Positions 1 through 64,000 of a stretch of DNA of 64,000 bases are shown piece after piece. The notes below the pieces were generated by a model. It did no database searches. It was not told where the DNA came from and worked only from the letters and a program-made list of their open reading frames with translations. The stretch is from Mizuhopecten yessoensis (lineage: Eukaryota), in assembly GCF_002113885.1 (NCBI RefSeq), contig NW_018408761.1, positions 997,580-1,061,579 on the forward strand, written 5' to 3'. How positions within the stretch are numbered: position 1 is the first letter of the stretch; every line of letters begins with the position of its first letter. Position numbers and translations under genes: made by a program.

Positions 1-240
1 TAAACTTTAATATCTTGAGTATCTTTATAAATTTTAATATATTTAATATCTTTATAAACTTTAGTATCTTTAGTATCTTTATAACCTTTAATATCTTTTG
101 TATCTTTATAAACATTAATATCTTGAGTATCTTTATAAATTTTAATATATAAATATCTTTATAAACTTTAGTATCTTTAGTATCTTTATAACCTTTAATA
201 TCTTATAGCATCTTTAGCATCTTTATTGTTATACCCCTTT
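1..240. repeat. Minisatellite with ~10-bp units (tatctttata / gtatctttag) and a ~110-bp higher-order period.
   Basis: Direct reading shows positions 1-110 largely repeated at 111-220. Confidence 0.8.
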
Positions 241-1226
241 ACCATTGGTTAAGTCAAGTACAGCTATAAATTACAGACCAGACGTTATATTTTGTATCCC
301 AAAGGGAGACTAATCTACACAATGCATAAATAAGGGAGACCCATTTCTCTTTATAATATCAAACATGTATTGCCCTTGATTTATGGAAACACGACTCTTT
401 CTCTCCCTGAGTTTAATCGCACCATTAGTACCGTCTCTTTCAGTCACATAGAACAAAGTTGTGGTGCATCTAACTCATTTTCCAGAGAGAGTCCGAATAA
501 GGGAAAAGGACGGGGGAATTCGAGCGCGAGAGAGAAAGCGCAGTGTTGTGTGGACCAAACCAGATTTATCTCTGTGCAATTCACACGGAAACACAATATT
601 AGTTTACAACGAAATACAATTTAAAGATGAAAACGATGATTATTGGATAGATCAGTGATTATTTAAGTGGTTAATTGATTTTATTATAATAATCAAAGCA
701 ATAATCTATTATCGTTTTTATATAGAAAAAAAAGGCTAAAAGTCATTGACATCCAATTGCCCCACAGGTGTGTATAATTTGTGCAGATTTTTTTTTTAAG
801 AATAAAAAAACCCACTAAAGGCATGAAGCCCAACCTTGTTATCGTAATATCAAGACAATTGTTAATTCATCTTATCTGGAAGTCCTTTATTGAATCTTTG
901 AATCTAACAAGGATAGGGAGACTTAATGGAAGTTCAGGGAAATGACGAACTTTCTTAAACACATTCAATTCATTGATAAAAATATTCTGGTAGCTTCGCC
1001 CTCGTGAAATACGATTGATCTCAGGGAAACAAAGATTCATGTTTCTCTGCAGTAATATATTAACAAAACAGTAAATTACTATTTACGTAAAGCAGTTTAT
1101 TTATGTGCGTGTTATCAAAGACATAATCAGCTTGAAGTTTTCCGTAGAAATAATATCAAAAGGATTACTAATCTTGGTAGATACAAATGTTCGCTTATTA
1201 GAATACCTTTTTACCACAGAAAGATA

Positions 1227-2519
1227 TCAATCTTCATCACCCCTCACGACACACGATGGCCGGCGTGACCTTGTTCTCATTTCTCGCATTTTCCTGTCCT
1301 GATTAGTTTCCGGAAGCAACTCAATTATCTTTGCTTTCTCCTTTCTGGCCTCTTCTTTAAAATCGACCCATTTTCCGTCAAATTTTGATAGAATCATCTG
1401 CCTCTGAACCCTACTCATCAGATTCTTCATAGACTCCCAAGCCACGTTTTTCTCTCGATCGACGTTTTCGCATTCTTGTATCCGACGCGTTTTTTCATCT
1501 GCGCATGCTTTCTCAACCCATTTTGCAGCAATTTTCCTAACAAGCTCTTCCTCTACTCTAGACTTTAGTTCTCTAACTTTCTCCTTGTAGCTTTCTTCTA
1601 TCCTTTCTTCCTCCTCTAATACTTGTTGATACATCCTTCTCATGTTGTCCAGGACCTTATCAAAATTTTGAATTGCTTTGGCTCTTTCCTTGTCTTTTAG
1701 CAGGTTATTCTGTTCCATCACACGTTCCTTCTGTTCATCCTCAAACAGCTTCTTCGTCACATCTCTATCCATATTTAAAACAATCCTGATAAGAGATTCA
1801 TCCAGCATCTCCATCATGGCTCCCCGGTAATCATCATCCAAACACTTTTCGTCGTCGACAAGCCTTCCGAACGCTTCTTCCAGATCACGATTGATGTAGG
1901 TCCTCTTCTGATTCGTTTCAGACATAGCGTCGACTAAATCTTCAACACTTGGAGACTTATCAACGTTGCTTAACATCGCTCGAAGCAATTTAATCTGATG
2001 AAAACGCTCTTCTTCTGTTTCCATGGCAACCAGACCAGCGTGCGTGTAGTTCAGAAGCTGAAGCTGCATGTCATCTTTGACCTTTGCCTGGTGGTTTTTC
2101 ACAGATGCTGTTTCCGTTTTCATCTTTTTCCCGCTGAATTTCATGGTATCATCGAATTCTTTGTTCATGGGACTAAGTGCTTCACTTGCCATTAACTTCT
2201 CAGTTTCCTCAAAATGAACCTTCCTGTCTTTCTCCTTGTCAACCTCGGCGTTAATATGATGAAGTGTCAGGCGTCGAGTCGCTCTGGCCATAGGAGCCAT
2301 CCCCTCGACATCCCAATGATTTCCACTGTACGTTTTCTCATCCAGTGATTTCTGCTTGCGATCCCGTAATTCATAAAACCCGGGTTGTTTCTTTATTCCG
2401 CTGTAGTTGTTTTGTAGATTTTTCGCCTGTCTAATACCCTGTCCAAAATCTCTGTTCAAATAACGCTTTATCTGAAATTCTTCAATGCTATCCGAATCAG
2501 AATCGCTATCCGACGACAT
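1227..2519 (-). CDS. Intronless gene for a ~431-aa coiled-coil protein. It has an N-terminal SDSDSDSDS tract and is E/K/R-rich; function unknown.
   Basis: Single minus-strand ORF of 1.3 kb in an AT-rich genome. I chose the second in-frame ATG (2517-2519, MSSDSDSDS...) as the start because the upstream 28 codons read like UTR. AATAAA on the minus strand at ~1095-1100 lies downstream of the stop at 1227. Confidence 0.7.
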   Translation of the reverse strand: MSSDSDSDSDSIEEFQIKRYLNRDFGQGIRQAKNLQNNYSGIKKQPGFYELRDRKQKSLDEKTYSGNHWDVEGMAPMARATRRLTLHHINAEVDKEKDRKVHFEETEKLMASEALSPMNKEFDDTMKFSGKKMKTETASVKNHQAKVKDDMQLQLLNYTHAGLVAMETEEERFHQIKLLRAMLSNVDKSPSVEDLVDAMSETNQKRTYINRDLEEAFGRLVDDEKCLDDDYRGAMMEMLDESLIRIVLNMDRDVTKKLFEDEQKERVMEQNNLLKDKERAKAIQNFDKVLDNMRRMYQQVLEEEERIEESYKEKVRELKSRVEEELVRKIAAKWVEKACADEKTRRIQECENVDREKNVAWESMKNLMSRVQRQMILSKFDGKWVDFKEEARKEKAKIIELLPETNQDRKMREMRTRSRRPSCVVRGDED

Positions 2520-2599
2520 TTTCCTGACAGTATATAGACACAACACGCGAAACTGTCGTGTGACGGCAGCCGATGCGTCGTCAAGTAGCCCCGAGGATG

Positions 2600-2665
2600 A
2601 CGTCACAATAGATAATAATCCGGTGATTAATTGTGACGTGGCCCATTCAGTCTATGACGCAGCCC
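2600..2665 (-). promoter_or_regulatory. Cluster of three TGACG (CRE/ATF-like) motifs, including palindromic TGACGTCA, 90-140 bp upstream of the coiled-coil gene ATG.
   Basis: Motifs gatgacgtcac, tgacgtgg and tgacgcag fall within 60 bp, in the position expected for a proximal promoter. Confidence 0.3.
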
Positions 2666-3044
2666 AAATAAACAAGTACATATTTTCCATTGCTTTCATT
2701 GACATTTCTGAATAAAGACTGTTTATCTTAATGAAACCTTGAAATGACAATACACTTTATATAACTGTTTAGAAGTTGTGGAGATGTAACCAAACATGAA
2801 CAGAAGTGCAATATAAAATTTTCATAAAAAGAATTCAGTGTAAAAGCTATGGAAAGTCCGCTTGGAGGGACCATAAAAAGGATGAGTTCTTTTTTGTTTA
2901 TTTTTTTATTGTGTGTCTATTTCTTTGTAGGTAGGTGCCTAGGTTTTATCAAATGAAAAAAAATAAGGAAATATTTGTTCATCCACGACAACAATGGTCT
3001 AGGGGAGGCGATCCTGTCATCTGTAATATTTACCGCCAGATGGC

Positions 3045-3545
3045 AGAGCTAGTATATAATGTTTATTTCCGGGGTTGTCTGCTTTTGTCATTTCTAAATT
3101 TAGATTTAGCTTGATTTGCAAAAAGTTAAATCACAATGTTTGAGTTCTACAAAACAATATGAAGGTATCTTGGCCACCTGACAAGATGACAGACATTGAC
3201 AAATGCCAAGTCCAGAAGTTTTCTTGGCCGAAGTGGACCAGTAGCAACTTGCATCTCACGAGCGTAGTGGCAGGAGTACCCACGAGTGGAGAGCTAGGTA
3301 CACTGCATTGTCCCTTTGCTAGTACGGAAGTTTTTGTGGATTTGTAAAATGCATGCTGTTATATGAATGACTTGCACGAGGTTTGCCAAGTGTTGAGCAA
3401 ATCAATATTAGACAATAAAAGTTTATAAAACTGTTACAGTTATACTAAAATAGTATCAGGTTTTGAATGCAGTTCACCTTTACTTTCACTTTCCTATATA
3501 AATCAATGGCCATCAGGCAGACAACCCCGGAAATAAATGTTGACT
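3045..3545. mobile_element. MITE-like element with ~25-bp terminal inverted repeats (tttatttccggggttgtctgc ... gcagacaaccccggaaataaa).
   Basis: Inverted repeats at 3055-3085 and 3508-3540, about 450 bp apart, with no coding capacity between them. Confidence 0.5.
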
Positions 3546-4043
3546 GCCTGAATACATTTTACAAAAAATGGTGAAAAAATAGCAACACGCAAATACCGGT
3601 ATTTATTTATAGGCTATACATATAATGTTTAGATAAAAGATGTGTTGAATATTTTAAAGATTTCAGAATTATTGCTAACATCACGGAATTTAAGTCCGTG
3701 CTAGCATGGACATTTCCACTCTGTTATCAGTTTCAAGAGTGAGTTAATCAGTTGGTATAGTTGTCACTTGCAAAACTTTCCACTTTTACAGTAAATACTG
3801 GGTAGTCACCCAAAATTTTAACACCTGATGAGTCATATTGAAAGCCTGATGAAATGTTGGAATTAAGATACACATCTTAAATGTTAATAGAACTTGTATA
3901 GTACTGTAGTTTTTCAAATGACACATGTTGACATTAACACATTGTCTGTATAATATGGCACAAGGATCAATGTCTTCATAAAAAATACTTATTGGCTTGA
4001 TAGTGTGTCAGTCTCTTTGGGAAAAAAATGAATGCTGCGAAAT

Positions 4044-4585
4044 GACTAGCCCGAGTTTCCTCTGGCCCTGACACCAGACTTAGACATTTTGACAGAAAGA
4101 TGTCTGGTGTGGGGCCAGAGCACACTGCTATATAAAAATGTGGAATTATCTGACACCGTTTGGTATCAGGGAGTGACTAATCCGGGGGGGTGAACAAAAA
4201 GACATGGTCCGGAAATCTTCTGAACAATAATTATATATTCCGTTTTCAGTCCCGGTTTATTGATTAGACACGACCTACAAAAATGGCATTCGCTCAGGTG
4301 AGAAATTTTTAATGAATGAAAATCGAAGACTCGACTGAATAAATTTAGCAGCTGTTGGTGATATGAGAGCTGATTTTGATCAATAAATAATCCATTTGTC
4401 ATTATATGCGAGATATGTGTTGTGTCGTAGTAGATTTTTGTTGTCAGCACCTTATAACTCTCTGATACCAAACAGTGTCGGAGAACTCCACGTTTTCACA
4501 TAGCATTGCACTCTGGCCCCACACCACCAGACATCTATTTGTCTAAGCCTGGTGTCGGGGCCAGAGGAAACTTGGGCTACAAAAT
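4044..4585. mobile_element. MITE/foldback-like element whose two ends are each a ~60-bp hairpin palindrome (ctggccctgacaccagac...gtctggtgtggggccagag), ~200 bp upstream of the PARP4 ATG.
   Basis: Hairpin-forming palindromes at 4056-4120 and 4500-4575 are inverted with respect to each other. Confidence 0.5.
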
Positions 4586-4779
4586 GACATATTATCAAAC
4601 AAAATACAAAATTTGATTTGTTTTTTGTATTGGAAATTTGATGTGCATTCAAGCATAAACAGATAAAGGAGTCTTGCAAATGCATGACAATCTTGGAAAG
4701 CTAAGGGAATTCCCAATTTCATTATCTTTTTTCTTCTTTCCCTTTCTACCAACCAGAAAACCCTTTAGAGAAGAAAACC

Positions 4780-4914
4780 ATGAATTCCTCCATATTCCGA
4801 CGTCTTACTGTTGTGCTTGAGTTCAACTCAATGATGCCATTCAAGGAAAAAGCCAGATGGCGCAAGAAAATTACGGACAATGGTGGGACTGTGTCCTATA
4901 TCATAACAAAGAAG
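4780..4914 (+). CDS. PARP4: PARP4 (vault PARP) ortholog exon 1, BRCT domain N-terminus (MNSSIFRRLTVVLEF...ITDNGGTVSYIITKK).
   Basis: Aligns to the human PARP4 N-terminus as recalled (IFANCIFCL...KENGGKFSFS). Donor GTGAGC at 4915. Confidence 0.75.
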
Positions 4915-5532
4915 GTGAGCATAAACTTAGAATATTGTCTCGGCTACGTATACATATTAGTCTCAAGTAGTATGGTACAAAACATAAGTTACAGGAAACA
5001 CTACCGCTCACAAGGGTAATGCAACTGCACTGCAACATCCTACTTTTGCACAATGTCCTGCAGATTATTGTTTGTTGAGGCTGTCAGAGAAGAGTTATAA
5101 TTAACAGGACTAAAAAAATGGTCCTGAGATTCAACTGAAATCTACTATTTCTAGATGAAGTCTATTGACTGTATGGATATGTGTAAAACTATATATAGCT
5201 ATAGTTTTCCTAAGCAGCAATATAACTTGCATTTCACTCCAGGTGCCACCATTTAGGGAATACAATTTTAATTTTTGTATACTAACCAGCAGGCAGATTT
5301 GTTTCTATCTCGTGAAATTTTCCACCCTGAACACTGTTAGCCAAACTCTTTACGGTTTTGTTTTCTTAACTTTAGAATAAAAACATACATTTTTTGTATA
5401 AATGTTTTTCCATGATTCATATCAAACAAAATTGTGCTTCTGATATTCTTTGTTTATTATTCCTTTGTTAGAAACGTTAACCTTCTCAGATTCTGTGATG
5501 ACATTTTGACAACATTTGTGATTTGTTTACAG

Positions 5533-5731
5533 ATATCCTGCCTGGTTTTATTTAACGACATGTTGGAGAAATCTACATACAAAGTTCGTCAGGCTAGAAG
5601 GTGCAGGGTGCCCGTGTTGAGGGCCGAGTTTATTGACGACAGTCTGCAGCAGCAGCAGAGACTGTCCATGACTACTTATATTGCTGGAGAGGCTATGGAG
5701 GGCAAGAATTTCCAGAAGGGAAAAATAATGA
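5533..5731 (+). CDS. PARP4: PARP4 exon 2, rest of the BRCT domain (ISCLVLFNDMLEKSTYKVRQARRCRVPVLRAEFIDD...).
   Basis: Acceptor tttacag at 5526-5532. The frame is open and phase-0 from exon 1. The donor aGTAAAT is somewhat uncertain, but the phase-1 end fits exon 3. Confidence 0.6.
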
Positions 5732-6052
5732 GTAAATCAATTCTTATTTAACCTTACATCTTATATAAAAAAAAATCTTGTACATATTGGCAACATATCT
5801 TTTTATTTGAACACAAAAAAAAAGGTCCGCTTTATATGAGTTTTGTAAAACATTATTATTTCTAATTCAATTTCCATGGAAGTATTGGTGTTATACACAG
5901 AAATATCATTTAGATTTTCTGCTCCACTTTCCATCCAGTCCTGTGTAACATTTGTTGACCTGTGATCTAGATATATGTTAGTTTGAACGTATTGACACTA
6001 TTGCATTTATTTTATTCCTGAACTTCACATGCACTTGGTTTGAATTTGACAG

Positions 6053-6195
6053 CCCCACAGCAGCGATTAGTACGGAAGAAGAAACGGAAAATACATATGA
6101 ACCTGAACAGCCTAGAGTGCTGGCCCCTTGGTGACCCAGATAGTCCTGAGTATGACGAGGAGGGATACTCTGTGGCCAAATGGGCGGTTCTCAAA
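6053..6195 (+). CDS. PARP4: PARP4 exon 3 (TPQQRLVRKKKRKIHMNLNSLECWPLGDPDSPEYDEEGYSVAKWAVLK).
   Basis: Acceptor ttgacag, donor GTAGGT. YSVAKWAVLK aligns to human FEVAKYNTLEK. Confidence 0.65.
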
Positions 6196-6445
6196 GTAGG
6201 TACTCACTTCTAGTCTGCCACGAAAAATCAAAATGATATCAGTAATATGTTTATTGATGATTTCAAATACTAAATTGTGTGTATGGTTCTTGAGAAAGTT
6301 GCTTATAAAACTTCATTCATATGTACACTCAGTATTAAAGCCAGCTTCCTTTAGTGTCATATAGAAATATTTGCTAAATATTACTTGTACTTGGTCAAAC
6401 TTGTGAACAGGTTAAGTACTTAAGTAACTAATTTACCCCATTTTT

Positions 6446-6884
6446 AGGTCAACTTAGCTTTAGCTCCTGACAAAGTGTTGATAGTTTTTCGGGTCAATCA
6501 GAAATCCAATATGGCCGCCACGGCCGCCATTTTGAAAAACTATTTCAAACTTAAAGTCAAGTTCTACTGGGCCGATTGAACTGAAACTTTGTAGGAATGA
6601 TCGACTCATGGTCCTGACAAAGTGTTATTATTATATTTCGGGTCGATCAGAAATCCAATATGGCTGCCACGGCCGTCATTTTGAAAAACTATTTCAAACT
6701 TAAAGTCAAGTTCTAATAGGCCGATTGAACTGAAAATTGGTCTAGGAATGATCAGTTCATGGTCCTGACAAACTTAAGTTAACGTTATACTTAACAATTT
6801 TTTACTCAAATTGGTACATATTTCAACAACAAAAATTAATACTGTAGGACTCAGGTGACCGTTAAGGCCCATGGACCTCTTGTT
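6446..6884 (+). mobile_element. Pearl/HINE-like non-autonomous element, type B. Head is tttttAGGTCAACTTAGCT, with two ~170-bp internal monomers and tail CAGGTGACCGTTAAGGCCCATGGACCTCTTGTT.
   Basis: The same monomer recurs at 43383-43935 and 56232-56955. Terminal motifs are shared with the other families. Confidence 0.6.
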
Positions 6885-7530
6885 TTATGGTAAAATCCCC
6901 TTTAGGTTTTTGGGGGAAAGAATTAACCTTTTTGTTATCTAACTGTATGGGTCTTATGTAGAATTTCATGTTTTCCTTTATGTCTCCTAAATAGAGGAAA
7001 TTGGAGAAAACTGCATGTGCTACAACCTTTTTTTTCTTTTTCTTATATGTTTCTGGTATTTCTACCCAGTGTGGCCTTGTATGATATCACAGATAACAAA
7101 ATCCAAATTCTATTTATCAGAGATTGATGTATGAAAAGCATAAGATTTATTTTTTCTTACATTCAAAACCAGATTATAAAAGAAAACAATGCTGTGATGA
7201 AGACTTTGAAGGCTAATCTGAAGAAATAAATATATGTCGGAGTTGGGCCTACATATATAAATGTCTTTGATAGCCTGAACAAGACTTGTGTATAATGAAG
7301 TCTCAGTGAAAGTAAATGTAGTAAAACCTTTTTATACTGCCACCATTTGTTTGACAATAAATTGGAGTAATTGTTTAAAATAATTCTTAAGAAAACGAGA
7401 AAAGGGTCATTGAATTTTTTTGGCGATAAACGTGGTGCCAAATGAAACAAGGGGCATTATATCAAGGTTTTACTGTATAAACATTTCTAAAAATGTCTTA
7501 CAAAAATGTGTCCCATGTTCTCTTTTGCAG

Positions 7531-7632
7531 TCTAAAGAGTCTGTCCAGATCCTGGAGGTACACACCAGCCAGTGTGATGTTGATCTTCCCTACCGTCTAT
7601 ACTCTCAGGCAGGATCATTGTCAGAGAAAATG
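7531..7632 (+). CDS. PARP4: PARP4 exon 4 (SKESVQILEVHTSQCDVDLPYRLYSQAGSLSEKM).
   Basis: Acceptor tcttttgcag, donor GTATGG, phase 0. Aligns to human EAVVVELQCSRDSRDCPFLISS. Confidence 0.7.
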
Positions 7633-8024
7633 GTATGGTTTGGCAACACTTGCAAGAAAACATCTTGTTGTAATCCTACTGAGATTCAATTGTAACTGCT
7701 GTTCAGTGGAAAGACAGACATCTCCTCTTGATTAGCCAGTTTATTTATATCTTAGTAAGAAATTTCAAGAAATATTGGTACATTTTGTGCATGTTATACA
7801 GCCAGCATTTGTCTATAGAAATGATTACATTATAAAGAGGTTTGCCAATAAATTGAGGGGAATTTTTAAGAAAAAGAGAAATAGGAACCTTGAAATATGT
7901 TAGCAGTAAGCAAAGGGGAAAGGAACATGGTGCTTTATATCACAGTTTTACTGAATATCAGTGTTGCTTTGTTTAAACAGACTCACGACAACATGATATA
8001 TGTAAGTGTTTTATGTTTTGACAG

Positions 8025-8195
8025 ACTAGTGATAACAAAGACACTCCTGTAGCCTGGTATGTGAGCACGTCCGAGGAGGTTGTGAGTGGATATGAACAGT
8101 TGTACCAGCAATACACCTCACATCCCTATAACATGTCTGTATGGGATAACCCTGTGCTAACTAACAGTACCTTGGGGTCTCCCAAACTCCGACTG
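8025..8195 (+). CDS. PARP4: PARP4 exon 5 (TSDNKDTPVAWYVSTSEEVVSGYEQLYQQYTS...SPKLRL).
   Basis: Acceptor ttttgacag, donor GTAGGT, 57 codons in phase 0. Confidence 0.65.
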
Positions 8196-8289
8196 GTAGG
8201 TAGCTTGTCATCACAGAAATGTTTCTCTCAGAACATCATACTGGAGATCAGTTTTCCTTTTTTGAATAAAATGAATACTGATGTCTCAT

Positions 8290-8700
8290 TTCCTGAAACC
8301 TAAAAGATTCTTTCACTTTAGCCGTGGTTCTGTTATTTTGTCATATGTATCTCTATGCATTTTGGAATAGCTTACCATATGCTATTAGAAAGTCAAATAC
8401 CCTGGCTAAATTCAAGCAGAACATCAAAACACACCTCTTCACATCGACATCAAAACACACCTCTTCACGTCTGCATTTTAGGGTCTCTGTAAAGACGTCA
8501 TGTAAATACCACCCTTTATTTATTCATTTATGTACACATTGAGATGATTATCTGCTTGCTTAATGTATAATGGTTATTGTAAGCCTTTGTTTTTGTTTCA
8601 CAATTATAACTAATACTATTATCAATATGTTGTAAAGCGCTTTAGAGTAATTTTACAAATTATATAGGGCGCTATATAAATGTTGTATATTATTATCATG
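8290..8700 (+). mobile_element. LINE-tail/SINE-like fragment encoding the conserved ...WNSLPYAIRKSNTLAKFKQNIKTHLF motif, followed by aaagcgc...gcgctatataaatg.
   Basis: The ORF 8324-8542 contains the CR1/L2-type C-terminal signature. It is the kind of 3' tail shared by LINE-dependent SINEs. Confidence 0.35.
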
Positions 8701-9224
8701 GCAATGCTATGGTAACATGTCTGACATTGTTTACATTGTGACATTATTGGTATTGACATGCGATATAGTCAAACATCCATAAATCAAAATTCAAAGATTC
8801 AAATTTCTTGATGTGTCCAACTTGACAGAGCCCAGATTTTCCCCTTATATAACAATACTGATATTCCATTTATGAATTAAACTTTATTAAGTCAAATTTC
8901 TCACTGTTTCGAACTACAATCAATACCCAGTCATAAGGATAACATTGAAAATAACTACTAACAGATTGAAGTAGAACAATTAGCTGTACAAGAACATTGA
9001 AATGTCCCACAGTCATTTTAACACCTAAACATGCAATCTACAGTGTATAAATTTATGTAAAAATATTTTCTAATTACTTTGAATCCAATTTTTATCAATT
9101 CCAAATTTTTCTCGCATTGTGTTGCGTTACTTAACAATCAAATTTGGTCTTATGCAGTATATACAGGATCTCAAAGATGTTTTCATTTCTACTTTTGTGA
9201 GCCGAAGTTGTGATTTTGCAAATG

Positions 9225-9378
9225 TTTCTCATTGGTCCCCCAAAGTTCTCATTGGTCCTACAAAGTTCTCATCGGTCCCCCAAAGTTCTCATTGGTCCCA
9301 CAAAGTTCTCATTGGTCCCACAAAGTTCTCATTGGTCCCGCAAAGTTCTCATTGGTCCCCCAAAGTTCTCAACATCAG
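9225..9378. repeat. 20-bp minisatellite (ccaaagttctcattggtccc) x7.5 in a PARP4 intron.
   Basis: Direct reading. ORFs 9119-9433 and 9210-9467 are artifacts of it. Confidence 0.85.
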
Positions 9379-9767
9379 AAAGTTTGACTGTAGTTCTAAA
9401 ACTAAAGAGAAAGGGTCAAATGTATTTCAATAGGGTCACTTTCATTATCCCGTTCTCAATGGTGTGACTTGTTGGATTAGACTTTTTGTTCATGAAATTG
9501 TTGACTGATGTTGTTTTCAAGTGAGCCTTGACAAAGACTTTCAATGCATCATTTAATGTATATTTATATAAATCTCCGAGGGTTTTCCTCTGTAAATGTT
9601 TCCAATCATTTATTAGATGATGAACCAGTTGTTCTACATATACAAGAAAATAAAATGTTCTTTGGTAAAGAGAAAAACAGTATGAAATCCATCCTATAGA
9701 TTTTGTAAAGGATTGAGATCAGTCTGTATGGAAGGTGTTGTATTACATCATATCATATTTGTCACAG

Positions 9768-9905
9768 TTGCTGGGAGAGTTGTGTACCCTGACAACGGAG
9801 ATCAGTCCAGAGGTTGGTCAGCTGGTGGAACTGGTTTGGGCAGAGGCGAGTCACGAGGCTGAGACACAACTGAACACGAAACTCCAGCACATCAAGCAAG
9901 AAAAG
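9768..9905 (+). CDS. PARP4: PARP4 exon 6, PARP regulatory region (LLGELCTLTTEISPEVGQLVELVWAEASHEAETQLNTKLQHIKQEK).
   Basis: Aligns to human EEVMNSSTLSQEVSDLVEMIWAEALGHLEH. Acceptor tgtcacag, donor GTGACA. Confidence 0.8.
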
Positions 9906-11130
9906 GTGACAGAATTAGCATACACCAAGTTGTGCAAAATTTTTGGTTGACCAAGACTGGTTACATGAATCATAGGTCTTATAAGCCTGTTGTCTTGTTC
10001 TATCAATATTGTGAAACTATTGTCAGTAAAATTTGTCGAAATTGAAAACTAGATATTTGAATGTCAATATTGATTTGTTTTACCTGTTAAGCATGTATGC
10101 CCATATGGCATATCAATCTAGCCAGGGAATATGAGGGGAAACTTACACAGCCTTACTGACAAGCTAGCTTTCCAGCGATGTGGTATAACCCTGGGACATG
10201 CTCACTAGTTCTGCAACATAAAGCGTCAACACTATGACATCACTTTAGTTTACTTCTTCTGCCAGTAAAAGAAACATTGAGGGCAATTCCAGATATGAAT
10301 TTATTAGGATTCATAAGAATCGAGGTGGGCACAAATGATTTATAAAATATATTGGTGATGGTGTATCAAATGATACTTTATTAGACAAACTTTAGGGTGA
10401 TGGATATCACAAAAAACGTGTATTATATGAGTTTACCCTGACTTAACCTTGATCCTGTAGTCTTCAGTGACTAGCTTCCAGTGGTCCAGTAAAACATATT
10501 GGTAATGAACCCATGGGACCTCGGATACAAGTTTGATTTAAGTGTGAACACATGAACATTTATTTATAGGTTTTAGATGTACACAATATATACTATACAG
10601 ATTTCCAAAACATTGCCCACTCAAACACTTTCTGCAAGAAAAATGTCCAGCTTTACAGTATGTATAGAATTATGTTATACAGTTTGGTGTTCAAATCACT
10701 TCATTACAAGTAATAATTTACAATAAGAATATTATTATTTAACATTTAAGGCCATCACAATATATTGGAAAACTAGTATATATCGCAATTCACAGGCATA
10801 CCATATCGTATCGCAATATAGAAATGAAATATGGCTGTATCACAATATTTTCCAAAAGTTTATTTTTATGTACCTGCTGTGTGTTTTAGCTTTTGAAATT
10901 ACTACTGACAGTTTTAAAATCCATATAATAAATGCTTCAGTTTGATATCTGACCACAATTTCTTTTTAAATTGAACACCTTTTAATAAGATTTTCCTATG
11001 ACAATATATCGGGATATGTATCACAGTACATTCCTTCTGTATTGCAAAATACCTTGATACACTCTAGGGGTATTGTGACACCCCTGATAAGATGCATTAA
11101 ATTACTAAACATATTTTACTGTGTTGACAG

Positions 11131-11307
11131 GTTGAAGAAGCTGAGGCAGCACTGTTACAACTGAAGGCCTCAGTGATAGAAGGAGCTGACAACACCAAGA
11201 TAAGTGGTTTACTGGAGGAGTTCTACTCTGCAATGCCACATAAAGACATGTACAGAAAGGATACCATGTCACTTAAAGATATCTCGACGAAACAGGATCT
11301 CTGTCAG
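11131..11307 (+). CDS. PARP4: PARP4 exon 7 (VEEAEAALLQLKASVIEGADNTKISGLLEEFYSAMPHKDMYRKDTMSLKDISTKQDLCQ).
   Basis: Aligns to human KAEGILLLVKAALKNGETAEQLQKMMTEFYRLIPHKG...ADLCQ. Confidence 0.85.
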
Positions 11308-12033
11308 GTATATAGGTTACACCATCATATCACATACACACAGCTGTGGGATACCCCAACTAACACTTCAGTCCTGACAGATCACATTTAACGCTCTGAA
11401 CTTTTGAAATCACTATGAAATATTCTGAGATAACAATTGTCTTCTGATGTCAATTCAAGTACGCACTCAGGTGTTCAAAGATTTCAAATATCTTGTGATA
11501 TTATGTCCTAAACAATTATGTGTCTTAGGCCCCTTTCGTGTATCCGGTTGAACCTGAAAGAAAACGACAGGCGCAGATCTGAACCAAGGTTGACCTCCGG
11601 AATATTTGGCACGTGTAGATTGTGGGTTCCAGAGGTGCCTGACCGAAACTAAAATGCTGACTATTTTTAGTTTGCATTATTTCTTTATAAAACAAGGTCA
11701 ACCCACATATAGATTTTAAGCTACGTTATATAATTTACTTGACGCGTGAAAAAAGAACATATAATTCTAGATGTATTGTTTTCTGTTCTCCGAAACTGCA
11801 TTTTTAGCTCCACCTTCAGTTCGGTCCAAGTGCATTTGTTTATGGTGGAATATTTCTGGGCCACCTGAACCGTTTAGACTCGTATACACAAATGCGACCT
11901 TAATCTATATGTCTTGAATTCTCGAGGATTAAGCTTGTAATCTGTCCATGCTATAAGAAATGAGTACAGAATGAATAAAAAAATAACATTTTTTTGGCCG
12001 TAGCTTGTTAATGACATCCTAGGTGTGAGTGAG

Positions 12034-12164
12034 GCGACAGACTGGTCCGATGAGGCAACAACCAATGCCAAATATAGAGCTCTTCGATGTCATGTGACCA
12101 GTCTGGATCAATCATCAAAAGAGTTCCAAAATGTGTCTGAAATGGTGACAAGTACATCGGAAAG
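12034..12164 (+). CDS. PARP4: PARP4 exon 8 (ATDWSDEATTNAKYRALRCHVTSLDQSSKEFQNVSEMVTSTSE).
   Basis: Contains AKYRALRC, identical to the human motif. The acceptor was chosen to avoid an in-frame TGA and ends in phase 2. Confidence 0.7.
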
Positions 12165-12885
12165 GTTTGTAATGAGGTTTTTTCCTGAATAAAATAAATA
12201 CCACTAGAATCCATTATATTATTTCTAAAGTCAATCAGTTTGTGCAAGGCTGATTAGAAACAAGTTGAGTTTTGGTGATAACCTACCAAAAATATCAAAT
12301 TTTCTTCACCTTTTATAATACCAGCTCTCTGTGTTTTCTCGACAGTCTCCACTTATGGATGTGTCAATATCTAAATCAAACATTTTCTCTTCTACCTCTT
12401 TTCATTAATTTTTGCTTTAATTATTTGCCTGTTCTATGACTGTTTTGACTCTCCTTATGCCTTTGTGAAATTAATAGCCCATTAAAATCACATCATTCAA
12501 TAAATCAGGAGTCCTTTATTAAACCTGAAAAACTTCTATTAAGGCACTCTCTGCTTTAATTCGGCTGTTGATAGGACGTTAAACATACTAAACCAAACCA
12601 AACCATTGTGAAATATTTTTTTCATTAGAATACTATTATTCCAAAAGCAGATATCATCACTAACTTATCTGTCATTCCATACCATTATTGTGTGTGTTTC
12701 ATTGTTGGACAGGGAATAAAAAGTTGTGTATAGTTGCTAAGAAGTAAATACACCACTTAAAAGTACTTTTTTCGAGGACTTAACTTGGATTCACATTTGA
12801 AAATTCCTCGTAGTTACTTATAATGTGAAAACTTTTAGAAGAAATTAAGGTGTTCTTTTCGTAACCAAATTTTCCTTGTCCTCAG

Positions 12886-13014
12886 TGTTGAGGTGAAGAA
12901 TATCTACAGTGTCTGTCGCACATTGGAGGAGCTGGAATTTCAGTCGGACATTGGAAATGTAACCTCACTGATGCACGCATCTTCCACACATAACTTCCTA
13001 GGAATAATGTCTAG
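12886..13014 (+). CDS. PARP4: PARP4 exon 9, catalytic domain with the H of the H-Y-E triad (SVEVKNIYSVCRTLEELEFQSDIGNVTSLMHASSTHNFLGIMSR).
   Basis: Aligns to human PVDVLQIFRVGRVNETTEFLSKLGNVRPLLHGSPVQNIVGILCR. Confidence 0.85.
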
Positions 13015-13199
13015 GTGAGTTTATCATGCTTTACTATATTGACACAAGGACAAGGTAGCTAAAATCATGTCAAATCATATTTTCACCTAGGTAACCTTTT
13101 TAAGTTTTTGAGAAAAGTTTTGTATGACAAACTTTATTTTCTACAAAAAGAAAATATGAATTGAATGGCAATGGTATCCTTTAATTTTTTCCAATTTAG

Positions 13200-13298
13200 G
13201 GGTTTGTTGCTGCCGAACCTTGTGGAAAGCTCATTTGGGGTCACCCGAACAGATAGAGGCATGCTGGGATGTGGAATATACTTCTCTAACTCTGCCAG
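13200..13298 (+). CDS. PARP4: PARP4 exon 10, catalytic domain with the Y of the triad (RGLLLPNLVESSFGVTRTDRGMLGCGIYFSNSAR).
   Basis: Near-colinear with human RGLLLPKVVEDRGVQRTDVGNLGSGIYFSDSLST. Confidence 0.9.
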
Positions 13299-13845
13299 GT
13301 AATTAATGATTGAATATTAAGTCAGAACCATTATAAACATAATTGCATAGGTTTTTATTTATAAGTAATTACGTCTCAATATCATGTGTAAAATTATATT
13401 GGACACAAACAGTAACATCTACAGTTGCCCTGGGTAACCGATGTTGTGCAACATCTCGAGAAAGTTGTCTGTTGCTGTTGGAATATTGCTAGACTATATT
13501 ATTCTCTATGTAATTTTATCTGCTATATATGCATGAAGTTACTGATAATGATAATAATAAAACTACTCTGATATCTAGAGATATAGATACAATCAAATTT
13601 CAGTATCTGATTCTGTTTTCTAAACTTGATCATTCTCACCTTTCTGAAATTATTTAAATGTAATTTCGAATTATTGAACAAAATTTAATTATGTCTATAG
13701 TTAATATCTTAAGAAATATATACAATATACTTTCAGACCTATATCTATAGCTGACAGTGAAGATACAAAGGAAACATTTCAAATAATCAATCTTTGTCTG
13801 TAATGATTTGATTGTAATGTCTAATGCACTTTCTCTGTCGTACAG

Positions 13846-14029
13846 CACTTGTTTAAAGTACTCCGTTCCGAGTCCCATCTATGGGTGTCGCCTTCTCCTG
13901 GTATGTGAGGTGGCACTGGGCCGACAGTGTCCTTACACAAGTACTGACTACTCCCTCACAGCATCTCCCACTGGTTACCATAGCACCCATGGGGTCAAAA
14001 GGTCATCTGATGTCAACAGTCACTTTGAG
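13846..14029 (+). CDS. PARP4: PARP4 exon 11, catalytic domain (STCLKYSVPSPIYGCRLLLVCEVALGRQC...GYHSTHGVKRSSDVNSHFE).
   Basis: Aligns to human SIKYSHPGETDGTRLLLICDVALGKC...PPGYDSVHGVSQTASVTTDFE. Confidence 0.85.
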
Positions 14030-14403
14030 GTCAGTATGATATTTGATGTTAGTATGATATTTTATCTCAATCAGATGAGGTACAATTTACCTCTAACCTG
14101 TAAGCAAAATAATGATTATGTTTTTTTTCTATCATTCTGCTCAATTATGTTTTTTGGAGTCCCCTACTAGTACTAAGTGAAGGACTAAGATAGGTTTGCA
14201 ATTCATCTGTCCATCTGTCTGTCCTTTATGGGACCCTTTGCTTTTACTTCAAACCTTTAACTACAAATGTAGGACTAAATTTGTTCTTTGACCATGGAAA
14301 TGATAGTTCAAGTTATTCTTATATATTTAACTTTTTGCCTTTTATCTGGAAAATATCGGTTAAGATATTATCCTTGAATGTCTGTCCTTTAATTGTTGAC
14401 CAG

Positions 14404-14563
14404 GATGATGAGTTTGTGGTGTACAGTCCGAGACAACAAAGGATCCGGTATGTGGTGGAGTTTTCTCTCCCTGAGGATCCCAAGGTGGCCGTCCCCTCGC
14501 TCAGCCTCCAGTCTGACAAAGACACCGAAAACGAAGACCTCTCCAGCAACCTAGCTGATATTG
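14404..14563 (+). CDS. PARP4: PARP4 exon 12, catalytic domain with the E of the triad (DDEFVVYSPRQQRIRYVVEFSLPEDPK...).
   Basis: Aligns to human DDEFVVYKTNQVKMKYIIKFSMPGDQ. Donor G|GTAAGA. Confidence 0.85.
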
Positions 14564-14649
14564 GTAAGAGCTATATTTTTTACCATTTTTTCTCTTTTGG
14601 TCATCTAACAAATAGCAGTCAGGCACATATTTAACCCTTGTCAATTTTT

Positions 14650-16212
14650 TAGGTCACCTGGTTGGATTTTTTTCAAACTTGGTCAGAATCATCCTTGGTA
14701 GATGAGGCTACAAAATTGTAAAATTGGGATTCCTACCCCAACCCCTGGGGCCAGGGCGGGGCCCCAAAGGGAAAATTAACCAATATTTCAAAAATCTTCT
14801 TCTTCAGACTCAGAGGTACTACATTTTCTCTACACGAAAAGAAAGATCATCAGTGGCTTTACTTAAATTGTAAATTTCAGGACCCCCAAGCTATCCGTTC
14901 TCCCTTGGGGAGGGGGTAAAGTTTACTATAGTTTATATAGGGAAATAACACTTTTGGGTATATTTTGACAACTTTCTGTAGGAAATTATTTTTACTTGGT
15001 GAGAATTATCCTTGGAGGTAGATGGTTTCAAATTGTAAAATTGAGATTCCTACCCCGACCCCTGGGGCCAGGGCGGGGCCCCAAAGGGAAAATTAATCAA
15101 TATTTCAAAAATCTTCTTCTCCAGACTCAGAGGTACTACAGTGATTTTCTCTACGTGGAAAGAAAGATCATCAGGGGCTTTACTTAAATTGTAAATTTCA
15201 GGACCCCCGAGCTATCCGTTCTCCCTTGGGGAGGGGGTAAAGTTTACTATAGTTTATATAGGGAAATAACACTTTTGGGTATATTTTGACAACTTTCTGT
15301 AGGAAATTATTTTTACTTGGTGAGAATTATCCTTGGAGGTAGATGGTTTCAAATTGTAAAATTGAGATTCCTACCCCGACCCCTGGGGCCAGGGCGGGGC
15401 CCCAAAGGGAAAATTAATCAATATTTCAAAAATCTTCTTCTCCAGACTCAGAGGTACTACAGTGATTTTCTCTACGTGGAAAGAAAGATCATCAGGGGCT
15501 TTACTTAAATTGTAAATTTCAGGACCCCCGAGCTATCCGTTCTCCCTTGGGGAGGGGGTAAAGTTTACTATAGTTTATATAGGGAAATAACACTTTTGGG
15601 TATATTTTGACAACTTTCTGTAGGAAATTATTTTTACTTGGTGAGAATTATCCTTGGAGGTAGATGGTTTCAAATTGTAAAATTGAGATTCCTACCCCGA
15701 CCCCTGGGGCCAGGGCGGGGCCCCAAAGGGAAAATTAACCAATATTTCAAAAATCTTCTTCTCCAGACTCAGAGGTATTACAGTCATTTTCTCTGCATGG
15801 ATGGAAAGATCACCAGGGGTTTTATTTAAATTGTAAATTTCAGGACCCCCGAGCTATCCGTTCTCCCTTGGGGAGGGGGTAAAGTTTACTATAGTTTATA
15901 TAGGGAAATAACACTTTTGGATATATATTTTATCCATTTTCAGCAGAAAATTACTCAAACTTAGTCAGAATCATCTTTGGTGAATGAGAGTATTACTTTG
16001 GGAATCCTGTCCCATCCCCAGGGGCTAGGGCGGGGCCCCAAAGGGAACATTTACCAATATTTTCAAATTCTTATCCTTTGATGTCATGACAAGTATTGTA
16101 TTTCACTTAGTTTACATGCTGATTTCCACTTCACATCTAAACAATAAAATAAAGCTACCAGTACCTATGATATAACTCAGGTGACCGCTAAGGCCCTTGG
16201 GCCTCTTGTTTT
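14650..16212 (+). mobile_element. HINE-like element, type F, carrying 4.6 tandem copies of a 321-bp monomer. It begins 87 bp after the exon-12 donor.
   Basis: Head ttttttAGGTCACCTGG, period-321 copies at 14640, 14961, 15282, 15603 and 15924, and tail CAGGTGACCGCTAAGGCCCTTGGGCCTCTTGTT. Confidence 0.7.
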
Positions 16213-18305
16213 TAAATGAATTGAAAAAACCTATACCATCAAACCTCATTAATCAAGTCTCTTTGGTTCTAAAATATTTTCCAGATTATTATACCCTAGT
16301 CAACTAATCGTTGAGGGTATATAGGGATCTGCCCGTACATTTTTTCATCCTACGTACATAGGTGTCCCAAATGGTGTCACTGCTCTACAGACTTCATTTC
16401 TTATTTGTTTTTCACAAAATTTTACACACATTTTGCAAACATCATTTCTTATTCAAAAAATGGTAGTTTCTACTTCTGCTTAGCGCTCAGCATTTTGGAA
16501 GTGGGACAACTGATTCGCCCAATGTCAGTATAATGTGACCGGGTGAGGTGTCCTGTTGGATGTCTTCGGTAGAATGCTTTAGTGCGGTAGTACTATAAAG
16601 TTGACATCAGTTCGCGCTATCACAAGAGGACAAACACGAACATAACACTTCACGCATGCATCTCGCACACCACAAAAATATATGCCGTCTCATCCCTGAT
16701 GTCGTGTATAATGTCGTGTATACACGACAATTAAGAGACTTTGGTGTTACCTGCCTTATTTTTAGCTAGTAATTGCACACGAAAGTCGCGTAATCAAATT
16801 AATTGTCGCTAAAATCACCACCCACTATTTGGAAAAAAAAAAAAATTTATAGGTGCAGGGTACACATTTTTCATCATGTGACCTATTGTTTTCAAATTTC
16901 CCACAAGATTTTTGCATTTACTGGTCTCCAACATACACAATATGGCGGCGACTTAATTCGGTACGAACACTCGTAATATTATCACTAATTATGTAATGAG
17001 ACTTTTGGAAGTAAATAGGAATATTATGTACAATAGTTGTTATATATGTACCAAAGAAAGGAAGCTATCTGGATACGCCGCAGTGGGCCAGTTCTAAATC
17101 GAGACGAGGGGGCTCAAAGACTCTCACGTCTATGACCAAGTGTTAACAAAGCGTAGCTGAACTGAGTCATTTCGGTACATATATAACAACTATTGTACAT
17201 ATACGTTTCCAGCGTAGCCGAAATCGACATAGATTTTATGGATAACTCGTACACATTTTACACCTTTGTGTGCATATGCTTCATTGGTCATTTGTCTGAT
17301 GAAGGTGACAGTGTACATATCGTACTAGTCATCGAAACGTCACATAGAAAATGTTATTGGTTGTGTAAAAAGAACTTCTCATAATCCATACTTACCAACC
17401 TGATTTTTTTTTTTAGAAAAAACAAAAGGAATCATATTGTTCGTGCCGGACAAATGTCGATTTCTCATTCATAATCAGTTGCAAGTTAGTCATAATGCTT
17501 CAGAAATGAAGATGTGTATGTCTTTAAACAATTCCATAAAACAGTAACAACATTTGTTCACGGTTACCTGTTTATTTCTTGCAGCAGTTACACCTCGTCT
17601 TAAAAGTACATTAATAATCCGCCATTTTTTTATATGTGCGGGGGCGATTTTAGTAAGGACATCGGATACGGAATCCGGACTGGAGTTGCGGTACGGAAGT
17701 AGTTAAACAATACAAACCAAACCTTATCCGATTGTCACGAAACTTCACACACCATAGACCATTTGATTAGGAATCTGCTGGGTTATTAATCTAACAGACT
17801 TTTATCACTATTCTAGTATTTATTGTAAGATTGACCACTTCAAAACTGTAATACAGATTTTTAATTCACACTTCTTAAAACCATTTATAATGAAGTGTTT
17901 TTTGGAGGAATCTGTATAGTTTTAATGAGCAACTGTTCAAGCTGTAAATTGCTTTCAATTTCATTTTTTCTCTGTTAATGAAATGAAGTTCATCTATAGT
18001 GGACATGGCTTTAAAATTTACAAATCGCATTCAAGATTAGATATTAGACAAATTTTGTTTACACAGAGAACTGTTGATTTATAGAACAATCTTCCGTCTA
18101 ATGTTGCCGGTTCAAGCATAGTTAAACAATATAAACAATAAGATGAACACTGGCAACACCAAATGCAGAAATACAGTGTTGAAGAAAAAATCGAAATCTT
18201 AATGTCAAAACTTGTGAAATATGTTTTTATTAAAATATTTTTTATTTAAGAGCTGACTATCAAAGGATTGTAAAATCCTAATTTTTCAACTAACCAATTT
18301 TTCAG

Positions 18306-18433
18306 ACATATCTGATGTTAAAGACCTTCCAGACCCTCTCCAGAAAGTCCCTGGGGGCCTGATTGGGGGTAAAAAATCAGTACCTCTCAAGTGTGTCCAT
18401 ATCAGGGCCAGTATGCTGGACATGGTGGCTAAG
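18306..18433 (+). CDS. PARP4: PARP4 exon 13 (DISDVKDLPDPLQKVPGGLIGGKKSVPLKCVHIRASMLDMVAK), start of the VIT domain.
   Basis: Aligns to human GNLVPLEDVHIKGRIIDTVAQ. Acceptor tttttcag, donor GTCAGT. Confidence 0.8.
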
Positions 18434-18650
18434 GTCAGTGAAATGCCAGAAACATCTGTGTTAAAAGTAAATCCATAGTTTTACAGATCAGACCTCTGTA
18501 AGTAATAAGTGAATGGTTTAAGGTTGGTCCATAAATATGAGGAGATGGAGTTGGTAGGTACTAATCTTTGTGTCCCCACCTGCTGCAATTAGTTTTTTGC
18601 ACAATTTCTGTCTTACTCTGATCTGTAAATTCTTTGGATCATTTAAATCA

Positions 18651-19403
18651 ATGGGCAGGTGAGCTAATGCCATGGCACAGCGTTCGTCGTTCTTCGTCCA
18701 TCCATCCATCAACTTTTCCTTTAAAACACTACTTGTCCTGAATGGCCTAGTAGATTTTGACTAAATTTGGTCTGGAGCATCTTTAGGCTAAGGGGACTCA
18801 ATGTTATATAAATGGTGGGTGTGGACTCCCTTGGGGCAGACGGGTGGGGACGAATAGGGGAAATTGAGGTAAAACATTTAAAATCCTTCTTCTACCATAG
18901 CAATTAAGGGATTATATCTTAATTTGGTCTGGAGCATCCTTGGACTAAGGGGACTCAATGTTGTATAAACGGTGGGTTTAGACCCCCTTGGGGCAGAGGG
19001 GTGGGGCCAAATAGGGGAAATAGAGGTAAACTTTTAATATATTTCTTTTACCATAGGGATCAAGGGATTTCATCCCAATTTATTTTTGGAGCATCCTTGG
19101 GCCAAGGGGACTCAATTTTATATAATTGGTGGGTTTGGACCTCCCTGGGGCAGAGTTGCATCACCCAATAGGGGAAATAGAGGTAAAAAACTTTGAAATC
19201 CTGCTTATACAATAGGGATCAATGGATTTCCGGGTGAGGCCTCTCTGGGTGCTGAGAGTTGCGGGGCCAAATAGGCAAAAGAGAAATTCGAGGTTTTAAT
19301 CTTTAAATTCTTTCTTCTTCTCCATTGGAGGGATTTTATGTAATAAAAATAATTTCCCATTATTGCTTTATTATCCAGGTGAGCGATACTGGGCCTCTTG
19401 TTT
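18651..19403 (+). mobile_element. HINE-like element, type C, with a ~190-bp monomer (ggggactcaatgttgtataaa...ggggcagaggggtggggccaaatagggg) x3.5. The left end is truncated.
   Basis: Tail CCAGGTGAGCGATACTGGGCCTCTTGTTTT at 19375-19403. Confidence 0.6.
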
Positions 19404-19410
19404 TACTTTC

Positions 19411-19600
19411 AATTATCAACTCAGATACATACAAACACTGTTAATGTTTTATCACAGATTCATACAAACACTGTTAATGTTTTATCACAGATACATACAA
19501 ACACTGTTAATGTTTTATTACAGTTACATACAAACACTGTTAATGTTTTATCACAGATACATACAAACACTGTTAATGTTTTATCACAAGAACTACTCTT
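19411..19600. repeat. 31-bp minisatellite (agatacatacaaacactgttaatgttttatcac) x6, ending 8 bp before the acceptor of PARP4 exon 14.
   Basis: Direct reading. ORFs 19363-19752, 19398-19637 and 19460-19711 are artifacts within it. Confidence 0.85.
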
Positions 19601-19608
19601 TGTTCCAG

Positions 19609-19735
19609 GTTGTGGTTCTCCAGAAATACAGAAATGACAACGACTCGGCGATCGAGGCCAAGTACATCTTCCCACTGGATGACACAGCAGCTGTTTGTGG
19701 GTTTGAAGCATTCATTAATGGAAAACACATTGTTG
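19609..19735 (+). CDS. PARP4: PARP4 exon 14, VIT domain (VVVLQKYRNDNDSAIEAKYIFPLDDTAAVCGFEAFINGKHIVG).
   Basis: EAKYIFPLDD.AAVCGFEAFINGKHIVGE is essentially identical to human PARP4. Confidence 0.95.
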
Positions 19736-20030
19736 GTGAGTCATACATTTGATTATTAAAAACATTTTAAGATAAACATGGTCTGCTTATTAACAGTGTC
19801 CAGAGATTTTAATAATGTTTTGAATCAGGACTGTAGGATTGTACATTTTAATTAGTTGTATTAAACTCTATACCATATCAATGTGAAGCTAGTGAGACAT
19901 GTTTGCCAGCACTTTGTGGGCAAGATTTTGAGTGTCTTAAATATCATACTGAATTCTACACAAATGGTAAATAACTAATTATTGTATGAAAAAGAAAATT
20001 ACCAAATTTTGTGGACTGATTCGTTTTCAG

Positions 20031-20122
20031 GTAAGGTGAAGGAAAAGAAGACTGCCCACAAAGAGTACAAGGAGGCTATCAGTAAAGGACATGGTGCCTA
20101 CCTCATGGATGAGGAGGAGCCG
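20031..20122 (+). CDS. PARP4: PARP4 exon 15 (GKVKEKKTAHKEYKEAISKGHGAYLMDEEEP).
   Basis: Aligns to human EIKEKEEAQQEYLEAVTQGHGAYLMSQDAP. Confidence 0.9.
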
Positions 20123-20573
20123 GTAAGATTATATAAACACCCATAACTGTCAACCCCTGCCTCATTAGGAGGAAGACCTCCTCATTTTGACCAAAATTTA
20201 CCAATTTCCCTCATTCAAGTCCAAACTCACACAAACGCAAAATCTACATCCTGTGGTCAAATGATCTCCTAGTTACTGCAGGGCGGTTGAGACGATCCTA
20301 ACAGGTATGTGTGAATCAAATGAAGTTTTTTTGGAGCTTATTTATTTGATGCATTAAAAGGGGAAAATAAATTGAGCAAATCAGTTTCTGTCATGTTTCA
20401 CACACTTTCCCCCTCGTTTGAAATGTGGAATGAGAGATCCCTGTCATTGGAGGTTTCAGAGGCTGACACCTACAAATACAGGGCAGACTTTTGTGTTCAT
20501 TCATGAGTCGTGGTGTATTTTGTTTTAATTGAATACTGTAAACATACACATTTTGGCAAACTTTTGATTTTTT

Positions 20574-21493
20574 AACTCACCTGCCCGAAGGGCAAGTGAG
20601 CTTATGCCATGGTGCGGCGTCCGTCGTCTGTCGTCCGTCTGTCCGGCGTCAACTTTTTACTTTAAACAACTTCTTTTCAGTAACCAAAAGGCCTAGGATG
20701 ATGATATTTGGCCAGTAGCATGCTGGGATGAAGGGCTACCAATTTTGTTCAAATGAATGACCTTGACCAATGTTCAAGGTCACAGGGGTCAAATGTCTTT
20801 AAATATTCAAACAACTTCTGCTCAATAACCAAAAGGCCCAGTGTACTGATATTGGGCCTGTAGCATGCTGGGATGAAGGACTGCCAAGTTTGTTCAAATG
20901 AATGACCTTGACCAACTTTCAAGGTCAAAGGGGTCAAATGTCTTAAAATCTTCAAACAACCTCTTCTCAATAACCAAAAGGCCAATGGAACTGATATTAG
21001 GCCTGTATCATGCTGGGATGAAGGGCTACCAAGTTTGTTCAAATAAATGACCTTGACCAACTTTGAAGGTCACTGGGGTCAGATGTCTTAAAATCTTCAA
21101 ACAACTTCTTCTCAATAACCAAAAGGCCCACGGTACTGATATTGAACCTGTAGCATGCTGGGATGAAGGACTACCAAGTTTGTTAAAATGAATGACCTTG
21201 ACCAATTTTCAGGGTCACAGGGGTCAAATGTCTTTAAATCTTCAAACGACTTCTTCTCAATAACCAAAAGGCCCAGGGTACTGAAATTGGACCTGTAGCA
21301 TGCTGGGATGAAGGACTACCAAGTTTGTTCAAATGAATGACCTTGACCAACTTTCAACCTAATGTCCTTGTTTGACAATCAAGGTCACAGGCATCATATG
21401 TTTAAATCTTTTAATAGGTTCTTATGAAATCTTATGATTACAAGTGTGAGATTAATACCAGGTGAGCGATGCAGGCCCATTGGGCCTCTTGTT
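20574..21493 (+). mobile_element. HINE-like element, type A. Head is AACTCACCTGCCCGAAGGGCAAGTGAGCTTATGCCATGG, a hairpin palindrome, with five ~160-bp monomers and tail CCAGGTGAGCGATGCAGGCCCATTGGGCCTCTTGTTT.
   Basis: A 10-bp inverted repeat, GCTCACCTGG / CCAGGTGAGC, lies at the two ends. Confidence 0.7.
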
Positions 21494-21954
21494 TAATGGA
21501 CTAATCCATTGATGAATGGGCACATCAACCAAATAAACTTCAATTTAGTGCAATCATAAAATTACACTAAGAAGCACTAAAATGTGAAATTACTGCTAAA
21601 ATATGTTCATTTCCAGTATCTTATAAAAAAATAATTAATTCAGGCGACATATTGCTCTTATTCCTTTTGCAAGATCTAATTAATTCCGAATTATCCTTGG
21701 GAGTAAGTTGTTGAAAAAAACAATCATGAAAAGAAGTATTTACAAAATTTAATGCTTTACAGTTTTTGTCTAAACATTGTCTGTAAACCTGAACCTTAAG
21801 TAGGTAGGAAAATCAAATTGTATTACAGATTTGCCGAAGCACTGTTTAAAAAAAGAATTCCTGAATAAATAGACTTTTCCCAGGAAAAGAATTTACGTTC
21901 TAAATCTGAAGATGAGTTAGAAATATGTCAGTGATTTTTGTCTTTGTATGACAG

Positions 21955-22119
21955 GATGTGTTTACAGTTAGCGTGGGTAACTTGCCACCTAAGTCAGATG
22001 TCCTGATCAAGATTACCTATATCACAGAGCTACAGGTGGAGGGAGAGAGCATCGCGTTCAGAGTGCCAGCCTCTGTTGCTCCATGGGTCAAAGATACAGC
22101 ACTGGCACAGCAGACTCAG
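21955..22119 (+). CDS. PARP4: PARP4 exon 16 (DVFTVSVGNLPPKSDVLIKITYITELQVEGESIAFRVPASVAPW...).
   Basis: DVFTVSVGNLPPK..VLIKITYITEL is identical to human. Confidence 0.95.
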
Positions 22120-22647
22120 GTGAGTGGTTCTCTTGTATAGAGATAATTTCAATATATGCTGTCCAAATTATCTTATTACAGCACATGGACTTAGGTACTG
22201 GTATATGCAGTCAGCTTACCTTGATGCCTCATACAAATGTGATGTACTTTTAAGAAAGTTTATTATCTCCAGTCTACCACAGAGCTTTATACCAGAATAG
22301 TCCATCAGCTATAACTCCCAGCCGTAGGTTCTTTGTTACAATGCATGTAAAAGACATCTGTAGAGGTTGATATCATTACTGAGGCTGCTTACTTCAAGAG
22401 TGACTAATGAGATGAGCAACATATGAAATATGTAGAAAGCTGCTGTCCTTACGTTTGTCTTGGGAAAGTTTTATATTCTATTTACTTTAAAGCAAATATA
22501 GCTTGTTCACAATATCAGAAAAAAAATGTTCCGACTCTATCGACCAACAAATTTTAAGTCTGGAAGCAGTCACATCTTTGAAAATATTTTTTCATATCTA
22601 AAAATTTAACATAAAAAGTATTACAGATGTTTATTTAACTTTTCAAG

Positions 22648-22770
22648 GTTGACCTTGACACACTCAAGATCCAAGATGGTGGAAGGTCATCACTGTCACT
22701 ACAGGTTTCCATGGAGATGCCTTTTGATATACGCAATGTTATGTCACCAACGCACCTGGTCAAATACAAG
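22648..22770 (+). CDS. PARP4: PARP4 exon 17 (VDLDTLKIQDGGRSSLSLQVSMEMPFDIRNVMSPTHLVKYK).
   Basis: Aligns to human QSFSLTMSIEMPYVIEFIFSDTHELKQK. Confidence 0.85.
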
Positions 22771-22974
22771 GTAAATATTGTAGATAGAGCTGTCATACCT
22801 TTAAATACAAGGGAAATTCCCATTGGGATTAAGATTTTGTTTTGTTATATGAAAGTGAGGTTAGGTTTTTATACTTAATATGTAAAACCGATTATATAGC
22901 TTACTTACCATATTTCCAAACTATCATACATCTCTGGTGTAATTTTACGTACATTGGAATACTTTTTTGAATAG

Positions 22975-23109
22975 AAAACAGCCACAAAAGCCGTAGTAGA
23001 GCTCCCAAGGAATGCCCGACTGGACGATGGTTTTATTCTCCTGGTCACCTTGGCTGAAATCCATGTACCCCGTATGTGGGTGGAGAGACATCCAACCAAG
23101 GGCAGTCAG
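22975..23109 (+). CDS. PARP4: PARP4 exon 18 (KTATKAVVELPRNARLDDGFILLVTLAEIHVPRMWVERHPTKGSQ).
   Basis: Aligns to human TDCKAVIST...YLPRMWVEKHPEKESE. Confidence 0.85.
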
Positions 23110-23720
23110 GTAAGTGACATGATCAGTCATTGGGAAAAACACCCATTGGACCTTAAGCTTGTCTACATGGGGAATTTTCATTTATCCTGAATGATTGCTG
23201 TCTCTATGTTTAAAAAACATTTTTTCAAGGGGTTAAATCTGGCAAACCTGCAAAGGTTTATGCAAGCATTGTCATGGCTCATCAAAAAACAAACTGGGTT
23301 TATATATCTATTTGATTAATAAAACTTCTGGTCCAACTGAACTATTTAGGATGCGAGAAACATGAACATCCAGCTCCTTACTCGACCAGGGCCGTTTTCG
23401 TTTAAACGGTTGAACTGGTCAGACCACAGTTGTTCGTTCATGAAATAAGGTCAGACCTAGTAATCTAATGCTGCTTAAAACATATGCAGGTCCGCCAGGA
23501 TCTATACCCGAAACTGTTGCATTTAAAAATGGACAAACAGGTTGTTCCACATAAACAAACAGGCCCCAGATGTCAAAATCCAGCTTGAACAGTTTGAAAG
23601 GAAATTTTATTGAGGCAGTCTTTAAATGTTTATATAATTTTTTGTAATGAGTGGTGTCGGAGTTATCTGTGATTTTTTGCCCTGGATAAACGATTTTAGA
23701 TTTTTGTGGCTTTTCAATAG

Positions 23721-23840
23721 GCTTGTATGCTGGCGTTCTACCCCGAGTTTGAGGCGGAGTTAGAGGAGGACCCCGAGATTGTATTCCTGCTGGACATGTC
23801 TAATTCCATGAAGGGTCAGTCAGCTCGAGATGCAAAAAAG
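23721..23840 (+). CDS. PARP4: PARP4 exon 19, start of the vWA domain (ACMLAFYPEFEAELEEDPEIVFLLDMSNSMKGQSARDAKK).
   Basis: Aligns to human ACMLVFQPDLDVDLP...VIICLDCSSSMEG. The DxSxS MIDAS motif is present. Confidence 0.9.
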
Positions 23841-24158
23841 GTAGGTTACAAGGATAAGCAAGTTCAAGTAAGGTCATGATAGATTGAAAAGTTTGAAACC
23901 TAATTTTGATCAATTTAGAATGTCAGAACCAATGTCTTTAAATGATAAAAATTTTACATTGTACCTAAAGGTTAACATAAGGGGAAAACATTAAAACTGT
24001 TATCTGTTTTTAGGTGTATATTGGGTATGAAAAGTATTGTGATAAGGCAAACCATATTTAAATCTTTATTTAACTCATCTGTTTTAGCTGAATATAAGGT
24101 ATGAGATCAGGTATTGTGATAACAAACAATAGTATACAGGTGATTACTTAACCAACAG

Positions 24159-24299
24159 GTGTTCCTGTTAGCTGTTGAAAAGTTACCAGAGAAAGCCCTC
24201 ATCAATGTAGTCAGTTTTGGCACATCTTACTCGGAACTCTTTCCTTCACCTCAAAAGATGACAAAACAGACTTTACAGAAAGTTACAGAATTTGTACAG
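24159..24299 (+). CDS. PARP4: PARP4 exon 20, vWA domain (VFLLAVEKLPEKALINVVSFGTSYSELFPSPQKMTKQTLQKVTEFVQ).
   Basis: Aligns to human IALHALSLVGEKQKVNIIQFGTGYKELFSYPKHITSNT. Confidence 0.85.
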
Positions 24300-25379
24300 G
24301 TAAGATTTTCACTTTGTATGATTTCTTGTTCAAGGCATTATCTTACAATGATTTCACATTTCAGAACAGAAAGGACTTACCCAGTGAAACATGCTCACTC
24401 ACGCTTAGTTTCGATCACTTCATTATAATGGATTTTTTTTATGCTCCTTGAATGATTTTTTCGGTAGAAAATATATAACCATCACTTATATGAGCATTAT
24501 TTACAATATATTACATCGGATGAAATGTATTAGAGAAAACCACCTTAATTGTAAGTATCTTTTCTGTGCTTCATTTTAAACCTGGTTTACTTTGTATATA
24601 ATATAGCCCAAAACAGCTGAAAAGTATGTAGATTTATGGTTTATAGTTACAGTGCAATTGTTTTACTTAGTTTACAACACAAACTTTACATCAACATTTT
24701 AAACAGAAATATGTTACAGCAAATATTTCAAAATTAAGGAAAATATCAAGGAATATCAAGGTGACAGATGGGTCCATTTTCAATATAATTTTGATTAATT
24801 TTATTCAGCATTTTGGTGGCTTTTTAATCTAGAAAGTTGGATTTTGAGTTTTTAAAGTGAATTCAGACAGATGATTCTAGTACTTCTGTAAGTTTGAATA
24901 AACCACAAATAAGTTGAAATGATAGTTAAATGGGGATACACATGTTACAAGTCTACAATGTATCTCTGCCTAGTTGTTTAACAATACTACATTACATTAA
25001 TATTTCCCAGTTTAGATTCCAGAGGAAATTCCAAAATCCCATCAATGTTTTACTCAAATATAACATGAAACTGAATTTTAACATTGTACAAAAGAAGAAC
25101 TATGCTGAAACAAAAACTTCTTCCTTATAACTGAGGAAGTGTACCAAATCGCTGCTCCTTTTGCATTATAGATCTACACCTGGAAAGGTTGTGGAATTTC
25201 TGTTTTCATCTCCAATAATTATGTTCGTTGAACCAGTAGTGGATGATTCAACAGGTAATGTTGTTGGATCCATAGGGTTTGAATCCCGAAGTATTAAACC
25301 AGTTGTTGTTGAATGAGTAGTTGAATCAGTTGTTATACGCCTGTCGAGTTTAAAAGTGAATAAATATTAGATTGGAATA

Positions 25380-26700
25380 ATGCATCCTACCAGGATTGGC
25401 CCTAAGCTACTTCAAGGTCATAGGAGTCAACTATGTCAAAAACTTCTAACGACTTTTTCTAAAAAAACGAGGCCAAAAATTGTACTATTTGGCAAGCAGC
25501 TTCTTGGGAAAGAGCCCAATAAAGTTTGCAAACAAATATTACTTTGATCCACTTTCAAGGTTGCAGGGATCAGACATGCCAAATATTCAAACAACTTCTT
25601 TTGAAAAACAAAAATAACCAAGAGTCATGATATTTGGGTATAGGCTTTCTGGGGTACATTCAGCCAAAGTTTGCTAAATAAAATTACTTTGACTTACTTT
25701 CAAGTTGAAAGGGTTCAAAAGAAGGCATAGAATCATGATATTTGGCCAGTAGCTTTCTGGGACAGAGCCATACAATGTGTGTGGGGGGAAAAAGTGGGCT
25801 TGACCTACTTTGAAGGTCCCCAGAGTCAGATATAAAATAACTAGAGTCATGGTATCTTGCTGGTTGCTTTCTAGGATGGAGCCCATCATCATTTCCATGT
25901 CAAGAGTTGACCTTGACATACTTTCAAGGTCACAGACGTCAAATATGTCAAGAAATTCAAATGACTTCTTTCAAAAGGCCTGGAATCATGACAATTTGAA
26001 TGATCCCAAGAATGTATAGGTTGAAAAAAGAAATGACTGACCTTTGACTATCCAGGTCACAAACATAAAATTGTGCTGAGTCATTTAGGGCAAATAAGGT
26101 GTAGATTAAGTACATTCACAATTTCATATTACTGGTATTGTTGAAATAAACCAATTAAATATTACAGACGTCCACTAATATCTTGCACACCAAATCACTT
26201 TACACATTGGACAAGTGAGGAATACAGGCACTTTTTACCACCTGTTAGATTTAGGTCAATTATTACATCACCTTCATTATTTTCATTCTTGACTACCAAA
26301 AGGCCTAGGGTGATGATATTTGGCCAGTAGCATGCTGGAATAAAGGACTGGCAAGTTGTTCAAATGAATGACCCTGACCAATAGTCAAGGTCACAGGAGT
26401 CAAATTTATTGAAAAAATTCAAACAACTTCTTCTGAATAACCAAGAAGCATAGGGAGGTTATATTTGGCCAATAACATGCTGAGATGAAAGGTTATCAAG
26501 TTGAAGAGAATGAACTTCAACCGTATTCAAGGTCACAGGGTTCAAATTTGTTAAAAACTTCAAACAACTTCTTCTGAATAACCAAATGACATAGGGTAAT
26601 GTTATTTAGCCAGTAATATACTGCAATGCATGGTTATCAAATTTGTTCGAATGAATGACTTTGACCTATTTTCAAGGACACAGGGGTCAAATTTGTTTAT
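25380..26700 (+). repeat. Degenerate arrays of type-A ~160-bp monomers (caaacaacttcttttgaaaaac...tttcaaggt.acagg) without recognizable termini.
   Basis: Divergent copies of the monomer seen at 20574-21493 and 55738-56230. Confidence 0.5.
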
Positions 26701-27354
26701 ATGATGTGTTAAAAGTGAATAAATAACTAGACTAACCATCTTTAGTTCAGATCAATAAAATATGTTCAAATCTTCCAACAAAGATTCACAAAGATACATA
26801 AGGTGTAGAGTAATAAAATGTTTTGAGGAAGACCCAAAAAAGTGTATAGCCTGTTTTAACAGCTAAATGAGTTTCTGATACTCCCTTTGATAAACATGTA
26901 TCGTATCCAAAAGGTTGAAAAATTAAAAAAAATAAAATTTAGGTGAGCTAGCTATCAAGGCCCCTGGGCAGTTTGTTGACTATGTTCTGCATTAAGGTTC
27001 ATGCAACTTTACATATTTATGTGCTTTTATCAGAAGAAAATGTCCCACAATATTTTTAAATCCTTGACTATGACCTTGACCTCTATGAAATTGCTTTGGG
27101 TCTTAAGTGTGGGAAGTGGACATCCCTGTCTAACAGACACATTTCTAGTTGAACCTGAAAAGAAGTTTCAGTCGTTCAATTGATGACAACCACGAATATG
27201 GGATTTACTCTGAAAAAGGCCTGTATTCTTTGTGTAAGATTAGAAAACAATGTTAGTATATAACAAAAATTCAAGTTATCTGACAGACACATGGTTTAAG
27301 CTGATTTAAGGCTAAGGGGCCAAGCAAATTATATCTCTACACTGAAAAACTTAT

Positions 27355-28459
27355 TTAAAAAACAAAAACGCTAAGATGCAATAAAACTGACCTTGAAATA
27401 GTTGATGGAGAACTTGGGTGTACTGGTGGTGTTAAGGGTTGTGTTACAGTACTCATCTGGTACATCCTGTAGTTGTAGTGTACATCTCCTAGTTGGACAC
27501 GGTTGCTGCCAGCCTGGTACACAAACTTAAACACTACCGCTGTGGTGGCAGCGGTGGGATGTGATAGGTCAGCACTGCATGTGGTGCCAATCTGTAGTGG
27601 TATCACATCAGTGGAATAGCATGTCGATGTGAGATTTGTCCACGAGATGATGTCTGTTGTTGTTTAAATCCAAACTGTTTGTTTGGCCTCTTGTCAAATT
27701 TTAAAATGGTAACACTAGTTTTTGACTGACTAGTAGTAAGTTTTGACAAATCAGCCAGTTTGAGCAACTCAGTTGTTTCCATTGTTGCAACGTCCTCTTG
27801 ATTGGGATAAAAGTTCATATAAATCCCTGCCTCACTTAGATGGCTTTCCATGATGTACTTCTCACGGTTGAATTTATCTGGACTCGAGAATTGTATAACA
27901 TTCTTTGAGTCAATAACACTAACACAAGAATAGAACCACTTAACATAATTGTTAGTCCAAGGATCTTGGTAAATAGCAGACATTTTGTGTCAGTTTTTCT
28001 CTTGTTTTTTGATAGTTTCGTGTTCTGCAAATCCTTTTTCGAAAATGTGACACTGATTATGGTCAAGACCTCTAACATCACTGCTATGGCCTTAACCATT
28101 TGTAAAATACTGACTGCCACCTTGCAACATCCTGCAATGTAGACATTAAGGAATATCAATGGAACATTTTCCCATACCAAAATCACATTTGCTCCGTCCA
28201 ATAGCCATGAGGGGAGGTGACTCTCATCCTTCACATCCATAATTATAACAATCACCTCTGTTATGTAAGTCATGGTTCCTATAACAGAGAAGGCAAGAAG
28301 TGATGACATCACACTACATGTACTAGGAAATGGTTCAAATACAAGGCCTTGTTCCAGGCCACTGACCTCATAATAAAACAGCCAATCACAAATTAGGTCA
28401 AAGGTCAACGCCAGAGATGAGATGATGAGAATCAAAATTTTGTTTGTGCGGGAATCCAT
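27355..28459 (-). pseudogene. Antisense nested gene or pseudogene inside the 7-kb PARP4 intron. The first ORF encodes a 4-TM membrane protein of unknown family, and two following ORFs run in shifted frames.
   Basis: Three consecutive minus-strand ORFs (28459-27836, 27983-27603, 27606-27355) of 207, 126 and 83 aa in three frames. Hydrophobic helices are clear in the first. The discontinuities could be 1-nt frameshifts or a ~71-nt intron (GTGAGA...caagAG). Confidence 0.4.
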
Positions 28460-31334
28460 CTCTGTAGGAAATTCTTGATTTGTTTTGTCTCAACTGGTTA
28501 GTAAATCAAGTACGCTAGTGATGTCTGAAGTATATGTTATAAAATGACACCTCTTTTAGAGCCTATCACTTTTGGCCTCAACCCTTTTCCTATAATAACA
28601 AATGATGATAAATAGAAATACTTGGCGAAATAAAATTAGAGGTTATATATTTTGACAAAAATGATGTTACAAAATTTACTTGGTAAAGTTACCATTCTTG
28701 ATGCAAATCTATGAAGAAAATTGTTATCATTAAACATGTTTACCTATCAGCATTTTCCTGTAATTGTGTTTTTCAGCAAGAATGTTGGAATTTGAAAAAA
28801 TTCAAAAATGATGATATTGACTCTTAAATCAAATCTGGAAGACAAACATATTTTTCATTACACATGAATCGCATGTTGCTTATCGCTTACCTTTTGTAAC
28901 TTTAATAACAAATTTACCTGTATGCACATAGTGGTTTTCCTCGTCTTGAATGTTTATAATCAAGCTGTTTATCCTAGAGGACTTTGAGAAGAAAATGAAG
29001 CCCGCAATATCTTTCTACAACCATGGCTACAAATCTGTCTATTACTGAGATGTAGTAGATGGATTCTCAACAGTTATCTATTATATGAAGATGAGACTAA
29101 GACTGGTTAGTCCTAAGTGTATTTATTCTGTGTTGGGTGGCCCATGTTAAAAGTGATTATTACAGACATGTATTGTAAGTTTGTCTTGTCTTCTTTAAAT
29201 CATTATTGATCCATATGCATATATTTTGGTAATATTTTCTTAATTTAAAAATGATTGTTTACCGTATTCAGACTTCATGTTTGAGTTATGTTAATTTGAC
29301 CCTCCTGTACGGAACTGCAACTGTAGTTCTGGTAATATAACACTTCAGTGATTATTTAATTAAATATATATAAAAACAGATATTTAGCTTTTGACCTTGT
29401 TAACATTATCAATTTAAATTATAGGTTGTTTTTATATAATATGCAGCAATTTTTATGATTATGTGTGACAATATCCTTAATTTGGTAAACTCGTGACGAT
29501 ACAGAAATTGGCTTGTTCTCAGGGTTCACTGTTGGTGCTGTATGGTCTTTTTGTGAACATTGTTTACATTTGTATGAATTAAACATACACATCTCTGTAA
29601 AATTGTTTAGAAGTTTAAAAGTCCACCAGTATTTGTCCGTCCTGTTAACATACACATTTTGTGCTTGTCAGTTAATGTTATTTGTGACAGCTTTTCAACT
29701 GGATTTCTAAACAGTGATATAAGATATCTCTGTAGCTGTGGCTAAATCATCGGAGCAATGTAACGCTCTTTTTTCATTAAAACTGTGTTTAGGAAATAAT
29801 TTTTATGAACAAATTGAGGCAGCATAAGAGGGTTTTACGGTAATTCAACGTAAAGTTTGAAAATATTTATTCAATAAAAGAAAGGTTTTTTCTTATCAAA
29901 AAATTGTATAATTTTGATTTGTTAAATATACTTAAGTATTTGATAAAATATTAAATACTACTTCACTGTCTAAACCAGGCGGTTCAAATATAGATTTTTA
30001 TTTTGTCTAAAATAAGAATTTGGTTCCAGCAATGAAAATCTATTATACCGTTAAACAATTAGACTATCTACCATCCAGAACATGCAGGAAATCGGCTATC
30101 ATTGCTTGGTCCTAGCTAGGAGTGTTTGTCCACACTTATAGTTTTTGGTGATTATTTCAGAATCCAGAAGTCCAAAACTTATGAAATTTTATATGGTGAT
30201 TTACTGTTATATGCACATATGCAATGGTAGTTATAAAAGTTCATAAGGTCAAAGTCAATATGCACATGCATGTGCAATGGGAGTTTAAAAAGAGCGTAAG
30301 GTCAGTCACTATTGCTAAAACTTCATTGCCTGTGTGACCTGTCAGTGTTGCATTTTTAATTGTTGGTTATGCTTCATTTATACATTGTAGCACCATATAA
30401 CCTTGAACCCGTAATCCAAGATTGCAACAAGTCAAGGTCAAGGTCACTGATACTAATAATAAAACAGGAGTGATTTACTGTTAAAACTACATTTTATGAC
30501 TTGGTCAGTGTTTGTTATGATTGCAAATGTTACTTGGCAGATATCCTGTACATCTATAATGCCATATTTCCTTAATCCTGAAATCTAAGATGGCCGACAT
30601 CTATTGCTTCTGACTGGCTGAGACATAACTTTTGTTTTGTTAATACAATTTTGTTCATATGTCATGGAAAATGATGCTTATAAGGGACAGTCCATATGGT
30701 GAATATGAACATATTGTCCGATACCCATGAAACAAGTTGGCTGACATAGTTTCTCATTGGCTGGGGTTTCAACTTTGAAGTCATATTACCTAGTCTGTAA
30801 CTTTTTATTACAATGTTCCAAATTCCTAGTGATCACTGCATAAGACTTTTTCTTCGCAATTTTGCATTCTAGATAAACTGTCAGGATGGGGCCATTATTT
30901 GCTGACCTATATCTGAGTTCTATGTAATTGGTTCCTGATTTAAATACCTACTAAATTGTGTTCACATTGCATAAATCGCATTGTATATACTGCATTACCC
31001 CAAAATAATTTTGATTTTTCCTTATACATAATGTAATTGCATTAAAAAAGCCAAACAACACTTTCAAGGGCATAGTTAATGAATATTTATTCAAAAATAA
31101 TTTTGCACATAACACAGCATTAATGATTATGCTGTAACTTAATTCATCATCAAGCATCCATTCAGAATTTAAAATTAAAAATACTGCGACAAACATTGTG
31201 GTATAATTCACACCTGGGAAAATCATTGCAACAGTAAATATCACATGAAAGAAATGGGATGTTTAAATTTTGAATTGATGTGATTATTGAATAACGTCAA
31301 ATATACTGATTATAATGTTATAATGATATTTCAG

Positions 31335-31522
31335 GCTGTGCAGCCACATTTGGGAGGAAGCAATGTTGATTACCCAGTAGAGTCCTTGTTCCTTCTCAGT
31401 CCAGCAGAGGGCAGCAGGAGTGTCTTCCTCATCTCAGATGGTTACCTTAGCAACAGTGATGTGTTGCTGTCAACAATCAGGAAAGGAAATGCTAAAAATA
31501 GAGTCTTCACCATTGGTGTTGG
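31335..31522 (+). CDS. PARP4: PARP4 exon 21, vWA domain (AVQPHLGGSNVDYPVESLFLLSPAEGSRSVFLISDGYLSNSDVLLSTIRKGNAKNRVFTIGVG).
   Basis: Aligns to human ...RGSRNILLVSDGHLQDESLTLQLVKRSRPHTRLFACGIG. It follows a 7-kb intron. Confidence 0.9.
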
Positions 31523-32388
31523 GTAAATATGGTATATGTAATGATTATTTTGTAAATTAAGATTTTATATGAAAAAGATAAGTTAAGTTTGATCGGTGCG
31601 TTTCATTTATGTTGAATTTCTACTAACCAGTTGGTATTATTCATGGAAGATTGAATTTTGCTATTTTCAAGGCCATTCAAAATTATGAAAATTTAACATC
31701 TAGCCAATATTTAATATTGCTGTCAATTATAACTGCTGTGACTATAAACAGGCCCACATAGAGTGTATAGACATGCTTATAATTACTGCTAAAAAAACAG
31801 GTGACCAAACTTCAACCAGCTGACCATGTTGTGGTGTTGTCGATGTCAGTTTGTTTTCAAACCTTTCCCAAGCAAGGTTGTTATTAAACAATTAGTAAAA
31901 ACAAATGTGATTTACACGCTTTTATTGAAAAGTAAATAAACCTCACCTGTAAATTGGACATGTCCATGACTTGAGGGTTGTGCGGTACTAATCTAACTTG
32001 CCTACAGTATTATAAATCAATTTTACCTAGTTTCAGAGAATTAGATGGGATTGCTATCTAAGTCTGTGCTAGTACCTATACCAAAGTAGCCAGTGACACT
32101 GAAGTTTTGACTTGCTGGTGTTTCAAAAATTTTCATCCCTGTGAAATAGTTCCAATCAAGATAGCTGCATAACATGAGCCCTTTAAAATTAGATTTGAAA
32201 TTAAACAACTATACAGTATGTAAATGGATGTGCAAGTGTTTCACAGGATAGAGGCAGGACGTATGATGTTGAGGTGTAGGCTATTGATTATCAATTGGAA
32301 TTGAAGCATGATGGGTTTTTTCAAAATGTATATAAAGGTATTTATGTGTAAAGTAAGTAATATTTTGAACTTTGATGTTTTTATGAAG

Positions 32389-32488
32389 ACAAAACGTGAA
32401 CCACCACCTGATGCGGAGCCTGGCGTCACGAGGAGGCGGTACCTATTACCATTACAACTATAAGACACGCTCCGTTTGGGAGGCCAGG
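32389..32488 (+). CDS. PARP4: PARP4 exon 22 (GQNVNHHLMRSLASRGGGTYYHYNYKTRSVWEAR).
   Basis: Aligns to human STANRHVLRILSQCGAGVFEYFNAKSKHSWRKQ. Acceptor ttttatgaag, donor GTGAGT. Confidence 0.85.
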
Positions 32489-33506
32489 GTGAGTGATCCA
32501 GTCTCATCACCTTGTTGTATGAGGCTTTGTTATTGTTGGTTGTAAGCAAGGGAGAAACTCTCAGCATCATCCTGAGAAAATAATCTGACCCAAGCATCTG
32601 CACTAACAAATCTCATATGAAGGATTGTAATTTTAACACAGTACTGGGTCTCTTCTAAAGTGGTGGACGTTTTTTTGTTTCAAACATTACTATACTGTAG
32701 ACCTTGGTTTGAACTCTCATACTAGTAGAATGACTCAGGCATTTATATTCACAAAGTTCACTACAAAGCAAACAGTCATTTAAGTCAGAATGAACAAAAA
32801 ATATAACACTGAGTTCCTTGTTAAATTTCTTTTTGCAAATAATGTTAACGAGCTTTCCTTTAGCATAGGAAAGGGGGTGAGTCTAAATTACAGGTAACAA
32901 ACTTAGTGGTTAAACTATATCATAGTGATCTCAATGTCTTTACTCTAATATACAATTTCGCAACTTTCGTGTTGAGCGATAAACTTCATGTTTTTCCTGC
33001 CATATAATTTCACTGAACCTATTGGAACAGAAGATAATGCCCAAATTCTTCAAGAATTTCTTGAAGTCTCTCAAAAAACAGGGACATAATTCAAATCAGA
33101 GCTTAGTCAATGATTAAAGCTTAATAGGGTAGAAACATGCAGACTAGATCACAAATTAAAAACAAATTTTGCTACTGAAATCATCACATTACATATTGGA
33201 ATACTGGTAGAAGTGGTTCAGTATGATTTACAGAAACAATTATACATATAGATTTGAAATATAGCATTACAAAGAGACAATCTACAGGAAATACGTGTTT
33301 AAAGCTGTCAATCAATATCCATTCCCTTAGTTAACTCATTCACCCCTGATTTCATAATGAATTATTCCAAACTTTGAATTGGAAGAGTTCAAATGTGTCT
33401 TCAGGGGTAATTGAGTTAAATATGATCTCTGAAAATTTCATCTTTAAGAGATATTTAAGAGGTAGTCTTGTACTTCTATGTCACTTTTATGTTTTAATAC
33501 TCTCCA

Positions 33507-33677
33507 GATGAACACTCAAGTTCAGAAGGCATGCCGTCCAGGTATTTCTGGTGTTAAAGTGGAGTGGCAGCAAAACATGGACACGACCAACAGACCTCTT
33601 CAGGCCCCTAATCACATCCCAAGTTTGTTTTCTGGGTCACGACAGGTCGTGTATGGCTTTGTACCTAACTGTACACA
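33507..33677 (+). CDS. PARP4: PARP4 exon 23 (MNTQVQKACRPGISGVKVEWQQNMDTTNRPLQAPNHIPSLFSGSRQVVYGFVPNCTQ).
   Basis: Aligns to human MTRLCSPSCHSVSVKWQQLNPDVPEALQAPAQVPSLFLNDRLLVYGFIPHCTQ. Donor CAG|GTGAGA. Confidence 0.9.
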
Positions 33678-35840
33678 GGTGAGAATTTTTATTACACTGA
33701 TGTGCTGGTAAGCAGGGGTTCAACTAGTTATATCTTTGTATGGCTTTGTACCTAACTGCACACAGGTGAGAATTTTTATTACACTGATGTGCTGGTAAGC
33801 AGGGGTTCAACTACTCCCCTCGGTAGGGACAAGTTATATCTTTGTATGGCTTTGTACCTAGCTGTACACAGGTGAGACTTTGTATTACACTGATGTACTG
33901 GTAAGCAGGGGTTCAACTACTCACCTCGTTAGGGACAAGTTATATCTTATCTTTGTATGGCTTTGTACCTAACTGTACACAGGCGAGAATTTTTATTACG
34001 AGGATGTGCTGGTAAGCAGGGGTTCAACTACTCGCCTCGTTAGGGACAAGTTATATCTTTGTATGGCTTTGTACCTGAATTTAGGCAGGGGAGGCTTTGT
34101 ATTACACTGATGTGCTGGTAAGCAGGGGCTCAACTACTCACCTCGGTAGGGACAAGTTATATCTTCATATGGCTTTGTACCTAACTGTACACAGGTGAGA
34201 ATTTTTATTACGAGGATGTGCTGGTAAGCAGGGTTTCAACTACTCACCTCGGTAGGGACAAGTTATATCTATGTATGGCTTTGTACCTAACTGTACACAG
34301 GTGAGACTTTTTATTACGAGGATGTGCTGGTAAGCAGGGGTTCAACTACTCCCCTCGGTAGGGACAAGTTATATCTTTGTATGGCTTTGTACCTGAATTT
34401 AGGCAGGGGAGGCTTTGTATTACACTGATGTGCTGGTAAGCAGGGGTTCAACTACTTATTTCTGGTGTTAAAGTGGAGTGGCAGCAAAACATGGACACGA
34501 CCAACAGACCTCTTCAGGCCCCAAATCACATCCCAAGTTTGTTTTCTGGGTCACGACAGGTCGTGTATGGCTTTGTACCTAACTGTACACAAGTGAGAAT
34601 TTTTATTACGAGGATGTGCTGGTAAGCAGGGTTTCAACTACTCACCTCGGTAGGGACAAGTTATATCTTCATATGGCTTTGTACCTAACTGTACACAGGT
34701 GAGAATTTTTATTACACTGATGTGCTGGTAAGCAGGGGTTCAACTACTCCCCTCGGTAGGGACAAGTTATATCTTTGTATGGCTTTGTGCCTAACTGTAC
34801 ACAGGTGAGACTTTGTATTACACTAATGTGCTGGTAAGCAGGGGTTCAACTACTCACATCGGTAGGGACAAGTTATATCACGCTTTATATCTAGATAAAA
34901 TAAAACGAGTTCATTACAAAGATGACCGGACAAAAAATGATGTATTCAATATCAATATCAATATTGATATATCTTTGTATGGCTTTGTACCTAACTGTAC
35001 ACAGGTAAGACTTTGTATTACACTGATGTACTGGTAAGCAGGGGTTCAACTACTTACCTCGTTAGGGACAAGTTATATCTTTGTATGGCTTTGTACCTAA
35101 CTGTGCACAGGTGAGACTTTGTATTACACTGATGTGCTGGTAAGCAGGGATTCAACTAGTTATATCTTTGTATGGCTTTGTACCTAACTGTACACTGGTG
35201 AGACTTTGTATTACGAGGATGTGCTGGTAAGCCGGGGTTCAACTACTCACCTCGGTAGGGACAAGTTATATCTATGTATGGCTTTGTACCTAACTGTACA
35301 CAGGTGACACTTTGTATTACGAGGATGTGCTGGTAAGCAGGGGTTCAACTACTCCCCTCGGTAGGGACAAGTTATATCTTTGTATGGCTTTGTACCTAAC
35401 TGCACACAGGTGAGAATTTTTATTACACTGATGTGCTGGTAAGCAGGGGTTCAACTAGTTATATCTTTGTATGGCTTTGTACCTAACTGCACACAGGTGA
35501 GAATTTTTATTACACTGATGTGCTGGTAAGCAGGGGTTCAACTAGTTATATCTTTGTATGGCTTTGTACCTAACTGCACACAGGTGAGAATTTTTATTAC
35601 ACTGATGTGCTGGTAAGCAGGGGTTCAACTAGTTATATCTTTGTATGGCTTTGTACCTAACTGTGCACAGGTGAGACTTTGTATTACACTGATGTGCTGG
35701 TAAGCAGGGGTTCAACTACTCACATCGGTAGGGACAAGTTATATCACGCTTTATATCTAGATAAAATAAAACGAGTTCATTACAAAGCTGACAGGACCAA
35801 AAATGATGTATTCAATATCAATATCAATATTGATTATATT
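33651..35840 (+). repeat. Tandem satellite (~108-bp unit, ~20 copies) derived from the 3' end of PARP4 exon 23 plus its GT donor and the start of the intron. It includes a 180-bp partial re-duplication of the exon at 34440-34620 and an 880-bp higher-order period.
   Basis: The unit ctttgtatggctttgtacctaactgtacacagGTGAGAatttttattacactgatgtgctggtaagcaggggttcaactactc.cctcggtagggacaagttatat repeats head-to-tail. Its first copy is the authentic exon end. Confidence 0.85.
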
Positions 35841-35924
35841 AGGAGACTGTAAGTGCAGAATTAAGTTCTTTGCAAAGGGGTTTTTAATGTGTGGTGGAAC
35901 TGGAATGGGTTGATTGTCGGTGGC

Positions 35925-36010
35925 CAGGTAGCTCAAATAGTAGTGTCTGTCTAGTGTTGTGAGGGTTCCAGGTTTGAACCCCAGTCTGGCCATTGCATTT
36001 CTGTTTTGCA
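35925..36010 (+). mobile_element. tRNA-derived SINE head fragment (ggccaggtagctcaaatagtagtg...ggttccaggtttgaaccccagtctggccattgcatttc).
   Basis: A-box/B-box-like GTAGCTCA and GGTTTGAACCCC. A homologous copy lies at 62706-62800. Confidence 0.45.
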
Positions 36011-36070
36011 ACAAATGTATTGTTGTGTCTGGTTGTAATTTGGTTAGTCTGTTTAATGAAGAAGGTAAAA

Positions 36071-37117
36071 AGGTTATATTAGCTCACCTATGAGCTTATG
36101 GTATGGCGTGTTGTCACTCGTCTGTCATCCGCCCGTCATTGAGTCTGTCGTTCATCGTCCCATCAACGTTTTCTTTGAATGGCTTGTTCTCAAGAACTGG
36201 AGGACCTAGGGCCATGATATTTGTTCAGTAGGTACCTGGGACAGAGTGCTGTAATATTTTCTCAAATAAATGACCTTAACTTACTTTCTATGTCACAGGG
36301 GTTAAATATATAAAAAAACCTTTAAACAACTTCTTCTGAATAACCAGGAGGCCCAGAGTAATAATACTAGGTCAGTATGTACCTGGCATGAAGTGCTATA
36401 AAGTGTCCTCAAACAAATGACCTTGACTTACTTTCAAGGTCACAGGGGTCAAATGTGTTTAAAAACCTTTAAAACATCTTCTTCTGAATTTCTGAATAAC
36501 CAGTAGGCTAAGAGTCATGATATTTGGTTTGGCCAGTAGGTTCATGGGACAGAGTGCTATAAGTTTTCCTCCAATAAATAACCTTGACCTACTTTCAAGG
36601 TCATGGGTTAAATATGTAAAAAATAAATTAAACATCTTCTTCTAAATAACCAGGAAGCCCAAAGTAATAATACTTGGCCAGTAGGTACCTGGCATGAAGT
36701 GCTATAAAGTTTCCTCAAATAAATGATCTTGACATACTTTCAATGTCACAGGGTTCAAAATTGTAAAAATCTTTAAACAACTTCTTCTGAATAGCTAAGA
36801 GGCTTAGAGCAATGATATTTGGCTAGTAGGTACCTGGGACAGAATGCTATCACGTTTCCTCATATAAATTACCTAGACCTCCTTTACAGTCACAGGGTTC
36901 AAATATGTGAATACTTCTTCTGCAATACCAGGATGCCCTCATTGATGATGTTTGACAAGTAGCATGCTGGGATAGAGTAGTATAAAGCTTCATTTAGTCT
37001 GGAGCATTCTTAAGCCAAGGAAACTCAATATATTAAAATATTTACAAAAGTACTTTTATTGAGAATATTTTCCCATGATTGCTCAAATAACCAGGTGAGT
37101 GATAAGAGGGCCTCTTG
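36071..37117 (+). mobile_element. HINE-like element, type A variant.
   Basis: Head AGCTCACCTATGAGCTTATGG, ~160-bp monomers and tail CCAGGTGAGTGATAAGAGGGCCTCTTG. Confidence 0.6.
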
Positions 37118-37340
37118 TAAAATGATTAAAGAGTTTCTCCATTTCAGAATGTTGTCAGTCTGTTAGAGATATATATAGATGGTAATATTTGCCTCGGACA
37201 AATAACAAACTTACAATGTCGGATCATACCAAGGTAAATATCTCTTTGTAACAATAACAAACTTACAATGTCGGATCATAACAAGGTAAATATCTCTTTG
37301 TAACAATAACAAATTACAGCAACCATCATTTATTTTACAG

Positions 37341-37421
37341 GCCTATTTGAAGGCAACTGTGGACAACATGGAGGTTTCTACGATGGTAGCAACAACAGAA
37401 CTCAACATTACACAAGGAGAG
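37341..37421 (+). CDS. PARP4: PARP4 exon 24 (AYLKATVDNMEVSTMVATTELNITQGE).
   Basis: Aligns to human ATLCALIQEKEFRTMVSTTELQKTTGT. Confidence 0.85.
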
Positions 37422-37803
37422 GTAATCAACATCAATTAGAAATGGAAAATGTATTCTATTATAATATCTCATTGCTTGTGAACAGAACTCCTTTTTCAAC
37501 ATCTCGTTCATTCAGATAAATTAAAGTCTATCTACCAGAAGCATAACATTTACATCAGACTTCCAAAGGTGAATTCAAAGCATTTCTCTTGGTTGTCATT
37601 TATATTTACTTGATATTTTGTACTTTACACCACAAGCTTTCTAGTTAATTAAATCAGATTATCAGGGCCCTAGCTGGTGATTTTTATGTGAGTAAATAAA
37701 TTCTACAACCTGTGTGAAAGTTTGATGGAATAGCAGCATTGAAAACAATGTTACCTGTTTTACATGTAGTTCTCTCCCCTGATTGGATATATTTTGTCCC
37801 CAG

Positions 37804-37884
37804 ATGCTGCATCAGCTGACGGCTCGTGCGGTGATCCGTGACTACGAGGATGGCATCCTTTGTGAGGACAAGATACAACAGCGG
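37804..37884 (+). CDS. PARP4: PARP4 exon 25 (MLHQLTARAVIRDYEDGILCEDKIQQR).
   Basis: Aligns to human MIHKLAARALIRDYEDGILHENE. Confidence 0.9.
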
Positions 37885-38569
37885 GTAGGTACTCGTGCAA
37901 ACATAATCTCTTATTTTGCAATTATTCAAATGCTATTGGTACAAATTCTCAAGAAACACAAAAAAAAAAATCATAACATTAAATTACTTTTGAATAATTG
38001 AAATAATACAGAGTTGGCTGTTGGCTGTCATTGACCGTGACAAAAGGTGGATTGTTGTTCTGATGGTACTTACCAAACATACAAAACTTGTTTGCAAAGC
38101 TGTCCTTTCTGGTTTGGTCCTCTATACATCAACTAGCCAAAGATATTGCAATGATTCCCATGAAGGTTTTGTTGTAATGATTGAATCATTGCAATTAACT
38201 TAGTCATGATGAATGGATACAACCAATATTTCAGATCTAGTATTATCAAAGTTTTGTTAGTGTATAACCTGTTTCTCCATGATCAAAGAATTTTAACGTG
38301 TTTGGTGCCAACTCATGCTGGATATCTTATAGACTCTATACTGCAGATAACTCTGACCAAGATCACTGTTTCCAAGTGCTTCCATTGTGCTAAACCCTTG
38401 GTTAACGGTTACTATCCCATTGTTCTATAGATTAACCTGAAGAGAAATTCCATCTAGCCGAATCAGTAACAAAGTTTCTAAATAATTCACCACTTTGACA
38501 TAGCCCTCCATGGAAGGACCTGACCCCTAAGACTTCAGTGACAACCATAATTATGCCTTTAAGAGTAAG

Positions 38570-39370
38570 GCTAAAGAGATGATAAAACATAGTATTGTGA
38601 TCACATTGTAAGCACCAGTGTATACGTAACTGAGATCCTTATTTCTCTTACCCTGGACAGGTGTATACACACTTTTCCTGTTGTGAGTTTATAATAGAAT
38701 CTTTCACCCCAAAGGGTGAGATGAGGGAATCTCAACCCGAGGGGGAAGATTCTTAAGTTGACAGCAAAGCCTCAGGTTCGGCAACTTAGGAGAATCTCAA
38801 CCATTCTTTCCCTGAGGGTTGAGATTCTCCTATCTCACCCCCAGGGGGATGAGAGATTATTTTTCTCTTACCCTGTTCTTGCATTGTGTATAATATACAT
38901 ATTGTAATGTTACAGGCTAAATTCAGGGTTGACGTGACGTTGATGGATTGTTTATGTGACGTCATACCATTGTTATGAATAGGGGAATCCCCCCGTTTCA
39001 ACCCTAGGGTGTGACATTGATATATCACACCGGTAAAAGTGTGGATACACCTGTCCAGGGTAAGAGAAATCCTTGTCTTTCCTAGGGTTGAGACGGGGGG
39101 ATTCCCCTATTCATAACAACTGTATGACGTTACGTCAACATTACATCAGCATCATGTCAACAACGTATTATATGATACACAATGAGTGAACAGGGTATTA
39201 AGAGAAAAATAATTATTGACCCGCTTGTGGTTGAGATTGGGGAAATATTCTTAAGTTGCCTTACACTCGGCAAAACCTCATGTTTGTCAACTTAAGAATC
39301 GTCCCCATCATGTTGAGATTCCGCTATCTCACCCGCAAGGGGTGAGAGATTCTATTATTCCAAGTTCACC
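38570..39370. mobile_element. Large foldback-type element. Palindrome arms are ~400 bp, centered near 39030, with nested smaller hairpins.
   Basis: cctggacaggtgtatacacactttt (38652) pairs with aaaagtgtggatacacctgtccagg (39040). gggaatccccccgtttcaaccctaggg pairs with cctagggttgagacggggggattccc. Internal palindromes at 38720-38870 and 39230-39360. Confidence 0.6.
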
Positions 39371-39537
39371 CGCTAGGTCTCTAATCCAGATTTACAAAAT
39401 TCAAATCCATTCTAAACTTTCTCCTAATTATCAGAGTCAACAAGTGATTAGATGCTTCTCTACTTTGACAATCAGAAAGCCAGTACTAGCTGAATAAGTT
39501 CTCAGAATTGATTTCAGTATGAACTGTGCTTCTTCAG

Positions 39538-39639
39538 GTGCTGAAACAGGAGAGAAAGAACACCATTATACAGCTGAGCACGGAGTACTCCATTGTGACC
39601 CCCTACACCAGCTTTGTGGCCATTGAGGAAAGAGATCAG
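39538..39639 (+). CDS. PARP4: PARP4 exon 26 (VLKQERKNTIIQLSTEYSIVTPYTSFVAIEERDQ).
   Basis: Aligns to human TLKSLIIKLSKENSLITQFTSFVAVEKRDE. Confidence 0.9.
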
Positions 39640-40474
39640 GTATTTACAGTGTTAATAACTTGTATCTCTTGTACAGATCTGGGAAATATTAAGGGATTCC
39701 TTTACAACCTTTGGTTGGTTGGTTCACATGTTTATCAGTCAGTGTGGGGGAGGGGGGTTAAGTGGCCTTTACAAACCCTCCTAGTCATGTGTGTCTATGC
39801 ATGATCCCCACGGCACTCCTATCCCTAAGCAATCCTGTGAATGCTTCTTATATATATATTTATATACCAGATGCAAATTAAAGTCAACCTGTCTTTGTCA
39901 GCACCTCTGTTAATAAGCAGACACTTCTCTAATCCTGCCACTGTTAAGGAATATAGTACTGTATAACATGAAATGTTCGATGTGTATAAACATTCGAGGT
40001 TTTCGTGGTTTCTATTGAATCACGAAAATAAATTCAAACAAATTTGAATGATATAAGTGTCTACTGTTTGTTATTATAGGATATCCACAAAAGTTTGTAC
40101 CATGAAACGATCTAAATGGCTTCAATCCACTAAGGAAAATAGCCACGAACATTTTGTGTTATACAGTATTATAGTTATAGTCAAACAATTAATTAGAACT
40201 TGTATAATAGCCACTTGTATTCAGCAGCCACTTTTGACGATCCCTAAATCAGGTTTTACCATACAATACCTTGTCGATCTTGAATAACTAGGCCCACTGA
40301 GGACGACTCATCTTACATATGAAACAACATCTGTTGATATCTGAAATAACACACAAAATTGTCCAACTGTAATGACTTTTTTATGCTGCTTGACATTGTT
40401 TTATCATATTATTGAACTTTTTATCAAACAGCACATGAAAACATAAAATTGTTTGTGTTTCTTACCATTGTCAG

Positions 40475-40582
40475 GATGAGCAGATAACAGATGGACCATC
40501 TATTGATGACCTGGTTGCTGAGGAATCTGTAGACATTTTGGATTATGTAGGCTGGCAGAACCCTGATTTCTTTGATGAAAAG
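40475..40582 (+). CDS. PARP4: PARP4 exon 27 (DEQITDGPSIDDLVAEESVDILDYVGWQNPDFFDEK), the last exon with clear colinearity to human before the low-complexity part.
   Basis: Aligns to human ESPFPDIPKVSELIAKEDVDFLPYMSWQGEPQE. Confidence 0.75.
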
Positions 40583-41235
40583 GTAAGTTCACCATAACTC
40601 TCTCTTTTTGTTAGATTCCTGATGATACCTGATTTAGTTTGTTTTAAATTTTCAAAATTCTTCATTAATAGGTTTGAATATTTTGATATGGTGAAATGTC
40701 AGGATATGTTAGTTAAAAGAAATTCTGTAGAATTTTCACTTCAAAATTGTAGAAATAATTGGGTCCCAGTGGAGGATTTAAAGTAAATCTTGTAAATTCT
40801 ATTCCTTTAGTACCAATGTAAGGATATTCTTTTTATTAATGGAGGGTGTGGACCCACTTAGGGCTGAGAGACAGGGCTCAGTTAGGGAAGTAATGTCAAA
40901 TAAAAACTTGAAAATCCTATTCCTTTGATACTGGTTAAGTTCTTTTTACCAAAGTTATTCTGTGCTCCTTAAGGGGACTCAATAATGTATTAATGGAGGG
41001 TGTCGACCCTCTGAGGGTGGAGTGGCAGGGCTCAATTCGAAAAATAAAATGTTATTCTTCCTTTTTCAGTACTGGTTAAGGGATTTTAACCAAATTTGGT
41101 CTTGGGGCTTAGGGGAGGGAATTGATTGTTGCATAAACATTTAAGTGTGTAGCACAACAAAATTATGAATAAAAGTGAAGTACAATAAGATCAACATAGC
41201 ATTTAATTTTGTTTGCTTGTTTGATTCTGATCTAG

Positions 41236-41382
41236 GAGCCAGAAGAAATTGTAGAGGAACTGTTAAGAAAAGCTTTGATTGCAGAGAGCTTCTCACAACA
41301 GGAGGCAAATAGAACCTATGCCTCTATCTTAGATTACAAATCCTGTCTTCAAAACGATGCCAACAACGAACTCAAAGAAAAG
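41236..41382 (+). CDS. PARP4: Probable PARP4 exon 28 (EPEEIVEELLRKALIAESFSQQEANRTYASILDYKSCLQNDANNELKEK).
   Basis: The frame opens exactly at the acceptor tctgatctag, with an in-frame TAG immediately upstream. 49 codons in phase 0, donor GTAACT. No human similarity. Confidence 0.5.
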
Positions 41383-41440
41383 GTAACTGCACTGAATTTG
41401 ATGAAAAACAAGTCAGCCATACTTTATAATTTGTCATTGC

Positions 41441-41840
41441 TTTTTATGCACCTACCATAAAATGGGGGGGGGGGGGGGCATATATAGTGTTGCCCATGTC
41501 TGTCCTGTCCCGTTCCGGTTCAATGTAAACACCCGTCCCGTCCCATCCCATCCCGTCACTCTTGTTGGCCCTTGCCACAACTCATACTGATCACTCTTGT
41601 TGGCCCTTGCCACAACTCATACTGATCACTCTAGATCTTGTTGGCCCTTGTTACAACTCATACTGATCATTCTTGTTGGCCCTTGTTACAACTCATACTG
41701 ATCACTCTTGTTGGCCCGGATGTTAGCGTGCAGGGAGTCTTACTGTTGGAGGAAACTAGTGTTCCCGGAGAAAACCCACATGATCGGGTTGGTGACCCAT
41801 ACCTTTTCACGTCTGATTGGGGAATCGAACCCTGGCCGCC
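41441..41840 (+). mobile_element. Repeat family G. Starts ttttatgcacctaccataaaatgg, then (G)18, then catatatagtgttgcccatgtctgtcc, a 35-bp x4.5 internal tandem repeat, and a tRNA T-arm-like motif at the end.
   Basis: The head is shared with the element at 57419. G18 homopolymer at 41461-41478. Confidence 0.45.
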
Positions 41841-41999
41841 TTAGTGAAATTGAACATTGATTAACGTGTAAGTTCATAGACTAAATTGAATAATGTGTCA
41901 AGACAGTCCTTGTAAAGCTTATATACATATATACTTAAATCAAGTGTTGAACAAGCTGGGAAGTATATATTTTTACCTTGTATGTTTTTGTTTTCAAAG

Positions 42000-42087
42000 G
42001 TTATGGAAGCAGCTGAAAGATTTTTCTCCTGTTCTAAAGATGACATTAGCCAAAATATGTTGGCAGAGTTTCGGAAAAGTTTTCCTT
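42000..42087 (+). CDS. Exon encoding VMEAAERFFSCSKDDISQNMLAEFRKSFP, which joins in frame to the ubiquitin-like exon. Either an alternative PARP4 exon or the first coding exon of a nested UBL gene (ATG at 42003).
   Basis: Acceptor ttttcaaag, donor GTAAGT. Phase 0 in, phase 1 out, exactly matching the UBL frame of the next exon. Confidence 0.45.
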
Positions 42088-42549
42088 GTAAGTATTAAAA
42101 TATGTTACTTAATATGTAAATGAGTGATAAGCTAGACAGACTATCCTGTATGTGCAGATTTGGCAGAGAAGTTAACACTCATGTCTCCCACAAACGCTGG
42201 AATGCAATCCCTTGAGCTATTTTAGCATGGATTTTCATTCCTCAGAGCTTTTGCAGCATAGATTTTTCAGAGAACATGTTTTTCTCCAATAATCCAGACG
42301 GAGAATTAAATTGTCTGCAGTGGGTGCTATAGTGACTGGGATGTAACAATCAAGTGAGATGTCACTGTGGTGAAAGATTTAATTAATACACCAGCCCACT
42401 GCACGACACAAACAAATGGAGATTTAGACGGAGCCTTTCCTTCTAATGTCTGTAGTTACTGTGTACCAGATGTTGATAATACTCTTTTCATATCAAAATA
42501 TATTTTGAAAAAAGAATTGATGAAAGTTTTACATTTATTCCCATTGCAG

Positions 42550-42726
42550 TCCCAATCGAGATACACACCCTGACTGGTAGGACTATCCCCGTGAGTGTGT
42601 CCGAGGGCGACACCGTGTCTGACTTGAAGAATAAGATCCATCAGATAGATGGACTTGACCCAGAGCAGCAGAGATTGATTGTTGGTGGGAAACCGCTGAA
42701 GGATCTCGCTGTTCTCTCCGATCTTG
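42550..42726 (+). CDS. Ubiquitin-like domain exon, first part (FPIEIHTLTGRTIPVSVSEGDTVSDLKNKIHQIDGLDPEQQRLIVGGKPLKDLAVLSDL).
   Basis: About 40% identical to ubiquitin residues 1-58 (TLTGKTI, DQQRLIFAGKQL, TLSDY). Acceptor ccattgcag, donor G|GTAATT. Confidence 0.7.
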
Positions 42727-42744
42727 GTAATTATACCCCACATA

Positions 42745-43166
42745 ACGTTGTATAAACGGTGGGTCTGATCCCCATTTGGGACAGAGAGGCGGGGCTTTAA
42801 TATCCTTCTTCTTCCGTTGGGATGAAGGTATTTTGACCAAACTTGAACAGTAGCATCCTATGGGGAAGGGAAATCCATATTAGGTCTAATGCATCCTTGG
42901 GTGAAGGGGACCTAATTTTGTATCAATTGTGGGTCTAACCCTCCTATGGGCAAAGGGGCGGGGCCCAATAGAGGAAACATAGCAAATTCTTCAAATCCTC
43001 CTTTTCCTGTAGGAATGACAAGATTTTGTCCAATTGCATATAAATATAATCCCTGACTAATCATGTAATACATGTACATTTCCAGCATCATCTGGCTATT
43101 TCAACTTCAATTTTGCTAACATTTCCAGGTGAGCTATACAGGTCCTCTGGGCCTCTTGTTTTTTTT
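42745..43166 (+). mobile_element. 5'-truncated type-C HINE-like element, beginning 18 bp after the donor of the UBL exon.
   Basis: C monomers followed by tail CCAGGTGAGCTATACAGGTCCTCTGGGCCTCTTGTTTT. Confidence 0.6.
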
Positions 43167-43382
43167 ATTTTATGAAACTCAACAAATGTAATCTTACACC
43201 ACACTCTGAAGTGTTGCTTTTCTTTTTTTCATCAAATAGTGGGCTGTTCAAATCACTATTCATCTGTGGTCTGTCTTCCATTCATCATTCAGTCCATCCA
43301 TCCATCCATTTGTCCTTAAACAATTCTTGATAGTGCTATTTCTCAGAGAGATCTTTCTCAAGTTTCACCTGAAGGTTCCCTT

Positions 43383-43935
43383 TGTTCCCTAGTTATGCTT
43401 ATCAAATTAAGGGTCCTGACAAAGTGTTGTTATTTTTCGGGTCGATCAAAATTCCAATATGGCCGACATGGCCACCATTTTGAAAAAAAACAATTTCAAA
43501 CTTAAGGTCAAGTTCTGCTGGGCCGATTAAACTTAAACTTTTTAGGAATGATCGACTTATTGTCCTGACAAAGTGTTGTTATATTTCGGGTCAATCAGAA
43601 ATCCAATATGGCCACCACGGCCCCCATTTTGAAAAACTATTTCAAACTTAAAGTCAAGTTCTAATGGGCCGATTAAACTGAAACTTTGTAGGAATGATCG
43701 ACTCATGGTCCTGACAAAGTGTTGTTATTTTTCGGGTCGATCAGAAATACAATTTGGCTGCCATGGCCGCTATTTTGAAAATAACTATTTCAAACTTAAA
43801 ATCAAGTTCTAATAGGCCCATTTAACTGAAACTCTTTCTAAGAATGATCAGCTCATGGTCCTGACAAACTTAAGTTAACGTTATACTTAACTATTTTTTA
43901 CTCAAATTGGTACATATTTCAACAACAACAAAAAA
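43383..43935 (+). mobile_element. Type-B element (three ~170-bp monomers), truncated at both ends.
   Basis: The monomer tcctgacaaagtgttgtt...atggccgccacggccgccattttgaaaaa...cgactcatgg is the same as at 6446 and 56232. Confidence 0.55.
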
Positions 43936-44742
43936 TCTTGGATTTCAACAGTTCAGTTTGTTGTCACTTTTTCCCATAAAGTCCTTAAACAATAAGCATT
44001 GTACTAGTAAATAGGTAAAACAACCAGCTCGCTTTGAAAGAACAGTGTCATACACAGCAGAATGAAGGCTTTGCTCAAAAGTTACCACAATTAAGGTGCG
44101 TTACTGTTAACGTGACTCAATCTTACAGATAAGAGAGAAAAGAAGAATCTTACATAGAATCTATGAAGATAATAAGAATAATATCTTTTATTTAACCAGG
44201 GTTACATATTTAGACAATGTCTAGTTTACAATATGGCGCTGAAGCAAACTATATATACAAGCATGACAACAATTTAAGATAACAGTATAACACTGCAGTA
44301 TATGGTATCATCACAGTCAATGTAACTTGAAGTTAAGTAATCCTAAATTAGAATTTAATAGTGAACACTTGCATATCACACGAGTGTTACTGAATGATAT
44401 GGTTAAAGCATAGTCAAATATACATAATATGTTAATATGGCAAAGCGTAAAAAATGACAAGATATACACCAATTAGTCCAATATAGTGTGTATTAAAATG
44501 AGACAAAGAAGTCGGTGGTGTGAAAAATAATAATTTATGATAGAAATATGATGGTACGATAGTCGGTGTCAAGGTCCCCCGGGGATCTCTTGTTTTAAAA
44601 GACAGAAAGATGTGAAAATGAAAATAAAGCATTAATGGGGAAAATAAAACACGAACTGCTAAAGAGGTTAATGTCGTTTTCTTTAAGGCAGTGGCCAATC
44701 ATATCGTCCACAGTCATATCTAAAAGCAGATCTATGCTTTTT

Positions 44743-46463
44743 AGCTCACCGGCCTGAAGGGCAAGTGAGCTTATGCTATGGCGCGGCGTCAGGCATCCGT
44801 CATCTTTTCCTAAAAAACGCTACTTGTCATAAACGACTGAGCAGATTTTGACCAAATTTGGTCAGAAGCATCCTTATGGGAAGGGGAACAAATTTTGTAT
44901 AAATGGTGGGTCTGGCCCCCTAGGGGCTGAGGGGTGGGGCCCAATAGGGAAAATATAGCAAATTCTTTAAAATCCTTCTTCTTTTGTAGGAATAAAAGGA
45001 TTGGTTCCATATTTGGTCTGAAGCATCCTTGGGGGAAGAGGAACCAATTTTGTATAAATGGGGGGTCTGGCCCCTGAGGGGCCTGAGCGACAGGCCAAAT
45101 AGGGGAAACATAGCAAATTCTTTAAAATCCTTCTTCTGTAGGAATGAAAGGATTTGTTCCATATTTAGTCTTAAGCATCCTTGGGTTAAGGGGAACCAAT
45201 TTTGTATAAACTGTGGGTCTGGCCCCTTTGGGGCCTGAGCGACGGGGCCCAATAGGGGAAACATAGCAAATTCTTTAAAATCTTTCTTCTGCAGGAATGA
45301 AAGGATTTGTTCCATATTTGGTCTGAAGCATCCTTGGGTGAAGTGGAACCGATTTTGTATAAGCAAGGGGTCTAGCCCCCATGGATCTGAGGGGCGGGGC
45401 CAAAAGGGGTCAATTGCGCTATATTGATTTAAGCGACTTCTTCTCTGGAACTAAGAGATGGATATCAACCATATTTGACTGGAAGCATCCCTCTGTAGTG
45501 GAGATTCACAATTGTACAAATGGTTGGGCTGACATCCCAGGGGGCTGAGGTGCGGGTCCAAAAGGGCGCAATTTGGCTATATTGGTGTACGACTTCTTCT
45601 GTAGCATTATACCATGGATATCGATCATATTTGGTCAGAAGCTTTCATGGGAAGTAGGGATTCAAAATTGTACAAATGGTGGGGCTGACCCCCCGTGCTA
45701 AGGGGTGGGGCCAAAAAAAGTTTATTACTTGGAAATGGTTGAGATCCCAACCATATAACCATATATATAATTGTGGAGTATGAAGAGAAGCATTCACATT
45801 TGCTTCAAGGATGGCCTAGGGTCTGGCCCCACCCTTTGAGACATAGTCCCTGGGTCATATCTTTGAAACGATTGAGATCCGCACCCCAGAACTATATATA
45901 CAAATGCTTGGCATAAAGAGACAAAAGTAGTCATGGTATTAAAATAGACCCTGGGGTCTGACCGAACCCCTAGGGACCTAGTTTCTTAGTCACAGCTTCG
46001 AAACAGTTGAGATCCCCACCCTATAACTATGCATATATACAATTGCTGAGTATAAAGAGATGAATGCACATATGCTTCCAGGATGGCCTTGGGGTCTGCC
46101 CAAACTTTGCAGACTTAACCCCTGGGTAAATATAACTTTGAAACAGTTGAGATCCCCACCCCAAGACTATAAATACAAATGCTAGACAAAAAGAGACGAA
46201 TATAGTCATGATATTATAATTGATCCTGGCGTCTGGCCACAACCCGAGGGATCTAGTTTCTGAGTCACAGCTTGGAAACAGTTGAGATCCCCACCCCATT
46301 ACCATACATTAAATTGCTGGGCATGAAAAATCTAATACAGACATACTACAAGAATTGACATTGGGGTCTGGCATATACCCTTGGATCTCATTTGGAGAAT
46401 ATTTTGCTTTTTGATTGCTTAGATATTCAGGTGAGGAATTCAGGCCCTCTGTGCCTCTTGTTT
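44743..46463 (+). mobile_element. Composite HINE-like element, copy 1. It runs head hairpin, type-C monomers, a ~180-bp transition monomer, ~150-bp type-D monomers (gaaacagttgagatccccaccc...) and tail. It lies in the intron just upstream of the terminal UBL exon.
   Basis: Head tttttAGCTCACCGGCCTGAAGGGCAAGTGAGCTTATGC, tail CAGGTGAGGAATTCAGGCCCTCTGTGCCTCTTGTTT. The same architecture is repeated twice downstream. Confidence 0.7.
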
Positions 46464-46593
46464 ACCATAAGAATACATCATATTTGATTGAGAGGATGTG
46501 CTTTTAGAGGTGGCAGCTGTTTTGATACAACGTTATGTGAGGGCATGAGTTAGCCTCTATATAACAATTGTATTTTTTTTCTATATTCTTCAG

Positions 46594-46700
46594 ATCTGGA
46601 GTATAATGCTGTCTTCCTGTTACCAAGGCTGCGAGGGGGACTTAGTTTTGGTCTCAAGGAAGATTTGAAAACAAAGCGTATTCTCGCGGAAAACGTATGA
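46594..46700 (+). CDS. Ubiquitin-like domain terminal exon (DLEYNAVFLLPRLRGG + LSFGLKEDLKTKRILAENV, stop TGA at 46698-46700).
   Basis: Completes the UBL with the RLRGG C-terminal motif. The phase-1 junction with 42726 restores the frame. Acceptor ctatattcttcag. Confidence 0.65.
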
Positions 46701-46780
46701 TATGACAATAAGACATAAAATGTGGATTCCACTCTCAAAAATCTAAGGGTGGGGTAGAAAGTGGTTTATTGGACATTTTT

Positions 46781-48636
46781 AGCTCACCTGCCCGAACGGC
46801 AAGTGAGCTTATGCCATGGCGCGGCGTCCAGCATCCTTCAACTTTTCCTAAAAATCGCTACTAGTCATAAACGACTGAGCAGATTTTGACCAAATTTGGT
46901 CAGAAGCATCCTTATGGGAAGGGGAACAAATTTTGTATAAATGGTGGGTCTGGCCCCCCTGGTGGCTGAGGGGTGTGGCCCAATAGGGAACACATAGTAA
47001 ATTCTTTAAAATCCTTCTCCTTCTGTAGGATTGAAAGGATTTGTTCCATATTTGGTCTGATGCATCCTTAGAGAAAGAGGAACCAATTTTGTATAAACCG
47101 TGGGTCTGGACCCCGAGGGGCCTGAGGGGTGGGGCCCAATAGGGAACACATAGTAAATTCTTTAAAAACCTTCCTCTTCTGTAGGAATGAAAGGATTTGT
47201 TCCATATTTGGTCTGAAGCATCCTTAGGGAAAGAGGAACCAATTTTGTATAAACCGCGGGTCTGGCCCCCGAGGGGCCTGAGGGGTGGGGCCCTATAGGG
47301 ATCACATAGTAAATTCTTTAAAATCCTTCCTCTTCTGTAGGAATAAAAGGATTTGTTCCATATTTAGTCTGAAGCATCCTTGGGTAAAGGGGAACCAATT
47401 TTTTATAAACCATGGGTCTGGCCCCACAGGGGCCTGAGCGACGGGGCCCAGTATGGGAAACTGAACAATTTCTTTAAAATCCTTCTTCTCTGTAGGAATG
47501 AAAGGATTTGTTCCATATTTGGTCGGAAGCATCCTTCGGTGAAGGGGAACCAATTTTGTATAAACAAGAGGTCTGGCCCCCAGGAACTTGAGGGGCGGGG
47601 CCAAAAGGGGGCAGTTGCGCTATATTAATTTAAGCGACTTCTTCTCTGGAACTAAGGGATAGATATCAACCATATTTGACTGAAAGCATCCCTCGGAAGA
47701 GGAGATTCAAAATTGTACAAATGGTTGGGCTGACCCCCCGTGCTAAGGGGTGAGGGTTGCTATTAACGACTTATTCTGTAGAATTATGCTAAGGATATCA
47801 ATCATATTTGGTCAGAAGTATTCATGGGAGGTAGGGATTCAAAATTGTACAAATGTTTGGGCTGACCCCCCTGTGCTAAGGGGTTGGGCCAAAAAAGGTT
47901 TATTACTTGGAAATGGTTGAGATCCCCGCGGTATAACCATATATACAATTGTGGAGTATAAAGGGAAGCATGCACATTTGCTCCCAGGATGGCCTAGGGT
48001 CTGGCCCCACCCTTTGAGACATAGTCCCTGGGTCATAACTTTGAAATGATTGAGATTTCCACCCCAGAACTATATATACAAATGCTTGGCATATAGAGAC
48101 AAAAGTAGTCATGGTATTAGAATAGACCCTGGGGTCTGACCGAACCCCTAGGGACCTAGTTTCTTAGGCAAAGCTTCGAAACAGTTGAGATCCCCACCCT
48201 ATAACCATGCATATATACAATTGCTGAGTATGAAGAGATGATTGCACATATGCTTCCAGGATGGCCTTGGGGTCTGCCCCACCCTTGCAGACTTAACCCC
48301 TGTGTCATAACTTTGAAACAGTTGAGATCCCCACTTTAAAACTATATACAAATGCTGGGCTTAAAGAGAAGAAACCAGTCATGATATTAAGAATTGATCC
48401 AGGGGTCTGGCCACAACCCTAGGGATCTAGTTTCTGAGTCACAGCTTGGAAACAGTTGAGATCCCCACCCCATAACCATACATTAAATTGCTGGGCATGG
48501 AAAATCTAATACAGACATACTACAAGAATTGGCATTTGGATCTGGCATATTCCCTTGGATCTCATTTGGAGAATATTTTGCCATGATTGCTTAGATATCC
48601 AGGTGAGCGATTCAGGCCCTCTGGGCCTCTTGTTTT
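46781..48636 (+). mobile_element. Composite HINE-like element, copy 2, beginning 81 bp after the stop codon of the UBL exon.
   Basis: Head tttttAGCTCACCTGCCCGAACGGCAAGTGAGC, tail CCAGGTGAGCGATTCAGGCCCTCTGGGCCTCTTGTTTT. Confidence 0.7.
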
Positions 48637-48768
48637 TTAAATCTACTCTTCATGAATGATAGGTTTCTTCAGTACCTTTAAATTGTGAATGCAATTACCC
48701 TGATGTCTCCCATTCACCACTGGGAAGGGGGAAATTCTGCTACATTTCCTATGGTTATAACAGCTTTT

Positions 48769-50482
48769 AGCTCACCTGGTCCGAAGGACCAGGGTGAGCT
48801 TATGCCATACCATGGCATCCGTCGTCCGTACGTACGTCAACAATTTCTTTAAACGACTTCTTCTTCTTAACCACTGGTTGGAATTAAACTAATTTTGACT
48901 GGAAGCATCCCTAGGTGGTTGGGATTCAAAATTGTACAAATGGTGGGGCTGACTCCCCAGGGGGCTGAGGGGTGGGGCCAAAAGGGGTCAATTTGCCCAT
49001 ATTGCTGTAAGCGACTTCTTCTCTGGAACTAAGAATTGGATATCAACCATATTTGACTGGAAGCATCCCTAGGTGGTGGTGATTAAAAATTGTACAAATG
49101 GCGGGGCTGACTCCCCAGGGGGCTTAGGGGGGGCCAAAAGGGGGCAATTTTGCTATATTGCTACAAACGACTTCTTCTGTAGAACTGTGCACTGGATATC
49201 AATCATATTTGATCAAAAGCATTCCTGGGAGGCAGGGATTTAAAATTGTACAAATGGTGTGGCTGACCCCCCAGGGGGCTGAGGGGCAGGGCCAAAAAGG
49301 GTATTTGGCTATACTGCTTTAAGTGACTTCTTCTCTGGAACTAAGTGATGGATATCAACCTTATTTGACTGGAAGCATCTCTAGGTGGTGGAGATTCAAA
49401 ATTGTACAAACGGTTGGGCTGACCCCCCAGGGGGCTGAGGGGCGGGGCCAAAAGGGGGCAATTTGGTTATATTGCTATAAATGACTTCTTCTGCAGAACT
49501 ATGCCATGGATATTGATCATATTTGGTCGGAAGTATTCATGGGAGGCAGGGATTCAAAATTGTACAAATGGTGGGGCTGACCCCCCGGGCTAAGGGGTGG
49601 GGCCAATAAAATGTATTACTTGGAAATGGTTGAGATCCCCACCATATAACCATATATACAATTGCTGAGTATAAAGAGAAGAATGCACATTTGCTTCCAG
49701 GATGTCCCTAGGGTCTGGCCCCACCCTTGGAGACATAGTCCCTGGGCCATAACTTTAAAACGGTTGAGATCCCCACCCCAAAACTATATATACAAATGCT
49801 GGGCATAAAGAGACGAATGCAATCATGATATCAGAATAGACCCTGGGGTCTGACCGAACCCCTAGGGACCTAGTTTCTTAGTCACAGCTTGGAAACAGTT
49901 GAGAGCCCCACCCTATAACCGTATATATACAATTGCTGAGTATAAAGAGATGATTGCACATATGCTTCCAGGTTGGCCTTGGGGACTGCCCCACCCTTGG
50001 AGACTTAACCCCTGGGTCATAACTTTGAAATGGTTAATATCCCCACCCCAAAACTATATATACAATTGTTGGGCATAAAGAGACGAATGCAGTCATGACA
50101 TTAGAATTGATCCCAGGGTCTGCCCCACCCTTGCAGACTTGGCCCCTGGGTCATAACTTTGAAACGGTTGAGATCCCCACACCAAAACTTTATATACAAA
50201 TGCTTGGCAAAAAGAGACAAATGCAGTCACGATATTAGAATCGATCCTGGGGTCTGGCCACAACTCTAGGGACCTAGTTTCTGAGTCAAAGCTTGGAAAC
50301 AGTTGAGATCCCCACCCCATAACCATACATAAAATTGCTGGGCATGAAAAATTTAATATAGCTATGCTACAAGGATTGGCCTTGGGGTCTGGCATATTCT
50401 CTTGATCTCATTTGGAGAATAGTTTGCCATGATTGCTTAGGTATCCAGGTGAGCGATACAGGCCCTCTGGGCCTCTTGTTTA
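48769..50482 (+). mobile_element. Composite HINE-like element, copy 3.
   Basis: Head cttttAGCTCACCTGGTCCGAAGGACCAGGGTGAGC, tail CCAGGTGAGCGATACAGGCCCTCTGGGCCTCTTGTTT. Confidence 0.7.
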
Positions 50483-50559
50483 TTTATCCTCAGCAGAAAA
50501 TAATTCAGTTCAATTTTTGTTATGGCATGGCATCGATATAGAATCTATTTTAGTTGTTG

Positions 50560-51000
50560 TACAACATAAAGATTTGTGGTTAAATTCTAAGCTATGAGAT
50601 ATGAAGTCTCTCTTACTCACCGGTACTCAGTATAACATGAAGATTTGTGGTTAAATTCTTAGCTATGAGATATGAAGTCTCTCTTACTCACCGGTACTTA
50701 GTATAACATGAAGATTTGTGGTTAAATTCTTAGCTATGAGATATGAAATCTCTTTTACTTGCTGTATAACATGAAGATTTGTGGTTAAATTCTTAGCAAT
50801 GAGATATGAAATCTCTTTTACTTGCTGTATTATATGGAGATTTGTGGTTATATTCTCAGCTATATGATATAGAATCTCTTTTACTTGGTGTATAATATGG
50901 AGATTTGTAGTTATATTCTCAGCTATATGATATAGAATCTCTTTTACTTGCTGTATAACATGTAGATTTGTGGTTAAATTCTCAGACATGTGATATAGAA
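50560..51000. repeat. ~63-bp minisatellite x7 (atgaagatttgtggttaaattcttagctatgagatatgaa.tctct.ttact...), 230 bp upstream of the low-complexity ORF.
   Basis: Direct reading. The minus-strand ORF 50684-50989 is an artifact of it. Confidence 0.8.
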
Positions 51001-51232
51001 TATCCTTTACATGGGGAAAATATGAAGTTTGTTGGTAAATTATTAGCTATTTTTAGTGAACATTGATTAATCAGCCTTAATATTTTTACTTTTGTCAGTT
51101 AAACTATATTTAGTCACTATACTCAATGTAAACTTCTTAATAATACCCACAAAAACCACAGAAGCAATGATTCATGAGTTTACTATTGTACAGTACAGGT
51201 ACATGTGAAGTATTAACATTTCTGTATTTCAG

Positions 51233-51459
51233 GACATGAATGAGTATGATCAGATATATGGTAAGAAGGTGCATACGGAAAAGGACAAAAGCTGTACTGA
51301 TGATGGAAAAAACCCGGTGAAGATGTCCTCATTGTTTTCTCCTTTTAGGCAATCCTTACGAATGATGGCTCCAAGGAAACAGTTAGCAACCAAAGCTGCC
51401 AGAAAATCTGCACCTGCAAACTTTGATGAAAATGAGGAGGAGCAGAATGAGGATGACAG

Positions 51460-51497
<38 letters not shown>

Positions 51498-54337
51498 TTG
51501 AAAAGATGGGCAACTTTAGCTGCATGGCACTTCCAGATGACAACGTGGTTGATGATGCTACGAACAAGAAACAGGAAGTGTCAGATGTAGGAAGAATACC
51601 AGACTCTCCACTCTCAGCAACACAGTTTGGCCCCTTGTCTCCAAAATGTTCAGATTCATTTGGTACAAACTTTGAAAAATTTGAAATCTCTCAGTATTTA
51701 GATGAAGACATGGAGATTGATTTAGATACTGAAGACCCGGCATTCCTCATTCTCACTTCTGAAATATCTGACATATTTTCACCTTCAATGGCAGGCCATT
51801 CTCAGGACACTCCAGCCTATATATCAACCTCCCCATCTTACAAACCAACTTCCCCATCCTATTCGCCCACTTCCCCATCTTACAAACCAACTTCCCCATC
51901 CTATTCGCCCACCTCCCCATCTTACAAACCAACTTCCCCATCCTATTCGCCCACCTCCCCATCTTACAAACCAACTTCTCTATCCTATTCGCCCACTTCC
52001 CCATCTTACAAACCAACTTCTCCATCCTATTCACCAAATAGAAGAGCACGAAGAGCCAAATCAACATTTGAGGATTTCCAACATGAATCAACATCAAACA
52101 ATAAAGATTTTGTGGTTTCAGGTTCAAGACAAGCAAAGTCAAGCAGCACATCTAGTGAACATGGTTTGTGTGGAGCTCCAGTGCAAGCAGAACCAGGCAG
52201 TAAACCAAGTCAGAGCTTCAATTTTAATGCTTCGCTACAAACAGCATCAAGCAATGAACCAACACAAAGTTTGGGATTGGGGGCTCCAAACCTAGCAGAA
52301 CTAGGCGGTAAACCAAGTCAGGGGTTCAATTTTAGTGCTCCTCTAGTAACAGCATCAAGAAATATATCAACACAAAGTTTGGGATTGGGGGCTCCAAACC
52401 TAGCAGAACCAAACACAATGCCAAGTCAAGGGTTTTCCTTTGGAGCTCGAATGCAAACAACTCAAAGCGCTTCACCAGCCGAAGGTTTCAGTTTTTCTCA
52501 GAATCAAACATTGCAGAGCATTACCAGTAAAGGAAGCCATTGTTTTGGATTTGGGACTTCAAAACCAGCCGGAGCAAGCAGAACGACAAGTCAAGGGTTT
52601 TCCTTTGGCGCTCAAATGCAGTCCCAACGATGCAATATACCAACCCAAGATTTCTATTTTGGAGCTTCAAATTCAGCAGGTTTTGGAGATGACGGTGACA
52701 GACGTGGTGGTTATGGAGGTGTCAGTGTTAGACCTGGTGGTTATGGAGATGACAGTGACAGACGTGGTGGTTATGGAGGTGTCAGTGTTAGACGTGGTGG
52801 TTATGGAGGTGTCAGTGAGGGACTTGGTGGTTATGGAGGTGTCAGTGTTAGACGTGGTAGTTATGGAGGTGACAGTGTTAGATGTGGTGGTTATGGAGGT
52901 GTCAGTGAGGAATGTGGTGGTTATGGAGGTGTCAGTGAGGGACTTGGTAGTTATGGAGGTGTCAGTGAGGGACTTGGTAGTTATGGAGATGACGGTGTCG
53001 GACGTGGTGGTTATGGAGATGACAGTGTCGGACGTGGTGGTTATGGAGGTGACAGTGTCGGAGGTGATGGTTATGGAGGTGTCAGTGAGGGATTTGGTGG
53101 TTATGGAGGTGACAGTGAGGGATGTGGTGGTTATGGAGGTGTCAGTGTTAGATGTGGTGGTTATGGAGGTGTCAGTGAGGGACGTGGTGGTTATGGAGGT
53201 GACAGTGAGGGACGTGGTGGTCCTAGACTTGCTGGTTCTAAAGATGGACATGTTTCTTACATAGAAACAGCACCAACATTTACATATTTGAAGGATCTTG
53301 ACTTGAATTTAGCAAAACATGATCCAAAAACTAGGATATTGAAGGAAAATGACAGAAGACCTTCCAGTGTAACAGAGAAGGATCTGCCTTCACAGCCTTT
53401 CAGACATGTACAGGATAAAATGTTCCCACCAGACTTTGATGAATCCTTATTACCTAAACAAAAGAGAAAAATTCCTCCTGTTGGAAGAGGAGGTTCTGGA
53501 TTCACTGCAAGGAATGACCAGGGTCCTGCTGAAACAACCAAAGAACAAGGTCGAAGGTCATTAAAGTCAGTCAGAGGCGCAATGCATGGTGCAAGATCAA
53601 GAGACAGAAATAGGGAACAATCTCGTGAGCTTATTGTGCTGGATAAGAGTAAAAAACTAAGTTTGAGTCATGACAGAAGGCGGAGGAGTTTGAGTAGAAG
53701 TTTGAGTCGAGACAGAAGACAGAGGAGTTTGAGTAGAAGTTTGAGTCGAGACAGAAGGCGGAGGAGTTTGAGTAGAAGTTTGAGTCGAGACAGAAGGCGG
53801 AGGAGTTTGAGTAGAAGTTTGAGTCGAGGAAGGGGGAGAAGAGACTTGGAAAGATGTTACAGTAGAGATAGAGCAAGAAAGGAAAATAAAAAAATGCACA
53901 GATCAAGTGGAAATAATGATACAAACAGTAGGAATAAAAATAGGGACAAAGCAGGAAGCAAAATAGACAGAGATCCTGCAAGAGAAAGTAAGAAACAGAT
54001 AAAGCATAAAAATGAAAAGAAGGAGCAAACAAAGGCTGATGAACAGGTTGTCAAAACATTTGGGAAAAAAGGGAAGAAAAGGGAACAGACAAGGGATGAT
54101 GAAGAGATTGTCAAAACTGGAGGGAAGAACCTGTCAGGAAAGTTGGAATATGATGATCATGAGAAAATGGACTTTACAGTGGACATGGCACCAACTTTGA
54201 AAGTCTGGGATGTAACATCAGAGACAGGCAAGGACATTGTGAAATTCATAAAGTATATTTCTGATTCAATCTTCTTTTATATACAAAAGATCTGTAATTT
54301 TCTACAAATTCAAGTGAGCTTAAGTGAACTTTCTTGA
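51233..54337 (+). CDS. 3.1-kb open reading frame (giant exon or intronless gene) encoding a modular low-complexity protein. Its modules are a histone H3(15-31) mimic, a poly-Asp tract, RNAPII-CTD-like heptads, FG repeats, GGYGG repeats, an RS domain and a K/E tail. It is probably the large low-complexity exon of the PARP4 ortholog.
   Basis: Uninterrupted 1033-codon ORF. The acceptor tttcag at 51227-51232 lies immediately after an in-frame TGA at 51206. Phase 0 is compatible with PARP4 exons 27 or 28. Human PARP4 also has a large S/P-rich low-complexity region at this position. Confidence 0.7.
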
Positions 54338-54339
54338 TT

Positions 54340-54960
54340 AGCTTGTAATGATATACAGTCCTGCAGTAAAACTTGTCTAAGAACTCACCTGTCTAAATCA
54401 TCTTGTAGTGTTACAGTCCTACAGTAAAACTTGTCTTAGAACTCACCTGTCTAAATCATCTTGTAATTATATTTATACAGCCCTACAGTAAAACTTGTCT
54501 AAGAACTCACCTGTCTAAATCATCTTGTAATTATATATATACAGTCCTACAGTAAAACTTGTCTTAGAACTCACCTGTCTAAATCATCTTGTAATTATAT
54601 ATATACAGCCCTACAGTAAAACTTGTCTAAGAACTCACCTGTCTAAATCATCTTTTAGTGTTACAGCCCTACAGTAAAACTTGTCTAAGAACTCACCTCT
54701 CTTAATCATCTTGTAATTATATATATACAGTCCGACAGTAAAACTTGTCTTAAAACTCACCTGTCTAAATCATCTTTTAGTGTTACAGCCCTACAGTAAA
54801 ACTTGTCTAAGAATTCACCTGTCTAAATCATCTTGTAGTGTTACAGTACTACAGTAAAACTTGTCTAAGAATTCACCTGTCTAAATCATCTTGTAGTGTT
54901 ACAGCCCTACAGTAAAACTTGTCTAAGAACTCACCTGTCTTAATCATCTTGTAATTATAT
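54340..54960. repeat. ~60-bp minisatellite x10 (cagtcctacagtaaaacttgtctaagaactcacctgtctaaatcatcttgta...), immediately downstream of the low-complexity ORF stop.
   Basis: Direct reading. Confidence 0.85.
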
Positions 54961-55605
54961 ATATACAGTCCTACAGCATTTCATGTCTCAGAATCGATTT
55001 GTGTAAACCAACTTGTGTCCATGTTATATTTCATGGTAATCTCAAAATCCAAGATGGTTGCCCTTAGTTATCCTTTTCATTGGGTAAAACCCTTCCTCTG
55101 AGACATTTTCAATTTTTGTATACTAGAAAATGTTTCTTATGTGAAACTCAAATAATGTTGTTACTTTTCATGACAAAAATACAAGATAGCCACCAATGGC
55201 TCCGATTTGCAGACAGTTGCTATTTCTCTATAACAGTAGCAATTGACTTCTAACTAATCTAAATGATTCAAATTTAATGTTCCTGTATTGTTTAAAAAAA
55301 ATGTAATTCATGTGAGCGTTAAAGCTTATTTCGTTTCTTGTTATTATACATATATCTACACTGTCCATAACAACCAAATGCATGCTCAAGGAAAGGCTAA
55401 CTGTTAAAACAGAATCTGATGTCATGCACTTTTTTCCCATATTGATCATTAAGTTTCATTCAACAAACCTTAATCGTTGGATATGGAAAAAATATCCTAG
55501 AATAGATAACAAACTACAGTTTAGAAGTATCATAAATCATTTGGTATATCTAGAACATCTAATTAAAAAGAAAAGAGAATAATAACATTTGTTCTATTGT
55601 TACAG

Positions 55606-55636
55606 GTGAAGCAGCTCCCTCCTCAGTTCCTGCGAT
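55606..55636 (+). CDS. PARP4: Candidate 31-nt PARP4 micro-exon (xEAAPSSVPA.), bridging in phase to exon 57305.
   Basis: Acceptor ttgttacag, donor GTAAGT. A phase-1 start and phase-2 end are required by the downstream exon. Short, so weak. Confidence 0.3.
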
Positions 55637-55737
55637 GTAAGTATGACAATGTTGAAGTTGGACTGTCTAAAGAAATATTAAACTTACTTATTGAAGAAAT
55701 GAAGAAAACTATTAAGAAAATCAATTTTGTGGTTTTT

Positions 55738-56230
55738 AGCTCACCTGGCCCCTTGGCCCATGCCGTGGTGCGGCATCCGGCGTCAATATTTTACTTTAAA
55801 CAACTTCTCAATAACCAAAAGGCCCTAGGTACTGATATTGGGCCTGCAGCATGCTGGGATGAAGGGCTACCAAGTTTGTTCAAATGAATGACCTTGACCC
55901 ACTTTCAAGGTCACAGGAGTCAAATATCTTAAAATCTTCAAACAACTTCTTCTCAATAACCAAAAGGCCCAGGGTACTGATATTGGGCCTGTAGCATGCT
56001 GGGATGAAGGGCTACCAAGTTTGTTCAAATGAATGACCTTGACCCACTTTCAACCCAATATCCTTGTTCGACATTCAAGGTCACAGGCGTCATATGTTTA
56101 AATCTTGTAATAGGATCTTATGAATCAAACACTGATATTCTGCCTGTAGCTGTATTTTAGTCCACTCTTAAGATTACAAGTGTGAAATAATACCAGGTGA
56201 GCGATGCAGGCCCATTGGGCCTCTAGTTTT
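55738..56230 (+). mobile_element. Type-A HINE-like element with two monomers.
   Basis: Head tttttAGCTCACCTGGCCCCTTGGCCCATGCC, tail CCAGGTGAGCGATGCAGGCCCATTGGGCCTCTAGTTTTT. Confidence 0.65.
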
Positions 56231-56231
56231 T

Positions 56232-56955
56232 AGGTCACTTGAGCTTAAGCTCAATTGACCTATTGTTATCCGTCTTTGTCCGTCGTCTTCCGTCGTGCGT
56301 CGTCAGTCGTGTGTCGTCATTTTACATTTTCAACTTAAGCTGAAATACTGGCAAAGGGATTTCATTAATATTTCATGGGAAGTTTACTGACATTTTCCAG
56401 ACAAAGTGTTAATATTTTTCGGGTCAATCAGAAATCCAATATGGCCACCACGTCTGCTATTTTGAAAAACTATTTCAAACTTAAAGTCAAGTTCTGCTAA
56501 GCCGATTGAACTGAAACTTTGTCGGAATGATCGACTCATGGTCCTGACAAAGTATTGTTATTTTTCGGGTTGATCCGAAATCTGATATGGCCGACATGGC
56601 CGCCATTTTGAAAAACTCTTTCAAACTTAAAGTCAAGTTCTACTGGGCCGATTGAACTAAAACTTAATAGGAATGATCGACTCATGGTCCTGACAAAGTG
56701 TTGTTATTTTTCGGGTCGATCAGAAATCCAATATGGCCACCAAGGCCGCCATTTTGAAAATAACTATTTCAAACTTAAAGTCAAGTTCTGCTAGGCCGAT
56801 TTAACTGAATCTTTTTAGGAATTATTGACTCATGGTCCTGACAAACTTAAGTTAACGTTATACTTAACTATTTTTTACTCAAATTGGTACATATTTCAAC
56901 AACAAAAATAAATACTGTAGGACTCGGGTGACCGTTAAGGCCCATGGGCCTCTTG
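56232..56955 (+). mobile_element. Type-B HINE-like element, inserted directly abutting the previous element.
   Basis: Head AGGTCACTTGAGCTTAAGCTCAATTGACCT (palindrome), three ~170-bp monomers, tail GGTGACCGTTAAGGCCCATGGGCCTCTTGTT. Confidence 0.65.
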
Positions 56956-57304
56956 TTATAATTATGTTTTAAGTACAATAATGCATACAGAAGTATTTTG
57001 TTTTCTTTTATTATCTTTTAGGATAGCTATTTAAATGTTTTGTTCATGAGTAACTGTAATGGAAACCAGCCTTCAGGAGAATATTCTCTTATTTATTTGC
57101 TTTTTATTACAAGGGCTTCTGTATACCACTAGGTATCCTCCTTAAACCTAGAAGAAGAATGTAATACTTCGATGTATAATGGATATTCGATTTCTACACT
57201 TGATTTCAACTCATTAATTATTGGAAACATTACAGAATTCTGCTGCTGATATATCACACATTAAATCAAATTGAATTAAATTTGAATGCAAAATTCACTT
57301 TCAG

Positions 57305-57392
57305 TTGTGAGGATGTCGGGATCTGGAAAGGCATTGTACGAAAGATTTCAAAAGTCCCTAACACTGAGGATCTCCTGCAACACATTAATACG
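57305..57392 (+). CDS. PARP4: PARP4 C-terminal exon (ICEDVGIWKGIVRKISKVPNTEDLLQHINT).
   Basis: Together with the next exon, aligns to human VPWTELLSLQTEDGFWKLTPEL. Acceptor cacttttcag, donor GTACAG. Confidence 0.7.
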
Positions 57393-57418
57393 GTACAGAA
57401 ATAGTTAGTCTTGTTTTT

Positions 57419-57960
57419 TATGCCCCCACCATAAAATGGGGAGGCATATATAGTGTTACCCATGTCTGTCCCGTCGCGTCCCGTCCCGTCCCGATTCAAT
57501 GTAAACACTTGGCAGCTTCATTCTTCGACAGATTTTGGTCAAACTTTATACAAAGGTCAAGTATGAGTATACTTCGGACATCGTTTTATTTCAGGGATCC
57601 AAGGTCAAGGCCAAGATCACACTTGCTATATATAGAAAATCATCAACTGATACAATTTAAACACTTAGCAACTTCATTCTTTCAAGGATTTTGGTCAAAC
57701 TTTATGCAAAGGTCAAGTATGAGTATACTTCGGACATTGTTGTGTTTCAGGGTTCCAAGGTCAAGGCCCAGGTCAATGTTGCTATATATAGAAAATCATC
57801 TACTGATTAAATTTAAATGCTTAGCAACTTCATTCAATATGTTATGGAGATGGTAATAACATACAGAAAATACATATGAATATTAAAATCAACTTTAAGT
57901 GTAGTACCTTGTGTGTGTGCATGTTTCAGGGTATCAAGATCAAAGTGGTTGTAACTTTTT
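57419..57960 (+). mobile_element. Family-G element with ~140-bp x2.5 internal tandem repeats.
   Basis: Head ttttatgcccccaccataaaatggggaggcatatatagtgttacccatgtctgtcc is homologous to 41441-41530. Confidence 0.4.
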
Positions 57961-58913
57961 ATAGAACACAGAAACTAATTTCACATGGCAGTGGGGGCAT
58001 TTATGTCTTATAGACATTTTCTCGTTATAAGTAAGATACACTGAGAAATAGTTAGTCCATCTCACTTTTCAGTGAGGTACGTTAAGAAACAGGGTCACTA
58101 CCTGTGTTACTTATCAGTAAGGTACATCAAGAAGTATTTAGTCGGTCCTCAGTTGAGAAATAAAACACTCGATCCTACTGATTTAATGTGTTTACTGGTA
58201 TTAGATCACCTTGCCGATCAAGTGAGCATATGAAATGGAGAATTGTCCATCTTTCAAGTTTCATCTAAAACCTTATCTTGATCCGACTGCCCCGTATATA
58301 CTGTAAAACTTTAGAGCACTGATTGAAAGCAGACTTCAAGTTTGGTGCAATACAATGATCGGGTCTAGTGGAGAGGTCCTGCACTGGAAACTAACTCTTG
58401 AGTAACTCTGTAAAAGTCGCATTTTTGTGTCGCCTGCAACACGAGGCGACATATAGGTATTACTTTGTCTGCGTCGTCAGAAACAAGGTTTCGGTGTGAT
58501 AACTTGAGTTCCTTTGGGTTGATTGAACTCGACTTTGGTACACGTATGGCATACCAACAAAACTCAGACAGGTACGTATTTCAGAAGTTTACATGCATCT
58601 TTAGTGGAGTTATGCCCCTTTTATTGCCAGATAAGGGCATTGTGTTGTAAATTTATGCAAGAACTTTTTTATTTTATCAATTCCTTTCAAATTTTGTACG
58701 GTAATGCTAGAAGCAATAATGTTCAACATATATTATGGGTTTTTCTGTCGAGTTTCAACATTCCGCGTTTTGGCATATCTGTTTACGTGATAACTCAAGC
58801 CAAAACACTTTTCCTACTAAAAGCGCTGTGCAGGCGACACATCCACTTCCGTGGAATTCTTGTTTATTTCTGTGTTGTTGGAAAATCATTTTGTATATTC
58901 TTGTGTTTCACAG

Positions 58914-59013
58914 GGACAATATTGGGAACTGACTCCAGAGCTGTGTCAAACCCTCGGTGTTTTCTACATCAAGGTCACCAACCAGCTGAAGCTACATGGC
59001 CTGTACTCCTTAG
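58914..59013 (+). CDS. PARP4: PARP4 C-terminal exon (GQYWELTPELCQTLGVFYIKVTNQLKLHGLYSL).
   Basis: WELTPEL aligns to WKLTPEL of the human vault-interaction region. Acceptor gtgtttcacag, donor G|GTATGT. Confidence 0.8.
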
Positions 59014-59399
59014 GTATGTATACAGACCCTTGAGGGTTCTCGTAATTATGTCACAATATACGTCTTTGGTCATACAGCTCACACGTCTTGAGCTCAATAT
59101 GGCTTGACATCCATCGTCTATCAGCCATCTGTCAACTTTTTATTTAAATGACTCCTTGTCCAGAAAAGTTAAACTGATTTCAATTAAATATGATGTGGAC
59201 AATTCCTTGTAAATGGGACTCAACATTGTATCAACTTAGTGTGTGGTTGTTTTGCCTACTTGCCAACTTTTTGAAATTTCCATGGGGGAGATAATGCATG
59301 CTCAGAATGAAAACCATTAATAAAATGTGTGTATCATCAGGTCATAGAAAATAGGTAGAGTTTAGCAAATTAAATGGTTAAAAATCATTTTTGGGTCCA

Positions 59400-60130
59400 A
59401 AATCGAGAGTCTCCCTCTAAAATAAGGAGAGTTGACAAGTATGCTTGTGGGGGCAGAGAGATGGGGCCTGATACAGGAAATAGAAGTTCAATTTTCAGAG
59501 GACTTCTCCTTCAGTATTAGTGAAGGGAATCAATTTTAAGTAATAAGTAATAAAGGATCCCTTGACCAAGGAGACTAGGGCTGCTTTCGTTAATCGCGAT
59601 TCGAAATGTTGAACAGGTTTGGACCATTGTTGTTCCTTTATGAAATAAGTCAGACCTAGTAATCTGATGCTGTTTTCAGGCGAGCTTTGACTATGCCTTG
59701 CAAGGCCTGCATTTATATTTGCAGGTCAGCCAGTATTTATACCTGAAAATGTCACATTTAAAAACAGACAAACCGATTGTTCCGCATAAACAAACAGGCC
59801 CTTATGTTTATTAAGGGAAGACTCTTGCTCCCTATGGGGACAGAGGGGTGGGTCCAGATACAGATAATAGGGGTTAAATCTTTAAAATACTAAGCCTCCA
59901 GTAGGAGGGAAACAGTTTTAATCCAATTTGCTTGAAATGATCTCTTGACCATGGAACTTAATACTATTGTAAAAGAAGGGTGTGGACCCCTTGGAGCAGA
60001 GAGGAGGGGCATACAATAGGGAAATATGGGGAATTCTTTTAAAATGTTATTTAAACAAATTGTTTGCCTGCCTTAACTTTTTTGGAACAATGGTGTGGGG
60101 CTCAATAGTGTAAACTAAGGTCAATTTGAA
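59400..60130 (+). repeat. Degenerate type-C monomers plus a copy of a ~200-bp dispersed repeat H (59580-59810; a second copy at 23380-23580).
   Basis: Shared strings: ttcatgaaataag.tcagacctagtaatct.atgctg and ttgttcc.cataaacaaacaggccc. Confidence 0.4.
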
Positions 60131-60475
60131 CAATAAATACATAACAATGTTATATAAATACACAAAAGCATTCTGAGAATATAGAATAATCAGCTTTAAA
60201 TTGAAGTATGCTATTACAGTTCAGATAATCTTTGAATTACTGTATATTGTTCAATGCAGTTTAACTTAAGCCATTTTGCCCTCGGTAATGACAGCAAATT
60301 TATCATGACAGCAACTATTGATACACGCTATACTATACATAGCCATTGCATGAGAGGGCAAAAATAACACTTGGTGAAAAATTTTACAAGTAAATGGCGA
60401 CAGTTTCCCAGCTGTAAACAGTATGGTTTTACAGTATGAAATGTAGTCACTTGTAAAAATAAATCTGTGTTGTAG

Positions 60476-60843
60476 GAAGCCATGCTGCATCCTTAGGAGA
60501 AAACATGGTAGCAACATATCTTGTGGTCCTCAAGATAATACAGATCATTTACCAGCAGATGAACAGAAAACCACTGAAATTGGACCTGGCCGGATTTGCG
60601 TCTTTGGACTTGATGAACTGGACATTGAATTGTAACAATACCCTGTCCATCAAGTTAGATACTACGCGGTCAACAGGATGCTCAGCGGTGTTGTATCTCC
60701 ACAATGAAATATCAGGTGTTCACAAATGGTTGACCGAGAAGCGTGGTGAACATGAACGACTCTGTAGGCAGTTAGAACTAGGACATTCCTTACAAACTTT
60801 CACTTGGAACCTTTTCTGTGCTCTCAACGAAAAGCCAGTCTGA
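60476..60843 (+). CDS. PARP4: PARP4 terminal exon (GSHAASLGENMVATYLVVLKIIQ...KWLTEKRGEHERLCRQLELGHS...NEKPV*), stop at 60841-60843.
   Basis: Aligns to the human C-terminus ATMLVLQFIRT...EWVRRTEGQYPSICPRLELGND. The phase-1 junction with the previous exon is consistent. Confidence 0.8.
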
Positions 60844-62229
60844 TTGTTAAATTTTCATTTATATCCTTGAAAAGGAAGAAAGACATGCATATACATTTGA
60901 ACAAAACCTATGCAACTGAAATGGAAATCCTCGTGAAGTTTCAGATAATTCTGTTATTTAAAGTATGATGTTATAATGTTGGTTTGAGATCACAGAATGG
61001 TACTGTTGAGAGATTGTTCCTTTTTTTAATTGCAGTGATTGTGATAATGTAGTTTACAGTACAACATATCCTACATATAATCAGAGAGACCTCTCATTCG
61101 CATTGTTTGCATTAGAGCATGTTGTATGTATACATATAAACAACATGACAATCTTGTTTTTGTATAGTGATTACCGGTATCCCATATACATTTAAGTATA
61201 AATGTTTTATTATTTCCTTCTTGAATGTTCAGCTTATTTCAATTTACGTGATGTATTGTTTAACCATGCTAAAGATAGAAGCTGTATTTATATTGAAATG
61301 AACAGAGAAGATGAACTTAAGTTCCTGATGAATGAGCAAGGCCTGCAGCTTTAAGTAGCTTAGTGTATATATAGCATGATGCGTAGACCCAGGTTGCTAA
61401 GTATTTAAGTGTATATATATATTTGACTTAATACAATATCGTGGATATTATCTGATATATTAATTAATTTTAAGCATGTACATTTTAATATAACATCATC
61501 TTTTAGAATGTATTATCATAGGCCTATATAATATCTGATATATTTTAAGTGTGTACATTTCGTCATTTTTTTAGAGTGTCTCATAGGCCAACTATGGCCG
61601 GATGTTAATACATCATGATATATAATTAGAAATGAAGATATTTTAATTTTCCATTTTAAAATGTCATTGTTTTAGTATGTATTAACATGTGACATTATGA
61701 TAAAATAAATTGTTTTGTATTGTACTGGTCTGCAGATCATACATAGCAGTATACATTGAAGATTTAAAGATGAAATGGTATATTTTTTGGGAATTGTCAT
61801 GTCTGTATGAAGTGCAATAGGGTTTATATATGGCATCTATTTAGAATTTCAATACACTTACATGTAGTATAAGTATATAGTAGAGTATATTAGAATAAGT
61901 TTTGAATATGTCTGCAAGTCACTGCTTACCATTCTATTTAGTGTGTATGTACCGAGTAGTACCATTACATAACTACAAGCCTATTGTCTGTGATAAGATA
62001 CCATCAGGAGTCGCCCTCATCACAGTATACAGGGAACTTTTGGTACGTCACTAGTGAAGTCTATATTCGCCCATCAAAAATGTTACCCTTCACATGTTAT
62101 AATTATATATAATCAACTCACCGTTACCTCACCGTTGTCGACGCCATACCATTGATCTACGACTATACTATTGACACATCTACTGGTGTAACTGGTACAC
62201 ACTCCCGGTCTGTACCTCCCGCTCTGTAG

Positions 62230-62600
62230 CATGCGGGGCTAAAGTTGCCTGGGTGTTCCTTTCATGCACGGTTCAGTCTTGACTACCGTTCAATAAAGGC
62301 AGTGTTTACAATTTCAGGTGTTAGATTGTTCCAGAGTTCTTTAGTCACACGGTGTGAAAAAGCGTTTCCTCTTAGTTTTGTTCCAAAACGTTTTTTGTTG
62401 TGTCCTCTAGTGTTGTGCATGTTCTGTCCAGTCGCGAATATTGTGAATTTATCTACATTGGCCTCCACCAGACCGTTTATTTTATGGTGTGAATTAATAT
62501 TTGCTGTCAGGATAAATTTGCAGTCATTATGGACAGCTAAAAAGGCTAAAGTTAAACTGCTCCGAACATTTCCCGATATACAGTGTAACTGCTTAGGGAA
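62230..62600 (-). mobile_element. 5'-truncated CR1/L2-like non-LTR retrotransposon ORF2 C-terminal fragment.
   Basis: Minus-strand ORF ...FGTKLRGNAFSHRVTKELWNNLTPEIVNTAFIER matches the FS.RV...WN.LP..VV signature of the CR1 clade. Confidence 0.45.
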
Positions 62601-62705
62601 TGAGAGTTGGAGGTACGTGTTGTAAATAGTTTATATCTTCGGGGGCAAAGACTTAGGAAAAGGATTGTTAAATATAGCAGAACTGGACTGGGTCGATCTC
62701 GGCGA

Positions 62706-62800
62706 CCAGGTAGCTCAGTTGGTATAGCGTCCGTCAAGAGTTCGGAGGTACTAGGGTTCGAACCCCAGTCTGGCCGTTGCATTTCAGACTTTCTACTGTT
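62706..62800 (+). mobile_element. tRNA-derived SINE head (GGCGACCAGGTAGCTCAGTTGGTATAGCG...GGGTTCGAACCCCAGTCTGGCCG), not a functional tRNA.
   Basis: The D-arm and T-arm are tRNA-like, but the acceptor and anticodon stems do not pair canonically. A homologous copy lies at 35925. Confidence 0.5.
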
Positions 62801-63519
62801 ACACAGATATGATATACATTATGTTTCAGTTGTGTATCTTGTTATTATTATTATATAACATAATTGTGTGGAACCCAAACTACTTCAAACGAAATTATTC
62901 TAAGGTGCTTCATATTCAAGAAATGATGTACAGCATTCCACACAGAAGAGTGTGGGAACATCCTTACTGAAGCCCATCATACAACTTGATTCTCATTAGT
63001 GCCTTTGTGAGGGTGTGCGAGTGTGTATTAAAGGATGTATAGGTGTTCTGCTTGTTTTGCGTCAGTATTTTTAACAGCTCATTTATCATGCTTTAACAGT
63101 GGACTACTGCAGCATGGAAACCATAAAACTAACATACTACAGGTTTTATATTGTGTTACGGTTACAGAATTTGATGTGCAGTATTATTTTATACTAGTTG
63201 AAGGTTCAAAATATTAAGCACCATACTACAGTTTTGTAAAAACTTTTTTTCTGAGAATTATTCATCCAAAATAATATTCATGAAGGTTCAGATTCAAGAA
63301 GGAGCAAAAAGTTATATATGTTTAAATATTTTCTTAAAGGGGCATCACGGTGAAGTAACTTTATTTTTTGTCTTTTTTTCAAATACTACATAAACATATC
63401 AAGTGAGACTTCTTATGGAAAAAAACGATCGGATTTGGCTGAAATAGATTCATAAAAATGATTAAATCTAAGAAAATCATCGGTATTTCTACCTGTCTGA
63501 CCAACGTTTTGTTCAGGGA

Positions 63520-63545
63520 TTTCCCTCTACTGGCGCATGCGCATA
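63520..63545. promoter_or_regulatory. NRF1-type palindromic motif GCGCATGCGCA in a locally GC-richer patch. It may be a promoter element for a gene beyond the window end.
   Basis: ctggcgcatgcgcatagc at 63527-63544. There is no supporting coding evidence within the window. Confidence 0.2.
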
Positions 63546-64000
63546 GCACACCATTTCTTTGTAAACAAAATGACTGGCCGTGTGAAGTAAGCGAAAGAAA
63601 AGTGTTGTACCGTGTCAGCTACGAAACGAAAAGTTGCCAAATGGTCAAAAGATAGCGCAAGGAGTACGTTACGGTATCATTTTTGCAGGTGGGCAGTATT
63701 CAAAGGAGAAAATAACTGCCGTAGCAGTTAGTACGGTGCATGTATTCTTCCGGATAGCCGGTTAAGCTGAAATGGAATCGACAGAAATGCTAGCGCTGTT
63801 TATGTTATGAATAAATATCTAAAACTATTAAGCTCGCTAGTATCTTTGTCTGAGTTTGAACACAGATGAACTTAGTTTAATATGTTAATGGGCATGTATT
63901 GGAGAGAGTTTACTTTGTGTTTCTATAATTATACAGTGGTTTATGCGAAAGGAAGGGATAAGTGACTGGTTAGTTTGATTTTTCCATGAGGCCCTCCAAG

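Follow-up and report, generated by a model that had tools for sequence, protein, structure and literature searches.

When the end of a coding exon and its splice donor are found reiterated through the intron that follows them, it must be asked from where the repeat arose and whether the additional donors influence splicing. This question is raised by a 64-kb stretch of DNA (the whole of which is referred to here as the window), where positions 33650-35840 hold 19 head-to-tail copies of a single exon-intron junction, one authentic and 18 intronic. We consider it likely that this array is a 'mirage'-type intronic minisatellite in a PARP4 orthologue, which was seeded at the exon junction and is without a dedicated function.

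Host gene and architecture of the array

Judged by homology, the host gene is an orthologue of PARP4 (vault PARP). BRCT, PARP, VIT and VWA_3 domains are found in its concatenated exons, and the match between the homologue P0009 and human PARP4 has E=3.6e-285. The exon from which the array departs (acceptor AG at 33506-33507) is supported by tblastn with the PARP4-like proteins P0009, P0011 and P0015 and with orthologous fragments. Among the coding segments that homology reveals, this exon is the 22nd, and at least one more, upstream of it, has probably escaped detection; the number 23 given to this exon in the first-pass annotation is to be taken as approximate. The authentic donor has an approximate PWM score of 11.8, and the read-through ORFs of the orthologues all diverge directly after ...CTQ|V. 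The next exon (acceptor AG at 37339-37340) corresponds to a 27-codon exon common to L003 and P0009 (...CTQ|ATLKAVINNREISTMVSTSELSITSGK), and the two exons join in phase to give the ...CTQ|A(Y/T)LKA... of the homologues, with the host frame intact and the array copies wholly intronic. The array occupies the initial 2,162 nt (59%) of the intron, and neither Rfam (E<=1) nor ARAGORN detected RNA families or tRNAs in the intervals searched (33-38 kb and 30-40 kb).

Table 1. Features of the junction-derived array and of its host exons (positions within the window)
Feature	Position	Strand	Basis
Authentic PARP4-orthologue exon, 171 nt, phase 0-0, encodes MNTQVQKACRPGISGVKVEWQQNMDTTNRPLQAPNHIPSLFSGSRQVVYGFVPNCTQ	33508..33678	+	Translation, tblastn
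Tandem array, 19 units u0-u18	33650..35745	+	TRF, repeat-family search, unit alignment
Authentic 5' splice site CAG|GTGAGA; intron begins at 33679	33676..33684	+	Orthologue read-through ORFs
Host intron, 3,662 nt	33679..37340	+	Next exon by tblastn and sequence reading
u3: decoy donor core AGGCGAG (33981-33987) and heptamer CTCGCCT (34031-34037)	33981..34037	+	Complementary private substitutions
Re-copied exon fragment, between u7 and u8	34457..34592	+	Diagonal comparison; second tblastn matches
Internal copy of array 3' flank (ACGCTTTATATCTAGATAAAATAAAACGAG...)	34880..34972	+	Sequence comparison
u11: decoy donor core AGGTAAG (35003-35009) and heptamer CTTACCT (35053-35059)	35003..35059	+	Complementary private substitutions
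Perfect 87-nt periodicity over 294 nt; u15-u17 identical	35370..35663	+	
Genuine array 3' flank, leading into unique intron	35746..35839	+	
Next exon, 81 nt, AYLKATVDNMEVSTMVATTELNITQGE; donor GAG|GTAATC	37341..37421	+	tblastn and sequence reading

The intronic tandem array derived from the exon junction, as proposed from a first reading, is real. Across 33650-35718, Tandem Repeats Finder returned overlapping arrays whose periods are 87 and 106 nt (scores 301-1116), a repeat-family search returned a single family of 19 copies with spacings of 87, 106, 111, 186 or 200 nt and no inverted repeats, and the 28-mer GATGTGCTGGTAAGCAGGGGTTCAACTA occurs 19 times at <=1 mismatch in the 64-kb window, always on the + strand and always within 33699-35718, with 0 occurrences in shuffled sequence. 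Each unit consists of a 29-nt exon end, the donor CAG|GTGAGA and 58-77 nt of intron. Several dimensions given in the first-pass annotation need adjustment: the supposed 20 or so junction copies are 19 including the authentic one (18 extra), the unit is 87 or 106 nt instead of ~108 bp, and its exon part measures 29 nt (33650-33678), not 30. The exon moreover reads VYGFVPNCTQ, whereas the LYGFVPNCTQ formerly ascribed to it is a conceptual reading of the intronic copies.

Units u0-u9 start at 33650, 33737, 33843, 33954, 34060, 34166, 34272, 34378, 34564 and 34670, and u10-u18 at 34776, 34976, 35082, 35169, 35275, 35381, 35468, 35555 and 35642. Twelve units are 106 nt long, one of 111 nt is a 106-nt unit with a 5-nt duplication, five of 87 nt carry a 19-nt deletion, and one is truncated. 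Pairwise identity between units averages 92.5% (range 81-100%); u0/u1 are 99-100% identical to u15-u17 despite a separation of 1.7 kb, variants are distributed in a mosaic fashion, and a 3-unit higher-order repeat is present. No copy of the unit was found elsewhere in the 64-kb window, and the array is, as far as the window shows, a single-locus minisatellite. The former designation 'satellite' overstates what amounts to 2.2 kb at a single locus within the window.

Two further duplications interrupt the units. The re-copied exon fragment aligns with 33543-33678 over 136 nt with 2 mismatches (98.5% identity), its donor is altered to CAA|GTGAGA and the native acceptor is missing; the long copy reported earlier (34440-34620, 130 nt, with a GT donor) exists as an exon copy, but with other limits and length, a changed donor and no native acceptor. 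As a candidate alternative exon it was rejected, being without an acceptor, without the first 35 exon nt and with CAA|GT as its donor. The internal flank copy, which has an AATAAA at 34899, splits the array in two (sub-array A, 33650-34972; sub-array B, 34973-35839), and 3 mismatches and 1 indel set it apart from the genuine flank.

Assemblies are prone to err in tandem repeats, and it could be argued that the array is an expanded or chimeric repeat absent in such form from the genome, all the more so as u15-u17 are identical, periodicity is perfect over their stretch, and the unit-unit junction is unmatched in independent contigs. Such an artefact is nevertheless very unlikely, given units that differ by 0-19%, are mosaic and fall into two length classes, the presence of the exon insert and of the duplicated flank, a longest exact repeat of only about 207 nt and zero Ns in the window. 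The unit-unit junction and the most conserved 28-mer had 0 matches in metagenome contigs, from collections without this organism, and this result is uninformative because the organism is unrepresented there: the identical exon is absent too, and the exon search reached <=69% identity at best. The stretch of perfect periodicity (Table 1) is the only one where copy number is open to short-read misjudgement.

Origin of the repeat and its known relatives

Six other taxa (L001, L002, L003-L008, L009, L010 and L011) share the conserved exon end GGxTTyGTxCCxAAyTGyACxCAG|GT; in each of them the junction is present once and the intron after it is non-repetitive (only about 580 nt long in L003), and the corresponding peptide ...VYGFVPNCTQ|GT also occurs in full-length PARP4 homologues. 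Because this exon end is conserved in six taxa with repeat-free introns, the exon is ancestral and the array derives from it. The comparison thus supports the direction from exon junction to repeat, via tandem duplication and subsequent unequal exchange or slippage, an origin that accords with the mosaic variants, the 3-unit higher-order repeat, the exon re-copy and the duplication of the 3' flank; the initial suggestion of slippage or unequal crossing-over seeded on an exon boundary is, in this regard, borne out by the orthologues and by the mosaic units. The opposite course, in which a pre-existing satellite or transposable element donated the exon 3' end and its donor (exonisation), might be entertained in a window where dispersed elements that contain tandem repeats of their own are plentiful, but VYGFVPNCTQ and the junction position are conserved in the six taxa and in full-length PARP4 homologues and the unit lies nowhere else in the window, which leaves this course a negligible probability; capture of the exon end from a satellite is effectively refuted by the orthologue conservation. 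Local alignment of the array with the introns of the six orthologues gave z<0 for all against shuffles, and GGTAAAG and CTTAC at similar offsets in L001, considered as possible intron homology, were rejected as chance given these scores.

The likely course of events would begin with a tandem duplication that reached from 29 nt inside the exon, its left breakpoint, to about 77 nt into the intron, its right breakpoint, and so copied the exon-intron junction; the full exon and its first donor would have stayed intact, and all later copies would therefore be intronic. Unequal exchange, gene conversion and replication slippage would then have enlarged and reshuffled the array until it had 19 units. 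Among later events would be the spread of the 19-nt deletion variant to five units, a higher-order duplication of 3 units, a second duplication extending 136 nt into the exon and another taking in the 3' flank.

Junction-spanning minisatellites are an already known class, to which the PARP4 array adds no new category. They have been described since the 1990s and were named 'mirage' in amphioxus, so that the novelty at first attributed to the locus was overrated (PMC3087553, PMC3902484). Traits of mirages that the PARP4 array displays are head-to-tail units within about 10-160 bp and a u0 (33650-33736) that holds the authentic boundary CAG|GT at 33678/33679. The amphioxus mirages, among which Adh3, the globins BflGb6/9, TnC and PGBD5 are described, are likewise invertebrate boundary tandem duplications, with units of up to about 160 bp, 81-100% identity and concerted evolution, and they leave splicing undisturbed; however, their copy number is usually lower (3-6 in globins) and their boundary units escape homogenisation, whereas the PARP4 u0 is 99% identical to the distal u15-u17 (PMC3087553, PMC3902484). 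The Rogers model of intron gain across AG|GT proto-splice sites likewise starts from an internal tandem duplication in which a splice signal is copied, although in that model the duplication makes a new intron within an exon, while the PARP4 array merely lengthens a conserved intron (PMC4974935, PMC2891723).

Known human members, as named in PMC1557585, are F7, LMNB2, PDGFA, CBS and IFI6. Among these, LMNB2 has a roughly 100-bp unit in 10-15 copies and uses the authentic donor only (de Stanchina et al. 1997, Gene 196:267, via PMC1557585), but it concerns another gene and lineage, and the PARP4 array has in addition re-copied 136 exon nt and its own 3' flank. PDGFA intron 4 (81 bp x 16-18) matches in unit size and copy number, and CBS IVS13 (31 bp x 15-20) and IFI6/6-16 intron 2 (25 pseudo-donors) are also junction-spanning arrays that reiterate a donor, as cited in PMC1557585. 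In F7 the first monomer spans the exon-intron boundary, identical pseudo-donors follow the authentic donor and the array is length-polymorphic, yet the unit is of 37 bp with only 4 exon nt in 5-9 copies, and its weak donor (UGG|gugggu) differs from the strong PARP4 donor, which is accompanied by a second strong donor-like site per unit (PMC1557585).

Extra donors and their expected effect on splicing

The earlier estimate of about 20 consensus 5' splice sites holds for the 12 of the 18 extra donors that are perfect CAG|GTGAGA, and the rest are altered: six are mutated, five of them in a weakening manner, with CAG|GTAAGA in one, weakened forms in three (CAA|GT, CTG|GT and GTGACA), GC in one and destruction (GGGAGG) in two; GT is retained in 15 junction copies. 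The second donor-like site, CTG|GTAAGC, does indeed recur throughout, being invariant in all 19 units whereas the junction-type donors gather changes (p about 0.03-0.045, post hoc). At a score of >=9, donor-like sites have a density of 15 per kb within the array, compared with 0.74 per kb over the rest of the + strand (about 20-fold), and the closest strong competitors of the authentic donor lie 29 nt (CTG|GTAAGC, 33708) and 87 nt (33766) downstream. According to conceptual translation, use of any downstream donor leads to a premature stop, there being an in-frame TAA 10 codons into the intron and a frameshift stop after a 29-nt extension; as far as translation indicates, the downstream decoy donors are without productive use.

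The array is most likely a neutral or mildly costly intronic minisatellite. By analogy with F7, LMNB2 and PDGFA, the spliceosome would pick the most upstream, authentic donor, and the 15 GT-retaining junction copies and 19 CTG|GTAAGC sites would leave with the intron; leakage to a downstream donor would yield a premature stop and presumably NMD, so that the array would at most impose a mild cost and be a source of length polymorphism. In the 37-bp VNTR of F7 IVS7, experiments show that only the most upstream donor is used and that the pseudo-donors are functional yet silent (Borensztajn et al. 2006, PMC1557585), and the extra donors of LMNB2 and PDGFA are cited there as functional but likewise unused, with only the most upstream one active. 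From these cases we infer first-donor-only use at the PARP4 array. IFI6 and CBS, in which the two nearest extra donors are cited as also used (PMC1557585), count against such use, although every alternative donor of the PARP4 array, unlike theirs, ends in a stop codon. The proximity of the two strong competitors is a further observation at odds with a neutral or mildly costly array.

A dedicated role as U1 decoy, polyadenylation regulator or source of recursive splicing, as had been envisaged, is unsupported. It is unlikely that the array is regulatory, with roughly 33 strong 5'ss-like sites that would recruit U1 snRNP and tune PARP4 output through NMD-targeted isoforms, slowed intron removal or nuclear retention, or suppression of intronic poly(A) sites (telescripting). 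The high density of donor-like sites would suit this role, as would the constancy of CTG|GTAAGC and the fact that the two flank copies, one within the array and one directly behind it, hold the first AATAAA hexamers of the intron, and the 31-bp junction VNTR of CBS is reportedly associated with reduced enzyme activity (as cited in PMC1557585); however, the enrichment is an automatic by-product of one amplified junction, decay has set in at 6 of the 18 junction-type donors, none of the six orthologues found has an array, the first site of F7 meets no competition from pseudo-sites even when these are highly complementary to U1 (PMC1557585), and the invariance statistic is post hoc (p=0.045).

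The copies might alternatively serve as a recursive-splicing ladder, each ...CTAACTGTACACAG|GTGAGA acting as a 3' splice site that regenerates a 5' splice site and so permitting stepwise, traceless intron removal. In each copy a YAG adjoins a strong donor, a branch-like CTAAC lies upstream, and the pyrimidine fraction of the 20 upstream nt (0.65) equals that of the authentic acceptor at 37340. Known recursive splice sites serve very long introns, however, and the host intron is only 3.7 kb; the branch A of CTAAC and the AG are separated by only about 11 nt, there are interruptions in the pyrimidine tract, the motif is without conservation outside the array and the precedents give no hint of such a mechanism, which makes this ladder most improbable.

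Paired changes and what the array may mean

In two units, u3 and u11, a private mutation of the decoy donor is matched by an exactly complementary change in a U1-like heptamer 43 nt downstream (Table 1). Simulation gave P about 5e-5 for two such compensatory double changes, a value obtained post hoc, and a column-shuffle control gave 51/500. The consensus MFE fold includes a helix 28-34/78-84, with fold z-scores of only -1.3 to -1.7, which are not significant; RNAalifold does not choose the donor-heptamer helix and favours others. Greater accessibility of the authentic donor was expected because u0 lacks the masking heptamer, and it was unsupported by local partition-function folding, where P(unpaired 9-mer) was <=0.022 for the 19 donors and 0.005 for the authentic one. 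The two double changes hint at some constraint or at templated mutation, neither of which is predicted by purely neutral independent point mutation; they and the invariance of CTG|GTAAGC count against a neutral or mildly costly array.

It is distinctly unlikely that the array, instead of being inert, is a compensatorily maintained bank of masked U1 sites, or else a record of quasi-palindrome templated mutagenesis within a minisatellite. If the sites were masked, each 106-nt unit would hide a decoy 5' splice site behind CTCACCT, a mimic of the U1 5' end, u3 and u11 would represent pairing maintained by compensatory evolution, and the array would tune productive splicing of PARP4 pre-mRNA against NMD or retention; alternatively, the paired changes would be traces of templated mutagenesis at quasi-palindromes. 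5' splice sites sequestered in stem-loops are known from MAPT exon 10 and from TSL2 of SMN2 exon 7. The 106-nt units resemble these in pairing a decoy core with a U1-like heptamer and in their two compensatory changes, but the putative hairpin of the PARP4 array is omitted by RNAalifold, and predicted accessibility does not set the authentic donor apart from the decoys.

Taken as a mirage-type minisatellite without a dedicated function, the locus is a clean natural example, apparently from a non-chordate invertebrate, of an authentic 5' splice site with many identical sites behind it, the arrangement through which 5'-to-3' donor selection was modelled in human F7. Since its decoys number 12 perfect and 6 variously mutated ones and each unit adds a second strong donor-like site, the array would test the first-donor rule outside mammals. 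Its practical importance lies mostly in annotation, where gene predictors and spliced aligners can misplace the donor or call pseudo-exons, and the array records the stepwise seeding, and then the repeated re-seeding, of a minisatellite by a coding exon.

An exon-intron junction repeated within a PARP4 orthologue

Direct reading of positions 33200-36200, repeat finding and motif searches agree that head-to-tail copies of an exon end together with its splice donor are real, as the first-pass annotation had proposed, although its approximately 20 units of about 108 bp become 19, including the authentic one, of mostly 106 or 87 nt. The exon ends in ...GTCGTGTATGGCTTTGTACCTAACTGTACACAG|GTGAGA..., and repeats of TGTATGGCTTTGTACCTAACTGTACACAG|GTGAGA, each continuing into intron sequence, come after it. 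Across 33650-35718 Tandem Repeats Finder delineated arrays that overlap one another, with 87- and 106-nt periods (scores up to 1116), an anchored search retrieved the exon-end motif 19 times at spacings of 87, 106, 111, 186 or 200 nt, and a repeat search returned a single family of 19 copies and 0 inverted repeats. Within the intronic part, the best-conserved 28-mer was located 19 times at no more than one mismatch, always on the + strand and within the array (0 in shuffled sequence); no copies of the unit were found outside the array across the 64-kb window, and two metagenome contig scans gave no matches to the array sequence, an uninformative outcome in collections where the organism is not represented.

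The units are numbered in order from u0, which holds the authentic exon end and donor, to u18, and the exon-derived portion of each is 29 nt. Twelve belong to a 106-nt length class and five (u0, u12 and u15-u17) are 87 nt long because of a common 19-nt deletion (CTCACCTCGGTAGGGACAA); u2, at 111 nt, is a 106-nt unit bearing a 5-nt duplication, and u7 is truncated. Pairwise unit identity averages 92.5% (range 81-100%), with variants in a mosaic distribution, and the array occupies 59% of its host intron. Mosaic divergence, two length classes, copies of exon and flank lying inside the array and exact repeats no longer than ~207 nt make mis-assembly of the whole array very improbable; doubt extends solely to the copy number of the perfect 87-nt run at 35370-35663.

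Coordinates of the array units, the host intron and the paired substitutions
Feature	Positions	Strand	Length or sequence	Basis
Unit starts, u0-u9	33650, 33737, 33843, 33954, 34060, 34166, 34272, 34378, 34564, 34670	+		exon-end motif search
Unit starts, u10-u18	34776, 34976, 35082, 35169, 35275, 35381, 35468, 35555, 35642	+		exon-end motif search
Host intron	33679-37340		3,662 nt	
Next exon	37341-37421			
u3 pair	33981-33987 and 34031-34037		AGGCGAG and CTCGCCT	
u11 pair	35003-35009 and 35053-35059		AGGTAAG and CTTACCT	

The junction exon translates as MNTQVQKACRPGISGVKVEWQQNMDTTNRPLQAPNHIPSLFSGSRQVVYGFVPNCTQ, and in every homologous fragment recovered from another organism the sequence ...R Q (V/I) V Y G F V (P/E) (N/Y/S) C T Q is kept, with divergence directly afterwards. 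Orthologous exons share the identical CAG|GT end point at the DNA level, and each orthologous locus has a single junction followed by an unrelated, non-repetitive intron (~580 nt in one locus, L003, before a matching 27-codon next exon); homology tests between the array intron and the orthologous introns found none. The conservation of this exon end shows it to be ancestral, so that the junction gave rise to the repeat rather than the repeat to the junction, in agreement with the earlier proposal of seeding at an exon boundary. Exonisation of a pre-existing satellite was also considered and is effectively refuted by the same conservation.

A HMMER search of the whole protein library with P0005 as query matched proteins of 1,100-2,500 residues over region ~920-1125, among them P0009, which matched human PARP4 with E=3.6e-285. 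In the window, tblastn with three proteins of this set placed the N-terminus at ~4790 and identified at least 26 coding segments, which when joined encode BRCT, VIT, VWA_3 and PARP catalytic domains. Counting the segments that could be detected, the junction exon comes 22nd, which makes its earlier numbering as exon 23 plausible. Residues 1238-1347 of P0009, which lies outside the window, form a C-terminal 14-3-3-like segment (PDB matches, E ~1e-30 to 1e-34) that is probably a fused gene model of the source assembly.

Donor-like sites and their complementary heptamers

Among the 18 extra junction copies CAG|GTGAGA is intact in 12, one reads CAG|GTAAGA, three are weakened (CAA|GT, CTG|GT, GTGACA), one is GC and two are destroyed; a second donor-like site, CTG|GTAAGC, is present in all 19 units. 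With an approximate weight matrix built on frequencies from published compilations, so that scores are indicative only, the + strand density of donor-like sites scoring >=9 is 15 per kb within the array versus 0.74 per kb elsewhere. None of the alternative donors would be productive; read-through past the authentic donor runs for 10 codons before a TAA, and use of 33708, which adds 29 nt, would bring a stop into frame. One alternative is that the array serves as a regulatory U1 decoy, acting through unproductive splicing, retention or telescripting. Such a role would be compatible with CTG|GTAAGC being invariant and with the intron's first AATAAA hexamers lying in the two copies of the 3' flank, but it appears unlikely, given that donor enrichment follows automatically from amplification, that decay affects one in three junction-type donors and that the array occurs in none of the orthologues. 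Recursive splicing at the junction copies is formally possible from the YAG|GTGAGA of every copy and a pyrimidine fraction of 0.65, but in an intron of just 3.7 kb it is very unlikely.

Within each unit of the 106-nt class, columns 28-34 hold the decoy donor core AGGTGAG and columns 78-84 its exact reverse complement, CTCACCT, a heptamer that resembles the U1 snRNA 5' end and lies within the 19 nt missing from the 87-nt units, u0 included. Core and heptamer are base-paired in the minimum free energy (MFE) fold of the unit consensus, and u3 and u11 each carry exactly two private substitutions, both pairs being complementary helix partners (P=5e-5 for at least two compensatory pairs when the 13 observed singleton substitutions are randomly placed on a fixed MFE structure, a post hoc value from two events). 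These changes could reflect either selection to maintain pairing of the decoy donors or template switching at a quasi-palindrome in the DNA that copied the change of one arm into the other. A functional RNA helix is disfavoured by a weak column-shuffle control (51/500), by RNAalifold, which preferred other helices, by unit fold z-scores without significance, by predicted accessibility, in which the authentic donor does not stand out from the decoys, and by uncompensated helix mismatches in several units.

Turnover of the array and neighbouring repeats

Three larger rearrangements overlie the array: a higher-order repeat of three units (u4-u6 similar to u7-u9), within which an 8-substitution patch common to u4 and u7 abolishes the donor; a 136-nt exon re-copy (34457-34592, matching 33543-33678) in which one of two mismatches makes the donor CAA|GT; and a duplicated 3' flank (34880-34972 similar to 35746-35839). 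At the boundary, u0 shares 99% identity with u15-u17, 1.7 kb distant, and therefore recent sequence exchange has occurred between the real junction region and the array interior. As read from its sequence organization, the array is a junction-spanning minisatellite generated by a tandem duplication that broke once within the exon and once within the intron, later enlarged and reshuffled by unequal exchange, slippage and conversion, largely as initially envisaged.

The dense u4/u7 patch (34076-34096 and 34394-34414; CCTGAATTTAGGCAGGGGAGG vs CCTAACTGTACACAGGTGAGA, ~8 substitutions) coincides exactly with the decoy exon end and donor. The donor variant it creates, AGGGGAG, can pair with CTCCCCT, the complementary form of the heptamer in u1, u6, u9 and u14, that of u6 lying 49 nt upstream of the u7 donor. 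Minor-allele events are distributed unevenly over the unit columns: of 35, the junction-type donor (9 nt) holds 7 (binomial p=0.026) and CTG|GTAAGC holds 0 (p=0.045), both tests being post hoc and uncorrected.

Other repeats accompany the gene. The donor of the PARP-catalytic-domain exon ending ...NSHFE at ~14031 is crossed by a tandem duplication of 18 nt (14024-14062; 2.2 copies, TTTGAG|GTCAGTATGATA / TTTGAT|GTTAGTATGATA), a second, miniature junction duplication in this gene. The VIT-domain exon (19606-19740) is preceded by a 33-nt array (19422-19588, 5.1 copies) that stops 18 nt short of the exon's acceptor; every copy ends in acceptor-like TTTTATCACAG, which places five decoy 3'-splice-site-like motifs before the real CCAG|GTTGTGG, and a 52-nt repeat (37201-37318, 2.3 copies, AAG|GTAAAT in each) ends 22 nt upstream of the next exon's acceptor. 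Within the host intron, the ~145-nt-unit array at 36214-36908 is a dispersed element with internal tandem repeats, because its family recurs in two other introns (20660-21357 and 26377-26697); related 146-156 nt families occupy 43-50 kb and 56-58 kb. G-rich, coding-like tandem repeats at 51825-53830 (42 nt x 4.9, 108 nt x 2.1, 30 nt x 18 (GGTTATGGAGGTGTCAGTGAGGGACGTGGT) and 39 nt x 4.4; GC skew +0.32) may be the low-complexity C-terminal tail of the PARP4-like protein, or belong to another gene. By eye, GGTGGCCAGGTAGCTCAAATAGTAGTG...GGGTTCCAGGTTTGAACCCCAGTCTGGCC at 35900-35990 resembles a tRNA-derived SINE head (box-B-like GGTTTGAACCCC), with no match to this candidate in ARAGORN and Rfam; the same searches found nothing around the array.

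Precedents and likely behaviour

The phenomenon itself is already known. Human F7 has the same configuration (37 bp x 5-9), in which the pseudo-donors are functional, yet the most upstream site alone is used, and in IFI6 and CBS the two nearest pseudo-sites are used too (PMC1557585). Amphioxus arrays of this type, termed 'mirages', leave splicing undisturbed (PMC3087553, PMC3902484), and LMNB2 and PDGFA show a geometry nearly identical to that described here (~100-bp units, ~19 copies, most of an intron). Potentially new are the host, a PARP4 orthologue in an apparently non-chordate invertebrate, the documented re-seeding of the array from the exon and the donor/heptamer covariation. By analogy with these precedents, the authentic donor would dominate, and minor leakage to 33708 or 33766 may occur and be cleared by NMD. 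Taken together, our analysis suggests that a dedicated function of the array is probably not to be expected.

Follow-up and report, generated by a model that had tools for sequence, protein, structure and literature searches.

A ubiquitin-like domain ending in RLRGG is predicted within the PARP4 gene of Mizuhopecten yessoensis

In a 64,000-nucleotide stretch of Mizuhopecten yessoensis DNA, called the window here, three exons encoding a putative ubiquitin-like domain (UBL) lie in frame with exons of a vault PARP (PARP4) gene, and their open translation ends in RLRGG, 19 residues and a stop. This arrangement raised the question of whether the UBL is an internal part of PARP4, the end of a short PARP4 isoform, the product of a gene nested in PARP4 or a relic. 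An earlier note on this DNA had described the exons, with their tail and stop, correctly and had offered the second and third of these readings. Our analysis of the sequence indicated that the first is probably right; that is, the three exons would encode a linker and an integral UBL of full-length PARP4 in this bivalve. The features discussed below are shown in Table 1.

Table 1. Positions of predicted PARP4 and UBL features in the window
Feature	Position	Strand	Basis or content
Upstream PARP4 coding exons	4780 (start ATG, about) to 41382	+	tblastn, splice predictions, Pfam
Last PARP4 exon before e1	41236-41382	+	Ends in phase 0 (..NNELKEK/gtaact)
Linker exon e1	42000-42087	+	88 nt, phase 0 to 1, encodes VMEAAERFFSCSKDDISQNMLAEFRKSFP
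UBL exon e2	42550-42726	+	177 nt, phase 1 to 1, ubiquitin positions ~2-58
UBL exon e3	46594-46694 if spliced (read-through to 46700)	+	101 nt if spliced
GTATGA	46695-46700	+	Phase-0 donor (AAC/GTATGA) or Val + TGA stop (read-through/short isoform)
Probable intron, largely repeats	46695-51232	+	Repeat matches within the window
Large low-complexity PARP4 exon	51233, open frame to 54334	+	1,034-codon open frame, phase 0
Open frame, first MVP-interaction-domain exon	58821-59030	+	Profile and tblastn; contains ..GQYWELTPELCQTLG..
Open frame, last MVP-interaction-domain exon and likely PARP4 stop	60463-60840	+	Profile, alignment
Slashes mark splice junctions.

The UBL exons and the PARP4 reading frame

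Judging from its predicted product, the gene upstream of the UBL exons is PARP4. The domain order was BRCT, PARP regulatory/catalytic and VIT, followed by vWA and the post-vWA exons. Specifically, a Pfam match to BRCT (E=6e-8) was found on joined exons at about 4780-5727, and 25 predicted exons from 11131 to 46694 joined into a stop-free frame of 3,285 nt. The product of this chain matched the Pfam families PARP (E=2.8e-24, mid-protein), VIT (8.7e-38), VWA_3 (2.2e-29) and ubiquitin. A catalytic triad of H (LMHAS), Y (GIYFS) and E (DDEFVVY) aligned with the residues of human PARP4, whose sequence was cross-checked with the PARP4 of Sinanodonta (P0015). The tblastn matches of the Sinanodonta protein were collinear with the window from 4792 to 40579. 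The last of the upstream exons read directly, in frame, into the exon at 42000. On this predicted chain, the UBL exons are part of the PARP4 gene, and both the host gene and the frame named in the earlier note were borne out.

All six splice dinucleotides of the three exons were intact. The borders were ttttcaaag/GTTATG and CCTT/gtaagt for e1 and ttgcag/TC and CTTG/gtaatt for e2, and the e3 acceptor, cttcag/AT, scored 4.7 in our ad hoc splice scoring. The e2 intron position followed the residue aligned to Y59 of ubiquitin, and e3 supplied the final UBL strand, RLRGG and 18 residues of a K/E-rich linker (LSFGLKEDLKTKRILAEN). Together, e1, e2 and e3 formed a 366-nt cassette of 122 open codons. 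When the cassette was read through to the TGA at 46698-46700, the joined translation was VMEAAERFFSCSKDDISQNMLAEFRKSFPFPIEIHTLTGRTIPVSVSEGDTVSDLKNKIHQIDGLDPEQQRLIVGGKPLKDLAVLSDLDLEYNAVFLLPRLRGG-LSFGLKEDLKTKRILAENV-stop.

The predicted domain matched Pfam PF00240 (ubiquitin) with E=1.1e-15 and 57.5 bits, relative to a cut-off of 25.4 bits, and its top PDB matches were ubiquitin chains, in which each single domain scored ~55 bits (E=3e-14). It was 44.6% identical to ubiquitin over 74 residues in BLASTP, where about 40% had been estimated, and an identity of this level suggested a beta-grasp fold. The ubiquitin residues L8, K27, K29, I44, K48 and R72-G76 aligned in the window UBL, including the two lysines (K27 and K48) that had been reported as conserved. 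K6, K11 and K63 were lost, one residue was deleted, and L71 was replaced by Pro. In the L8-I44-V70 hydrophobic patch, L8 and I44 were identical and V70 was a Leu. The profile match, the splice sites and the PARP4-frame chain confirmed, at the level of predicted coding sequence, that the ubiquitin-like domain of the three exons is genuine. They were not a chance occurrence, because the PARP4-UBL chain was free of stops and the same exon structure was found in two other species.

It could be supposed that the UBL exons are decaying and skipped in this species, so that the window copy is an unspliced remnant of a domain that relatives use. The window UBL was among those most diverged from ubiquitin, with its deletion and its Pro at 71, the cassette splice sites were weak, and skipping the cassette kept the frame. 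Nevertheless, the 122 codons were open over three exons with every splice dinucleotide in place, L8, I44, K27, K48 and RLRGG were retained, and the Pfam match was strong (E=1e-15). We regard such a relic as very unlikely.

PARP4 genes and proteins of relatives

The exon structure could be followed in other genomes. Homologues of e1 of exactly 88 nt were found in the ENA relative (L001 17199-17286) and Mytilus coruscus (L008 18839-18926), and the e1 acceptor and phase-0 start were kept in all three species. The position and phase of the e2 intron were identical in L001 (18485-18676), L006 (19202-19387, equivalent to L007 9990-10175) and L008 (~19726-19911). Thus, an 88-nt e1 and a phase 1-1 UBL exon were common to the window, the ENA relative and M. 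coruscus.

These data bear on the proposal that a nested gene within a PARP4 intron encodes an independent precursor of ~124 aa starting at the ATG at 42003-42005, which is codon 2 of e1. A GG followed by a short tail and a stop fits a precursor layout, and M. coruscus shares the in-frame ATG (VMENVV..). However, the Met was a Tyr in the ENA relative (VYENLGKF...) and in Sinanodonta (EVYSTLDDF), and e1 and the UBL exon of the ENA relative contained no in-frame ATG; the lack of conservation of this ATG therefore argued against a nested gene. In addition, only one codon separated the ATG from the polypyrimidine-AG acceptor at which the exon at 42000 starts, and four independent annotations joined the UBL exons to PARP4 sequence. 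Because e1 appeared to be internal to the gene and its acceptor, length and phase were conserved, we ruled against a stand-alone modifier gene with its own start, and this part of the earlier note is scarcely credible.

The predicted proteins of relatives showed that the UBL is carried mid-protein in a much longer PARP4. In the Sinanodonta woodiana protein (KAL3858028.1, 2,293 aa), for which the precomputed Pfam domains were BRCT, PARP, VIT, VWA and ubiquitin, ..LVLRLRGG occurred at residue 1385 and ~900 residues lay beyond it. In Biomphalaria glabrata (A0A2C9KRG3; a second entry is A0A2C9KRH5), BRCT, PARP, VIT and VWA were followed by ubiquitin at 1400-1470 of 1,924 aa. In the case of M. coruscus (CAC5400317-19), the second half of the UBL and 100 codons after the GG formed one uninterrupted genomic exon (L008 22239-22589). 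P0076, from an intron-poor metagenomic eukaryote, had a single 2.5-kb open frame, on metagenome scaffolds, with VWA_3, ubiquitin and a faint PARP4_MVP-ID match, and therefore the join between VWA_3, UBL and tail needs no splicing there. In M. coruscus, Sinanodonta, Biomphalaria, P0076, P0088 and P0121, the polypeptide ran on after RLRGG, with hundreds of residues following the GG. The Plakobranchus ocellatus model (GFO43316.1), which is flagged as partial, stopped four residues past RLRGG (RLRGGGEIT). Hence, the same UBL does occur in bivalve PARP4 orthologs, but in Sinanodonta and M. coruscus it is internal and not terminal, the position supposed in one reading of the earlier note.

The database mollusc proteins resembled the window product in the position of the UBL, in its (L/K/Q)RLRGG ending, in the e1-like linker before it and in the charged low-complexity region after it, and their flanking PARP4 segments were 52-62% identical to that of the window. 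Identity to ubiquitin was 44% for the window UBL, 58-78% for six of the eight other PARP4 UBLs, 41% for Biomphalaria and 36% for Plakobranchus. In the alignment of PARP4-type UBLs plus ubiquitin, L73, R74 and G75 were invariant, R72 and G76 were found in 9/10, and the GG was present in 9 of the 10 aligned sequences, the exception being the ENA relative (RLRGN).

An RLRGG-type UBL was not matched, by regular expression and local HMM, in the eel, sea-urchin, Nematostella or Cavenderia PARP4 hits, and Pfam found no ubiquitin-like domain in the sea-urchin protein. The UBL-bearing PARP4 is a lineage-specific variant. The novelty that had been claimed is overstated. Public protein sets already contain PARP4 models with this UBL, although our literature search found no paper describing it.

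From the UBL to the predicted vault-binding tail

The exon after the GG differed among species (101 nt and phase 0 in the window, 70 nt and phase 2 in the ENA relative, and one long exon in Mytilus), so the junction at 46694 could not be transferred by homology. In Mytilus, the end of the UBL and the next region share that exon; in the window, the exon is short and a repeat-filled interval comes after it. Repeats found elsewhere in the window matched 90% of 46695-51232, as expected of a transposon-swollen intron, and this interval therefore looked like an intron. Unique sequence was limited to 81 nt after e3, 182 nt ahead of 51233 and a pair of short stretches in between.

Alignments showed that predicted PARP4 coding sequence continues downstream of the UBL exons on the same strand. 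After the UBL (42549-42740), the Sinanodonta protein aligned by tblastn, collinearly, with 51242-51412, 51968-52024 and 58914-59012. The large exon at 51233 had the acceptor tttttcag/GATATG and was collinear with Sinanodonta residues 1752-1896; no Pfam family was found in it. When the C-termini of 47 PARP4 orthologs were combined into a profile, it matched only two of 2,099 open frames, namely 58821-59030 (E=1.7e-4, positions 57-100) and 60463-60840 (E=7.4e-4, positions 98-178). The first also matched Sinanodonta residues 2149-2182 (tblastn E=0.001), and the second aligned with residues 2189-2291. The profile match to the MVP-interaction domain is weak, and a Pfam scan that included PF26156 (PARP4_MVP-ID) found nothing.

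If the UBL is integral, as we favor, the most likely transcript would contain the junctions 41382 to 42000, 42087 to 42550, 42726 to 46594 and 46694 to 51233. We infer the last of these, and the N-terminal junction of the UBL follows from the reading frame. The possible donor at 46694/46695 overlaps the read-through stop and is the only in-phase donor that leaves the UBL intact. Its phase, 0, agrees with that of the acceptor at 51233. The 19-residue tail would then be the start of a charged linker, with the TGA inside an intron. The predicted protein, estimated at ~2,600 aa, would contain BRCT, PARP, VIT, vWA, UBL, a low-complexity region and the MVP-interaction domain. The UBL would have been inserted in a flexible region between an ITIH-like VIT-vWA body and a disordered tail with the vault (MVP)-binding domain at its end.

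The donor AAC/GTATGA was the weakest of the gene in our ad hoc matrix, scoring -1.0 compared to 1.2-8.6 for the 25 other donors, and had no G at -1, which counts against the splice from 46694 to 51233. The end of the partial Plakobranchus model near RLRGG counts against an integral UBL, as does the fact that exon 41236-41382 also ends in phase 0, making a skip from 41382 to 51233 in frame.

The same observations fit a transcript that includes the UBL, is left unspliced at 46694 and ends in the next intron. PARP4 would then be ~1,395 aa long with the terminus RLRGG plus 19 aa, a long vault-binding isoform would skip the three exons, and a ubiquitin-type protease could trim the short form, exposing the GG. 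This is essentially the ~1,380-aa isoform of the earlier note, and such an isoform could be made alongside the internal-domain form. The e1 acceptor (1.0) and e2 donor (1.2) were also weak, as is typical of alternative exons, and an AATAAA was present at 47342. This AATAAA was the first past e3, however, and no canonical poly(A) signal occurred within 640 nt after the TGA. The stop comes immediately after the possible donor, and read-through past e3 in the ENA relative also stops at once (AGG TAA), but a stop just within an intron is to be expected and has no evidential value. The ENA relative, moreover, has a good donor (CAG/GTAAAA) directly after its UBL and RLRGN rather than a GG. The window tail resembled LQENLKTKVQKKKK, the internal linker found after the UBL in M. 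coruscus, and the protein continued after the GG in every examinable relative except the partial Plakobranchus model. The donor after the UBL is weak and read-through would add the 19 residues described in the earlier note, but the downstream PARP4 sequence and the relatives that continue past RLRGG make a short isoform a possible, although unlikely, explanation.

Comparison with known proteins and possible function

Human PARP4 (vPARP) has, like the window gene, BRCT, PARP regulatory and catalytic domains with H-Y-E, VIT and vWA in that order, and then an extended disordered region that leads to an MVP-interaction domain at the C-terminus (PMC10450202, PMC2964712). Its domain scheme shows no UBL (PMC10450202), in agreement with the earlier note. 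The window gene differs in having a ubiquitin-family domain, inserted ~150 residues beyond the conserved SIVTPYTSFVAIEER segment. Its disordered region also differs, being ~1,000 aa long and containing unusual motif arrays.

The window UBL was closer to ubiquitin, its nearest solved relative, than to NEDD8 (35% identity) or ISG15 (34%). The NEDD8 and ISG15 precursors resemble the read-through product in having LRGG and then a short extension, but each of these is a small, free-standing protein with a start codon of its own, whereas no start codon is conserved for the window UBL.

Ubiquitin fusion precursors (polyubiquitin, UBA52/eL40, RPS27A/eS31 and FAU) consist of a ubiquitin fold, RLRGG and more polypeptide, which is the substrate layout of ubiquitin-specific proteases. 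The PARP4 UBL shares this layout, with polypeptide directly after RLRGG. In the precursors, ubiquitin stands at the N-terminus or in tandem copies and is released in every case, whereas ~1,300 residues precede the window UBL. OASL, Rad23, parkin and UHRF1 are larger proteins, not conjugated themselves, in which an embedded ubiquitin fold serves as an interaction module; OASL combines an enzyme fold with C-terminal UBLs that act as mimics of polyubiquitin. The PARP4 UBL is similarly embedded in a larger polypeptide. The UBLs of the OASL, Rad23, parkin and UHRF1 type generally lack a C-terminal diglycine, whereas nearly all PARP4 UBLs keep RLRGG, and they are therefore atypical for an integral (type-II) ubiquitin-like domain. 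The most likely role of the PARP4 UBL would be that of a built-in ubiquitin moiety that docks ubiquitin-binding partners or ubiquitin-chain machinery. Where the GG is followed by a residue other than Pro, such as the Leu of the window and Biomphalaria, the UBL could also be a point at which ubiquitin-specific proteases cut the enzymatic body from the vault-binding tail.

It seems doubtful that the internal RLRGG is a working processing site, at which cleavage after the GG would leave the PARP4 enzyme conjugatable as a giant modifier. If it were, a ubiquitin-specific protease would free the disordered, vault-binding C-terminal half and leave an ADP-ribosyltransferase of ~1,375 residues whose C-terminus is an activatable ubiquitin-like GG. 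Bachmair, Finley and Varshavsky are said to have found in 1986 that ubiquitin fusions with Pro after the GG are poorly cleaved. Five of nine PARP4 UBLs, including those of Mytilus and Sinanodonta, had a Pro at this position, and these species would hold an uncleavable, constitutive form of PARP4.

Ubiquitin-like exons of the PARP4 gene

The earlier note had described three exons (e1 to e3) encoding a ubiquitin-like domain (UBL) in frame with PARP4, and these exons were recovered with three AG acceptors, GT donors on the first two, and a joined frame that read VMEAAERFF...FRKSFP-FPIEIHTLTGRTIPVSVSEGDTVSDLKNKIHQIDGLDPEQQRLIVGGKPLKDLAVLSDLDLEYNAVFLLPRLRGG-LSFGLKEDLKTKRILAENV before TGA. The PARP4 exon directly upstream (exon 28, 41236-41382) ended in phase 0 and was continuous with the UBL frame, as the note had also proposed. 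The comparison with Pfam that it had suggested returned the ubiquitin family (PF00240, E=1.1e-15, 57.5 bits; cut-off, 25.4 bits), and the closest solved protein was ubiquitin. Identity to a ubiquitin reference sequence, one of a set that also comprised NEDD8, ISG15, FUBI, and human PARP4, was 44.6% over 74 residues. The alignment bore out the claim that K27, K48, and an RLRGG end were kept: L8, K27, K29, I44, K48, and R72-G76 were retained and K6, K11, and K63 were lost, with a one-residue deletion and Pro at position 71. As judged from profile and alignment, the window UBL is a ubiquitin-family domain. Word-indexed protein searches yielded no match with the joined exon-28, e1, and UBL peptide, and generic ubiquitins only with a composite query.

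Splice sites for the surrounding gene were picked between homology-defined coding cores; human PARP4 served only to place exons, and those results were superseded by database orthologs. Twenty-five exons from 11131 to 46694 formed a stop-free frame of 3,285 nt, whose product matched PARP (2.8e-24), VIT (8.7e-38), VWA_3 (2.2e-29), and ubiquitin (2.1e-14) in Pfam, and the first exons matched BRCT (6e-8). The gene upstream of the UBL exons is PARP4. Sinanodonta PARP4 was collinear with the window from 4792 through the UBL, the start of the large frame at 51233-54334, and 58914-59012, and its C terminus aligned to 60496-60825. In addition, a profile of the final 190 residues of 47 PARP4 orthologs matched just 2 of 2,099 window open frames, both on the + strand and in the correct order. 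Pfam assigned no family to the C-terminal exons or the large exon. Because of the collinearity and the two profile matches, PARP4 does not end at the UBL but spans about 4.8 to 60.8 kb, with the UBL exons in mid-gene, and all sequence criteria tested agreed on its identity as PARP4. For the short PARP4 isoform ending in the UBL that the note had put forward, the shared frame was confirmed, but such an isoform was not the preferred reading, since PARP4 coding continues to about 60.8 kb.

Other features were observed in the window. The intron before e1 carried a G13 run and a tandem repeat, the end of exon 33508-33678 recurred in many degenerate copies, and the Mytilus coruscus model likewise opened with the MLHQLTARAVIRDYEDG exon in five tandem copies. 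A 459-codon frame upstream of PARP4, with charged and coiled-coil-like sequence and no Pfam family, is probably an exon of a neighboring gene.

Coordinates of the UBL exons, related proteins, and other features
Feature	Location	Strand	Description
e1	window 42000-42087	+	88 nt; polypyrimidine-AG acceptor, GT donor
e2	window 42550-42726	+	177 nt; polypyrimidine-AG acceptor, GT donor
e3	window 46594-46700	+	polypyrimidine-AG acceptor; TGA stop at 46698-46700
Large PARP4 exon	window 51233-54334	+	1,034-codon open frame
C-terminal profile match	window 58821-59030	+	E=1.7e-4
C-terminal profile match	window 60463-60840	+	E=7.4e-4
Repeat before e1	window 41460-41700	+	G13 run; ~34-nt unit (cactcttgttggcccttgccacaactcatactgat) in about five tandem copies
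Copies of exon 33508-33678 end	window 33800-35700	+	..YGFVPNCTQ..; one almost full copy at 34467-34601
459-codon frame	window 1227-2606	-
First-half UBL exons, ENA relative	L001 18485-18676; L006 19202-19387 (= L007 9990-10175)		192 and 186 nt, each phase 1-1
Second-half UBL exon, ENA relative	L007 13796-13865		only one recognizable
Nup98_GLEBS match, ENA relative	L006 14487-14678 and 15031-15570		within an open frame flanked by the two UBL exons
Two gene models, Mytilus coruscus	L008 1-8941 and 10001-45212		1,450-aa BRCT-PARP-VIT-VWA product; 923-aa product with UBL
Sinanodonta woodiana	KAL3858028.1		2,293 aa; ..LVLRLRGG at 1385, then ~900 residues to MVP-interaction domain
Biomphalaria glabrata	A0A2C9KRG3		1,924 aa; BRCT-PARP-VIT-VWA, ubiquitin at 1400-1470
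Mytilus coruscus	CAC5400317-19		62% identity to window; e1-like VMENVVKF.. linker, ..MVLRLRGGPDPF..
Plakobranchus ocellatus	GFO43316.1		flagged partial; model end RLRGGGEIT

The domain in relatives

A contig of a relative from ENA (L001/L006/L007) had the same layout as the window. Its exon-28 homolog ended in phase 0, its UBL exon had identical phases and intron position, and its second-half UBL exon read ..ELTFHMVLRLRGNGDSHS and then CAG|GTAAAA. The e1 homolog was exactly 88 nt (VYENLGKF...) and lacked an in-frame ATG. No recognizable downstream PARP4 exon was found in the 6.4 kb after e3. This contig also carried two first-half UBL exons 10 kb apart, which could represent either a tandem di-UBL or exons used in a mutually exclusive manner. 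A second half for the first of them was looked for and not found; matches to SLEVHSTLELVV lay in a tandem repeat and were set aside. In homolog P0088, two UBLs stood in tandem, of which the first lacked GG. The Nup98_GLEBS match between the two exons (..QCISAMKEYENKSLE..) was very similar to the Rae1-binding motif of Nup98; pieces of this frame recurred in an apparent short-period tandem repeat, and the window yielded no counterpart. The short metagenome contigs (L002-L005) contained a PARP4 fragment but stopped short of the UBL region.

Annotated orthologs came from an exhaustive search of representative proteins, and their gene models are predictions. The Sinanodonta protein, from a 162-kb gene, had precomputed Pfam matches to BRCT, PARP, VIT, VWA, and ubiquitin. 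In Mytilus coruscus, the UBL was followed by a long region rich in Q, FG, and G; at the genomic locus, e1 was also 88 nt and the exon with the UBL end ran for at least 100 uninterrupted codons beyond GG. P0076, from metagenome scaffolds, was one 2.5-kb open frame with VWA_3, ubiquitin (..LRLRGGP..), and a faint PARP4_MVP-ID match; as a single open frame, it placed the UBL internally independent of any splicing model. Sea-urchin PARP4 had no ubiquitin domain by Pfam, and the motif was absent from eel, Nematostella, and Cavenderia PARP4 matches by regular expression and local HMM. Bivalves and gastropods share the UBL-PARP4 variant with at least one further eukaryote lineage. A look at other bivalves, which the note had recommended, confirmed the UBL but not its terminal position, which was internal in Sinanodonta and Mytilus. 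Residues ~195-235 of homolog P0121, before its UBL, and the C terminus of homolog P0017, at the model end, resembled the C-terminal helices of 14-3-3 proteins and may be a fusion artifact or a real module.

The architecture had been presented as new. Neither a paper on PARP family evolution (PMC2964712) nor a recent domain re-annotation (PMC10450202) listed a ubiquitin-like domain among those of the vPARP clade, and our literature search for PARP4 with such a domain in invertebrates or bivalves found no description of it. However, public sets of predicted proteins already contain the architecture, and UniProt automatically names the Mytilus fragments 'Ubiquitin-like domain-containing protein'.

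Splice or stop after RLRGG

In the window, the UBL is followed by a final sense codon and stop, GTA TGA. The same nucleotides form the sole phase-0 donor that keeps the UBL intact (AAC|GTATGA, 46694|46695), and splicing there would give a cassette of 88+177+101 = 366 nt joined to the next exon, which starts in phase 0 at 51233 (acceptor tttttcag|GATATG). The intervening 4.5 kb consisted to 90% of repeats present elsewhere in the window, as would be expected if transposons had inserted into, or given rise to, an intron where Mytilus has a single long exon. The tail after the UBL, LKEDLKTKRILAEN, was similar to LQENLKTKVQKKKK downstream of the Mytilus UBL. We favored, with some reserve, the UBL as an internal domain of PARP4 in the window species. 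Against this internal position, the 46694 donor scored -1.0 compared to 1.2 to 8.6 for the gene's other 25 donors in an ad hoc matrix of generic frequencies of our own choice, and skipping of all three UBL exons (41382>51233) would also keep the frame. We considered a short isoform ending after the UBL, alone or beside the internal form, less likely. That the UBL exons are a relic cassette seemed more doubtful still.

The other proposal, a nested gene starting at ATG 42003 and encoding a stand-alone modifier precursor, was not supported: with no conserved start and an internal position in relatives, the PARP4 UBL differed from such precursors, and we regarded a nested gene as highly improbable. 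For annotation, the end of the gene should not be placed at the stop that follows the UBL, and at least one mussel annotation, that of Mytilus coruscus, divides PARP4 at the UBL region into two gene models.

The hinge and the low-complexity tail

To our knowledge, no other PARP is understood as poorly as PARP4, its role in vault particles included. The near-canonical ubiquitin-type domain lay precisely where the ITIH-like body meets the disordered, vault-targeting tail, here called the hinge. In the UBL alignment, L73, R74, G75, and K27 were invariant, R72 and G76 occurred in 9 of 10 sequences, and K48 was retained in most. The diglycine is usually lost from embedded ubiquitin-like domains, and the PARP4 UBL is atypical among integral UBL proteins because it kept it. 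Ubiquitin-specific proteases cut after ubiquitin before any residue except proline, and a ubiquitin moiety that cannot be cleaved off is a recognized chain-extension signal. GG was followed by Pro in five lineages (Mytilus, Sinanodonta, P0076, P0088, and P0121), in which the UBL would probably not be removed, and by Leu in the window and Biomphalaria, in which a protease site might additionally uncouple the enzyme from its vault anchor. The PARP4 UBL probably acts as a built-in ubiquitin signal, which could link ADP-ribosylation to ubiquitin pathways, or the hinge could be a regulated cleavage site.

The large PARP4 exon carried a motif array copying well-known nuclear low-complexity regions. 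It reproduced the 17 residues A15-A31 of histone H3 exactly and also contained a stretch of poly-Asp, at least five heptads like those of the RNA polymerase II CTD, FG repeats (GFSFGA), about 20 GGYGG[VD]S repeats, and RSLS/RS repeats. Sinanodonta PARP4 and a Mytilus isoform (GGRQKQTARKSCGCKFPRIQLSAKPAS) had H3-like and CTD-like motifs as well. Since ARKS is a favored serine ADP-ribosylation context in H3, the H3-like motif of this exon may mimic the histone or serve as an acceptor in cis.

Follow-up and report, generated by a model that had tools for sequence, protein, structure and literature searches.

The 64,000-nt window of the Mizuhopecten yessoensis genome analysed here (GCF_002113885.1 NW_018408761.1:997580-1061579; all coordinates are window positions) includes: (i) a PARP4-like gene, whose protein is ~53% identical to a homologue from an oyster (Saccostrea), (ii) three full-length repeat elements on one strand that bracket the terminal exon of this gene and lie beyond it, and (iii) at least 8 further elements that have the same termini and different interiors (Table 1). 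Two exons encode the UBL domain of the PARP4-like protein and are joined in phase 1 and in frame. The terminal exon is preceded by the acceptor ttcttcag/, ends in a TGA stop codon at 46698-46700 and encodes the last UBL beta-strand, an LRGG motif and a short tail. The spliced peptide (42550-42726 joined to 46594-46700) matches the Pfam ubiquitin family PF00240 (E = 4e-16; 59 bits against a cut-off of 25.4) and its alignment with the C-terminal UBL (residues 1081-1151) of a PARP4-like protein from the gastropod Batillaria spans the exon junction. Other invertebrate PARP4-like proteins (P0097 and P0112) have a C-terminal UBL that ends in LRLRGG. The terminal UBL exon named in a preliminary description of this DNA is, thus, real, and it lies where that description placed it, between copies 1 and 2 of the repeat element in a gap of 317 bp (given earlier as 318 bp).

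Table 1. Coordinates of the gene and element features of the locus (window positions; a slash marks a splice or element junction here and in the text).
Feature	Position	Strand	Remarks
Upstream UBL exon	42550..42726	+	..PIEIHTLTGRTIPVSVSEGDTVSDLKNKIHQIDGLDPEQQRLIVGGKPLKDLAVLSDL + 1 nt; donor G/GTAAT
5'-truncated element (probable HINE)	42745..43161	+	C-type monomers only, intact tail
Copy 1 (probable HINE)	44741..46463	+	1.72 kb
Copy 1, 5' hairpin	44743-44771	+	
Copy 1, ~155-bp C/T monomer array	44857-45730	+	
Copy 1, ~135-bp D monomer array	about 45725-46330	+	
Unique spacer 1, between copies 1 and 2	46464..46778	+	contains the terminal exon; resembles no other flank or spacer
Terminal coding exon, PARP4-like gene	46594..46700	+	(D)LEYNAVFLLPRLRGGLSFGLKEDLKTKRILAENV, then stop
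Copy 2 (probable HINE)	46779..48635	+	1.86 kb; same subfamily as copy 1
Copy 2, 5' hairpin	46781-46809	+	
Copy 2, C/hybrid/T monomers (n = 7)	46895-47907	+	then 5 D monomers
Candidate poly(A) signal, first AATAAA past the stop codon	47342..47347	+	in one C-type monomer of copy 2
Copy 2, 3' subTIR	48599-48611	+	
Copy 2, palindrome AGGCCC-TCT-GGGCCT	48614-48628	+	
Unique spacer 2, between copies 2 and 3	48636..48766	+	~133 bp; unlike spacer 1 and the outer flanks
Copy 3 (probable HINE)	48767..50481	+	1.72 kb
Copy 3, 5' hairpin	48769-48800	+	longer than in the other copies
Copy 3, T-type monomers (n = 5)	48894-49622	+	then 6 D monomers
Copy 3, 3' subTIR	50445-50457	+	
Copy 3, palindrome	50460-50474	+	

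The three units are very probably non-autonomous Helentron-type rolling-circle transposons (HINEs) that inserted separately at T-rich sites. Each copy opens with the head pattern TT-AGCTCACC(T/G)G...GTGAGCT and closes with the tail pattern CAGGTGAG(C)GAT-N-CAGGCCCTCTG(G/T)GCCTCTTGTTT. The head motif occurs 23 times in the 64-kb window (4.5 expected), and a 23-nt tail motif occurs 6 times (0 expected). The 5' subterminal inverted repeat (subTIR), AGCTCACCTG, stands 2-4 nt from the end and is followed 5-16 nt away by its complementary repeat. The form TT/AGCTCACCTG(G) is present in copies 2 and 3 and, with one mismatch (CCGG), in copy 1, and the motif is also seen at the heads of further window elements. 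The arms of the 5' hairpin are 12 nt long and 83-92% complementary in copies 1 and 2, and are a perfect 8+8 nt in copy 3; DNA folding gives -9.9, -10.1 and -15.4 kcal/mol for copies 1, 2 and 3 (z = -2.1, -2.6 and -5.7). A remnant of a GTCY-type microsatellite follows the hairpin. It is made of GTCC/GTAC units in copy 3 (CCGTCGTCCGTACGTACGTC) and is vestigial in copies 1 and 2, where only GGCGTC..GCATCCGTC is left; sister elements at 20572 and 18653 have a clear (GTCY)n. At the other end, the 3' subTIR of copies 2 and 3, CCAGGTGAGCGAT, is the reverse complement of GCTCACCTGG at 10/10 nt, and TTAGCTCACCTG is identical between these two copies. It is followed by a palindrome with a 6-bp stem and a 3-nt loop that ends 7 nt from the terminus (copies 2 and 3) and is kept in 6 window elements and in 3 scallop-derived contigs; its fold (-5.7 kcal/mol) has a stem too short for significance on its own. 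Copies 2 and 3 keep this 3' hairpin intact, and copy 1 has a mutation in one arm and a degenerate 3' subTIR (CAGGTGAGGAAT). The vestigial microsatellite of copies 1 and 2 and the mutated 3' signals of copy 1 are counted against the HINE assignment.

The junctions of the elements are all T-runs (..TTT/TTAGC.. and ..CTTGTTT/), and no flanking direct repeat beyond the T's is found at the junctions of the three copies. The T-rich junctions suggest the exact termini and a lack of target-site duplication; a 2-bp TT duplication would fit them equally well. No locus empty of the element is found in the window or in the collections searched. The starts can be read as 44741/3, 46779/81 and 48767/9, since T-runs make the exact limits ambiguous. 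The three same-strand copies of the preliminary description are confirmed, with limits that are off by 1-4 bp at these ambiguous ends. A canonical Helitron (5'-TC...CTRR-3', A/T insertion) is rejected: the elements start with a T-run and AGCTC, end in CTTGTTT and have T-rich 5' flanks. No open reading frame for the Rep/helicase/endonuclease of an autonomous Helentron is found in the 64-kb window; therefore, rolling-circle mobilisation rests on the structural classification. By analogy with the family, a Rep/helicase-endonuclease provided in trans by an autonomous Helentron would recognise both subterminal repeats, the 5' hairpin and the 3' palindrome, and the DNA between the termini would then be moved via a single-stranded or circular intermediate without target-site duplication.

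The interiors of the three copies are built of 5-7 monomers of ~156 bp followed by 5-6 monomers of ~135 bp, in identical orientation in 3/3. The monomer periods are ~153-157 bp for type C, ~156 bp for type T ('transition') and ~133-140 bp for type D; the sizes of 190, 180 and 150 bp given earlier are replaced by measured values of ~155, ~156 and ~135 bp. Copy 1 is composed of 3 C, 1 C/T hybrid, 2 T and 5 D monomers, copy 2 of 4 C, 1 hybrid, 2 T and 5 D monomers, and copy 3 of 5 T-type and 6 D monomers. Since copy 3 is without C monomers, the claim that every copy has the same order is fully valid only for copies 1 and 2, which have the specific hybrid monomer and the monomer order in common. 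The internal arrays change through monomer gain and loss, as seen in an extra pair of C monomers in copy 2 that are 95% identical to each other and in one extra D monomer in copy 3. Copies 1 and 2 look chimeric, with a left flank and array like those of a C-only HINE connected through the hybrid monomer to a T+D body as in copy 3. The D array seems to have arisen by amplification of part of the right flank, since the corresponding segment is single in a scallop-derived relative.

By their 3' ends and subterminal repeats, the three copies belong to one family. Overall pairwise identity is 78-92%, with 88% over 1.6 kb between copies 1 and 2. The D array and tail are 92.5% (copies 1-2), 89.4% (1-3) and 90.4% (2-3) identical, with monomers orthologous by position. 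By the criterion of Thomas et al., the last 60 bp, which are 83% (1-2), 83% (1-3) and 95% (2-3) identical, place the copies in one subfamily. In the left flank, by contrast, copy 3 reaches only 69% identity to copies 1 and 2. Another probable HINE in the window, 5'-truncated, begins ~20 bp past the donor of the upstream UBL exon. The termini are also present in three NSIT01 contigs from a tissue metagenome of the king scallop, Pecten maximus (NSIT01000446/620/414, loci L001-L003), where the 37-nt tail is exact to the search pattern (33 specified bases and 4 free positions), and they have no match in scans of prokaryote and viral collections. The scallop-derived contigs have C- or T-like ~156-bp monomers, about 73-79% identical to those of the window, and one D-like unit just upstream of the 3' subTIR. 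They differ from the window elements in having one D-like unit where the latter have 5-6 in an array, in their diverged monomers and in their unrelated flanks.

The window elements are very probably of the same class as Cg_HINE of Crassostrea gigas, pearl of C. virginica, DTC84 of Donax and DINE-1 of Drosophila. The defining HINE substructures are set out in PMC4067079 and PMC7492417, the latter of which covers oyster elements with two consecutive arrays. The earlier term 'satellite-carrying transposon' is borne out by an anatomy that fits the HINEs of oysters, clams and Drosophila (PMC7492417, PMC4067079, PMC3879986). Compared by described structure, Cg_HINE, notably the two-array Cg_HINE_10_13 and Cg_HINE_11_12 (Vojvoda Zeljko et al. 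2020, PMC7492417), shares the module order (5' subTIR, complementary inverted repeat, GTCY-type microsatellite or, in the three copies, its remnant, arrays, 3' subTIR and palindrome), short arrays of 140-180-bp satellite-like monomers, two different consecutive arrays with monomer orientation fixed relative to the flanks, and T-rich (TT) junctions apparently without target-site duplication. The window elements differ in their host, in a ~135-bp second array that apparently derives from a right-flank segment and in a subfamily that is a chimera joined via a hybrid monomer. In HINE/DINE-1 elements (Thomas et al. 2014, PMC4067079; Yang & Barbash 2008, PMC2374699), the subTIRs measure ~11-13 bp, with 2-4 nt between the 5' one and the terminus, and an inverted repeat stands within about 1-22 bp of it. 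Such elements further have a microsatellite, central repeats, a short stem-loop 8-35 bp before the 3' terminus and T strings at boundaries with a TT/T-rich target, and often lie in introns and gene flanks. The window elements agree with this plan, with the microsatellite reduced to a remnant. Unlike in these relatives, no autonomous partner is found in the 64-kb window, and the Drosophila core is without sequence similarity to the window elements. The 3' subTIR of the window elements is ~24 nt from the 3' end (first base 36-37 nt), compared to 38-60 bp in mite families.

The pearl and DTC84 (Donax trunculus) elements (PMC3879986) are likewise modular by description, with a flank L, 1-5 core repeats, a microsatellite and a flank R. 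Their microsatellite has a tetranucleotide unit (ACGG, complementary to CCGT) and may have a counterpart in the remnant of the window elements. Short subterminal/terminal inverted repeats, AA/TT ends and ordered arrays of monomer variants are shared, but pearl and DTC84 have a single array and are described in the opposite orientation as TIR-type MITEs. This reading, also considered for DINE-1 in PMC2374699, would make the window elements cut-and-paste MITEs that bear short inverted repeats, duplicate 2 bp of target site (AA/TT) and are moved by a TIR transposase and not by a Helentron Rep/helicase. Inverted repeats near both ends and T's at both junctions that can be read as a TT duplication are consistent with it. 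It is, however, improbable: the inverted repeats are subterminal, at unequal distances from the termini (2-4 nt on the 5' side and ~24 nt on the 3' side), the 3' part has a palindrome, and the architecture is linked to autonomous Helentrons that share these ends in mites, mosquitoes, Drosophila and other taxa (PMC4067079) and has been taken up for oyster elements (PMC7492417).

As to how three HINE-like copies came to lie side by side, their head-to-tail arrangement in one orientation, their similar sizes and the close identity of copies 1 and 2 could suggest tandem segmental duplication of a block of element and flank, followed by divergence. The flanks and spacers (44243-44742, 46464-46780, 48636-48768 and 50483-50982), however, have no mutual similarity by blastn (word size 7, E <= 1), which gives, beyond the match of each sequence to itself, only short chance matches (14-30 nt); the exon is without a second copy; and each element has complete ends and stops exactly at the family termini. 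Unrelated flanks and spacers next to elements that remain 78-92% identical rule segmental duplication out as anything but a very small residual probability, and its refutation favours repeated insertion. Separate insertions within ~450 bp of original DNA are, therefore, the best reading. Three separate T-rich sites of the host DNA would have been entered, one 130 bp before the terminal exon, so that copy 1 now ends in the last intron at this distance from the acceptor, and the others 81 bp and a further 133 bp past the stop codon. Of the two routes proposed earlier, flank alignment thus rejects duplication and supports repeated insertion, with 'homing' as a directed process still hypothetical. 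Helitron-type elements are known to take up flanking DNA if transposition runs past the terminator, a point also discussed in PMC8268682, and the 3' hairpin of copy 1 is damaged; read-through (3'-end bypass) could in principle have moved several elements and the intervening host DNA as one unit. This is extremely improbable, as no second copy of the spacers is found in the window and as the terminal UBL exon lies between the elements, in frame and part of a domain that is conserved at the C-terminus of other invertebrate PARP4-like proteins, which argues that the spacer is resident host sequence.

The clustering of three same-family copies in 450 bp has a simulated p of about 0.03 at the element density of the window, a post hoc value, since it was the clustering that drew attention to the locus. 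Since this is tighter than uniform insertion, more than random independent arrival may act, and a local target hot spot or local re-insertion may lie behind it. In local re-insertion ('local hopping' or homing), a founder near the exon would have given rise, directly or through its descendants, to later copies within a few hundred bp, as opposed to three arrivals from separate, distant masters. Besides the clustering, the common orientation, the hybrid monomer and monomer order of copies 1 and 2, and the D-array-bearing subfamily, of which no member is found elsewhere in the 64-kb window, are consistent with this scheme. Yet it is rather unlikely: the different left flank of copy 3 and its missing C monomers show that this copy is no simple copy of copy 1 or 2, and the 7.5-22% divergence between copies could equally reflect diverged masters.

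Past the stop codon, the gene runs into copy 2 after 81 bp. This interval has no AATAAA/ATTAAA, and the first AATAAA lies in a C-type monomer of copy 2, at a position that reads AATGAA in sister monomers. A 3' UTR reaching into copy 2 is plausible, although the earlier view goes too far in placing the 3' UTR and poly(A) site of necessity inside the element or past it, as the interval has the variant signals AATAAG (46707) and CATAAA (46714). Cg_HINE elements also occur in and beside genes, with several copies within one gene (bindin) (PMC7492417). The window elements are ordinary repeat biology of a known bivalve mobile-element kind, not a new kind of system; they are most likely passengers of the PARP4-like gene, and a role in the formation of its 3' end is hypothetical.

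The cluster consists of known-type bivalve derivatives of the HINE/Helentron group (HINEs being non-autonomous Helentrons), separately inserted around a genuine terminal exon of a PARP4-like gene. Tandem Repeats Finder scores three array blocks between 44.8 and 50.4 kb, with periods of ~153-156 bp and ~134-135 bp, the latter additionally scored as dimers of 270-275 bp. Self-BLAST of the intervals from the preliminary description bears out its three same-strand units: copies 1, 2 and 3 are co-linear on the + strand, with 88% identity across 1.6 kb between copies 1 and 2, and 77-79% identity across ~1.4 kb between copy 3 and either of these. Head and tail motif positions agree with the proposed element coordinates within a few bases. 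The element structure is real and was well described, except in how large the monomers are and in what copy 3 contains. Monomers given as 190, 180 and 150 bp are instead spaced, by anchor motifs, at 152-158 bp in the first array and 133-140 bp in the second, while copy 3 has no type C monomers and has a different left flank (69% identity to either other copy, versus 91% between copies 1 and 2). An all-against-all monomer comparison resolves four classes (see table), and the 95% identity of monomers 2 and 3 of copy 2 indicates a recent monomer duplication. The D array and tail are positionally orthologous across the three copies (92.5%, 89.4% and 90.4% identity), with one additional 135-bp unit in copy 3.

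Coordinates (window numbering) and monomer classes of the features discussed; c2m3 denotes copy 2, monomer 3
Feature	Position or members	Strand	Remarks
Copy 1	~44741-46463	+	
Copy 2	~46779-48635	+	
Copy 3	~48767-50481	+	
Type C	c1m1-3, c2m1-4		85-95% mutual identity
C/T hybrid	c1m4, c2m5		92% identity
Type T	c1m5, c2m6, c3m1-4		
Truncated last T monomer	c1m6, c2m7, c3m5		common to all copies; 92-93% identity
HINE tail ends	6885, 16211, 19403, 21494, 37118, 43161, 46463, 48635, 50481, 56229, 56957	+	
G-quadruplex motifs in HINE monomers	14747-16045, 18833-19017, 44923-44949, 47117-47300, 48960-49458	+	
Splice-donor-like motif in 3' repeat	48601-48609, 50447-50455	+	equivalent site in every HINE tail
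Upstream UBL exon	42550-42726	+	
Terminal exon	46594-46700	+	
Last intron	42727-46593	+	
C-only copy	42745-43161		5'-truncated
146-bp monomers	43270-43870		no recognisable head or tail
146-bp monomers	6536-6885		followed by family-type tail
Abutting HINE-type elements	55736-56229, 56230-56957		zero spacer
87/106-bp tandem array	33650-35718		~20 units
Second copy of most of a PARP4-like exon	34457-34691		88.5% identity
1033-aa open reading frame	51236-54337	+	

The ends of the elements define their class. Each copy has a head of T-run plus AGCTCACC(T/G)G...GTGAGCTTATGC and a tail of CAGGTGAG(C)GAT-N-CAGGCCCTCTG(G/T)GCCTCTTGTTT. The 23-nt tail motif occurs six times in the window (0 expected), on the + strand every time, and the 12-nt head motif 23 times (4.5 expected). 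At 2-4 nt from the end, the 5' subterminal inverted repeat (AGCTCACCTG) forms a hairpin with a nearby complementary repeat; the GTCY microsatellite after this hairpin is vestigial, and sister elements at 18653 and 20572 show it more clearly. The 3' subterminal repeat, taken as its reverse complement, matches the 5' repeat across 10 nt. A palindrome (6-bp stem, 3-nt loop) stops 7 nt short of the terminus; copies 2 and 3 keep it intact, whereas that of copy 1 is mutated. Junctions are T-runs without a flanking direct repeat, and the elements lack canonical Helitron ends (TC...CTRR, A|T target). By the criterion of Thomas et al., an identity of 83-95% in the last 60 bp places the three copies in one subfamily. 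This feature set matches the definition of HINEs established by Thomas et al. for mites, mosquitoes and Drosophila DINE-1 (PMC4067079) and adopted for 11 Pacific oyster elements, Cg_HINE (PMC7492417). Two of the 11 oyster elements have two consecutive arrays (PMC7492417) and are likened to the window elements by architecture. Pearl and DTC84 (PMC3879986) are older descriptions of an equal architecture read on the opposite strand. Since no autonomous partner is found within the window, we infer a putative rolling-circle mechanism from the classification. A structured RNA or tRNA-derived SINE is rejected, with no Rfam match in 42000-51500 at E <= 0.1. Coding potential of the arrays is likewise discounted, as minus-strand ORFs of 92-148 aa merely recur with the monomers and are treated as spurious. 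A literature search on the literal head, tail and monomer sequences gave irrelevant matches only.

Local tandem duplication of a segment including the element had been put forward as one origin of the cluster. The two spacers (317 and 133 bp) and the 500 bp on either side of the cluster, however, have no mutual similarity at word size 7, while the elements keep 78-92% identity and have complete ends in each copy; segmental duplication is therefore rejected in favor of separate insertion. With the elements removed, the three target sites fall within ~450 bp of original DNA. In a simulation that takes its element density from the window itself (11 in ~52.8 kb of DNA outside HINEs), three sites that close have a p of 0.03, and the three D-bearing copies are consecutive among the 11 elements with a p of 0.05; these values, both post hoc, give a hint of local re-insertion or of a target hot spot at this place.

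Relatives of the copies occur elsewhere in the window. A tail profile (nhmmer) has 11 matches at E < 0.01, and the elements so bounded have other interiors. Among these is the truncated C-only copy, ~20 bp past the donor site that ends the upstream UBL exon. Two HINE-type elements abut tail to head (..GGGCCTCTAGTTT|TTAGGTCACTTGAGC..). A second HINE-like family has 146-bp monomers, preceded at 43270 by a (GTCC/ATCC)n microsatellite; the last intron is thus largely HINE-derived. Beyond the window, one scan of metagenome contigs places the tail in three contigs of NSIT01, a king scallop (Pecten maximus) tissue metagenome (PMC5772249), whose monomers share ~73-79% identity with types C and T; this common HINE family points to a bivalve source. 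No match to tail or head is found in prokaryote genomes (two scans) or viral sequences (one scan).

One of the scallop-derived loci (L001) bears on the second array. This HINE has a lone D-like unit immediately before the 3' subterminal repeat (L001 470-685 versus window 48430-48635), compared to an array of 5-6 units in copies 1-3, which suggests that the D array may be an amplified right-flank segment. In copies 1 and 2, the pre-array segment resembles that of the C-only element at 18653, the right end is nearly identical to that of copy 3, and a hybrid monomer joins both parts; this suggests that their subfamily probably arose when a C-only HINE recombined with a T+D HINE.

The PARP4-like gene has BRCT, PARP, VIT and VWA exons on the + strand of the window, and its top database matches are mollusc PARP4-like proteins (53-61% identity). 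The upstream UBL exon ends in ...LSDL plus one base with the donor G|GTAAT, and the acceptor ttcttcag| at 46593/46594, 130 bp past the end of copy 1, gives the remaining two bases, then LEYNAVFLLPRLRGGLSFGLKEDLKTKRILAENV*. The proposed UBL terminal exon is upheld, as the spliced peptide matches Pfam ubiquitin (4e-16) and aligns across the junction with the UBL at the C-terminus of a PARP4-like protein from Batillaria; a UBL with LRLRGG is also terminal in other invertebrate homologues. Elsewhere, the unit of the 87/106-bp array is made up of ~29 nt from the end of a PARP4-like exon (..VYGFVPNCTQ), the exon's GTGAGA donor and the first 60-77 nt of the intron; thus, many splice-donor copies are stacked in one intron. 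Most of that exon is also present a second time. The downstream 1033-aa ORF has, after an N-terminal stretch, ~10 SPSY(K/S)PT heptads resembling the RNA polymerase II CTD, followed by GGYGG/RGG repeats and repeats spelled in 12 residues. Near its N-terminus is a 16-residue stretch that we take to be identical to histone H3 tail residues 16-31. This ORF and a neighbouring 459-aa ORF have no Pfam family match, and an exact-protein look-up with a 207-aa ORF of the window gave no hit.

Copy 2 begins 81 bp past the stop codon, as first described, and the 3' UTR and poly(A) site were accordingly said to lie of necessity within or beyond the element. Such an extension of the 3' UTR into copy 2 is plausible, though not required. 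Neither AATAAA nor ATTAAA occurs in the 80 bp between the stop codon and copy 2, where AATAAG and CATAAA are the only variants. Past the stop, AATAAA is first reached at 47342, in one C monomer of copy 2; sister monomers have AATGAA, and the signal is not conserved in the element.

Every one of the 11 HINE tails detected by nhmmer (E < 0.01) lies on the + strand, which is also that of the PARP4-like gene and of the downstream long ORF; the - strand of the window has none. This co-orientation has a two-sided binomial p of 0.001, provided that insertions are independent. Canonical G-quadruplex motifs, (G3+N1-7)x4, are within HINE monomers in 14 of 15 cases on the + strand, compared to 2 motifs on the - strand of the whole window, and those in monomers sit in a conserved block (GGGGC-GAGGGG-GGGGCC-AA-AGGGG). 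The 3' subterminal repeat reads CAG|GTGAGC, matching the metazoan 5' splice-site consensus; thus, a sense-oriented element puts a donor-like site ~30 nt before its end. It is unlikely that, taken together, these observations at the locus reflect a strand rule followed by Helentron-type elements when in transcribed DNA. Such a rule would fit orientation-dependent purifying selection or a strand-specific integration coupled, like that of bacterial HUH transposases, to replication or transcription; copy 2 would then supply the PARP4-like transcript that ends in the UBL with its poly(A) signal and 3' UTR. A genome-wide strand bias or 3'-end role, more than one window can show, would bear on target choice by rolling-circle transposons in animals, and the uniform orientation, monomer G-quadruplex motifs and splice-donor-like repeats might merit a genome-wide check.

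The main import is for annotation: these 5.3 kb are to be masked as HINE/Helentron repeats, and the exon between copies 1 and 2 is to be kept as the true end of the PARP4-like gene, with its C-terminal ubiquitin-like domain. The locus also serves as three small case studies: of how a Helentron derivative can gain a second satellite array when a right-flank segment is amplified, of how homologous monomers can let subfamilies recombine, and of how tightly such elements can pack around an exon without disrupting it.

Follow-up and report, generated by a model that had tools for sequence, protein, structure and literature searches.

A reading frame of 1033 codons, which starts at an ATG and occupies positions 51236-54337 of the + strand of the 64-kb window (the whole stretch of DNA analysed here), most likely represents a giant exon of a PARP4 (vault PARP) gene, coding for its disordered linker, and would be included in the mRNA. 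The exon contains copies of motifs from histone H3, the C-terminal domain (CTD) of RNA polymerase II, nucleoporins and splicing factors, and we assign a probability of roughly 55% to the combined reading, whereby it is the PARP4 linker exon and its product acts as a multivalent bait tether. On the components of this reading taken separately, the structural identity of the exon is very probable, and the bait or decoy function of the linker is proposed tentatively, with the odds somewhat against it.

Results

A single long coding frame

The initial annotation claimed a 1033-codon ORF at 51233-54337, and this is a genuine, coding-type reading frame. Between 51233 and 54310 it contains no stop codon, against 35-115 in each of the other five frames; the probability of 1042 consecutive open codons, calculated from base composition, is ~6e-32, and no other ORF in the window exceeds 460 amino acids. 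The frame is open from 51209 on; an acceptor-like tttcag has its last base at 51232, and the ATG follows 3 nt after the acceptor. Tandem repeats account for approximately 30% of the ORF. Outside them, ~700 codons are free of stops in just one frame; the GGY array is also open in two additional frames. No Pfam or NCBIfam family matches the ORF as a whole, the exact product and its unique parts were not found in the protein collections searched, and the metagenome contigs searched yielded no close relative.

The ORF is embedded in a PARP4-like gene

Searches by tblastn with the PARP4-like proteins of Lingula, fish and locus L007 (the L-numbers denote PARP4-family loci in other assemblies) locate the upstream exons in the expected order, Pfam recovers fragments of PARP_reg, PARP, VIT and VWA_3 among them, and the Tyr and Glu motifs of the catalytic domain occur as GCGIYFSNSA and DDEFVVYSPRQQRIRYVVEF. 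The best named PARP4 relative is that of the brachiopod Lingula. Seven exons, from 41236 to 60843, form a stop-free chain of 1352 codons in which all phases fit and the single stop is terminal (4059 nt with the linker exon ended at 54310; ending it at 54313 adds one codon). Three of these exons constitute a predicted ubiquitin-like cassette, newly found here, the last exon of which was located by a splice and phase scan. The joined domain matches Pfam PF00240 over positions 1-64 of 72 (E=3.3e-15), is 45% identical to ubiquitin and carries a C-terminal di-glycine (PRLRGG). The chain is in frame with or without the cassette; accordingly, the junction from 41382 to 51233 proposed in the initial annotation is in frame, but omits these three exons, which had escaped notice.

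The second junction proposed there, from 53987 to 55606, is not supported: when followed by hand, it leaves the conserved YWELTPEL frame, and a better donor, CAA/GTGAGC, is found at 54313/54314. Joining 54313 to 58914 yields LQIQ/GQYWELTPEL, similar to human LQTEDGFWKLTPEL and fish LQSPEGYWECTAEV, and reconstitutes the conserved motif LQ-x4-(Y/F)W. When the 163-residue domain was compared with the PDB, human PARP4 was the only match, a weak one (E=0.12), and it was one of three weak matches to a longer junction query; residues 1579-1636 and 1668-1702 of the human protein align to the downstream exons. The pairwise comparison of the MVP-interacting domain with fish PARP4 gave E=7e-6, likewise modest as a single statistic, and structure prediction of the junction gave a pLDDT of 34, too low to be of use.

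Table 1. Features of the PARP4-like gene and of its linker exon in the window
Feature	Position	Strand	Basis and remarks
Upstream PARP4-like exons: BRCT-like, PARP regulatory and catalytic, VIT, vWA, ITIH-like tail	4786..40567	+	tblastn, Pfam; exon-bearing span only, introns large
Helical-region exon (EPEEIVEELLRK...NELKEK)	41236..41382	+	Phase 0 at both ends; splice sites read
Exon VMEAAERFF...RKSFP	42000..42087	+	Phase 0 acceptor, phase 1 donor; first of ubiquitin-like cassette
Ubiquitin-like domain, first exon (PIEIHTLTGRTIPV...LSDL)	42550..42726	+	PF00240, E=1e-14, profile 1-57
Ubiquitin-like last strand, PRLRGG end, then LSFGLKEDLKTKRILAEN	46594..46694	+	Phase 1 acceptor, phase 0 donor
Giant linker exon	51233..54313	+	1027 codons; the ORF minus read-through past the donor
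Histone H3 tail copy	51347..51418	+	PDB phmmer, shuffle test
D12 run	51461..51496	+	aa 76-87; inside a longer acidic stretch
Ten CTD-type heptads (YSPTSPS/YKPTSPS)	51818..52027	+	42-bp minisatellite; Pfam PF05001
FG/FxF(G) repeat region	52208..52687	+	SFNF, GFNF, GFSFG x3, CFGFG, DFYFG, GFG; 108-bp unit x2.1
17 GGYGG(V/D)S-x3 decamers	52697..53206	+	30-bp minisatellite, 18 copies, 87%
SLU7 motif copy	53282..53353	+	24 residues vs human SLU7 273-296
PRPF6 N-terminal motif copy	53465..53536	+	24 residues vs human PRPF6 16-39
RS array, four DRR(R/Q)RSLSRSLSR units	53672..53827	+	39-bp minisatellite
K/E/R-rich tail	53828..54166	+	Composition; no specific match
Likely start of MVP-interacting domain (GKDIVKFIK...KICNFLQIQ)	54227..54313	+	Runs to phase-0 donor
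MVP-interacting domain exon (GQYWELTPELCQTLGV...LYSL)	58914..59013	+	PDB and fish PARP4 matches
Last MVP-interacting domain exon (...HKWLTEKRGEHERLCRQLELGHS...)	60476..60843	+	TGA stop 60841-60843; human PARP4 1668-1702

Because the ORF lies inside a PARP4-like gene, between the enzyme exons and the MVP-interacting domain, it would correspond to the vertebrate-type 'largest exon', and the earlier suggestion that it is the low-complexity exon of a vault PARP ortholog is upheld by its location on the + strand and by the fit of the phases on both sides. It is the largest exon, disordered or of low complexity (disorder was judged from composition, segment by segment) and devoid of folded domains recognizable with Pfam or NCBIfam. 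In vertebrate PARP4, the largest exon (exon 30 in human) encodes a disordered, hypervariable segment under positive selection, which has been proposed to be a host-pathogen interface (Daugherty et al. 2014, PMC4038475); the segment between the ITIH-like and MVP-interacting parts has been described as disordered and as a possible site of viral cleavage or modification (Suskiewicz et al. 2023, PMC10450202). The two exons share their position after the vWA/ITIH-like tail and before the MVP-interacting domain, their rank as the largest exon, the predicted disorder without a Pfam domain and a wide variation in length and sequence between species. Unlike its vertebrate counterpart, however, the window exon is ~3x longer (1027 vs ~360 codons), is preceded by a ubiquitin-like domain and consists of recognizable motif copies and minisatellite arrays; such motif copies were not reported for the vertebrate exon in PMC4038475 or PMC10450202.

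Motif copies and repeat arrays within the exon

The H3 tail copy, the run of 12 aspartates, the approximately ten CTD-like heptads, the nucleoporin-like SxFxF/GFSFG repeats, the four-unit RS domain and the K/E tail listed in the initial annotation are all present (Table 1), the tail being more precisely K/E/R-rich. The FUS/RGG-like GGY array is also there, but with 17 units rather than about 20 and with true RGG boxes in only a few of them.

The core of the H3 copy (aa 45-61, nt 51368-51418) is identical to H3 residues 15-31 at 17 of 17 positions, includes the ARKS motif and is flanked by a degenerate copy of residues 8-14 (RQSLRMM vs RKSTGGK). The copy begins one residue later than a simple count would give. 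A phmmer search of the PDB returned 124 matches and, among the matches listed, all are histone H3 or H3 peptides or chimeras; in the shuffle test, the copy scored 84 and the best of 20000 shuffles 51. The alignment ends at H3 residue 32 and the ORF has no Pfam histone match, and we regard the segment as a putative mimic, not a histone. Display of an H3-tail sequence with ARKS by a non-histone protein is familiar from histone mimics (PMC8166343, PMC11738798), but those span ~4-8 residues, in contrast to the 17 identical ones found here, after which comes a long acidic run. H3 copies paired with an acidic run recur in several other, uncharacterised environmental proteins, and in L003 such a pair lies upstream of a VWA5A-type C-terminal domain.

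The ten full heptads (aa 195-264) comprise four YSPTSPS, four YKPTSPS, one YKPTSLS and one YISTSPS, with an additional truncated YSPNRRA, and are encoded by a 42-bp unit repeated 4.9 times at 96%. Alone, this stretch passes the cut-off of Pfam RNA_pol_Rpb1_R (PF05001; 30.8 bits against 20.3, E=2.9e-7), and the two heptad types show three synonymous differences, with Y-x-P-T-S-P-S retained, which speaks for coding. The tandem heptads are where the likeness to RPB1 ends: there are only ten, Lys occupies the second position in half of these, matches to RPB1 cover 2-9% of the ORF and are confined to the heptads, and neither the RPB1 core nor any other RPB1 domain is present. The FG region, with ~8 FxF/FG motifs within aa 325-484, resembles FG nucleoporins in its FxFG/GFSFG motifs and polar spacers, the latter differing mostly non-synonymously, but lacks a nuclear-pore anchoring domain and does not match Pfam Nucleoporin_FG, the segment giving only a weak match to Nup_retrotrp_bd (E=0.71). 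Likewise, the RS dipeptide arrays and the glycine/tyrosine/arginine repeats recall SR and RGG proteins, but, unlike in SR and FUS-type proteins, Pfam detects no RRM or other domain accompanying them in the ORF, and most GGY units are without a true RGG box.

Within the part of the ORF that appeared unique, we found two further candidate motif copies, both new. The first matches Pfam Slu7 below the cut-off (E=6.8e-4), with SLU7 as the only PDB match and a shuffle-test score of 71 against a maximum of 48 (0/20000 shuffles), and the second matches Pfam PRP1_N below the cut-off (E=1.3e-3), with PDB matches to PRPF6 sequences only and a score of 70 against 55 (0/20000). Judging from the exact 17-mer, the profiles, the sole PDB matches and the shuffles, the resemblance to H3, SLU7 and PRPF6 exceeds what low complexity would produce. 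The repeat arrays show hardly any difference in DNA sequence between units and hence point to recent expansion; the heptads, part of the FG region, the GGY units and the RS units are best described as products of recent in-frame minisatellite amplification.

Linkers of other PARP4-family genes

In Lingula, the ITIH-like tail is followed by an exon with SPAYSPTSPSFY and by a 664-aa exon that contains FG repeats and RGRGGYSFGG, all chained in frame; the NCBI annotation divides the region into two gene models. The Lingula linker carries, at the corresponding position, one YSPTSPS heptad, preceded by PA as in the window ORF, together with FG repeats, the FG part of the exon matching the window FG region by BLASTP at E=2e-4; on the sequences compared, this correspondence is new, and a single heptad, as in Lingula, appears to be the ancestral state of the CTD-like segment. 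Copies of H3, SLU7 and PRPF6 were not found in the recovered part of the Lingula contig, nor did we find a PARP4 orthologue elsewhere that carries any of the three. L033 shares the exon boundary of the window, its big exon ending with ...LQTQSIS at a phase-0 donor and the next one starting with DGSW, and its linker contains an Rpb1 heptad array (E=2e-27). Counterparts of the window exon are open in Lingula, L033, L018 and L007.

The content of the linkers differs greatly among species and paralogues. The L036 linker harbours a synaptobrevin SNARE motif (E=8e-13) and actin residues 18-73; that of L007, encoded with the enzyme in a single 2006-aa ORF, matches only positions 6-64 of the actin profile (E=2e-12) and carries EDDMGFGLFD; L011 and L008 match the last third of the 14-3-3 profile (positions 136-223, E=1e-23) within the ORF that also encodes the ITIH-like tail; and the L080 linker passes Pfam Nucleoporin_FG. 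Ribosomal P-stalk tail motifs are also among the copies carried by PARP4-family linkers. The presence of these apparent CTD, actin, synaptobrevin, 14-3-3 and P-stalk copies in PARP4-family linkers of other assemblies is likewise a new finding.

Discussion

The C-terminus of PARP4 is anchored inside the vault (PMC12280208), and we infer that the product of the window gene is located there as well. A disordered tether of ~1030 residues would then join the PARP catalytic, ITIH-like and ubiquitin-like body to the C-terminal domain, by which human PARP4 is attached to the inner wall of the vault. This tether would be a mosaic of host-motif look-alikes, all of them nuclear in the present case (H3 with the acidic run, CTD, FG, GGY, SLU7, PRPF6 and RS), and might serve as a multivalent bait, capturing at the vault or PARP4 those factors that normally bind, modify or cleave the originals. 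Candidates for capture include cellular enzymes, transport receptors and pathogen effectors, for instance, viral proteases and capsid or polymerase proteins, which might subsequently undergo ADP-ribosylation or sequestration; another possibility is that a cut within the tether would free the enzyme from its anchor. That related genes in other animals carry copies of other host proteins hints that the enzyme displays host-protein baits. The suggestion in the initial annotation that this PARP may carry its own substrate or decoy sequences gains indirect support from these copies and from those of SLU7 and PRPF6 in the window. Vaults are mainly cytoplasmic, with PARP4 in the lumen, whereas the motifs copied here are nuclear, so that access for their normal partners would be limited.

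A bolder extension, possible but doubtful in our estimation, is that the linkers of the PARP4 family (vault PARP and VWA5A-like relatives) are evolvable integrated-decoy arrays, with the vault as an effector trap or sensor. The window gene would display H3, CTD, FG, SLU7, PRPF6 and RS copies and might be specialised against agents exploiting nuclear machinery, and others would display the actin D-loop region, synaptobrevin, 14-3-3, P-stalk and CTD. Host-protein copies in a variable region, as expected of integrated decoys, were found in the window and in related linkers. The likeness to integrated decoys and tripwires (plant NLR decoys; NLRP1 cut by viral 3C proteases, PMC7857732; NLRP1B, PMC13037943) would be one of design only: mimics of effector targets in a disordered, fast-evolving part and paralogues with different mimics are shared, but the carrier is a vault-anchored ADP-ribosyltransferase, and PARP4 is without a known effector, cleavage or downstream signalling.

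The alternative that survives best, although we consider it unlikely, is that the linker is a neutral spacer, a long flexible tether in which the copies and arrays are tolerated debris of exon shuffling and slippage that neither bind partners nor serve as decoys. Since disordered linkers are tolerant of exon shuffling, fragments once captured may persist without function; similarly, with arrays recently expanded and almost identical in DNA, copy number may be neutral. The mostly non-synonymous divergence of the FG spacers, the very different content of linkers between species and paralogues and the lack of detectable homologues of the unique parts are also in line with neutrality. However, the 17-residue H3 identity has been retained while its flanks decayed, the PA-preceded YSPTSPS is common to Lingula and the heptad array to L033, conserved host-protein fragments recur in many independent PARP4-family linkers, and the vertebrate exon is positively selected rather than neutral (PMC4038475).

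Less probable still is a transport-receptor or condensate platform, whereby an FG/RGG/RS phase would fill the vault lumen and import-signal-like segments (the H3 tail, RGG, RS and the basic tail) would recruit nuclear transport receptors and their cargo, which would link vaults to nucleocytoplasmic traffic. All module types present are known karyopherin binders or condensate drivers, and FG repeats are found in the window ORF, Lingula and L080. With the reported ~20 PARP4 per reconstituted vault (bioRxiv 10.64898/2026.05.01.722283) and an assumed lumen of ~5e4 nm3, rough arithmetic would give tens of mg/ml of linker in the lumen. Yet the window FG region fails the Pfam Nucleoporin_FG model, and neither the SLU7 and PRPF6 copies nor the actin, synaptobrevin, 14-3-3 and P-stalk fragments of related linkers are explained.

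Two further readings seem to us improbable to a similar degree. In the first, which takes up the 'own substrate' idea of the initial annotation, the copies would be acceptor sites for automodification by the catalytic domain of PARP4 itself, the Tyr and Glu motifs of which are present. KS motifs of the H3 tail are sites of serine ADP-ribosylation by PARP1/HPF1, and the H3 copy contains ARKS; but it is for PARP1/HPF1 rather than PARP4 that such a specificity is known, and the actin, SNARE and 14-3-3 fragments elsewhere would remain unaccounted for. In the second, the ORF would be an independent gene nested in a 12-kb PARP4 intron and starting at its own ATG (51236), or an internal promoter would yield linker plus anchor without the enzyme. 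The ATG 3 nt past the acceptor, the stop that ends the frame and the two Lingula gene models are compatible with such a unit, and PRLRGG just upstream could permit post-translational release of the linker. Conversely, the phases of acceptor and donor agree with those of the flanking PARP4 exons, the final codons of the exon supply what the conserved start of the MVP-interacting domain would otherwise lack, the exon structure of L033 is identical, the Lingula exons chain in frame, and linker and enzyme share one ORF in L007. Finally, the possibility, named in the initial annotation as what would refute it, that the DNA is non-coding and the frame open only as a side effect of in-frame minisatellites draws on the repeat fraction and the two other frames open in the GGY array, but is effectively refuted by the frame statistics of the non-repeat codons, the canonical splice sites, the specific protein motif matches and the open counterparts in the four other loci.

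The function of vaults and PARP4 is a question of decades' standing, and the sole clue so far to what the PARP4 linker does has been statistical, namely, the positive selection in the largest vertebrate exon from which the host-pathogen interface was proposed (PMC4038475). The window and the related loci give this proposal concrete content in the form of named host-peptide copies that differ between paralogues and species, and a vague hypothesis is now open to direct experiment, asking what binds or cuts each copy and with what effect on PARP4 activity or anchoring. Even if the copies are neutral debris, the locus would still illustrate clearly how a coding exon of 1000 residues is built up from minisatellites and captured fragments. 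More generally, our observations suggest that disordered regions in immune-related proteins can be read by looking in them for pieces of other host proteins.

Coding status of the open reading frame

A frame of 1033 codons (51236-54337, forward strand) is outstanding among the open frames of the 64-kb window, which, by composition and ORF density, belongs to an intron-rich eukaryotic type of genome and contains one other ORF of more than 210 codons. Between 51233 and 54310, no stop codon interrupts the frame of the ORF, against 35 to 115 in the other five frames, and the probability of 1042 open codons, calculated from base composition, is ~6e-32. Tandem repeats with units of 42, 108, 30 and 39 bp, each a multiple of three, account for ~30% of the ORF, the remaining ~700 codons being non-repetitive and forming a single open frame. 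An origin of the open frame as a by-product of in-frame minisatellites, which the initial annotation had named as the reading that would undo its proposal, is contradicted by these statistics and was rejected because the ~700 non-repetitive codons are open in one frame only. At related loci, every counterpart of this exon that was found is likewise an open frame. The ORF is a coding exon.

A homology search with the whole ORF was dominated by matches to the RPB1 CTD and uninformative, whilst an exact-sequence look-up and an NCBIfam scan of the ORF, as well as a word-index search with its non-repeat parts, returned no match, and a metagenome scan with the non-repeat parts yielded no relative. 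Elsewhere in the window, a 474-codon open frame on the reverse strand (1230-2651) contains an SD-rich stretch without a Pfam match and is probably a separate single-exon gene.

A probable linker exon between the enzyme and the vault anchor

The exons upstream of the ORF, on the same strand and in canonical order, encode the PARP regulatory, PARP catalytic (with the motifs GCGIYFSNSA and DDEFVVYSPRQQRIRYVVEF), VIT, vWA and ITIH-like tail regions of a PARP4-like gene, the tail ending ...TSFVAIEERD and ...VDILDYVGWQ at 40567. Two exons follow downstream, the first (58914-59013) reading GQYWELTPELCQTLGV... and the second (60476-60843) ...HKWLTEKRGEHERLCRQLELGHS... before a stop. In searches with the domain that they encode, human PARP4 1581-1644 was the sole match among 177,635 distinct PDB sequences, a longer query across the junction retrieved human PARP4 as one of three weak PDB matches (1579-1636 and 1668-1702 aligned), and fish PARP4 could be aligned with E=7e-6, each of these matches being weak as a single statistic. 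The human residues matched fall within the MVP-interacting domain, which fixes PARP4 to the inner wall of the vault (the anchor domain); an AlphaFold2 model of the spliced domain has a pLDDT of 34, too low for use. With PARP4-type exons upstream and anchor exons downstream, the ORF is thus placed between the ITIH-like region and the anchor domain, the position of the largest exon in vertebrate PARP4 (human exon 30). The vertebrate exon, hypervariable both in length and in sequence, encodes ~360 disordered residues and evolves under positive selection (PMC4038475), and in the human protein a disordered segment joins the MVP-interacting domain (1570-1724) to the ITIH-like region (PMC10450202).

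Seven exons, with splice sites assigned by eye and by script, form a chain in which all phases fit and no internal stop occurs (Table). The linker exon ends at the donor CAA/GTGAGC (54313/54314), and its 3′ end ...KICNFLQIQ, when joined to GQYWELTPEL, restores the conserved beginning of this domain, as seen in human (LQTEDGFWKLTPEL) and fish (LQSPEGYWECTAEV) PARP4. The junction from 53987 to 55606 suggested in the initial annotation leaves the YWELTPEL frame when traced by hand and was not retained. A 31-nt micro-exon at 55606-55636 (forward strand) was rejected on the same manual reading; it has a good acceptor and a GTAAGT donor, and may be a poison exon or unused, because its inclusion breaks the anchor-domain frame. 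An alternative exon ending ...FVLLLQ at 55605 was likewise discarded, since its site is that of an acceptor rather than a donor.

The earlier proposal of a large low-complexity exon of the vault PARP orthologue agrees with the position and splice phases of the ORF, with its junction sequence, and with what is seen in Lingula and in L033, a related locus from another assembly; on these grounds we put the probability that the ORF represents the PARP4 linker exon, in an orthologue of that gene, at roughly 85%. The rival reading, that the ORF may be a separate nested gene or encode a separately processed protein, has to be weighed against the same phases and junction. Further upstream (33466-35750, forward strand), the exon GISGVKVEWQQ...YGFVPNCTQ (33466-33708) is duplicated at 34440-34622, and its 3′ end with the start of the intron (YGFVPNCTQVR...) recurs as a ~20-copy tandem array inside the intron.

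Table. Exons of the seven-exon chain (nucleotide positions in the window) and modules of the ORF (amino acid positions).
Feature	Position	Strand	Phase (acceptor/donor) or content
Helical region exon	41236-41382	+	phase 0/0
Exon, ubiquitin-like cassette	42000-42087	+	phase 0/1
Ubiquitin-like domain, first part	42550-42726	+	phase 1/1
Ubiquitin-like domain, last strand	46594-46694	+	phase 1/0
Giant linker exon	51233-54313	+	phase 0/0
MVP-interacting domain exon	58914-59013	+	phase 0/1
MVP-interacting domain exon	60476-60843	+	phase 1/stop
H3-tail copy, 17-mer	aa 45-61	+	H3 residues 15-31
D12 run	aa 76-87	+	
CTD-type heptads, ten full	aa 195-264	+	4 YSPTSPS, 4 YKPTSPS, 1 YKPTSLS, 1 YISTSPS
FxF/FG motifs, about eight	aa 325-484	+	
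GGYGG decamers, seventeen	aa 488-657	+	
RS units, four	aa 813-864	+	DRR(R/Q)RSLSRSLSR
K/E/R-rich tail	after the RS units	+	

A ubiquitin-like cassette before the linker exon

The ubiquitin-family Pfam match of exon 42550-42726 ends at profile position 57/72, and a direct splice from 42726 to 51233 was rejected, as it shifts the frame into a stop. Because the match breaks off there and a phase-1 donor cannot join 51233, a further exon was sought, and a scan for phase-1 to phase-0 exons gave a single candidate, 46594-46694, which is preceded by a long polypyrimidine acceptor and encodes DLEYNAVFLLPRLRGG..., completing the ubiquitin fold. The resulting domain, which directly precedes the linker exon in the gene, is complete, 45% identical to ubiquitin, and ends in PRLRGG. 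Together, the exons of the cassette amount to 366 nt; the frame is therefore kept when all three are skipped, and the junction from 41382 to 51233 given in the initial annotation, which does skip them, is indeed in frame. No ubiquitin-like domain was found in the Lingula contig recovered or in L001, another related locus. Considering the di-glycine end, it is possible that the linker and the anchor are cut from the enzyme post-translationally at this site. The 8.5 kb from exon 42550-42726 to the big exon are full of dispersed and tandem repeat families (42760-50500), which account for the many short ORFs of this region; pseudo-peptides such as GLAPLGPERRGP recur in it, and exon 46594-46694 is embedded among the repeats.

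The linker is a mosaic of motif copies

Every module listed in the initial annotation is present in the ORF. A PDB search with the H3-like stretch gave 124 matches, all those listed being histone H3 or H3 peptides or chimeras, and the flank RQSLRMM pairs with RKSTGGK (H3 8-14); the stretch seems to be what is left of a longer tail copy, decayed around a preserved core. The heptad stretch alone passes the Pfam RNA_pol_Rpb1_R cut-off (30.8 bits versus 20.3). The repeat units are near-identical in DNA, and the two heptad types display three synonymous differences, with Y-x-P-T-S-P-S kept. The ORF is a mosaic of motif copies from other host proteins, several of which have been amplified by recent in-frame minisatellite expansion. 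Tandem repeats also lie on both sides of the big exon, upstream at 50535-51050 (63-bp unit, 8 copies) and directly downstream at 54346-54976 (58/122-bp unit, 10 copies), the locus as a whole tending to form minisatellites.

The 'unique' part of the ORF contains such copies as well. Residues 661-815 include sub-threshold Pfam matches to Slu7 (E=6.8e-4) and PRP1_N (E=1.3e-3), and short queries against PDB returned, each as the sole match and over a 24-residue alignment with the window, human SLU7 273-296 and human PRPF6 16-39; only short queries matched, a 155-aa query spanning both regions having no PDB match at E<=1. In an ungapped BLOSUM62 comparison, a post hoc test in that the searches preceded the choice of peptides, the SLU7 and PRPF6 copies scored 71 and 70, with maxima of 48 and 55 in 20,000 ORF shuffles, and the H3 copy scored 84. 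The weight for the SLU7 and PRPF6 copies is carried by the agreement of the two independent searches. PDB searches with the other unique parts (aa 1-43, 88-195, 268-320 and 865-1006) gave no matches. Except in L003-L006, the other 86 retrieved loci yielded none of the H3, SLU7 and PRPF6 copies, and none of them was found in another PARP4 orthologue.

Past the acidic run, at aa ~93-103 (about 51510-51545), the ORF reads FSCMALPDD, and the pattern [YF]xC[MV]A[LVP]P after such a run is common to several linkers (YECMAVPEG in L001, 18005-18055; HFCVAPSP in L022); the form in L018 is shorter (YIYECRD), and acidic ...TYENVE / TYVNVE motifs recur at the corresponding place in fish PARP4.

H3 copies and host-protein fragments at related loci

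An exhaustive HMMER search with aa 1-195 of the ORF retrieved 13 proteins at E<=0.001, several of them non-histones in which an H3-tail copy precedes a poly-D/E run. P0134 (locus L005) has the H3-tail copy ...D9 arrangement twice and shares PANFD after the H3 part with the window ORF; further examples are P0133, P0136 (L006), P0137 (L003/L004), P0138 and P0142, all of these, P0134 included, being uncharacterised proteins of environmental eukaryotes. An FHA-like region follows the H3 copy and acidic run in one of these proteins, and a further, degenerate H3-like exon lies upstream in L003 (GKRSGVAPRSHLATSAARSS). The C-terminal domain of P0137 (L003) matches the VWA5A-type C-terminus of L022 (E=4e-12), VWA5A being the human protein reported to combine an ITIH-like region with a domain similar to the PARP4 anchor (PMC10450202). 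The P0137 C-terminus was dismissed as a relative of the PARP4 anchor domain, having no detectable similarity to that of the window or of fish PARP4.

In Lingula anatina, the exons form an in-frame chain in which the ITIH-like tail is followed by an acidic exon, by one encoding ...HEVSPAYSPTSPSFYQP... and by a 664-codon exon with FG repeats (GFTFGAQ, SFGFGAQ), one RGRGGYSFGG, poly-proline and a K/S-rich tail, and the FG parts of the two species match with E=2e-4. Because a CTD-type heptad and a GGY unit each occur once in the Lingula linker region, together with FG repeats, these appear to be older linker features that were amplified in the window species; no H3 copy is present in the Lingula contig recovered.

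Metagenome contigs scanned with an alignment of the ITIH-like tail provided 80 further loci. The linker exon of L033 (assembly WLWD01) has 530 open codons with ~25 YSPTSP(A/V) heptads (Pfam E=2e-27) and ends ...LQTQSIS at a phase-0 donor; the next exon starts DGSWPL... and the second contains ...YPSLYSQLELGRNWES, an exon structure shared with the window. Paralogues from the same assembly (L017, L027 and L036), which have PARP catalytic exons upstream, carry instead actin ~18-73, a synaptobrevin SNARE motif (Pfam E=8e-13), poly-proline and DDDMGFGLF, so that linker contents differ among paralogues of a single assembly. L007 is an intronless PARP4-like ORF of 2006 codons, whose linker contains actin over profile positions 6-64 alone (E=2e-12), the ribosomal P-stalk-like EEDSSEDDMGFGLFD and poly-proline, followed by the anchor domain. 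In L011 and L008, the last third of 14-3-3 (profile 136-223 of 223, E=1e-23) lies in one ORF with the ITIH-like tail and, in L011, is followed by MGFGLF motifs; L080 combines EEDNDMGFG, HLFGLPPPPP repeats and a segment passing Nucleoporin_FG; and L001, L012 and L015 contain further fragments of actin 6-73. Host-protein fragments of these kinds (CTD heptad array, actin 6-73, synaptobrevin SNARE motif, 14-3-3 last third, MGFGLF(D), FG and poly-proline) are spread across the linkers of L033, L036, L017, L027, L021, L016, L024 and L034 (WLWD01) and of L007, L008, L010, L011 and L080.

Possible function of the linker

We infer that the mRNA includes this exon and that the protein, like its human counterpart, is vault-anchored; the PARP4 C-terminus is held inside the vault, and long disordered regions bridge the folded domains (PMC12280208). 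Within its incomplete coverage, a literature search found no description of host-protein copies in PARP4 linkers. The linker may serve as a platform for transport receptors or condensates; it may also be an automodification region or a neutral spacer.

A bait function of the linker is a tentative proposal. It is argued from the positive selection in vertebrates, together with the published suggestion of cleavage or modification (PMC4038475, PMC10450202), from the different contents of paralogous linkers and from the nature of the fragments, since actin 6-73 or the last third of 14-3-3 is unlikely to fold or work as a normal domain. The tether would then be a multivalent bait showing look-alikes of host peptides. 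Actin, synaptobrevin, the P-stalk tail, the H3 tail, the Pol II CTD and FG nucleoporins are classical targets of toxins or viral proteins, although the set is possibly selectively picked. Factors acting on the copied peptides would be captured at the vault and PARP4, or would cut the tether.

Follow-up and report, generated by a model that had tools for sequence, protein, structure and literature searches.

Histone mimicry is, as far as we know, limited to a few viral and chromatin proteins, and it always involves very short motifs. Copies of a pathogen target within a fast-turnover region of a defense protein are found in the integrated domains of plant NLRs and in the protease-site mimics of NLRP1 and CARD8. 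The known histone mimics (NS1, G9a, JARID2, PALI1, and EZHIP) share few residues with H3 (PMC6028506, PMC8319299, PMC6513997). As for H3 itself, nearly all the mapped clipping sites are located within or beside residues 15-31, spanning 18-32: MMP-9 cuts at K18/Q19, the FMDV 3C protease at L20/A21, cathepsin L from A21/T22 to K27/S28, and other proteases at K23/A24, R26/K27, and A31/T32 (PMC5988574). In vertebrate PARP4, the largest exon (exon 30 in human), located between the vWA and the MVP-binding domain, codes for about 360 disordered residues and shows strong recurrent positive selection. Daugherty et al. 2014 found no homology of this exon to other proteins and proposed that it recognizes pathogen factors for ADP-ribosylation or vault sequestration (PMC4038475). 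Human PARP4 is held against the inner face of the vault by its C-terminal domain (PMC12280208). Our literature search returned no paper tying PARP4 to histone mimicry, decoys, or the P-stalk motif.

The window (the whole stretch of DNA analyzed, 64 kb of the Mizuhopecten yessoensis genome) contains a copy of part of the H3 tail, with a weak extension on one side and an acidic stretch on the other:

51347-51367, plus strand: weak upstream extension, RQSLRMM, resembling H3 residues 8-14 (RKSTGGK); tblastn reaches H3 residue 8, but the similarity is weak when taken alone
51368-51418, plus strand: exact copy of H3.1/H3.2 residues 15-31 (17 residues), by translation, tblastn with H3, a chance estimate, and the Pecten orthologue
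51419-51496, plus strand: acidic stretch of 26 residues, including a (GAT)14 run, directly 3' of the copy (translation and TRF)

Translated on the plus strand, 51368-51418 is identical to H3 15-31 at 17/17 residues (there is a stop codon on the reverse strand), within a non-histone ORF, as had been stated in the original prediction. The accompanying claim that such a match is very unlikely by chance was borne out by the numbers of exact matches expected over six frames with the base composition of the window, 1.5e-18 for this 17-mer and 3.2e-15 for any H3 17-mer. On these figures and on the comparison with Pecten given below, this segment is a true H3-tail copy that different species have conserved, and the longest exact one that we know of in any non-histone protein. 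In the alignment to H3 that had been suggested, the full-length protein aligned by tblastn over residues 8-31 only, weakly over 8-14, where R8 and S10 are retained and two lysines are replaced (K9Q and K14M); no H3-like sequence beyond the module was found in the 64-kb window. Canonical H3.1/H3.2 has A31 and H3.3 has S31; the copy carries the A31 type, the mark of the replication-dependent H3. The acidic stretch that had been noticed after the copy was indeed directly adjacent, and in Pecten, Mytilus, and Nucella, too, the H3-like modules are followed by acidic sequence.

The module is inside an open frame of 1,042 codons (an ORF of ca. 3.1 kb), in a window with no N, and its flanks are not H3-like but low-complexity sequence (the acidic run and tandem repeats) without any domain match in Pfam. 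Neither a histone fold nor a Pfam match was found in the host ORF, so that the part that characterizes the histone H3 family (the fold, residues about 45-135) is absent from this exon; what it does have is an identity beyond chance to a histone tail within a non-histone protein, one of the features by which a histone mimic is recognized. Residues 15-31 are the same as in H3 itself, whereas the fold and residues 1-7 and 32-135 are missing, the segment is internal instead of N-terminal, and in codon usage it follows the host exon (GC3 of 0.24 in the module and 0.29 around it). The influenza NS1 ARSK, G9a ARKT, JARID2 K116, PALI1, and EZHIP (K27M-like) cases are H3-tail strings in disordered regions of non-histone proteins, through which histone-directed proteins can engage them, and the low-complexity region around the present copy would be a setting of the same kind. 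However, they cover 4-8 residues around one lysine, and the copy described here covers 17/17, perhaps 24 with mismatches, and is located in a PARP4 orthologue beside copies of other proteins.

The host had been described as PARP-associated, and PARP4-like exons were in fact found on both sides of the H3-bearing exon:

4792-42722, plus strand: upstream exons coding for BRCT, PARP catalytic (13.8-14.6 kb), VIT, vWA, and the first part of a ubiquitin-like domain (Ubl, 42549-42722), by Pfam, homology, and collinearity
46581-46697, plus strand: exon completing the Ubl (D-LEYNAVFLLPRLRGG-LSFGLKEDLKTKRILAEN), with a good acceptor and in phase with the 42722 donor
57305-57392, plus strand: exon CEDVGIWKGIVRKISKVPNTEDLLQHINT, start of the C-terminal MVP-interaction region, 74% identical to XP_033748226.1 (E 9e-10), with splice sites
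58914-59013, plus strand: exon of the MVP-interaction domain (MVP-ID; GQYWELTPELCQTLGVFYIKVTNQLKLHGLYSL), matching fish PARP4 by tblastn (E 0.003) and 80% identical to Pecten, with splice sites
60476-60840, plus strand: last coding exon with the rest of the MVP-ID (...LCRQLELGHSLQTFTWNLFCALNEKPV, stop), by phmmer, with a phase that fits the 59013 donor

Pfam matches in the window were PARP, VWA_3, and ubiquitin. The concatenated conserved ORFs were 50-56% identical to mollusc PARP4-like proteins (up to E 1e-170), with an exon order collinear with the Mytilus, Pinctada, and Ruditapes proteins, and the exon completing the Ubl was homologous to a Pecten exon (...NNPIFLVMRLRGGV, E 1.6e-4). Both features expected of a PARP4 are there, namely the domain order (BRCT, PARP catalytic, VIT, and vWA) and the C-terminal MVP-ID, the latter in the exons at 57.3, 58.9, and 60.5 kb. 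These three exons splice in phase and have 58-80% amino acid identity to those of Pecten. Their matches to vertebrate PARP4 C-termini were weak but collinear, by tblastn and by a purpose-built HMM of the vertebrate C-termini, whose top match was the 58914-59013 exon. The product of the last exon matched Pecten XP_033748226.1, which carries PF26156 (PARP4_MVP-ID, weak), with an E of 4e-33 (phmmer, 1.84e9 representatives). Since there are PARP4 exons upstream and MVP-ID exons downstream, all on the same strand, the large ORF would be an internal exon region of a PARP4-like gene and, judged by homology and collinearity, the H3 copy belongs to a PARP4 (vault PARP) orthologue, in its giant exon of low-complexity sequence.

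This giant exon lies between the Ubl exons and those of the MVP-ID, and several repeat modules follow the H3 copy along it:

51233-54227, plus strand: giant low-complexity exon of roughly 3.0 kb, by open frame, acceptors, and collinearity with Pecten; its 5' end is at 51233 or 51349
51825-52041, plus strand: about 10 heptads like those of the Pol II CTD, YSPTSPS and YKPTSPS alternating (TRF, 42-bp unit x 4.9)
52186-52672, plus strand: FG-nucleoporin-like repeats (GFNF, GFSFG, FGFG, FYFG) in a 108-bp repeat, with the same module in the Pecten exon
52679-53221, plus strand: RGG/GY repeats, 18 x 30-bp unit, of the type GGYGG(V/D)S(V/E)(R/G), similar to the RGG regions of FET proteins (TAF15/FUS) (TRF)
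53659-53828, plus strand: RS repeats similar to those of SR proteins (13-residue unit x 4.4, TRF), then K/E-rich sequence to about 54140

The 3' end at 54227 is a GC-type donor (ACAG|GCAAGG), and the exon of Pecten XP_033748226.1 ends at the same place with the donor ACAG|GTAAAG. On the 5' side there are two candidate acceptors, 51233 (phase 0) and the stronger 51349 (polypyrimidine 0.9). The 46697 donor leaves one base, while the acceptor at 51233 needs none and that at 51349 needs two; neither fits in phase, and the junction must involve alternative splicing, a donor other than 46697, or an additional small exon. Removal of 51261-51348 as a small intron was considered as well but rejected, as the loss of its 88 nt would shift the frame into a stop. 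Read-through at 46697 would produce a protein that ends shortly past the Ubl. In Pecten, a 2,351-residue model terminates within the giant exon and the XP_033748226.1 model runs on into the MVP-ID.

From 5' to 3', the modules are H3-like, acidic, non-repeat (a stretch that carries a 14-residue motif), CTD heptads, FG, RGG, non-repeat, RS, and K/E-rich. The heptads, also present in Pecten, are 91% identical to (YSPTSPS)8, but they are outside RPB1 and are only a look-alike of its CTD. When the whole exon was compared with the protein database, RPB1 CTDs were the only matches returned, since the heptads swamped the candidate list. The FG repeats resemble those of FxFG nucleoporins. The RGG module, found in Pecten as well, matched the RGG region of TAF15 with a blastp E of 5e-29, and the Pecten counterpart of the RS module bears the RefSeq label "serine/arginine-rich splicing factor 4-like." A search of the non-repeat parts against PDB sequences gave one suggestive weak match, to the N-terminus of PRP6 (E 0.62), for the stretch between RGG and RS; the other PDB match was meaningless. 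Taken together, these similarities indicate that the exon is a chain of look-alikes of highly conserved host tails and disordered regions. It is the positional counterpart of the hypervariable exon of vertebrate PARP4, both being the largest of their gene and both diverging fast. However, no sequence homology between the mollusc and vertebrate disordered exons was found; the content of the mollusc exon is recognizable as look-alikes of invariant host proteins, and there is a Ubl ahead of it.

The closest orthologue was found in Pecten maximus, with the same gene order (Ubl, giant exon, and MVP-ID). Its giant exon starts with Q-rich and acidic sequence, followed by SFIPRKQIATKAARRSSVPA, another acidic stretch, and IRSSTKMGAPRK, which is collinear to RQSLRMM and fused to SGKGLGKGGAKR, a copy of residues 5-17 of the H4 tail (12/13 identical); it continues with E-rich sequence, DEDIEIDLD, CTD heptads, FG, RGG, RS, and K-rich sequence. 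Although collinear by blastp (E 4e-75 and 1e-45), the giant exons of the two species share only 32% identity overall. In this collinear exon, the H3 module of Pecten (PRKQIATKAARRSSVPA), in which K27 is R, has a core that matches at the DNA level in 30/33 nt (CCAAGGAAACAGTTAGCAACCAAAGCTGCCAGA versus CCAAGAAAACAGATTGCAACCAAAGCTGCCAGA). Identical codons are used at 11/13 of the conserved residues of the module, whereas the MVP-ID exons reach 39/69 and 23/33. A 13-mer scan against Pecten gave the H3 module as the best-conserved non-repeat island of the exon (11/13), with only DEDMEIDLD near. This sharing at the DNA level argues that the H3 copy was inherited, as opposed to being an assembly chimera or an independent capture. 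The module appears to be under constraint, with one close orthologue (Pecten) behind the conservation argument. The single H3 module of the window equals the union of the two partial copies of Pecten, pointing to an ancestor with one H3(8-31)-like module and to its duplication in Pecten.

A search of other mollusc genomes had been proposed, and besides the module at the orthologous position in Pecten, it recovered H3-like strings in Mytilus, Batillaria, Littorina, and probably Nucella. In Mytilus edulis, where the last Ubl strand runs on uninterrupted into the tail, an exon-like ORF downstream of the Ubl encodes RKKQSARKSTGGKCPRIQVTGK, similar to H3 2-29 (E 8.5e-5), and the tail also has ...PRKSAPIVED... 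and then an acidic stretch. A single ORF of 819 codons in Batillaria contains ARTYQTARRS and SRTRQTARRSTGGRAPR, with every K of the H3-like string changed to R, and the next called gene downstream has PF26156. The C-terminal end of the Littorina RefSeq protein is RTNQTARMSTGGKAPARMQMA, with K9M. Finally, a spliceable exon in Nucella encodes ASRELIFTKAAHKSAPLVDLEAEL (ASRELIFTKAAHKSAP), and PF26156 is located directly downstream of the tail; this string probably belongs to a PARP4 tail. When 120 PARP4 homologues were compared with H3 1-40 by Smith-Waterman alignment, Batillaria scored 73 and Littorina 69, the other 118 scored ≤38, and the controls with shuffled tails ≤43. A query made from the Mytilus tail ORFs gave an empty protein search. 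In Pinctada and Mytilus coruscus the tail was not reached within 10 kb, where there were repeats and transposon-like sequence, and genuine H3 genes, sought for codon comparison in the mollusc loci examined, were not found.

Different lineages retain different parts of the H3 tail, often with the lysines replaced, and the comparison does not imply a single reader or enzyme. The lysines stressed in the original prediction are present in the copy of the window, but not all of them are kept in the relatives, and this uneven retention (K27R in Pecten, all K to R in Batillaria, and K9M in Littorina) speaks against one lysine-directed enzyme being the partner that was conserved. Mytilus and Nucella retain part of the box, as RKSAP or HKSAP.

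Look-alikes were also present in the PARP4 tails of other animals. We compared a small panel of conserved proteins with the post-vWA tails of invertebrate PARP4-like proteins by blastp. Ubiquitin-like domains were detected in the tails of nine gastropods, residues 2-65 of actin in those of oysters, a pearl oyster, a hemichordate, and a brittle star (E 1e-15 to 1e-22), and the C-terminal half of 14-3-3 in amphioxus, hemichordates, and one gastropod. The C-terminal peptide of the ribosomal P-stalk was found in four mollusc tails, a piece of the VAMP SNARE motif in one oyster, and calmodulin in one pearl-oyster (Pinctada) model, which could be a gene-model fusion. Fish PARP4 tails have copies of the P-stalk tail (for example, ESEESDDDVGFGLYD) as well as CTD-like heptads. 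Some of the cross-phylum pieces come from automatic gene models and may be fusions (the calmodulin of Pinctada and a zinc finger in a scorpion). The theme of look-alikes appears to recur in PARP4 tails across animals, as seen partly through automatic gene models. Ricin and Shiga toxin dock on the P-stalk tail (PMC9823235, PMC5086656).

The reading that we favor, and to which we would give a little short of an even chance, is that the H3 module serves, as a bait or pseudosubstrate, to engage proteins whose target is the H3 tail. Proteins that normally target the tail around residues 15-31, a segment that includes the K27/S28 box and nearly all the mapped clipping sites, would bind or act on the module. 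The candidates would be proteases, modifying enzymes, or readers, either encoded by pathogens or by the host, and most plausibly by pathogens given the signature of selection in vertebrates and the kinds of proteins copied elsewhere. Once captured, they would be brought to the vault-tethered PARP4 and be ADP-ribosylated or sequestered; alternatively, cutting of the tether could release PARP4. The whole exon would then be an array of decoys with shifting content, modeled on proteins that are under too much constraint to escape attack by evolving. The analogy with NLR decoys and tripwires has its differences, in that PARP4 is not an established sensor and its modules are linear motifs or repeats and not folded domains or viral polyprotein sites. 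An immune role of PARP4 or of the vault is hypothetical, and PARP4 would be a defense protein by evolutionary inference only. What makes the bait reading attractive is that the H3 copy falls in the one region of PARP4 already flagged by evolutionary analysis as a likely host-pathogen interface, and the look-alike content, unrecognized in the vertebrate study, suggests a mechanism that could explain both the fast evolution of the exon and the contribution of PARP4 to the vault.

More tentatively, and we regard this extension as rather doubtful, the hypervariable exon of PARP4 could be, across animals, an evolving decoy library of the invariant host proteins that pathogens and toxins must engage. 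The contents of the proposed library are the H3 and H4 tails, the Pol II CTD, FG, RGG, RS, the P-stalk tail, the actin N-terminus and D-loop, 14-3-3, the VAMP SNARE motif, and ubiquitin. If true, a decoy library would be tethered inside the vault beside an ADP-ribosyltransferase, making the vault an effector trap or sensor. An organelle in search of a role since 1986 would thereby gain a concrete function that can be tested.

The original prediction had favored a substrate mimic for PRC2, CARM1, p300, or Aurora B, comparable to JARID2 or PALI1. The module could in this sense be an endogenous regulator of chromatin enzymes, as a substrate or allosteric mimic, or be marked itself to regulate PARP4. 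The K27/S28 box ARKSAP is intact in the window, the partial boxes of Mytilus and Nucella point in the same direction, and cellular H3K27 mimics of the JARID2 K116, PALI1, and EZHIP type are established (PMC8319299, PMC6513997). However, K27 is replaced in the closest orthologue and all the lysines are R in Batillaria, the CTD, FG, RGG, and RS neighbors (plus H4 in Pecten) would be needless for a dedicated PRC2 regulator, and vertebrate PARP4 is anchored in a cytoplasmic particle (PMC12280208). The mimic as originally proposed did not find support among these unrelated look-alikes and replaced lysines, and we consider a chromatin-regulatory role unlikely. The setting is better explained by a general bait or decoy role than by a mimic dedicated to chromatin regulation, given the unrelated look-alikes alongside and a vertebrate exon that is disordered and positively selected.

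A multivalent nuclear scaffold is another reading that we find improbable. The modules would be ligands of transport receptors or condensate stickers, which would bring PARP4 or the vault to the nuclear pores or to nuclear bodies, or fill the vault lumen with a selective phase. All the modules found in the window species and in Pecten copy nuclear low-complexity regions, which is as compatible with transport receptors or condensates as it is with decoys. Distinct karyopherins recognize histone tails, RS, and RGG regions as signals for import, and every one of them binds FG repeats. On the other hand, the tails of other lineages hold cytoplasmic pieces (actin, P-stalk tail, VAMP, and 14-3-3), and an exact identity over 17 residues exceeds what stickiness or a basic import signal would need.

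The K27-S28 "KS" pair is in cis to a PARP catalytic domain, and KS motifs are the preferred sites of serine ADP-ribosylation, so the H3-like ARKS might be a built-in acceptor, an automodification site of PARP4 comparable to S10 and S28 of H3. We think this quite improbable. Serine ADP-ribosylation depends on HPF1 with PARP1/2, not PARP4, RS replaces KS in Pecten, and both the 17-residue identity and the neighboring modules would be left unexplained. For the same reason, the argument raised originally that PARPs ADP-ribosylate histone tails does not carry over to this gene, as it applies to PARP1/2 with HPF1.

The copy could also be a neutral passenger, an H3 coding fragment captured by a fast-evolving repetitive exon and kept by chance without any function. 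The exon is certainly highly repetitive, with a quick turnover that has left it at that low identity to Pecten, and the sub-segments of H3 differ among lineages. Even so, the chance of this appears small: no other non-repeat island of the exon is conserved as well as the module, both bivalves and gastropods have H3-like strings in this region of the gene, and the 17/17 identity has persisted while 30-43% of the conserved residues of the MVP-ID exons changed codons. An artifact of assembly or annotation, such as the chimeric join with an H3 gene fragment that had been considered from the start, is effectively refuted by the non-H3-like flanks, the lack of N and of any H3 gene in the window, the in-frame position within the 3.1-kb ORF, and the presence of the same module with largely the same codons in the independent assembly of Pecten. 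As the copy of the H3 tail is exact, the antibodies, enzymes, and peptide assays already available for H3 are immediately applicable to it.

The orthologous giant exon of Pecten maximus contains a second histone-tail copy. This copy, KSGKGLGKGGAKR (7912-7950 of the Pecten locus L006), shares 12 of 13 residues with positions 5-17 of histone H4 and is fused to an H3(8-18)-like segment, IRSSTKMGAPRK, that directly precedes it. The window lacks this H4-tail copy.

Pieces resembling host proteins are also found in the PARP4 tails (the part after the vWA domain) of other animals. Among the PARP4-like proteins of oysters, a hemichordate, a brittle star and amphioxus (P0136, P0137, P0143, P0144, P0152, P0160, P0129 and P0131), the tails include actin residues 2-65, with an exact 20-residue core, the C-terminal half of 14-3-3, a piece of the VAMP SNARE motif and P-stalk tails. 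One Pinctada model includes calmodulin, which may reflect a gene-model fusion. In teleosts (P0215, P0179, P0193, P0194, P0189, P0171 and P0225), the tails carry almost exact copies of the C-terminal peptide of the ribosomal P-stalk, e.g., ESEESDDDVGFGLYD and DESVDDMGFGLFD, together with short heptads similar to those of the Pol II CTD, so the look-alike theme is not restricted to invertebrates. A further type of module may be represented by the long poly-proline repeats of two gastropod giant exons (for example, AGGAPPPPPP repeated at least seven times), which are similar to the proline-rich regions of formin FH1 or WASP/VASP:

L004 49400-50400, Batillaria giant exon, long poly-proline repeats
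L005 94200-94900, Nucella giant exon, long poly-proline repeats

Within the giant exon of the window, 25 residues (53465-53539, + strand) resemble the conserved N-terminus of the splicing factor PRP6 (PDB 3jcr_G), with an E value of 0.62 that is not significant alone. Incidentally, a gene located shortly 3' of the Mytilus coruscus PARP4 model bears a weak match to the U6-snRNA-binding domain of PRP8.

Further features of the window are:

1227-2606, - strand, intronless ORF of 459 codons, upstream of the PARP4-like gene and on the opposite strand
14700-16000, 18900-19200, 42900-43050 and 44800-50400, both strands, abundant intronic repeat family
33840-35750, + strand, tandem array of about 15 incomplete copies of an exon's 3' end (the exon that encodes …VVYGFVPNCTQ), inside the intron that follows this exon
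42549-42722 and 46581-46697, + strand, internal ubiquitin-like domain of the PARP4-like gene

The ubiquitin-like domain retains a C-terminal RLRGG, and the residue after it is Leu in the window and Pro (RLRGGP) in Nucella, Littorina, Gigantopelta and Mytilus. If the donor at 46697 were read through, translation would stop nine codons further on (…ENGMI*), and thus a short isoform devoid of the tail is possible. The giant exon itself is apparently closed by a donor of the GC-AG type, ACAG|GCAAGG (54224-54233, + strand); the orthologous Pecten donor is an ordinary GT (ACAG|GTAAAG).

A tandem array at an exon junction, similar to the one at 33840-35750 of the window, is present in the M. coruscus gene, where MLHQLTARAVIRDYEDGVFSSNKFI is repeated more than 20 times (37.9-40.4 kb of its locus, L003) and has been incorporated into the protein model P0130. 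The abundant intronic family, with ca. 321-bp tandem units at 14.9-15.9 kb and recurrent pieces of ORF, among them GPNRGNIANSLKSFF… and KHPWVKGNQFCINGGSGP, is probably a transposon- or satellite-like element. The 459-codon ORF had neither a Pfam match nor a gene-index record; its product is rich in E and K and coiled-coil-like, with an SD-repeat close to the start.
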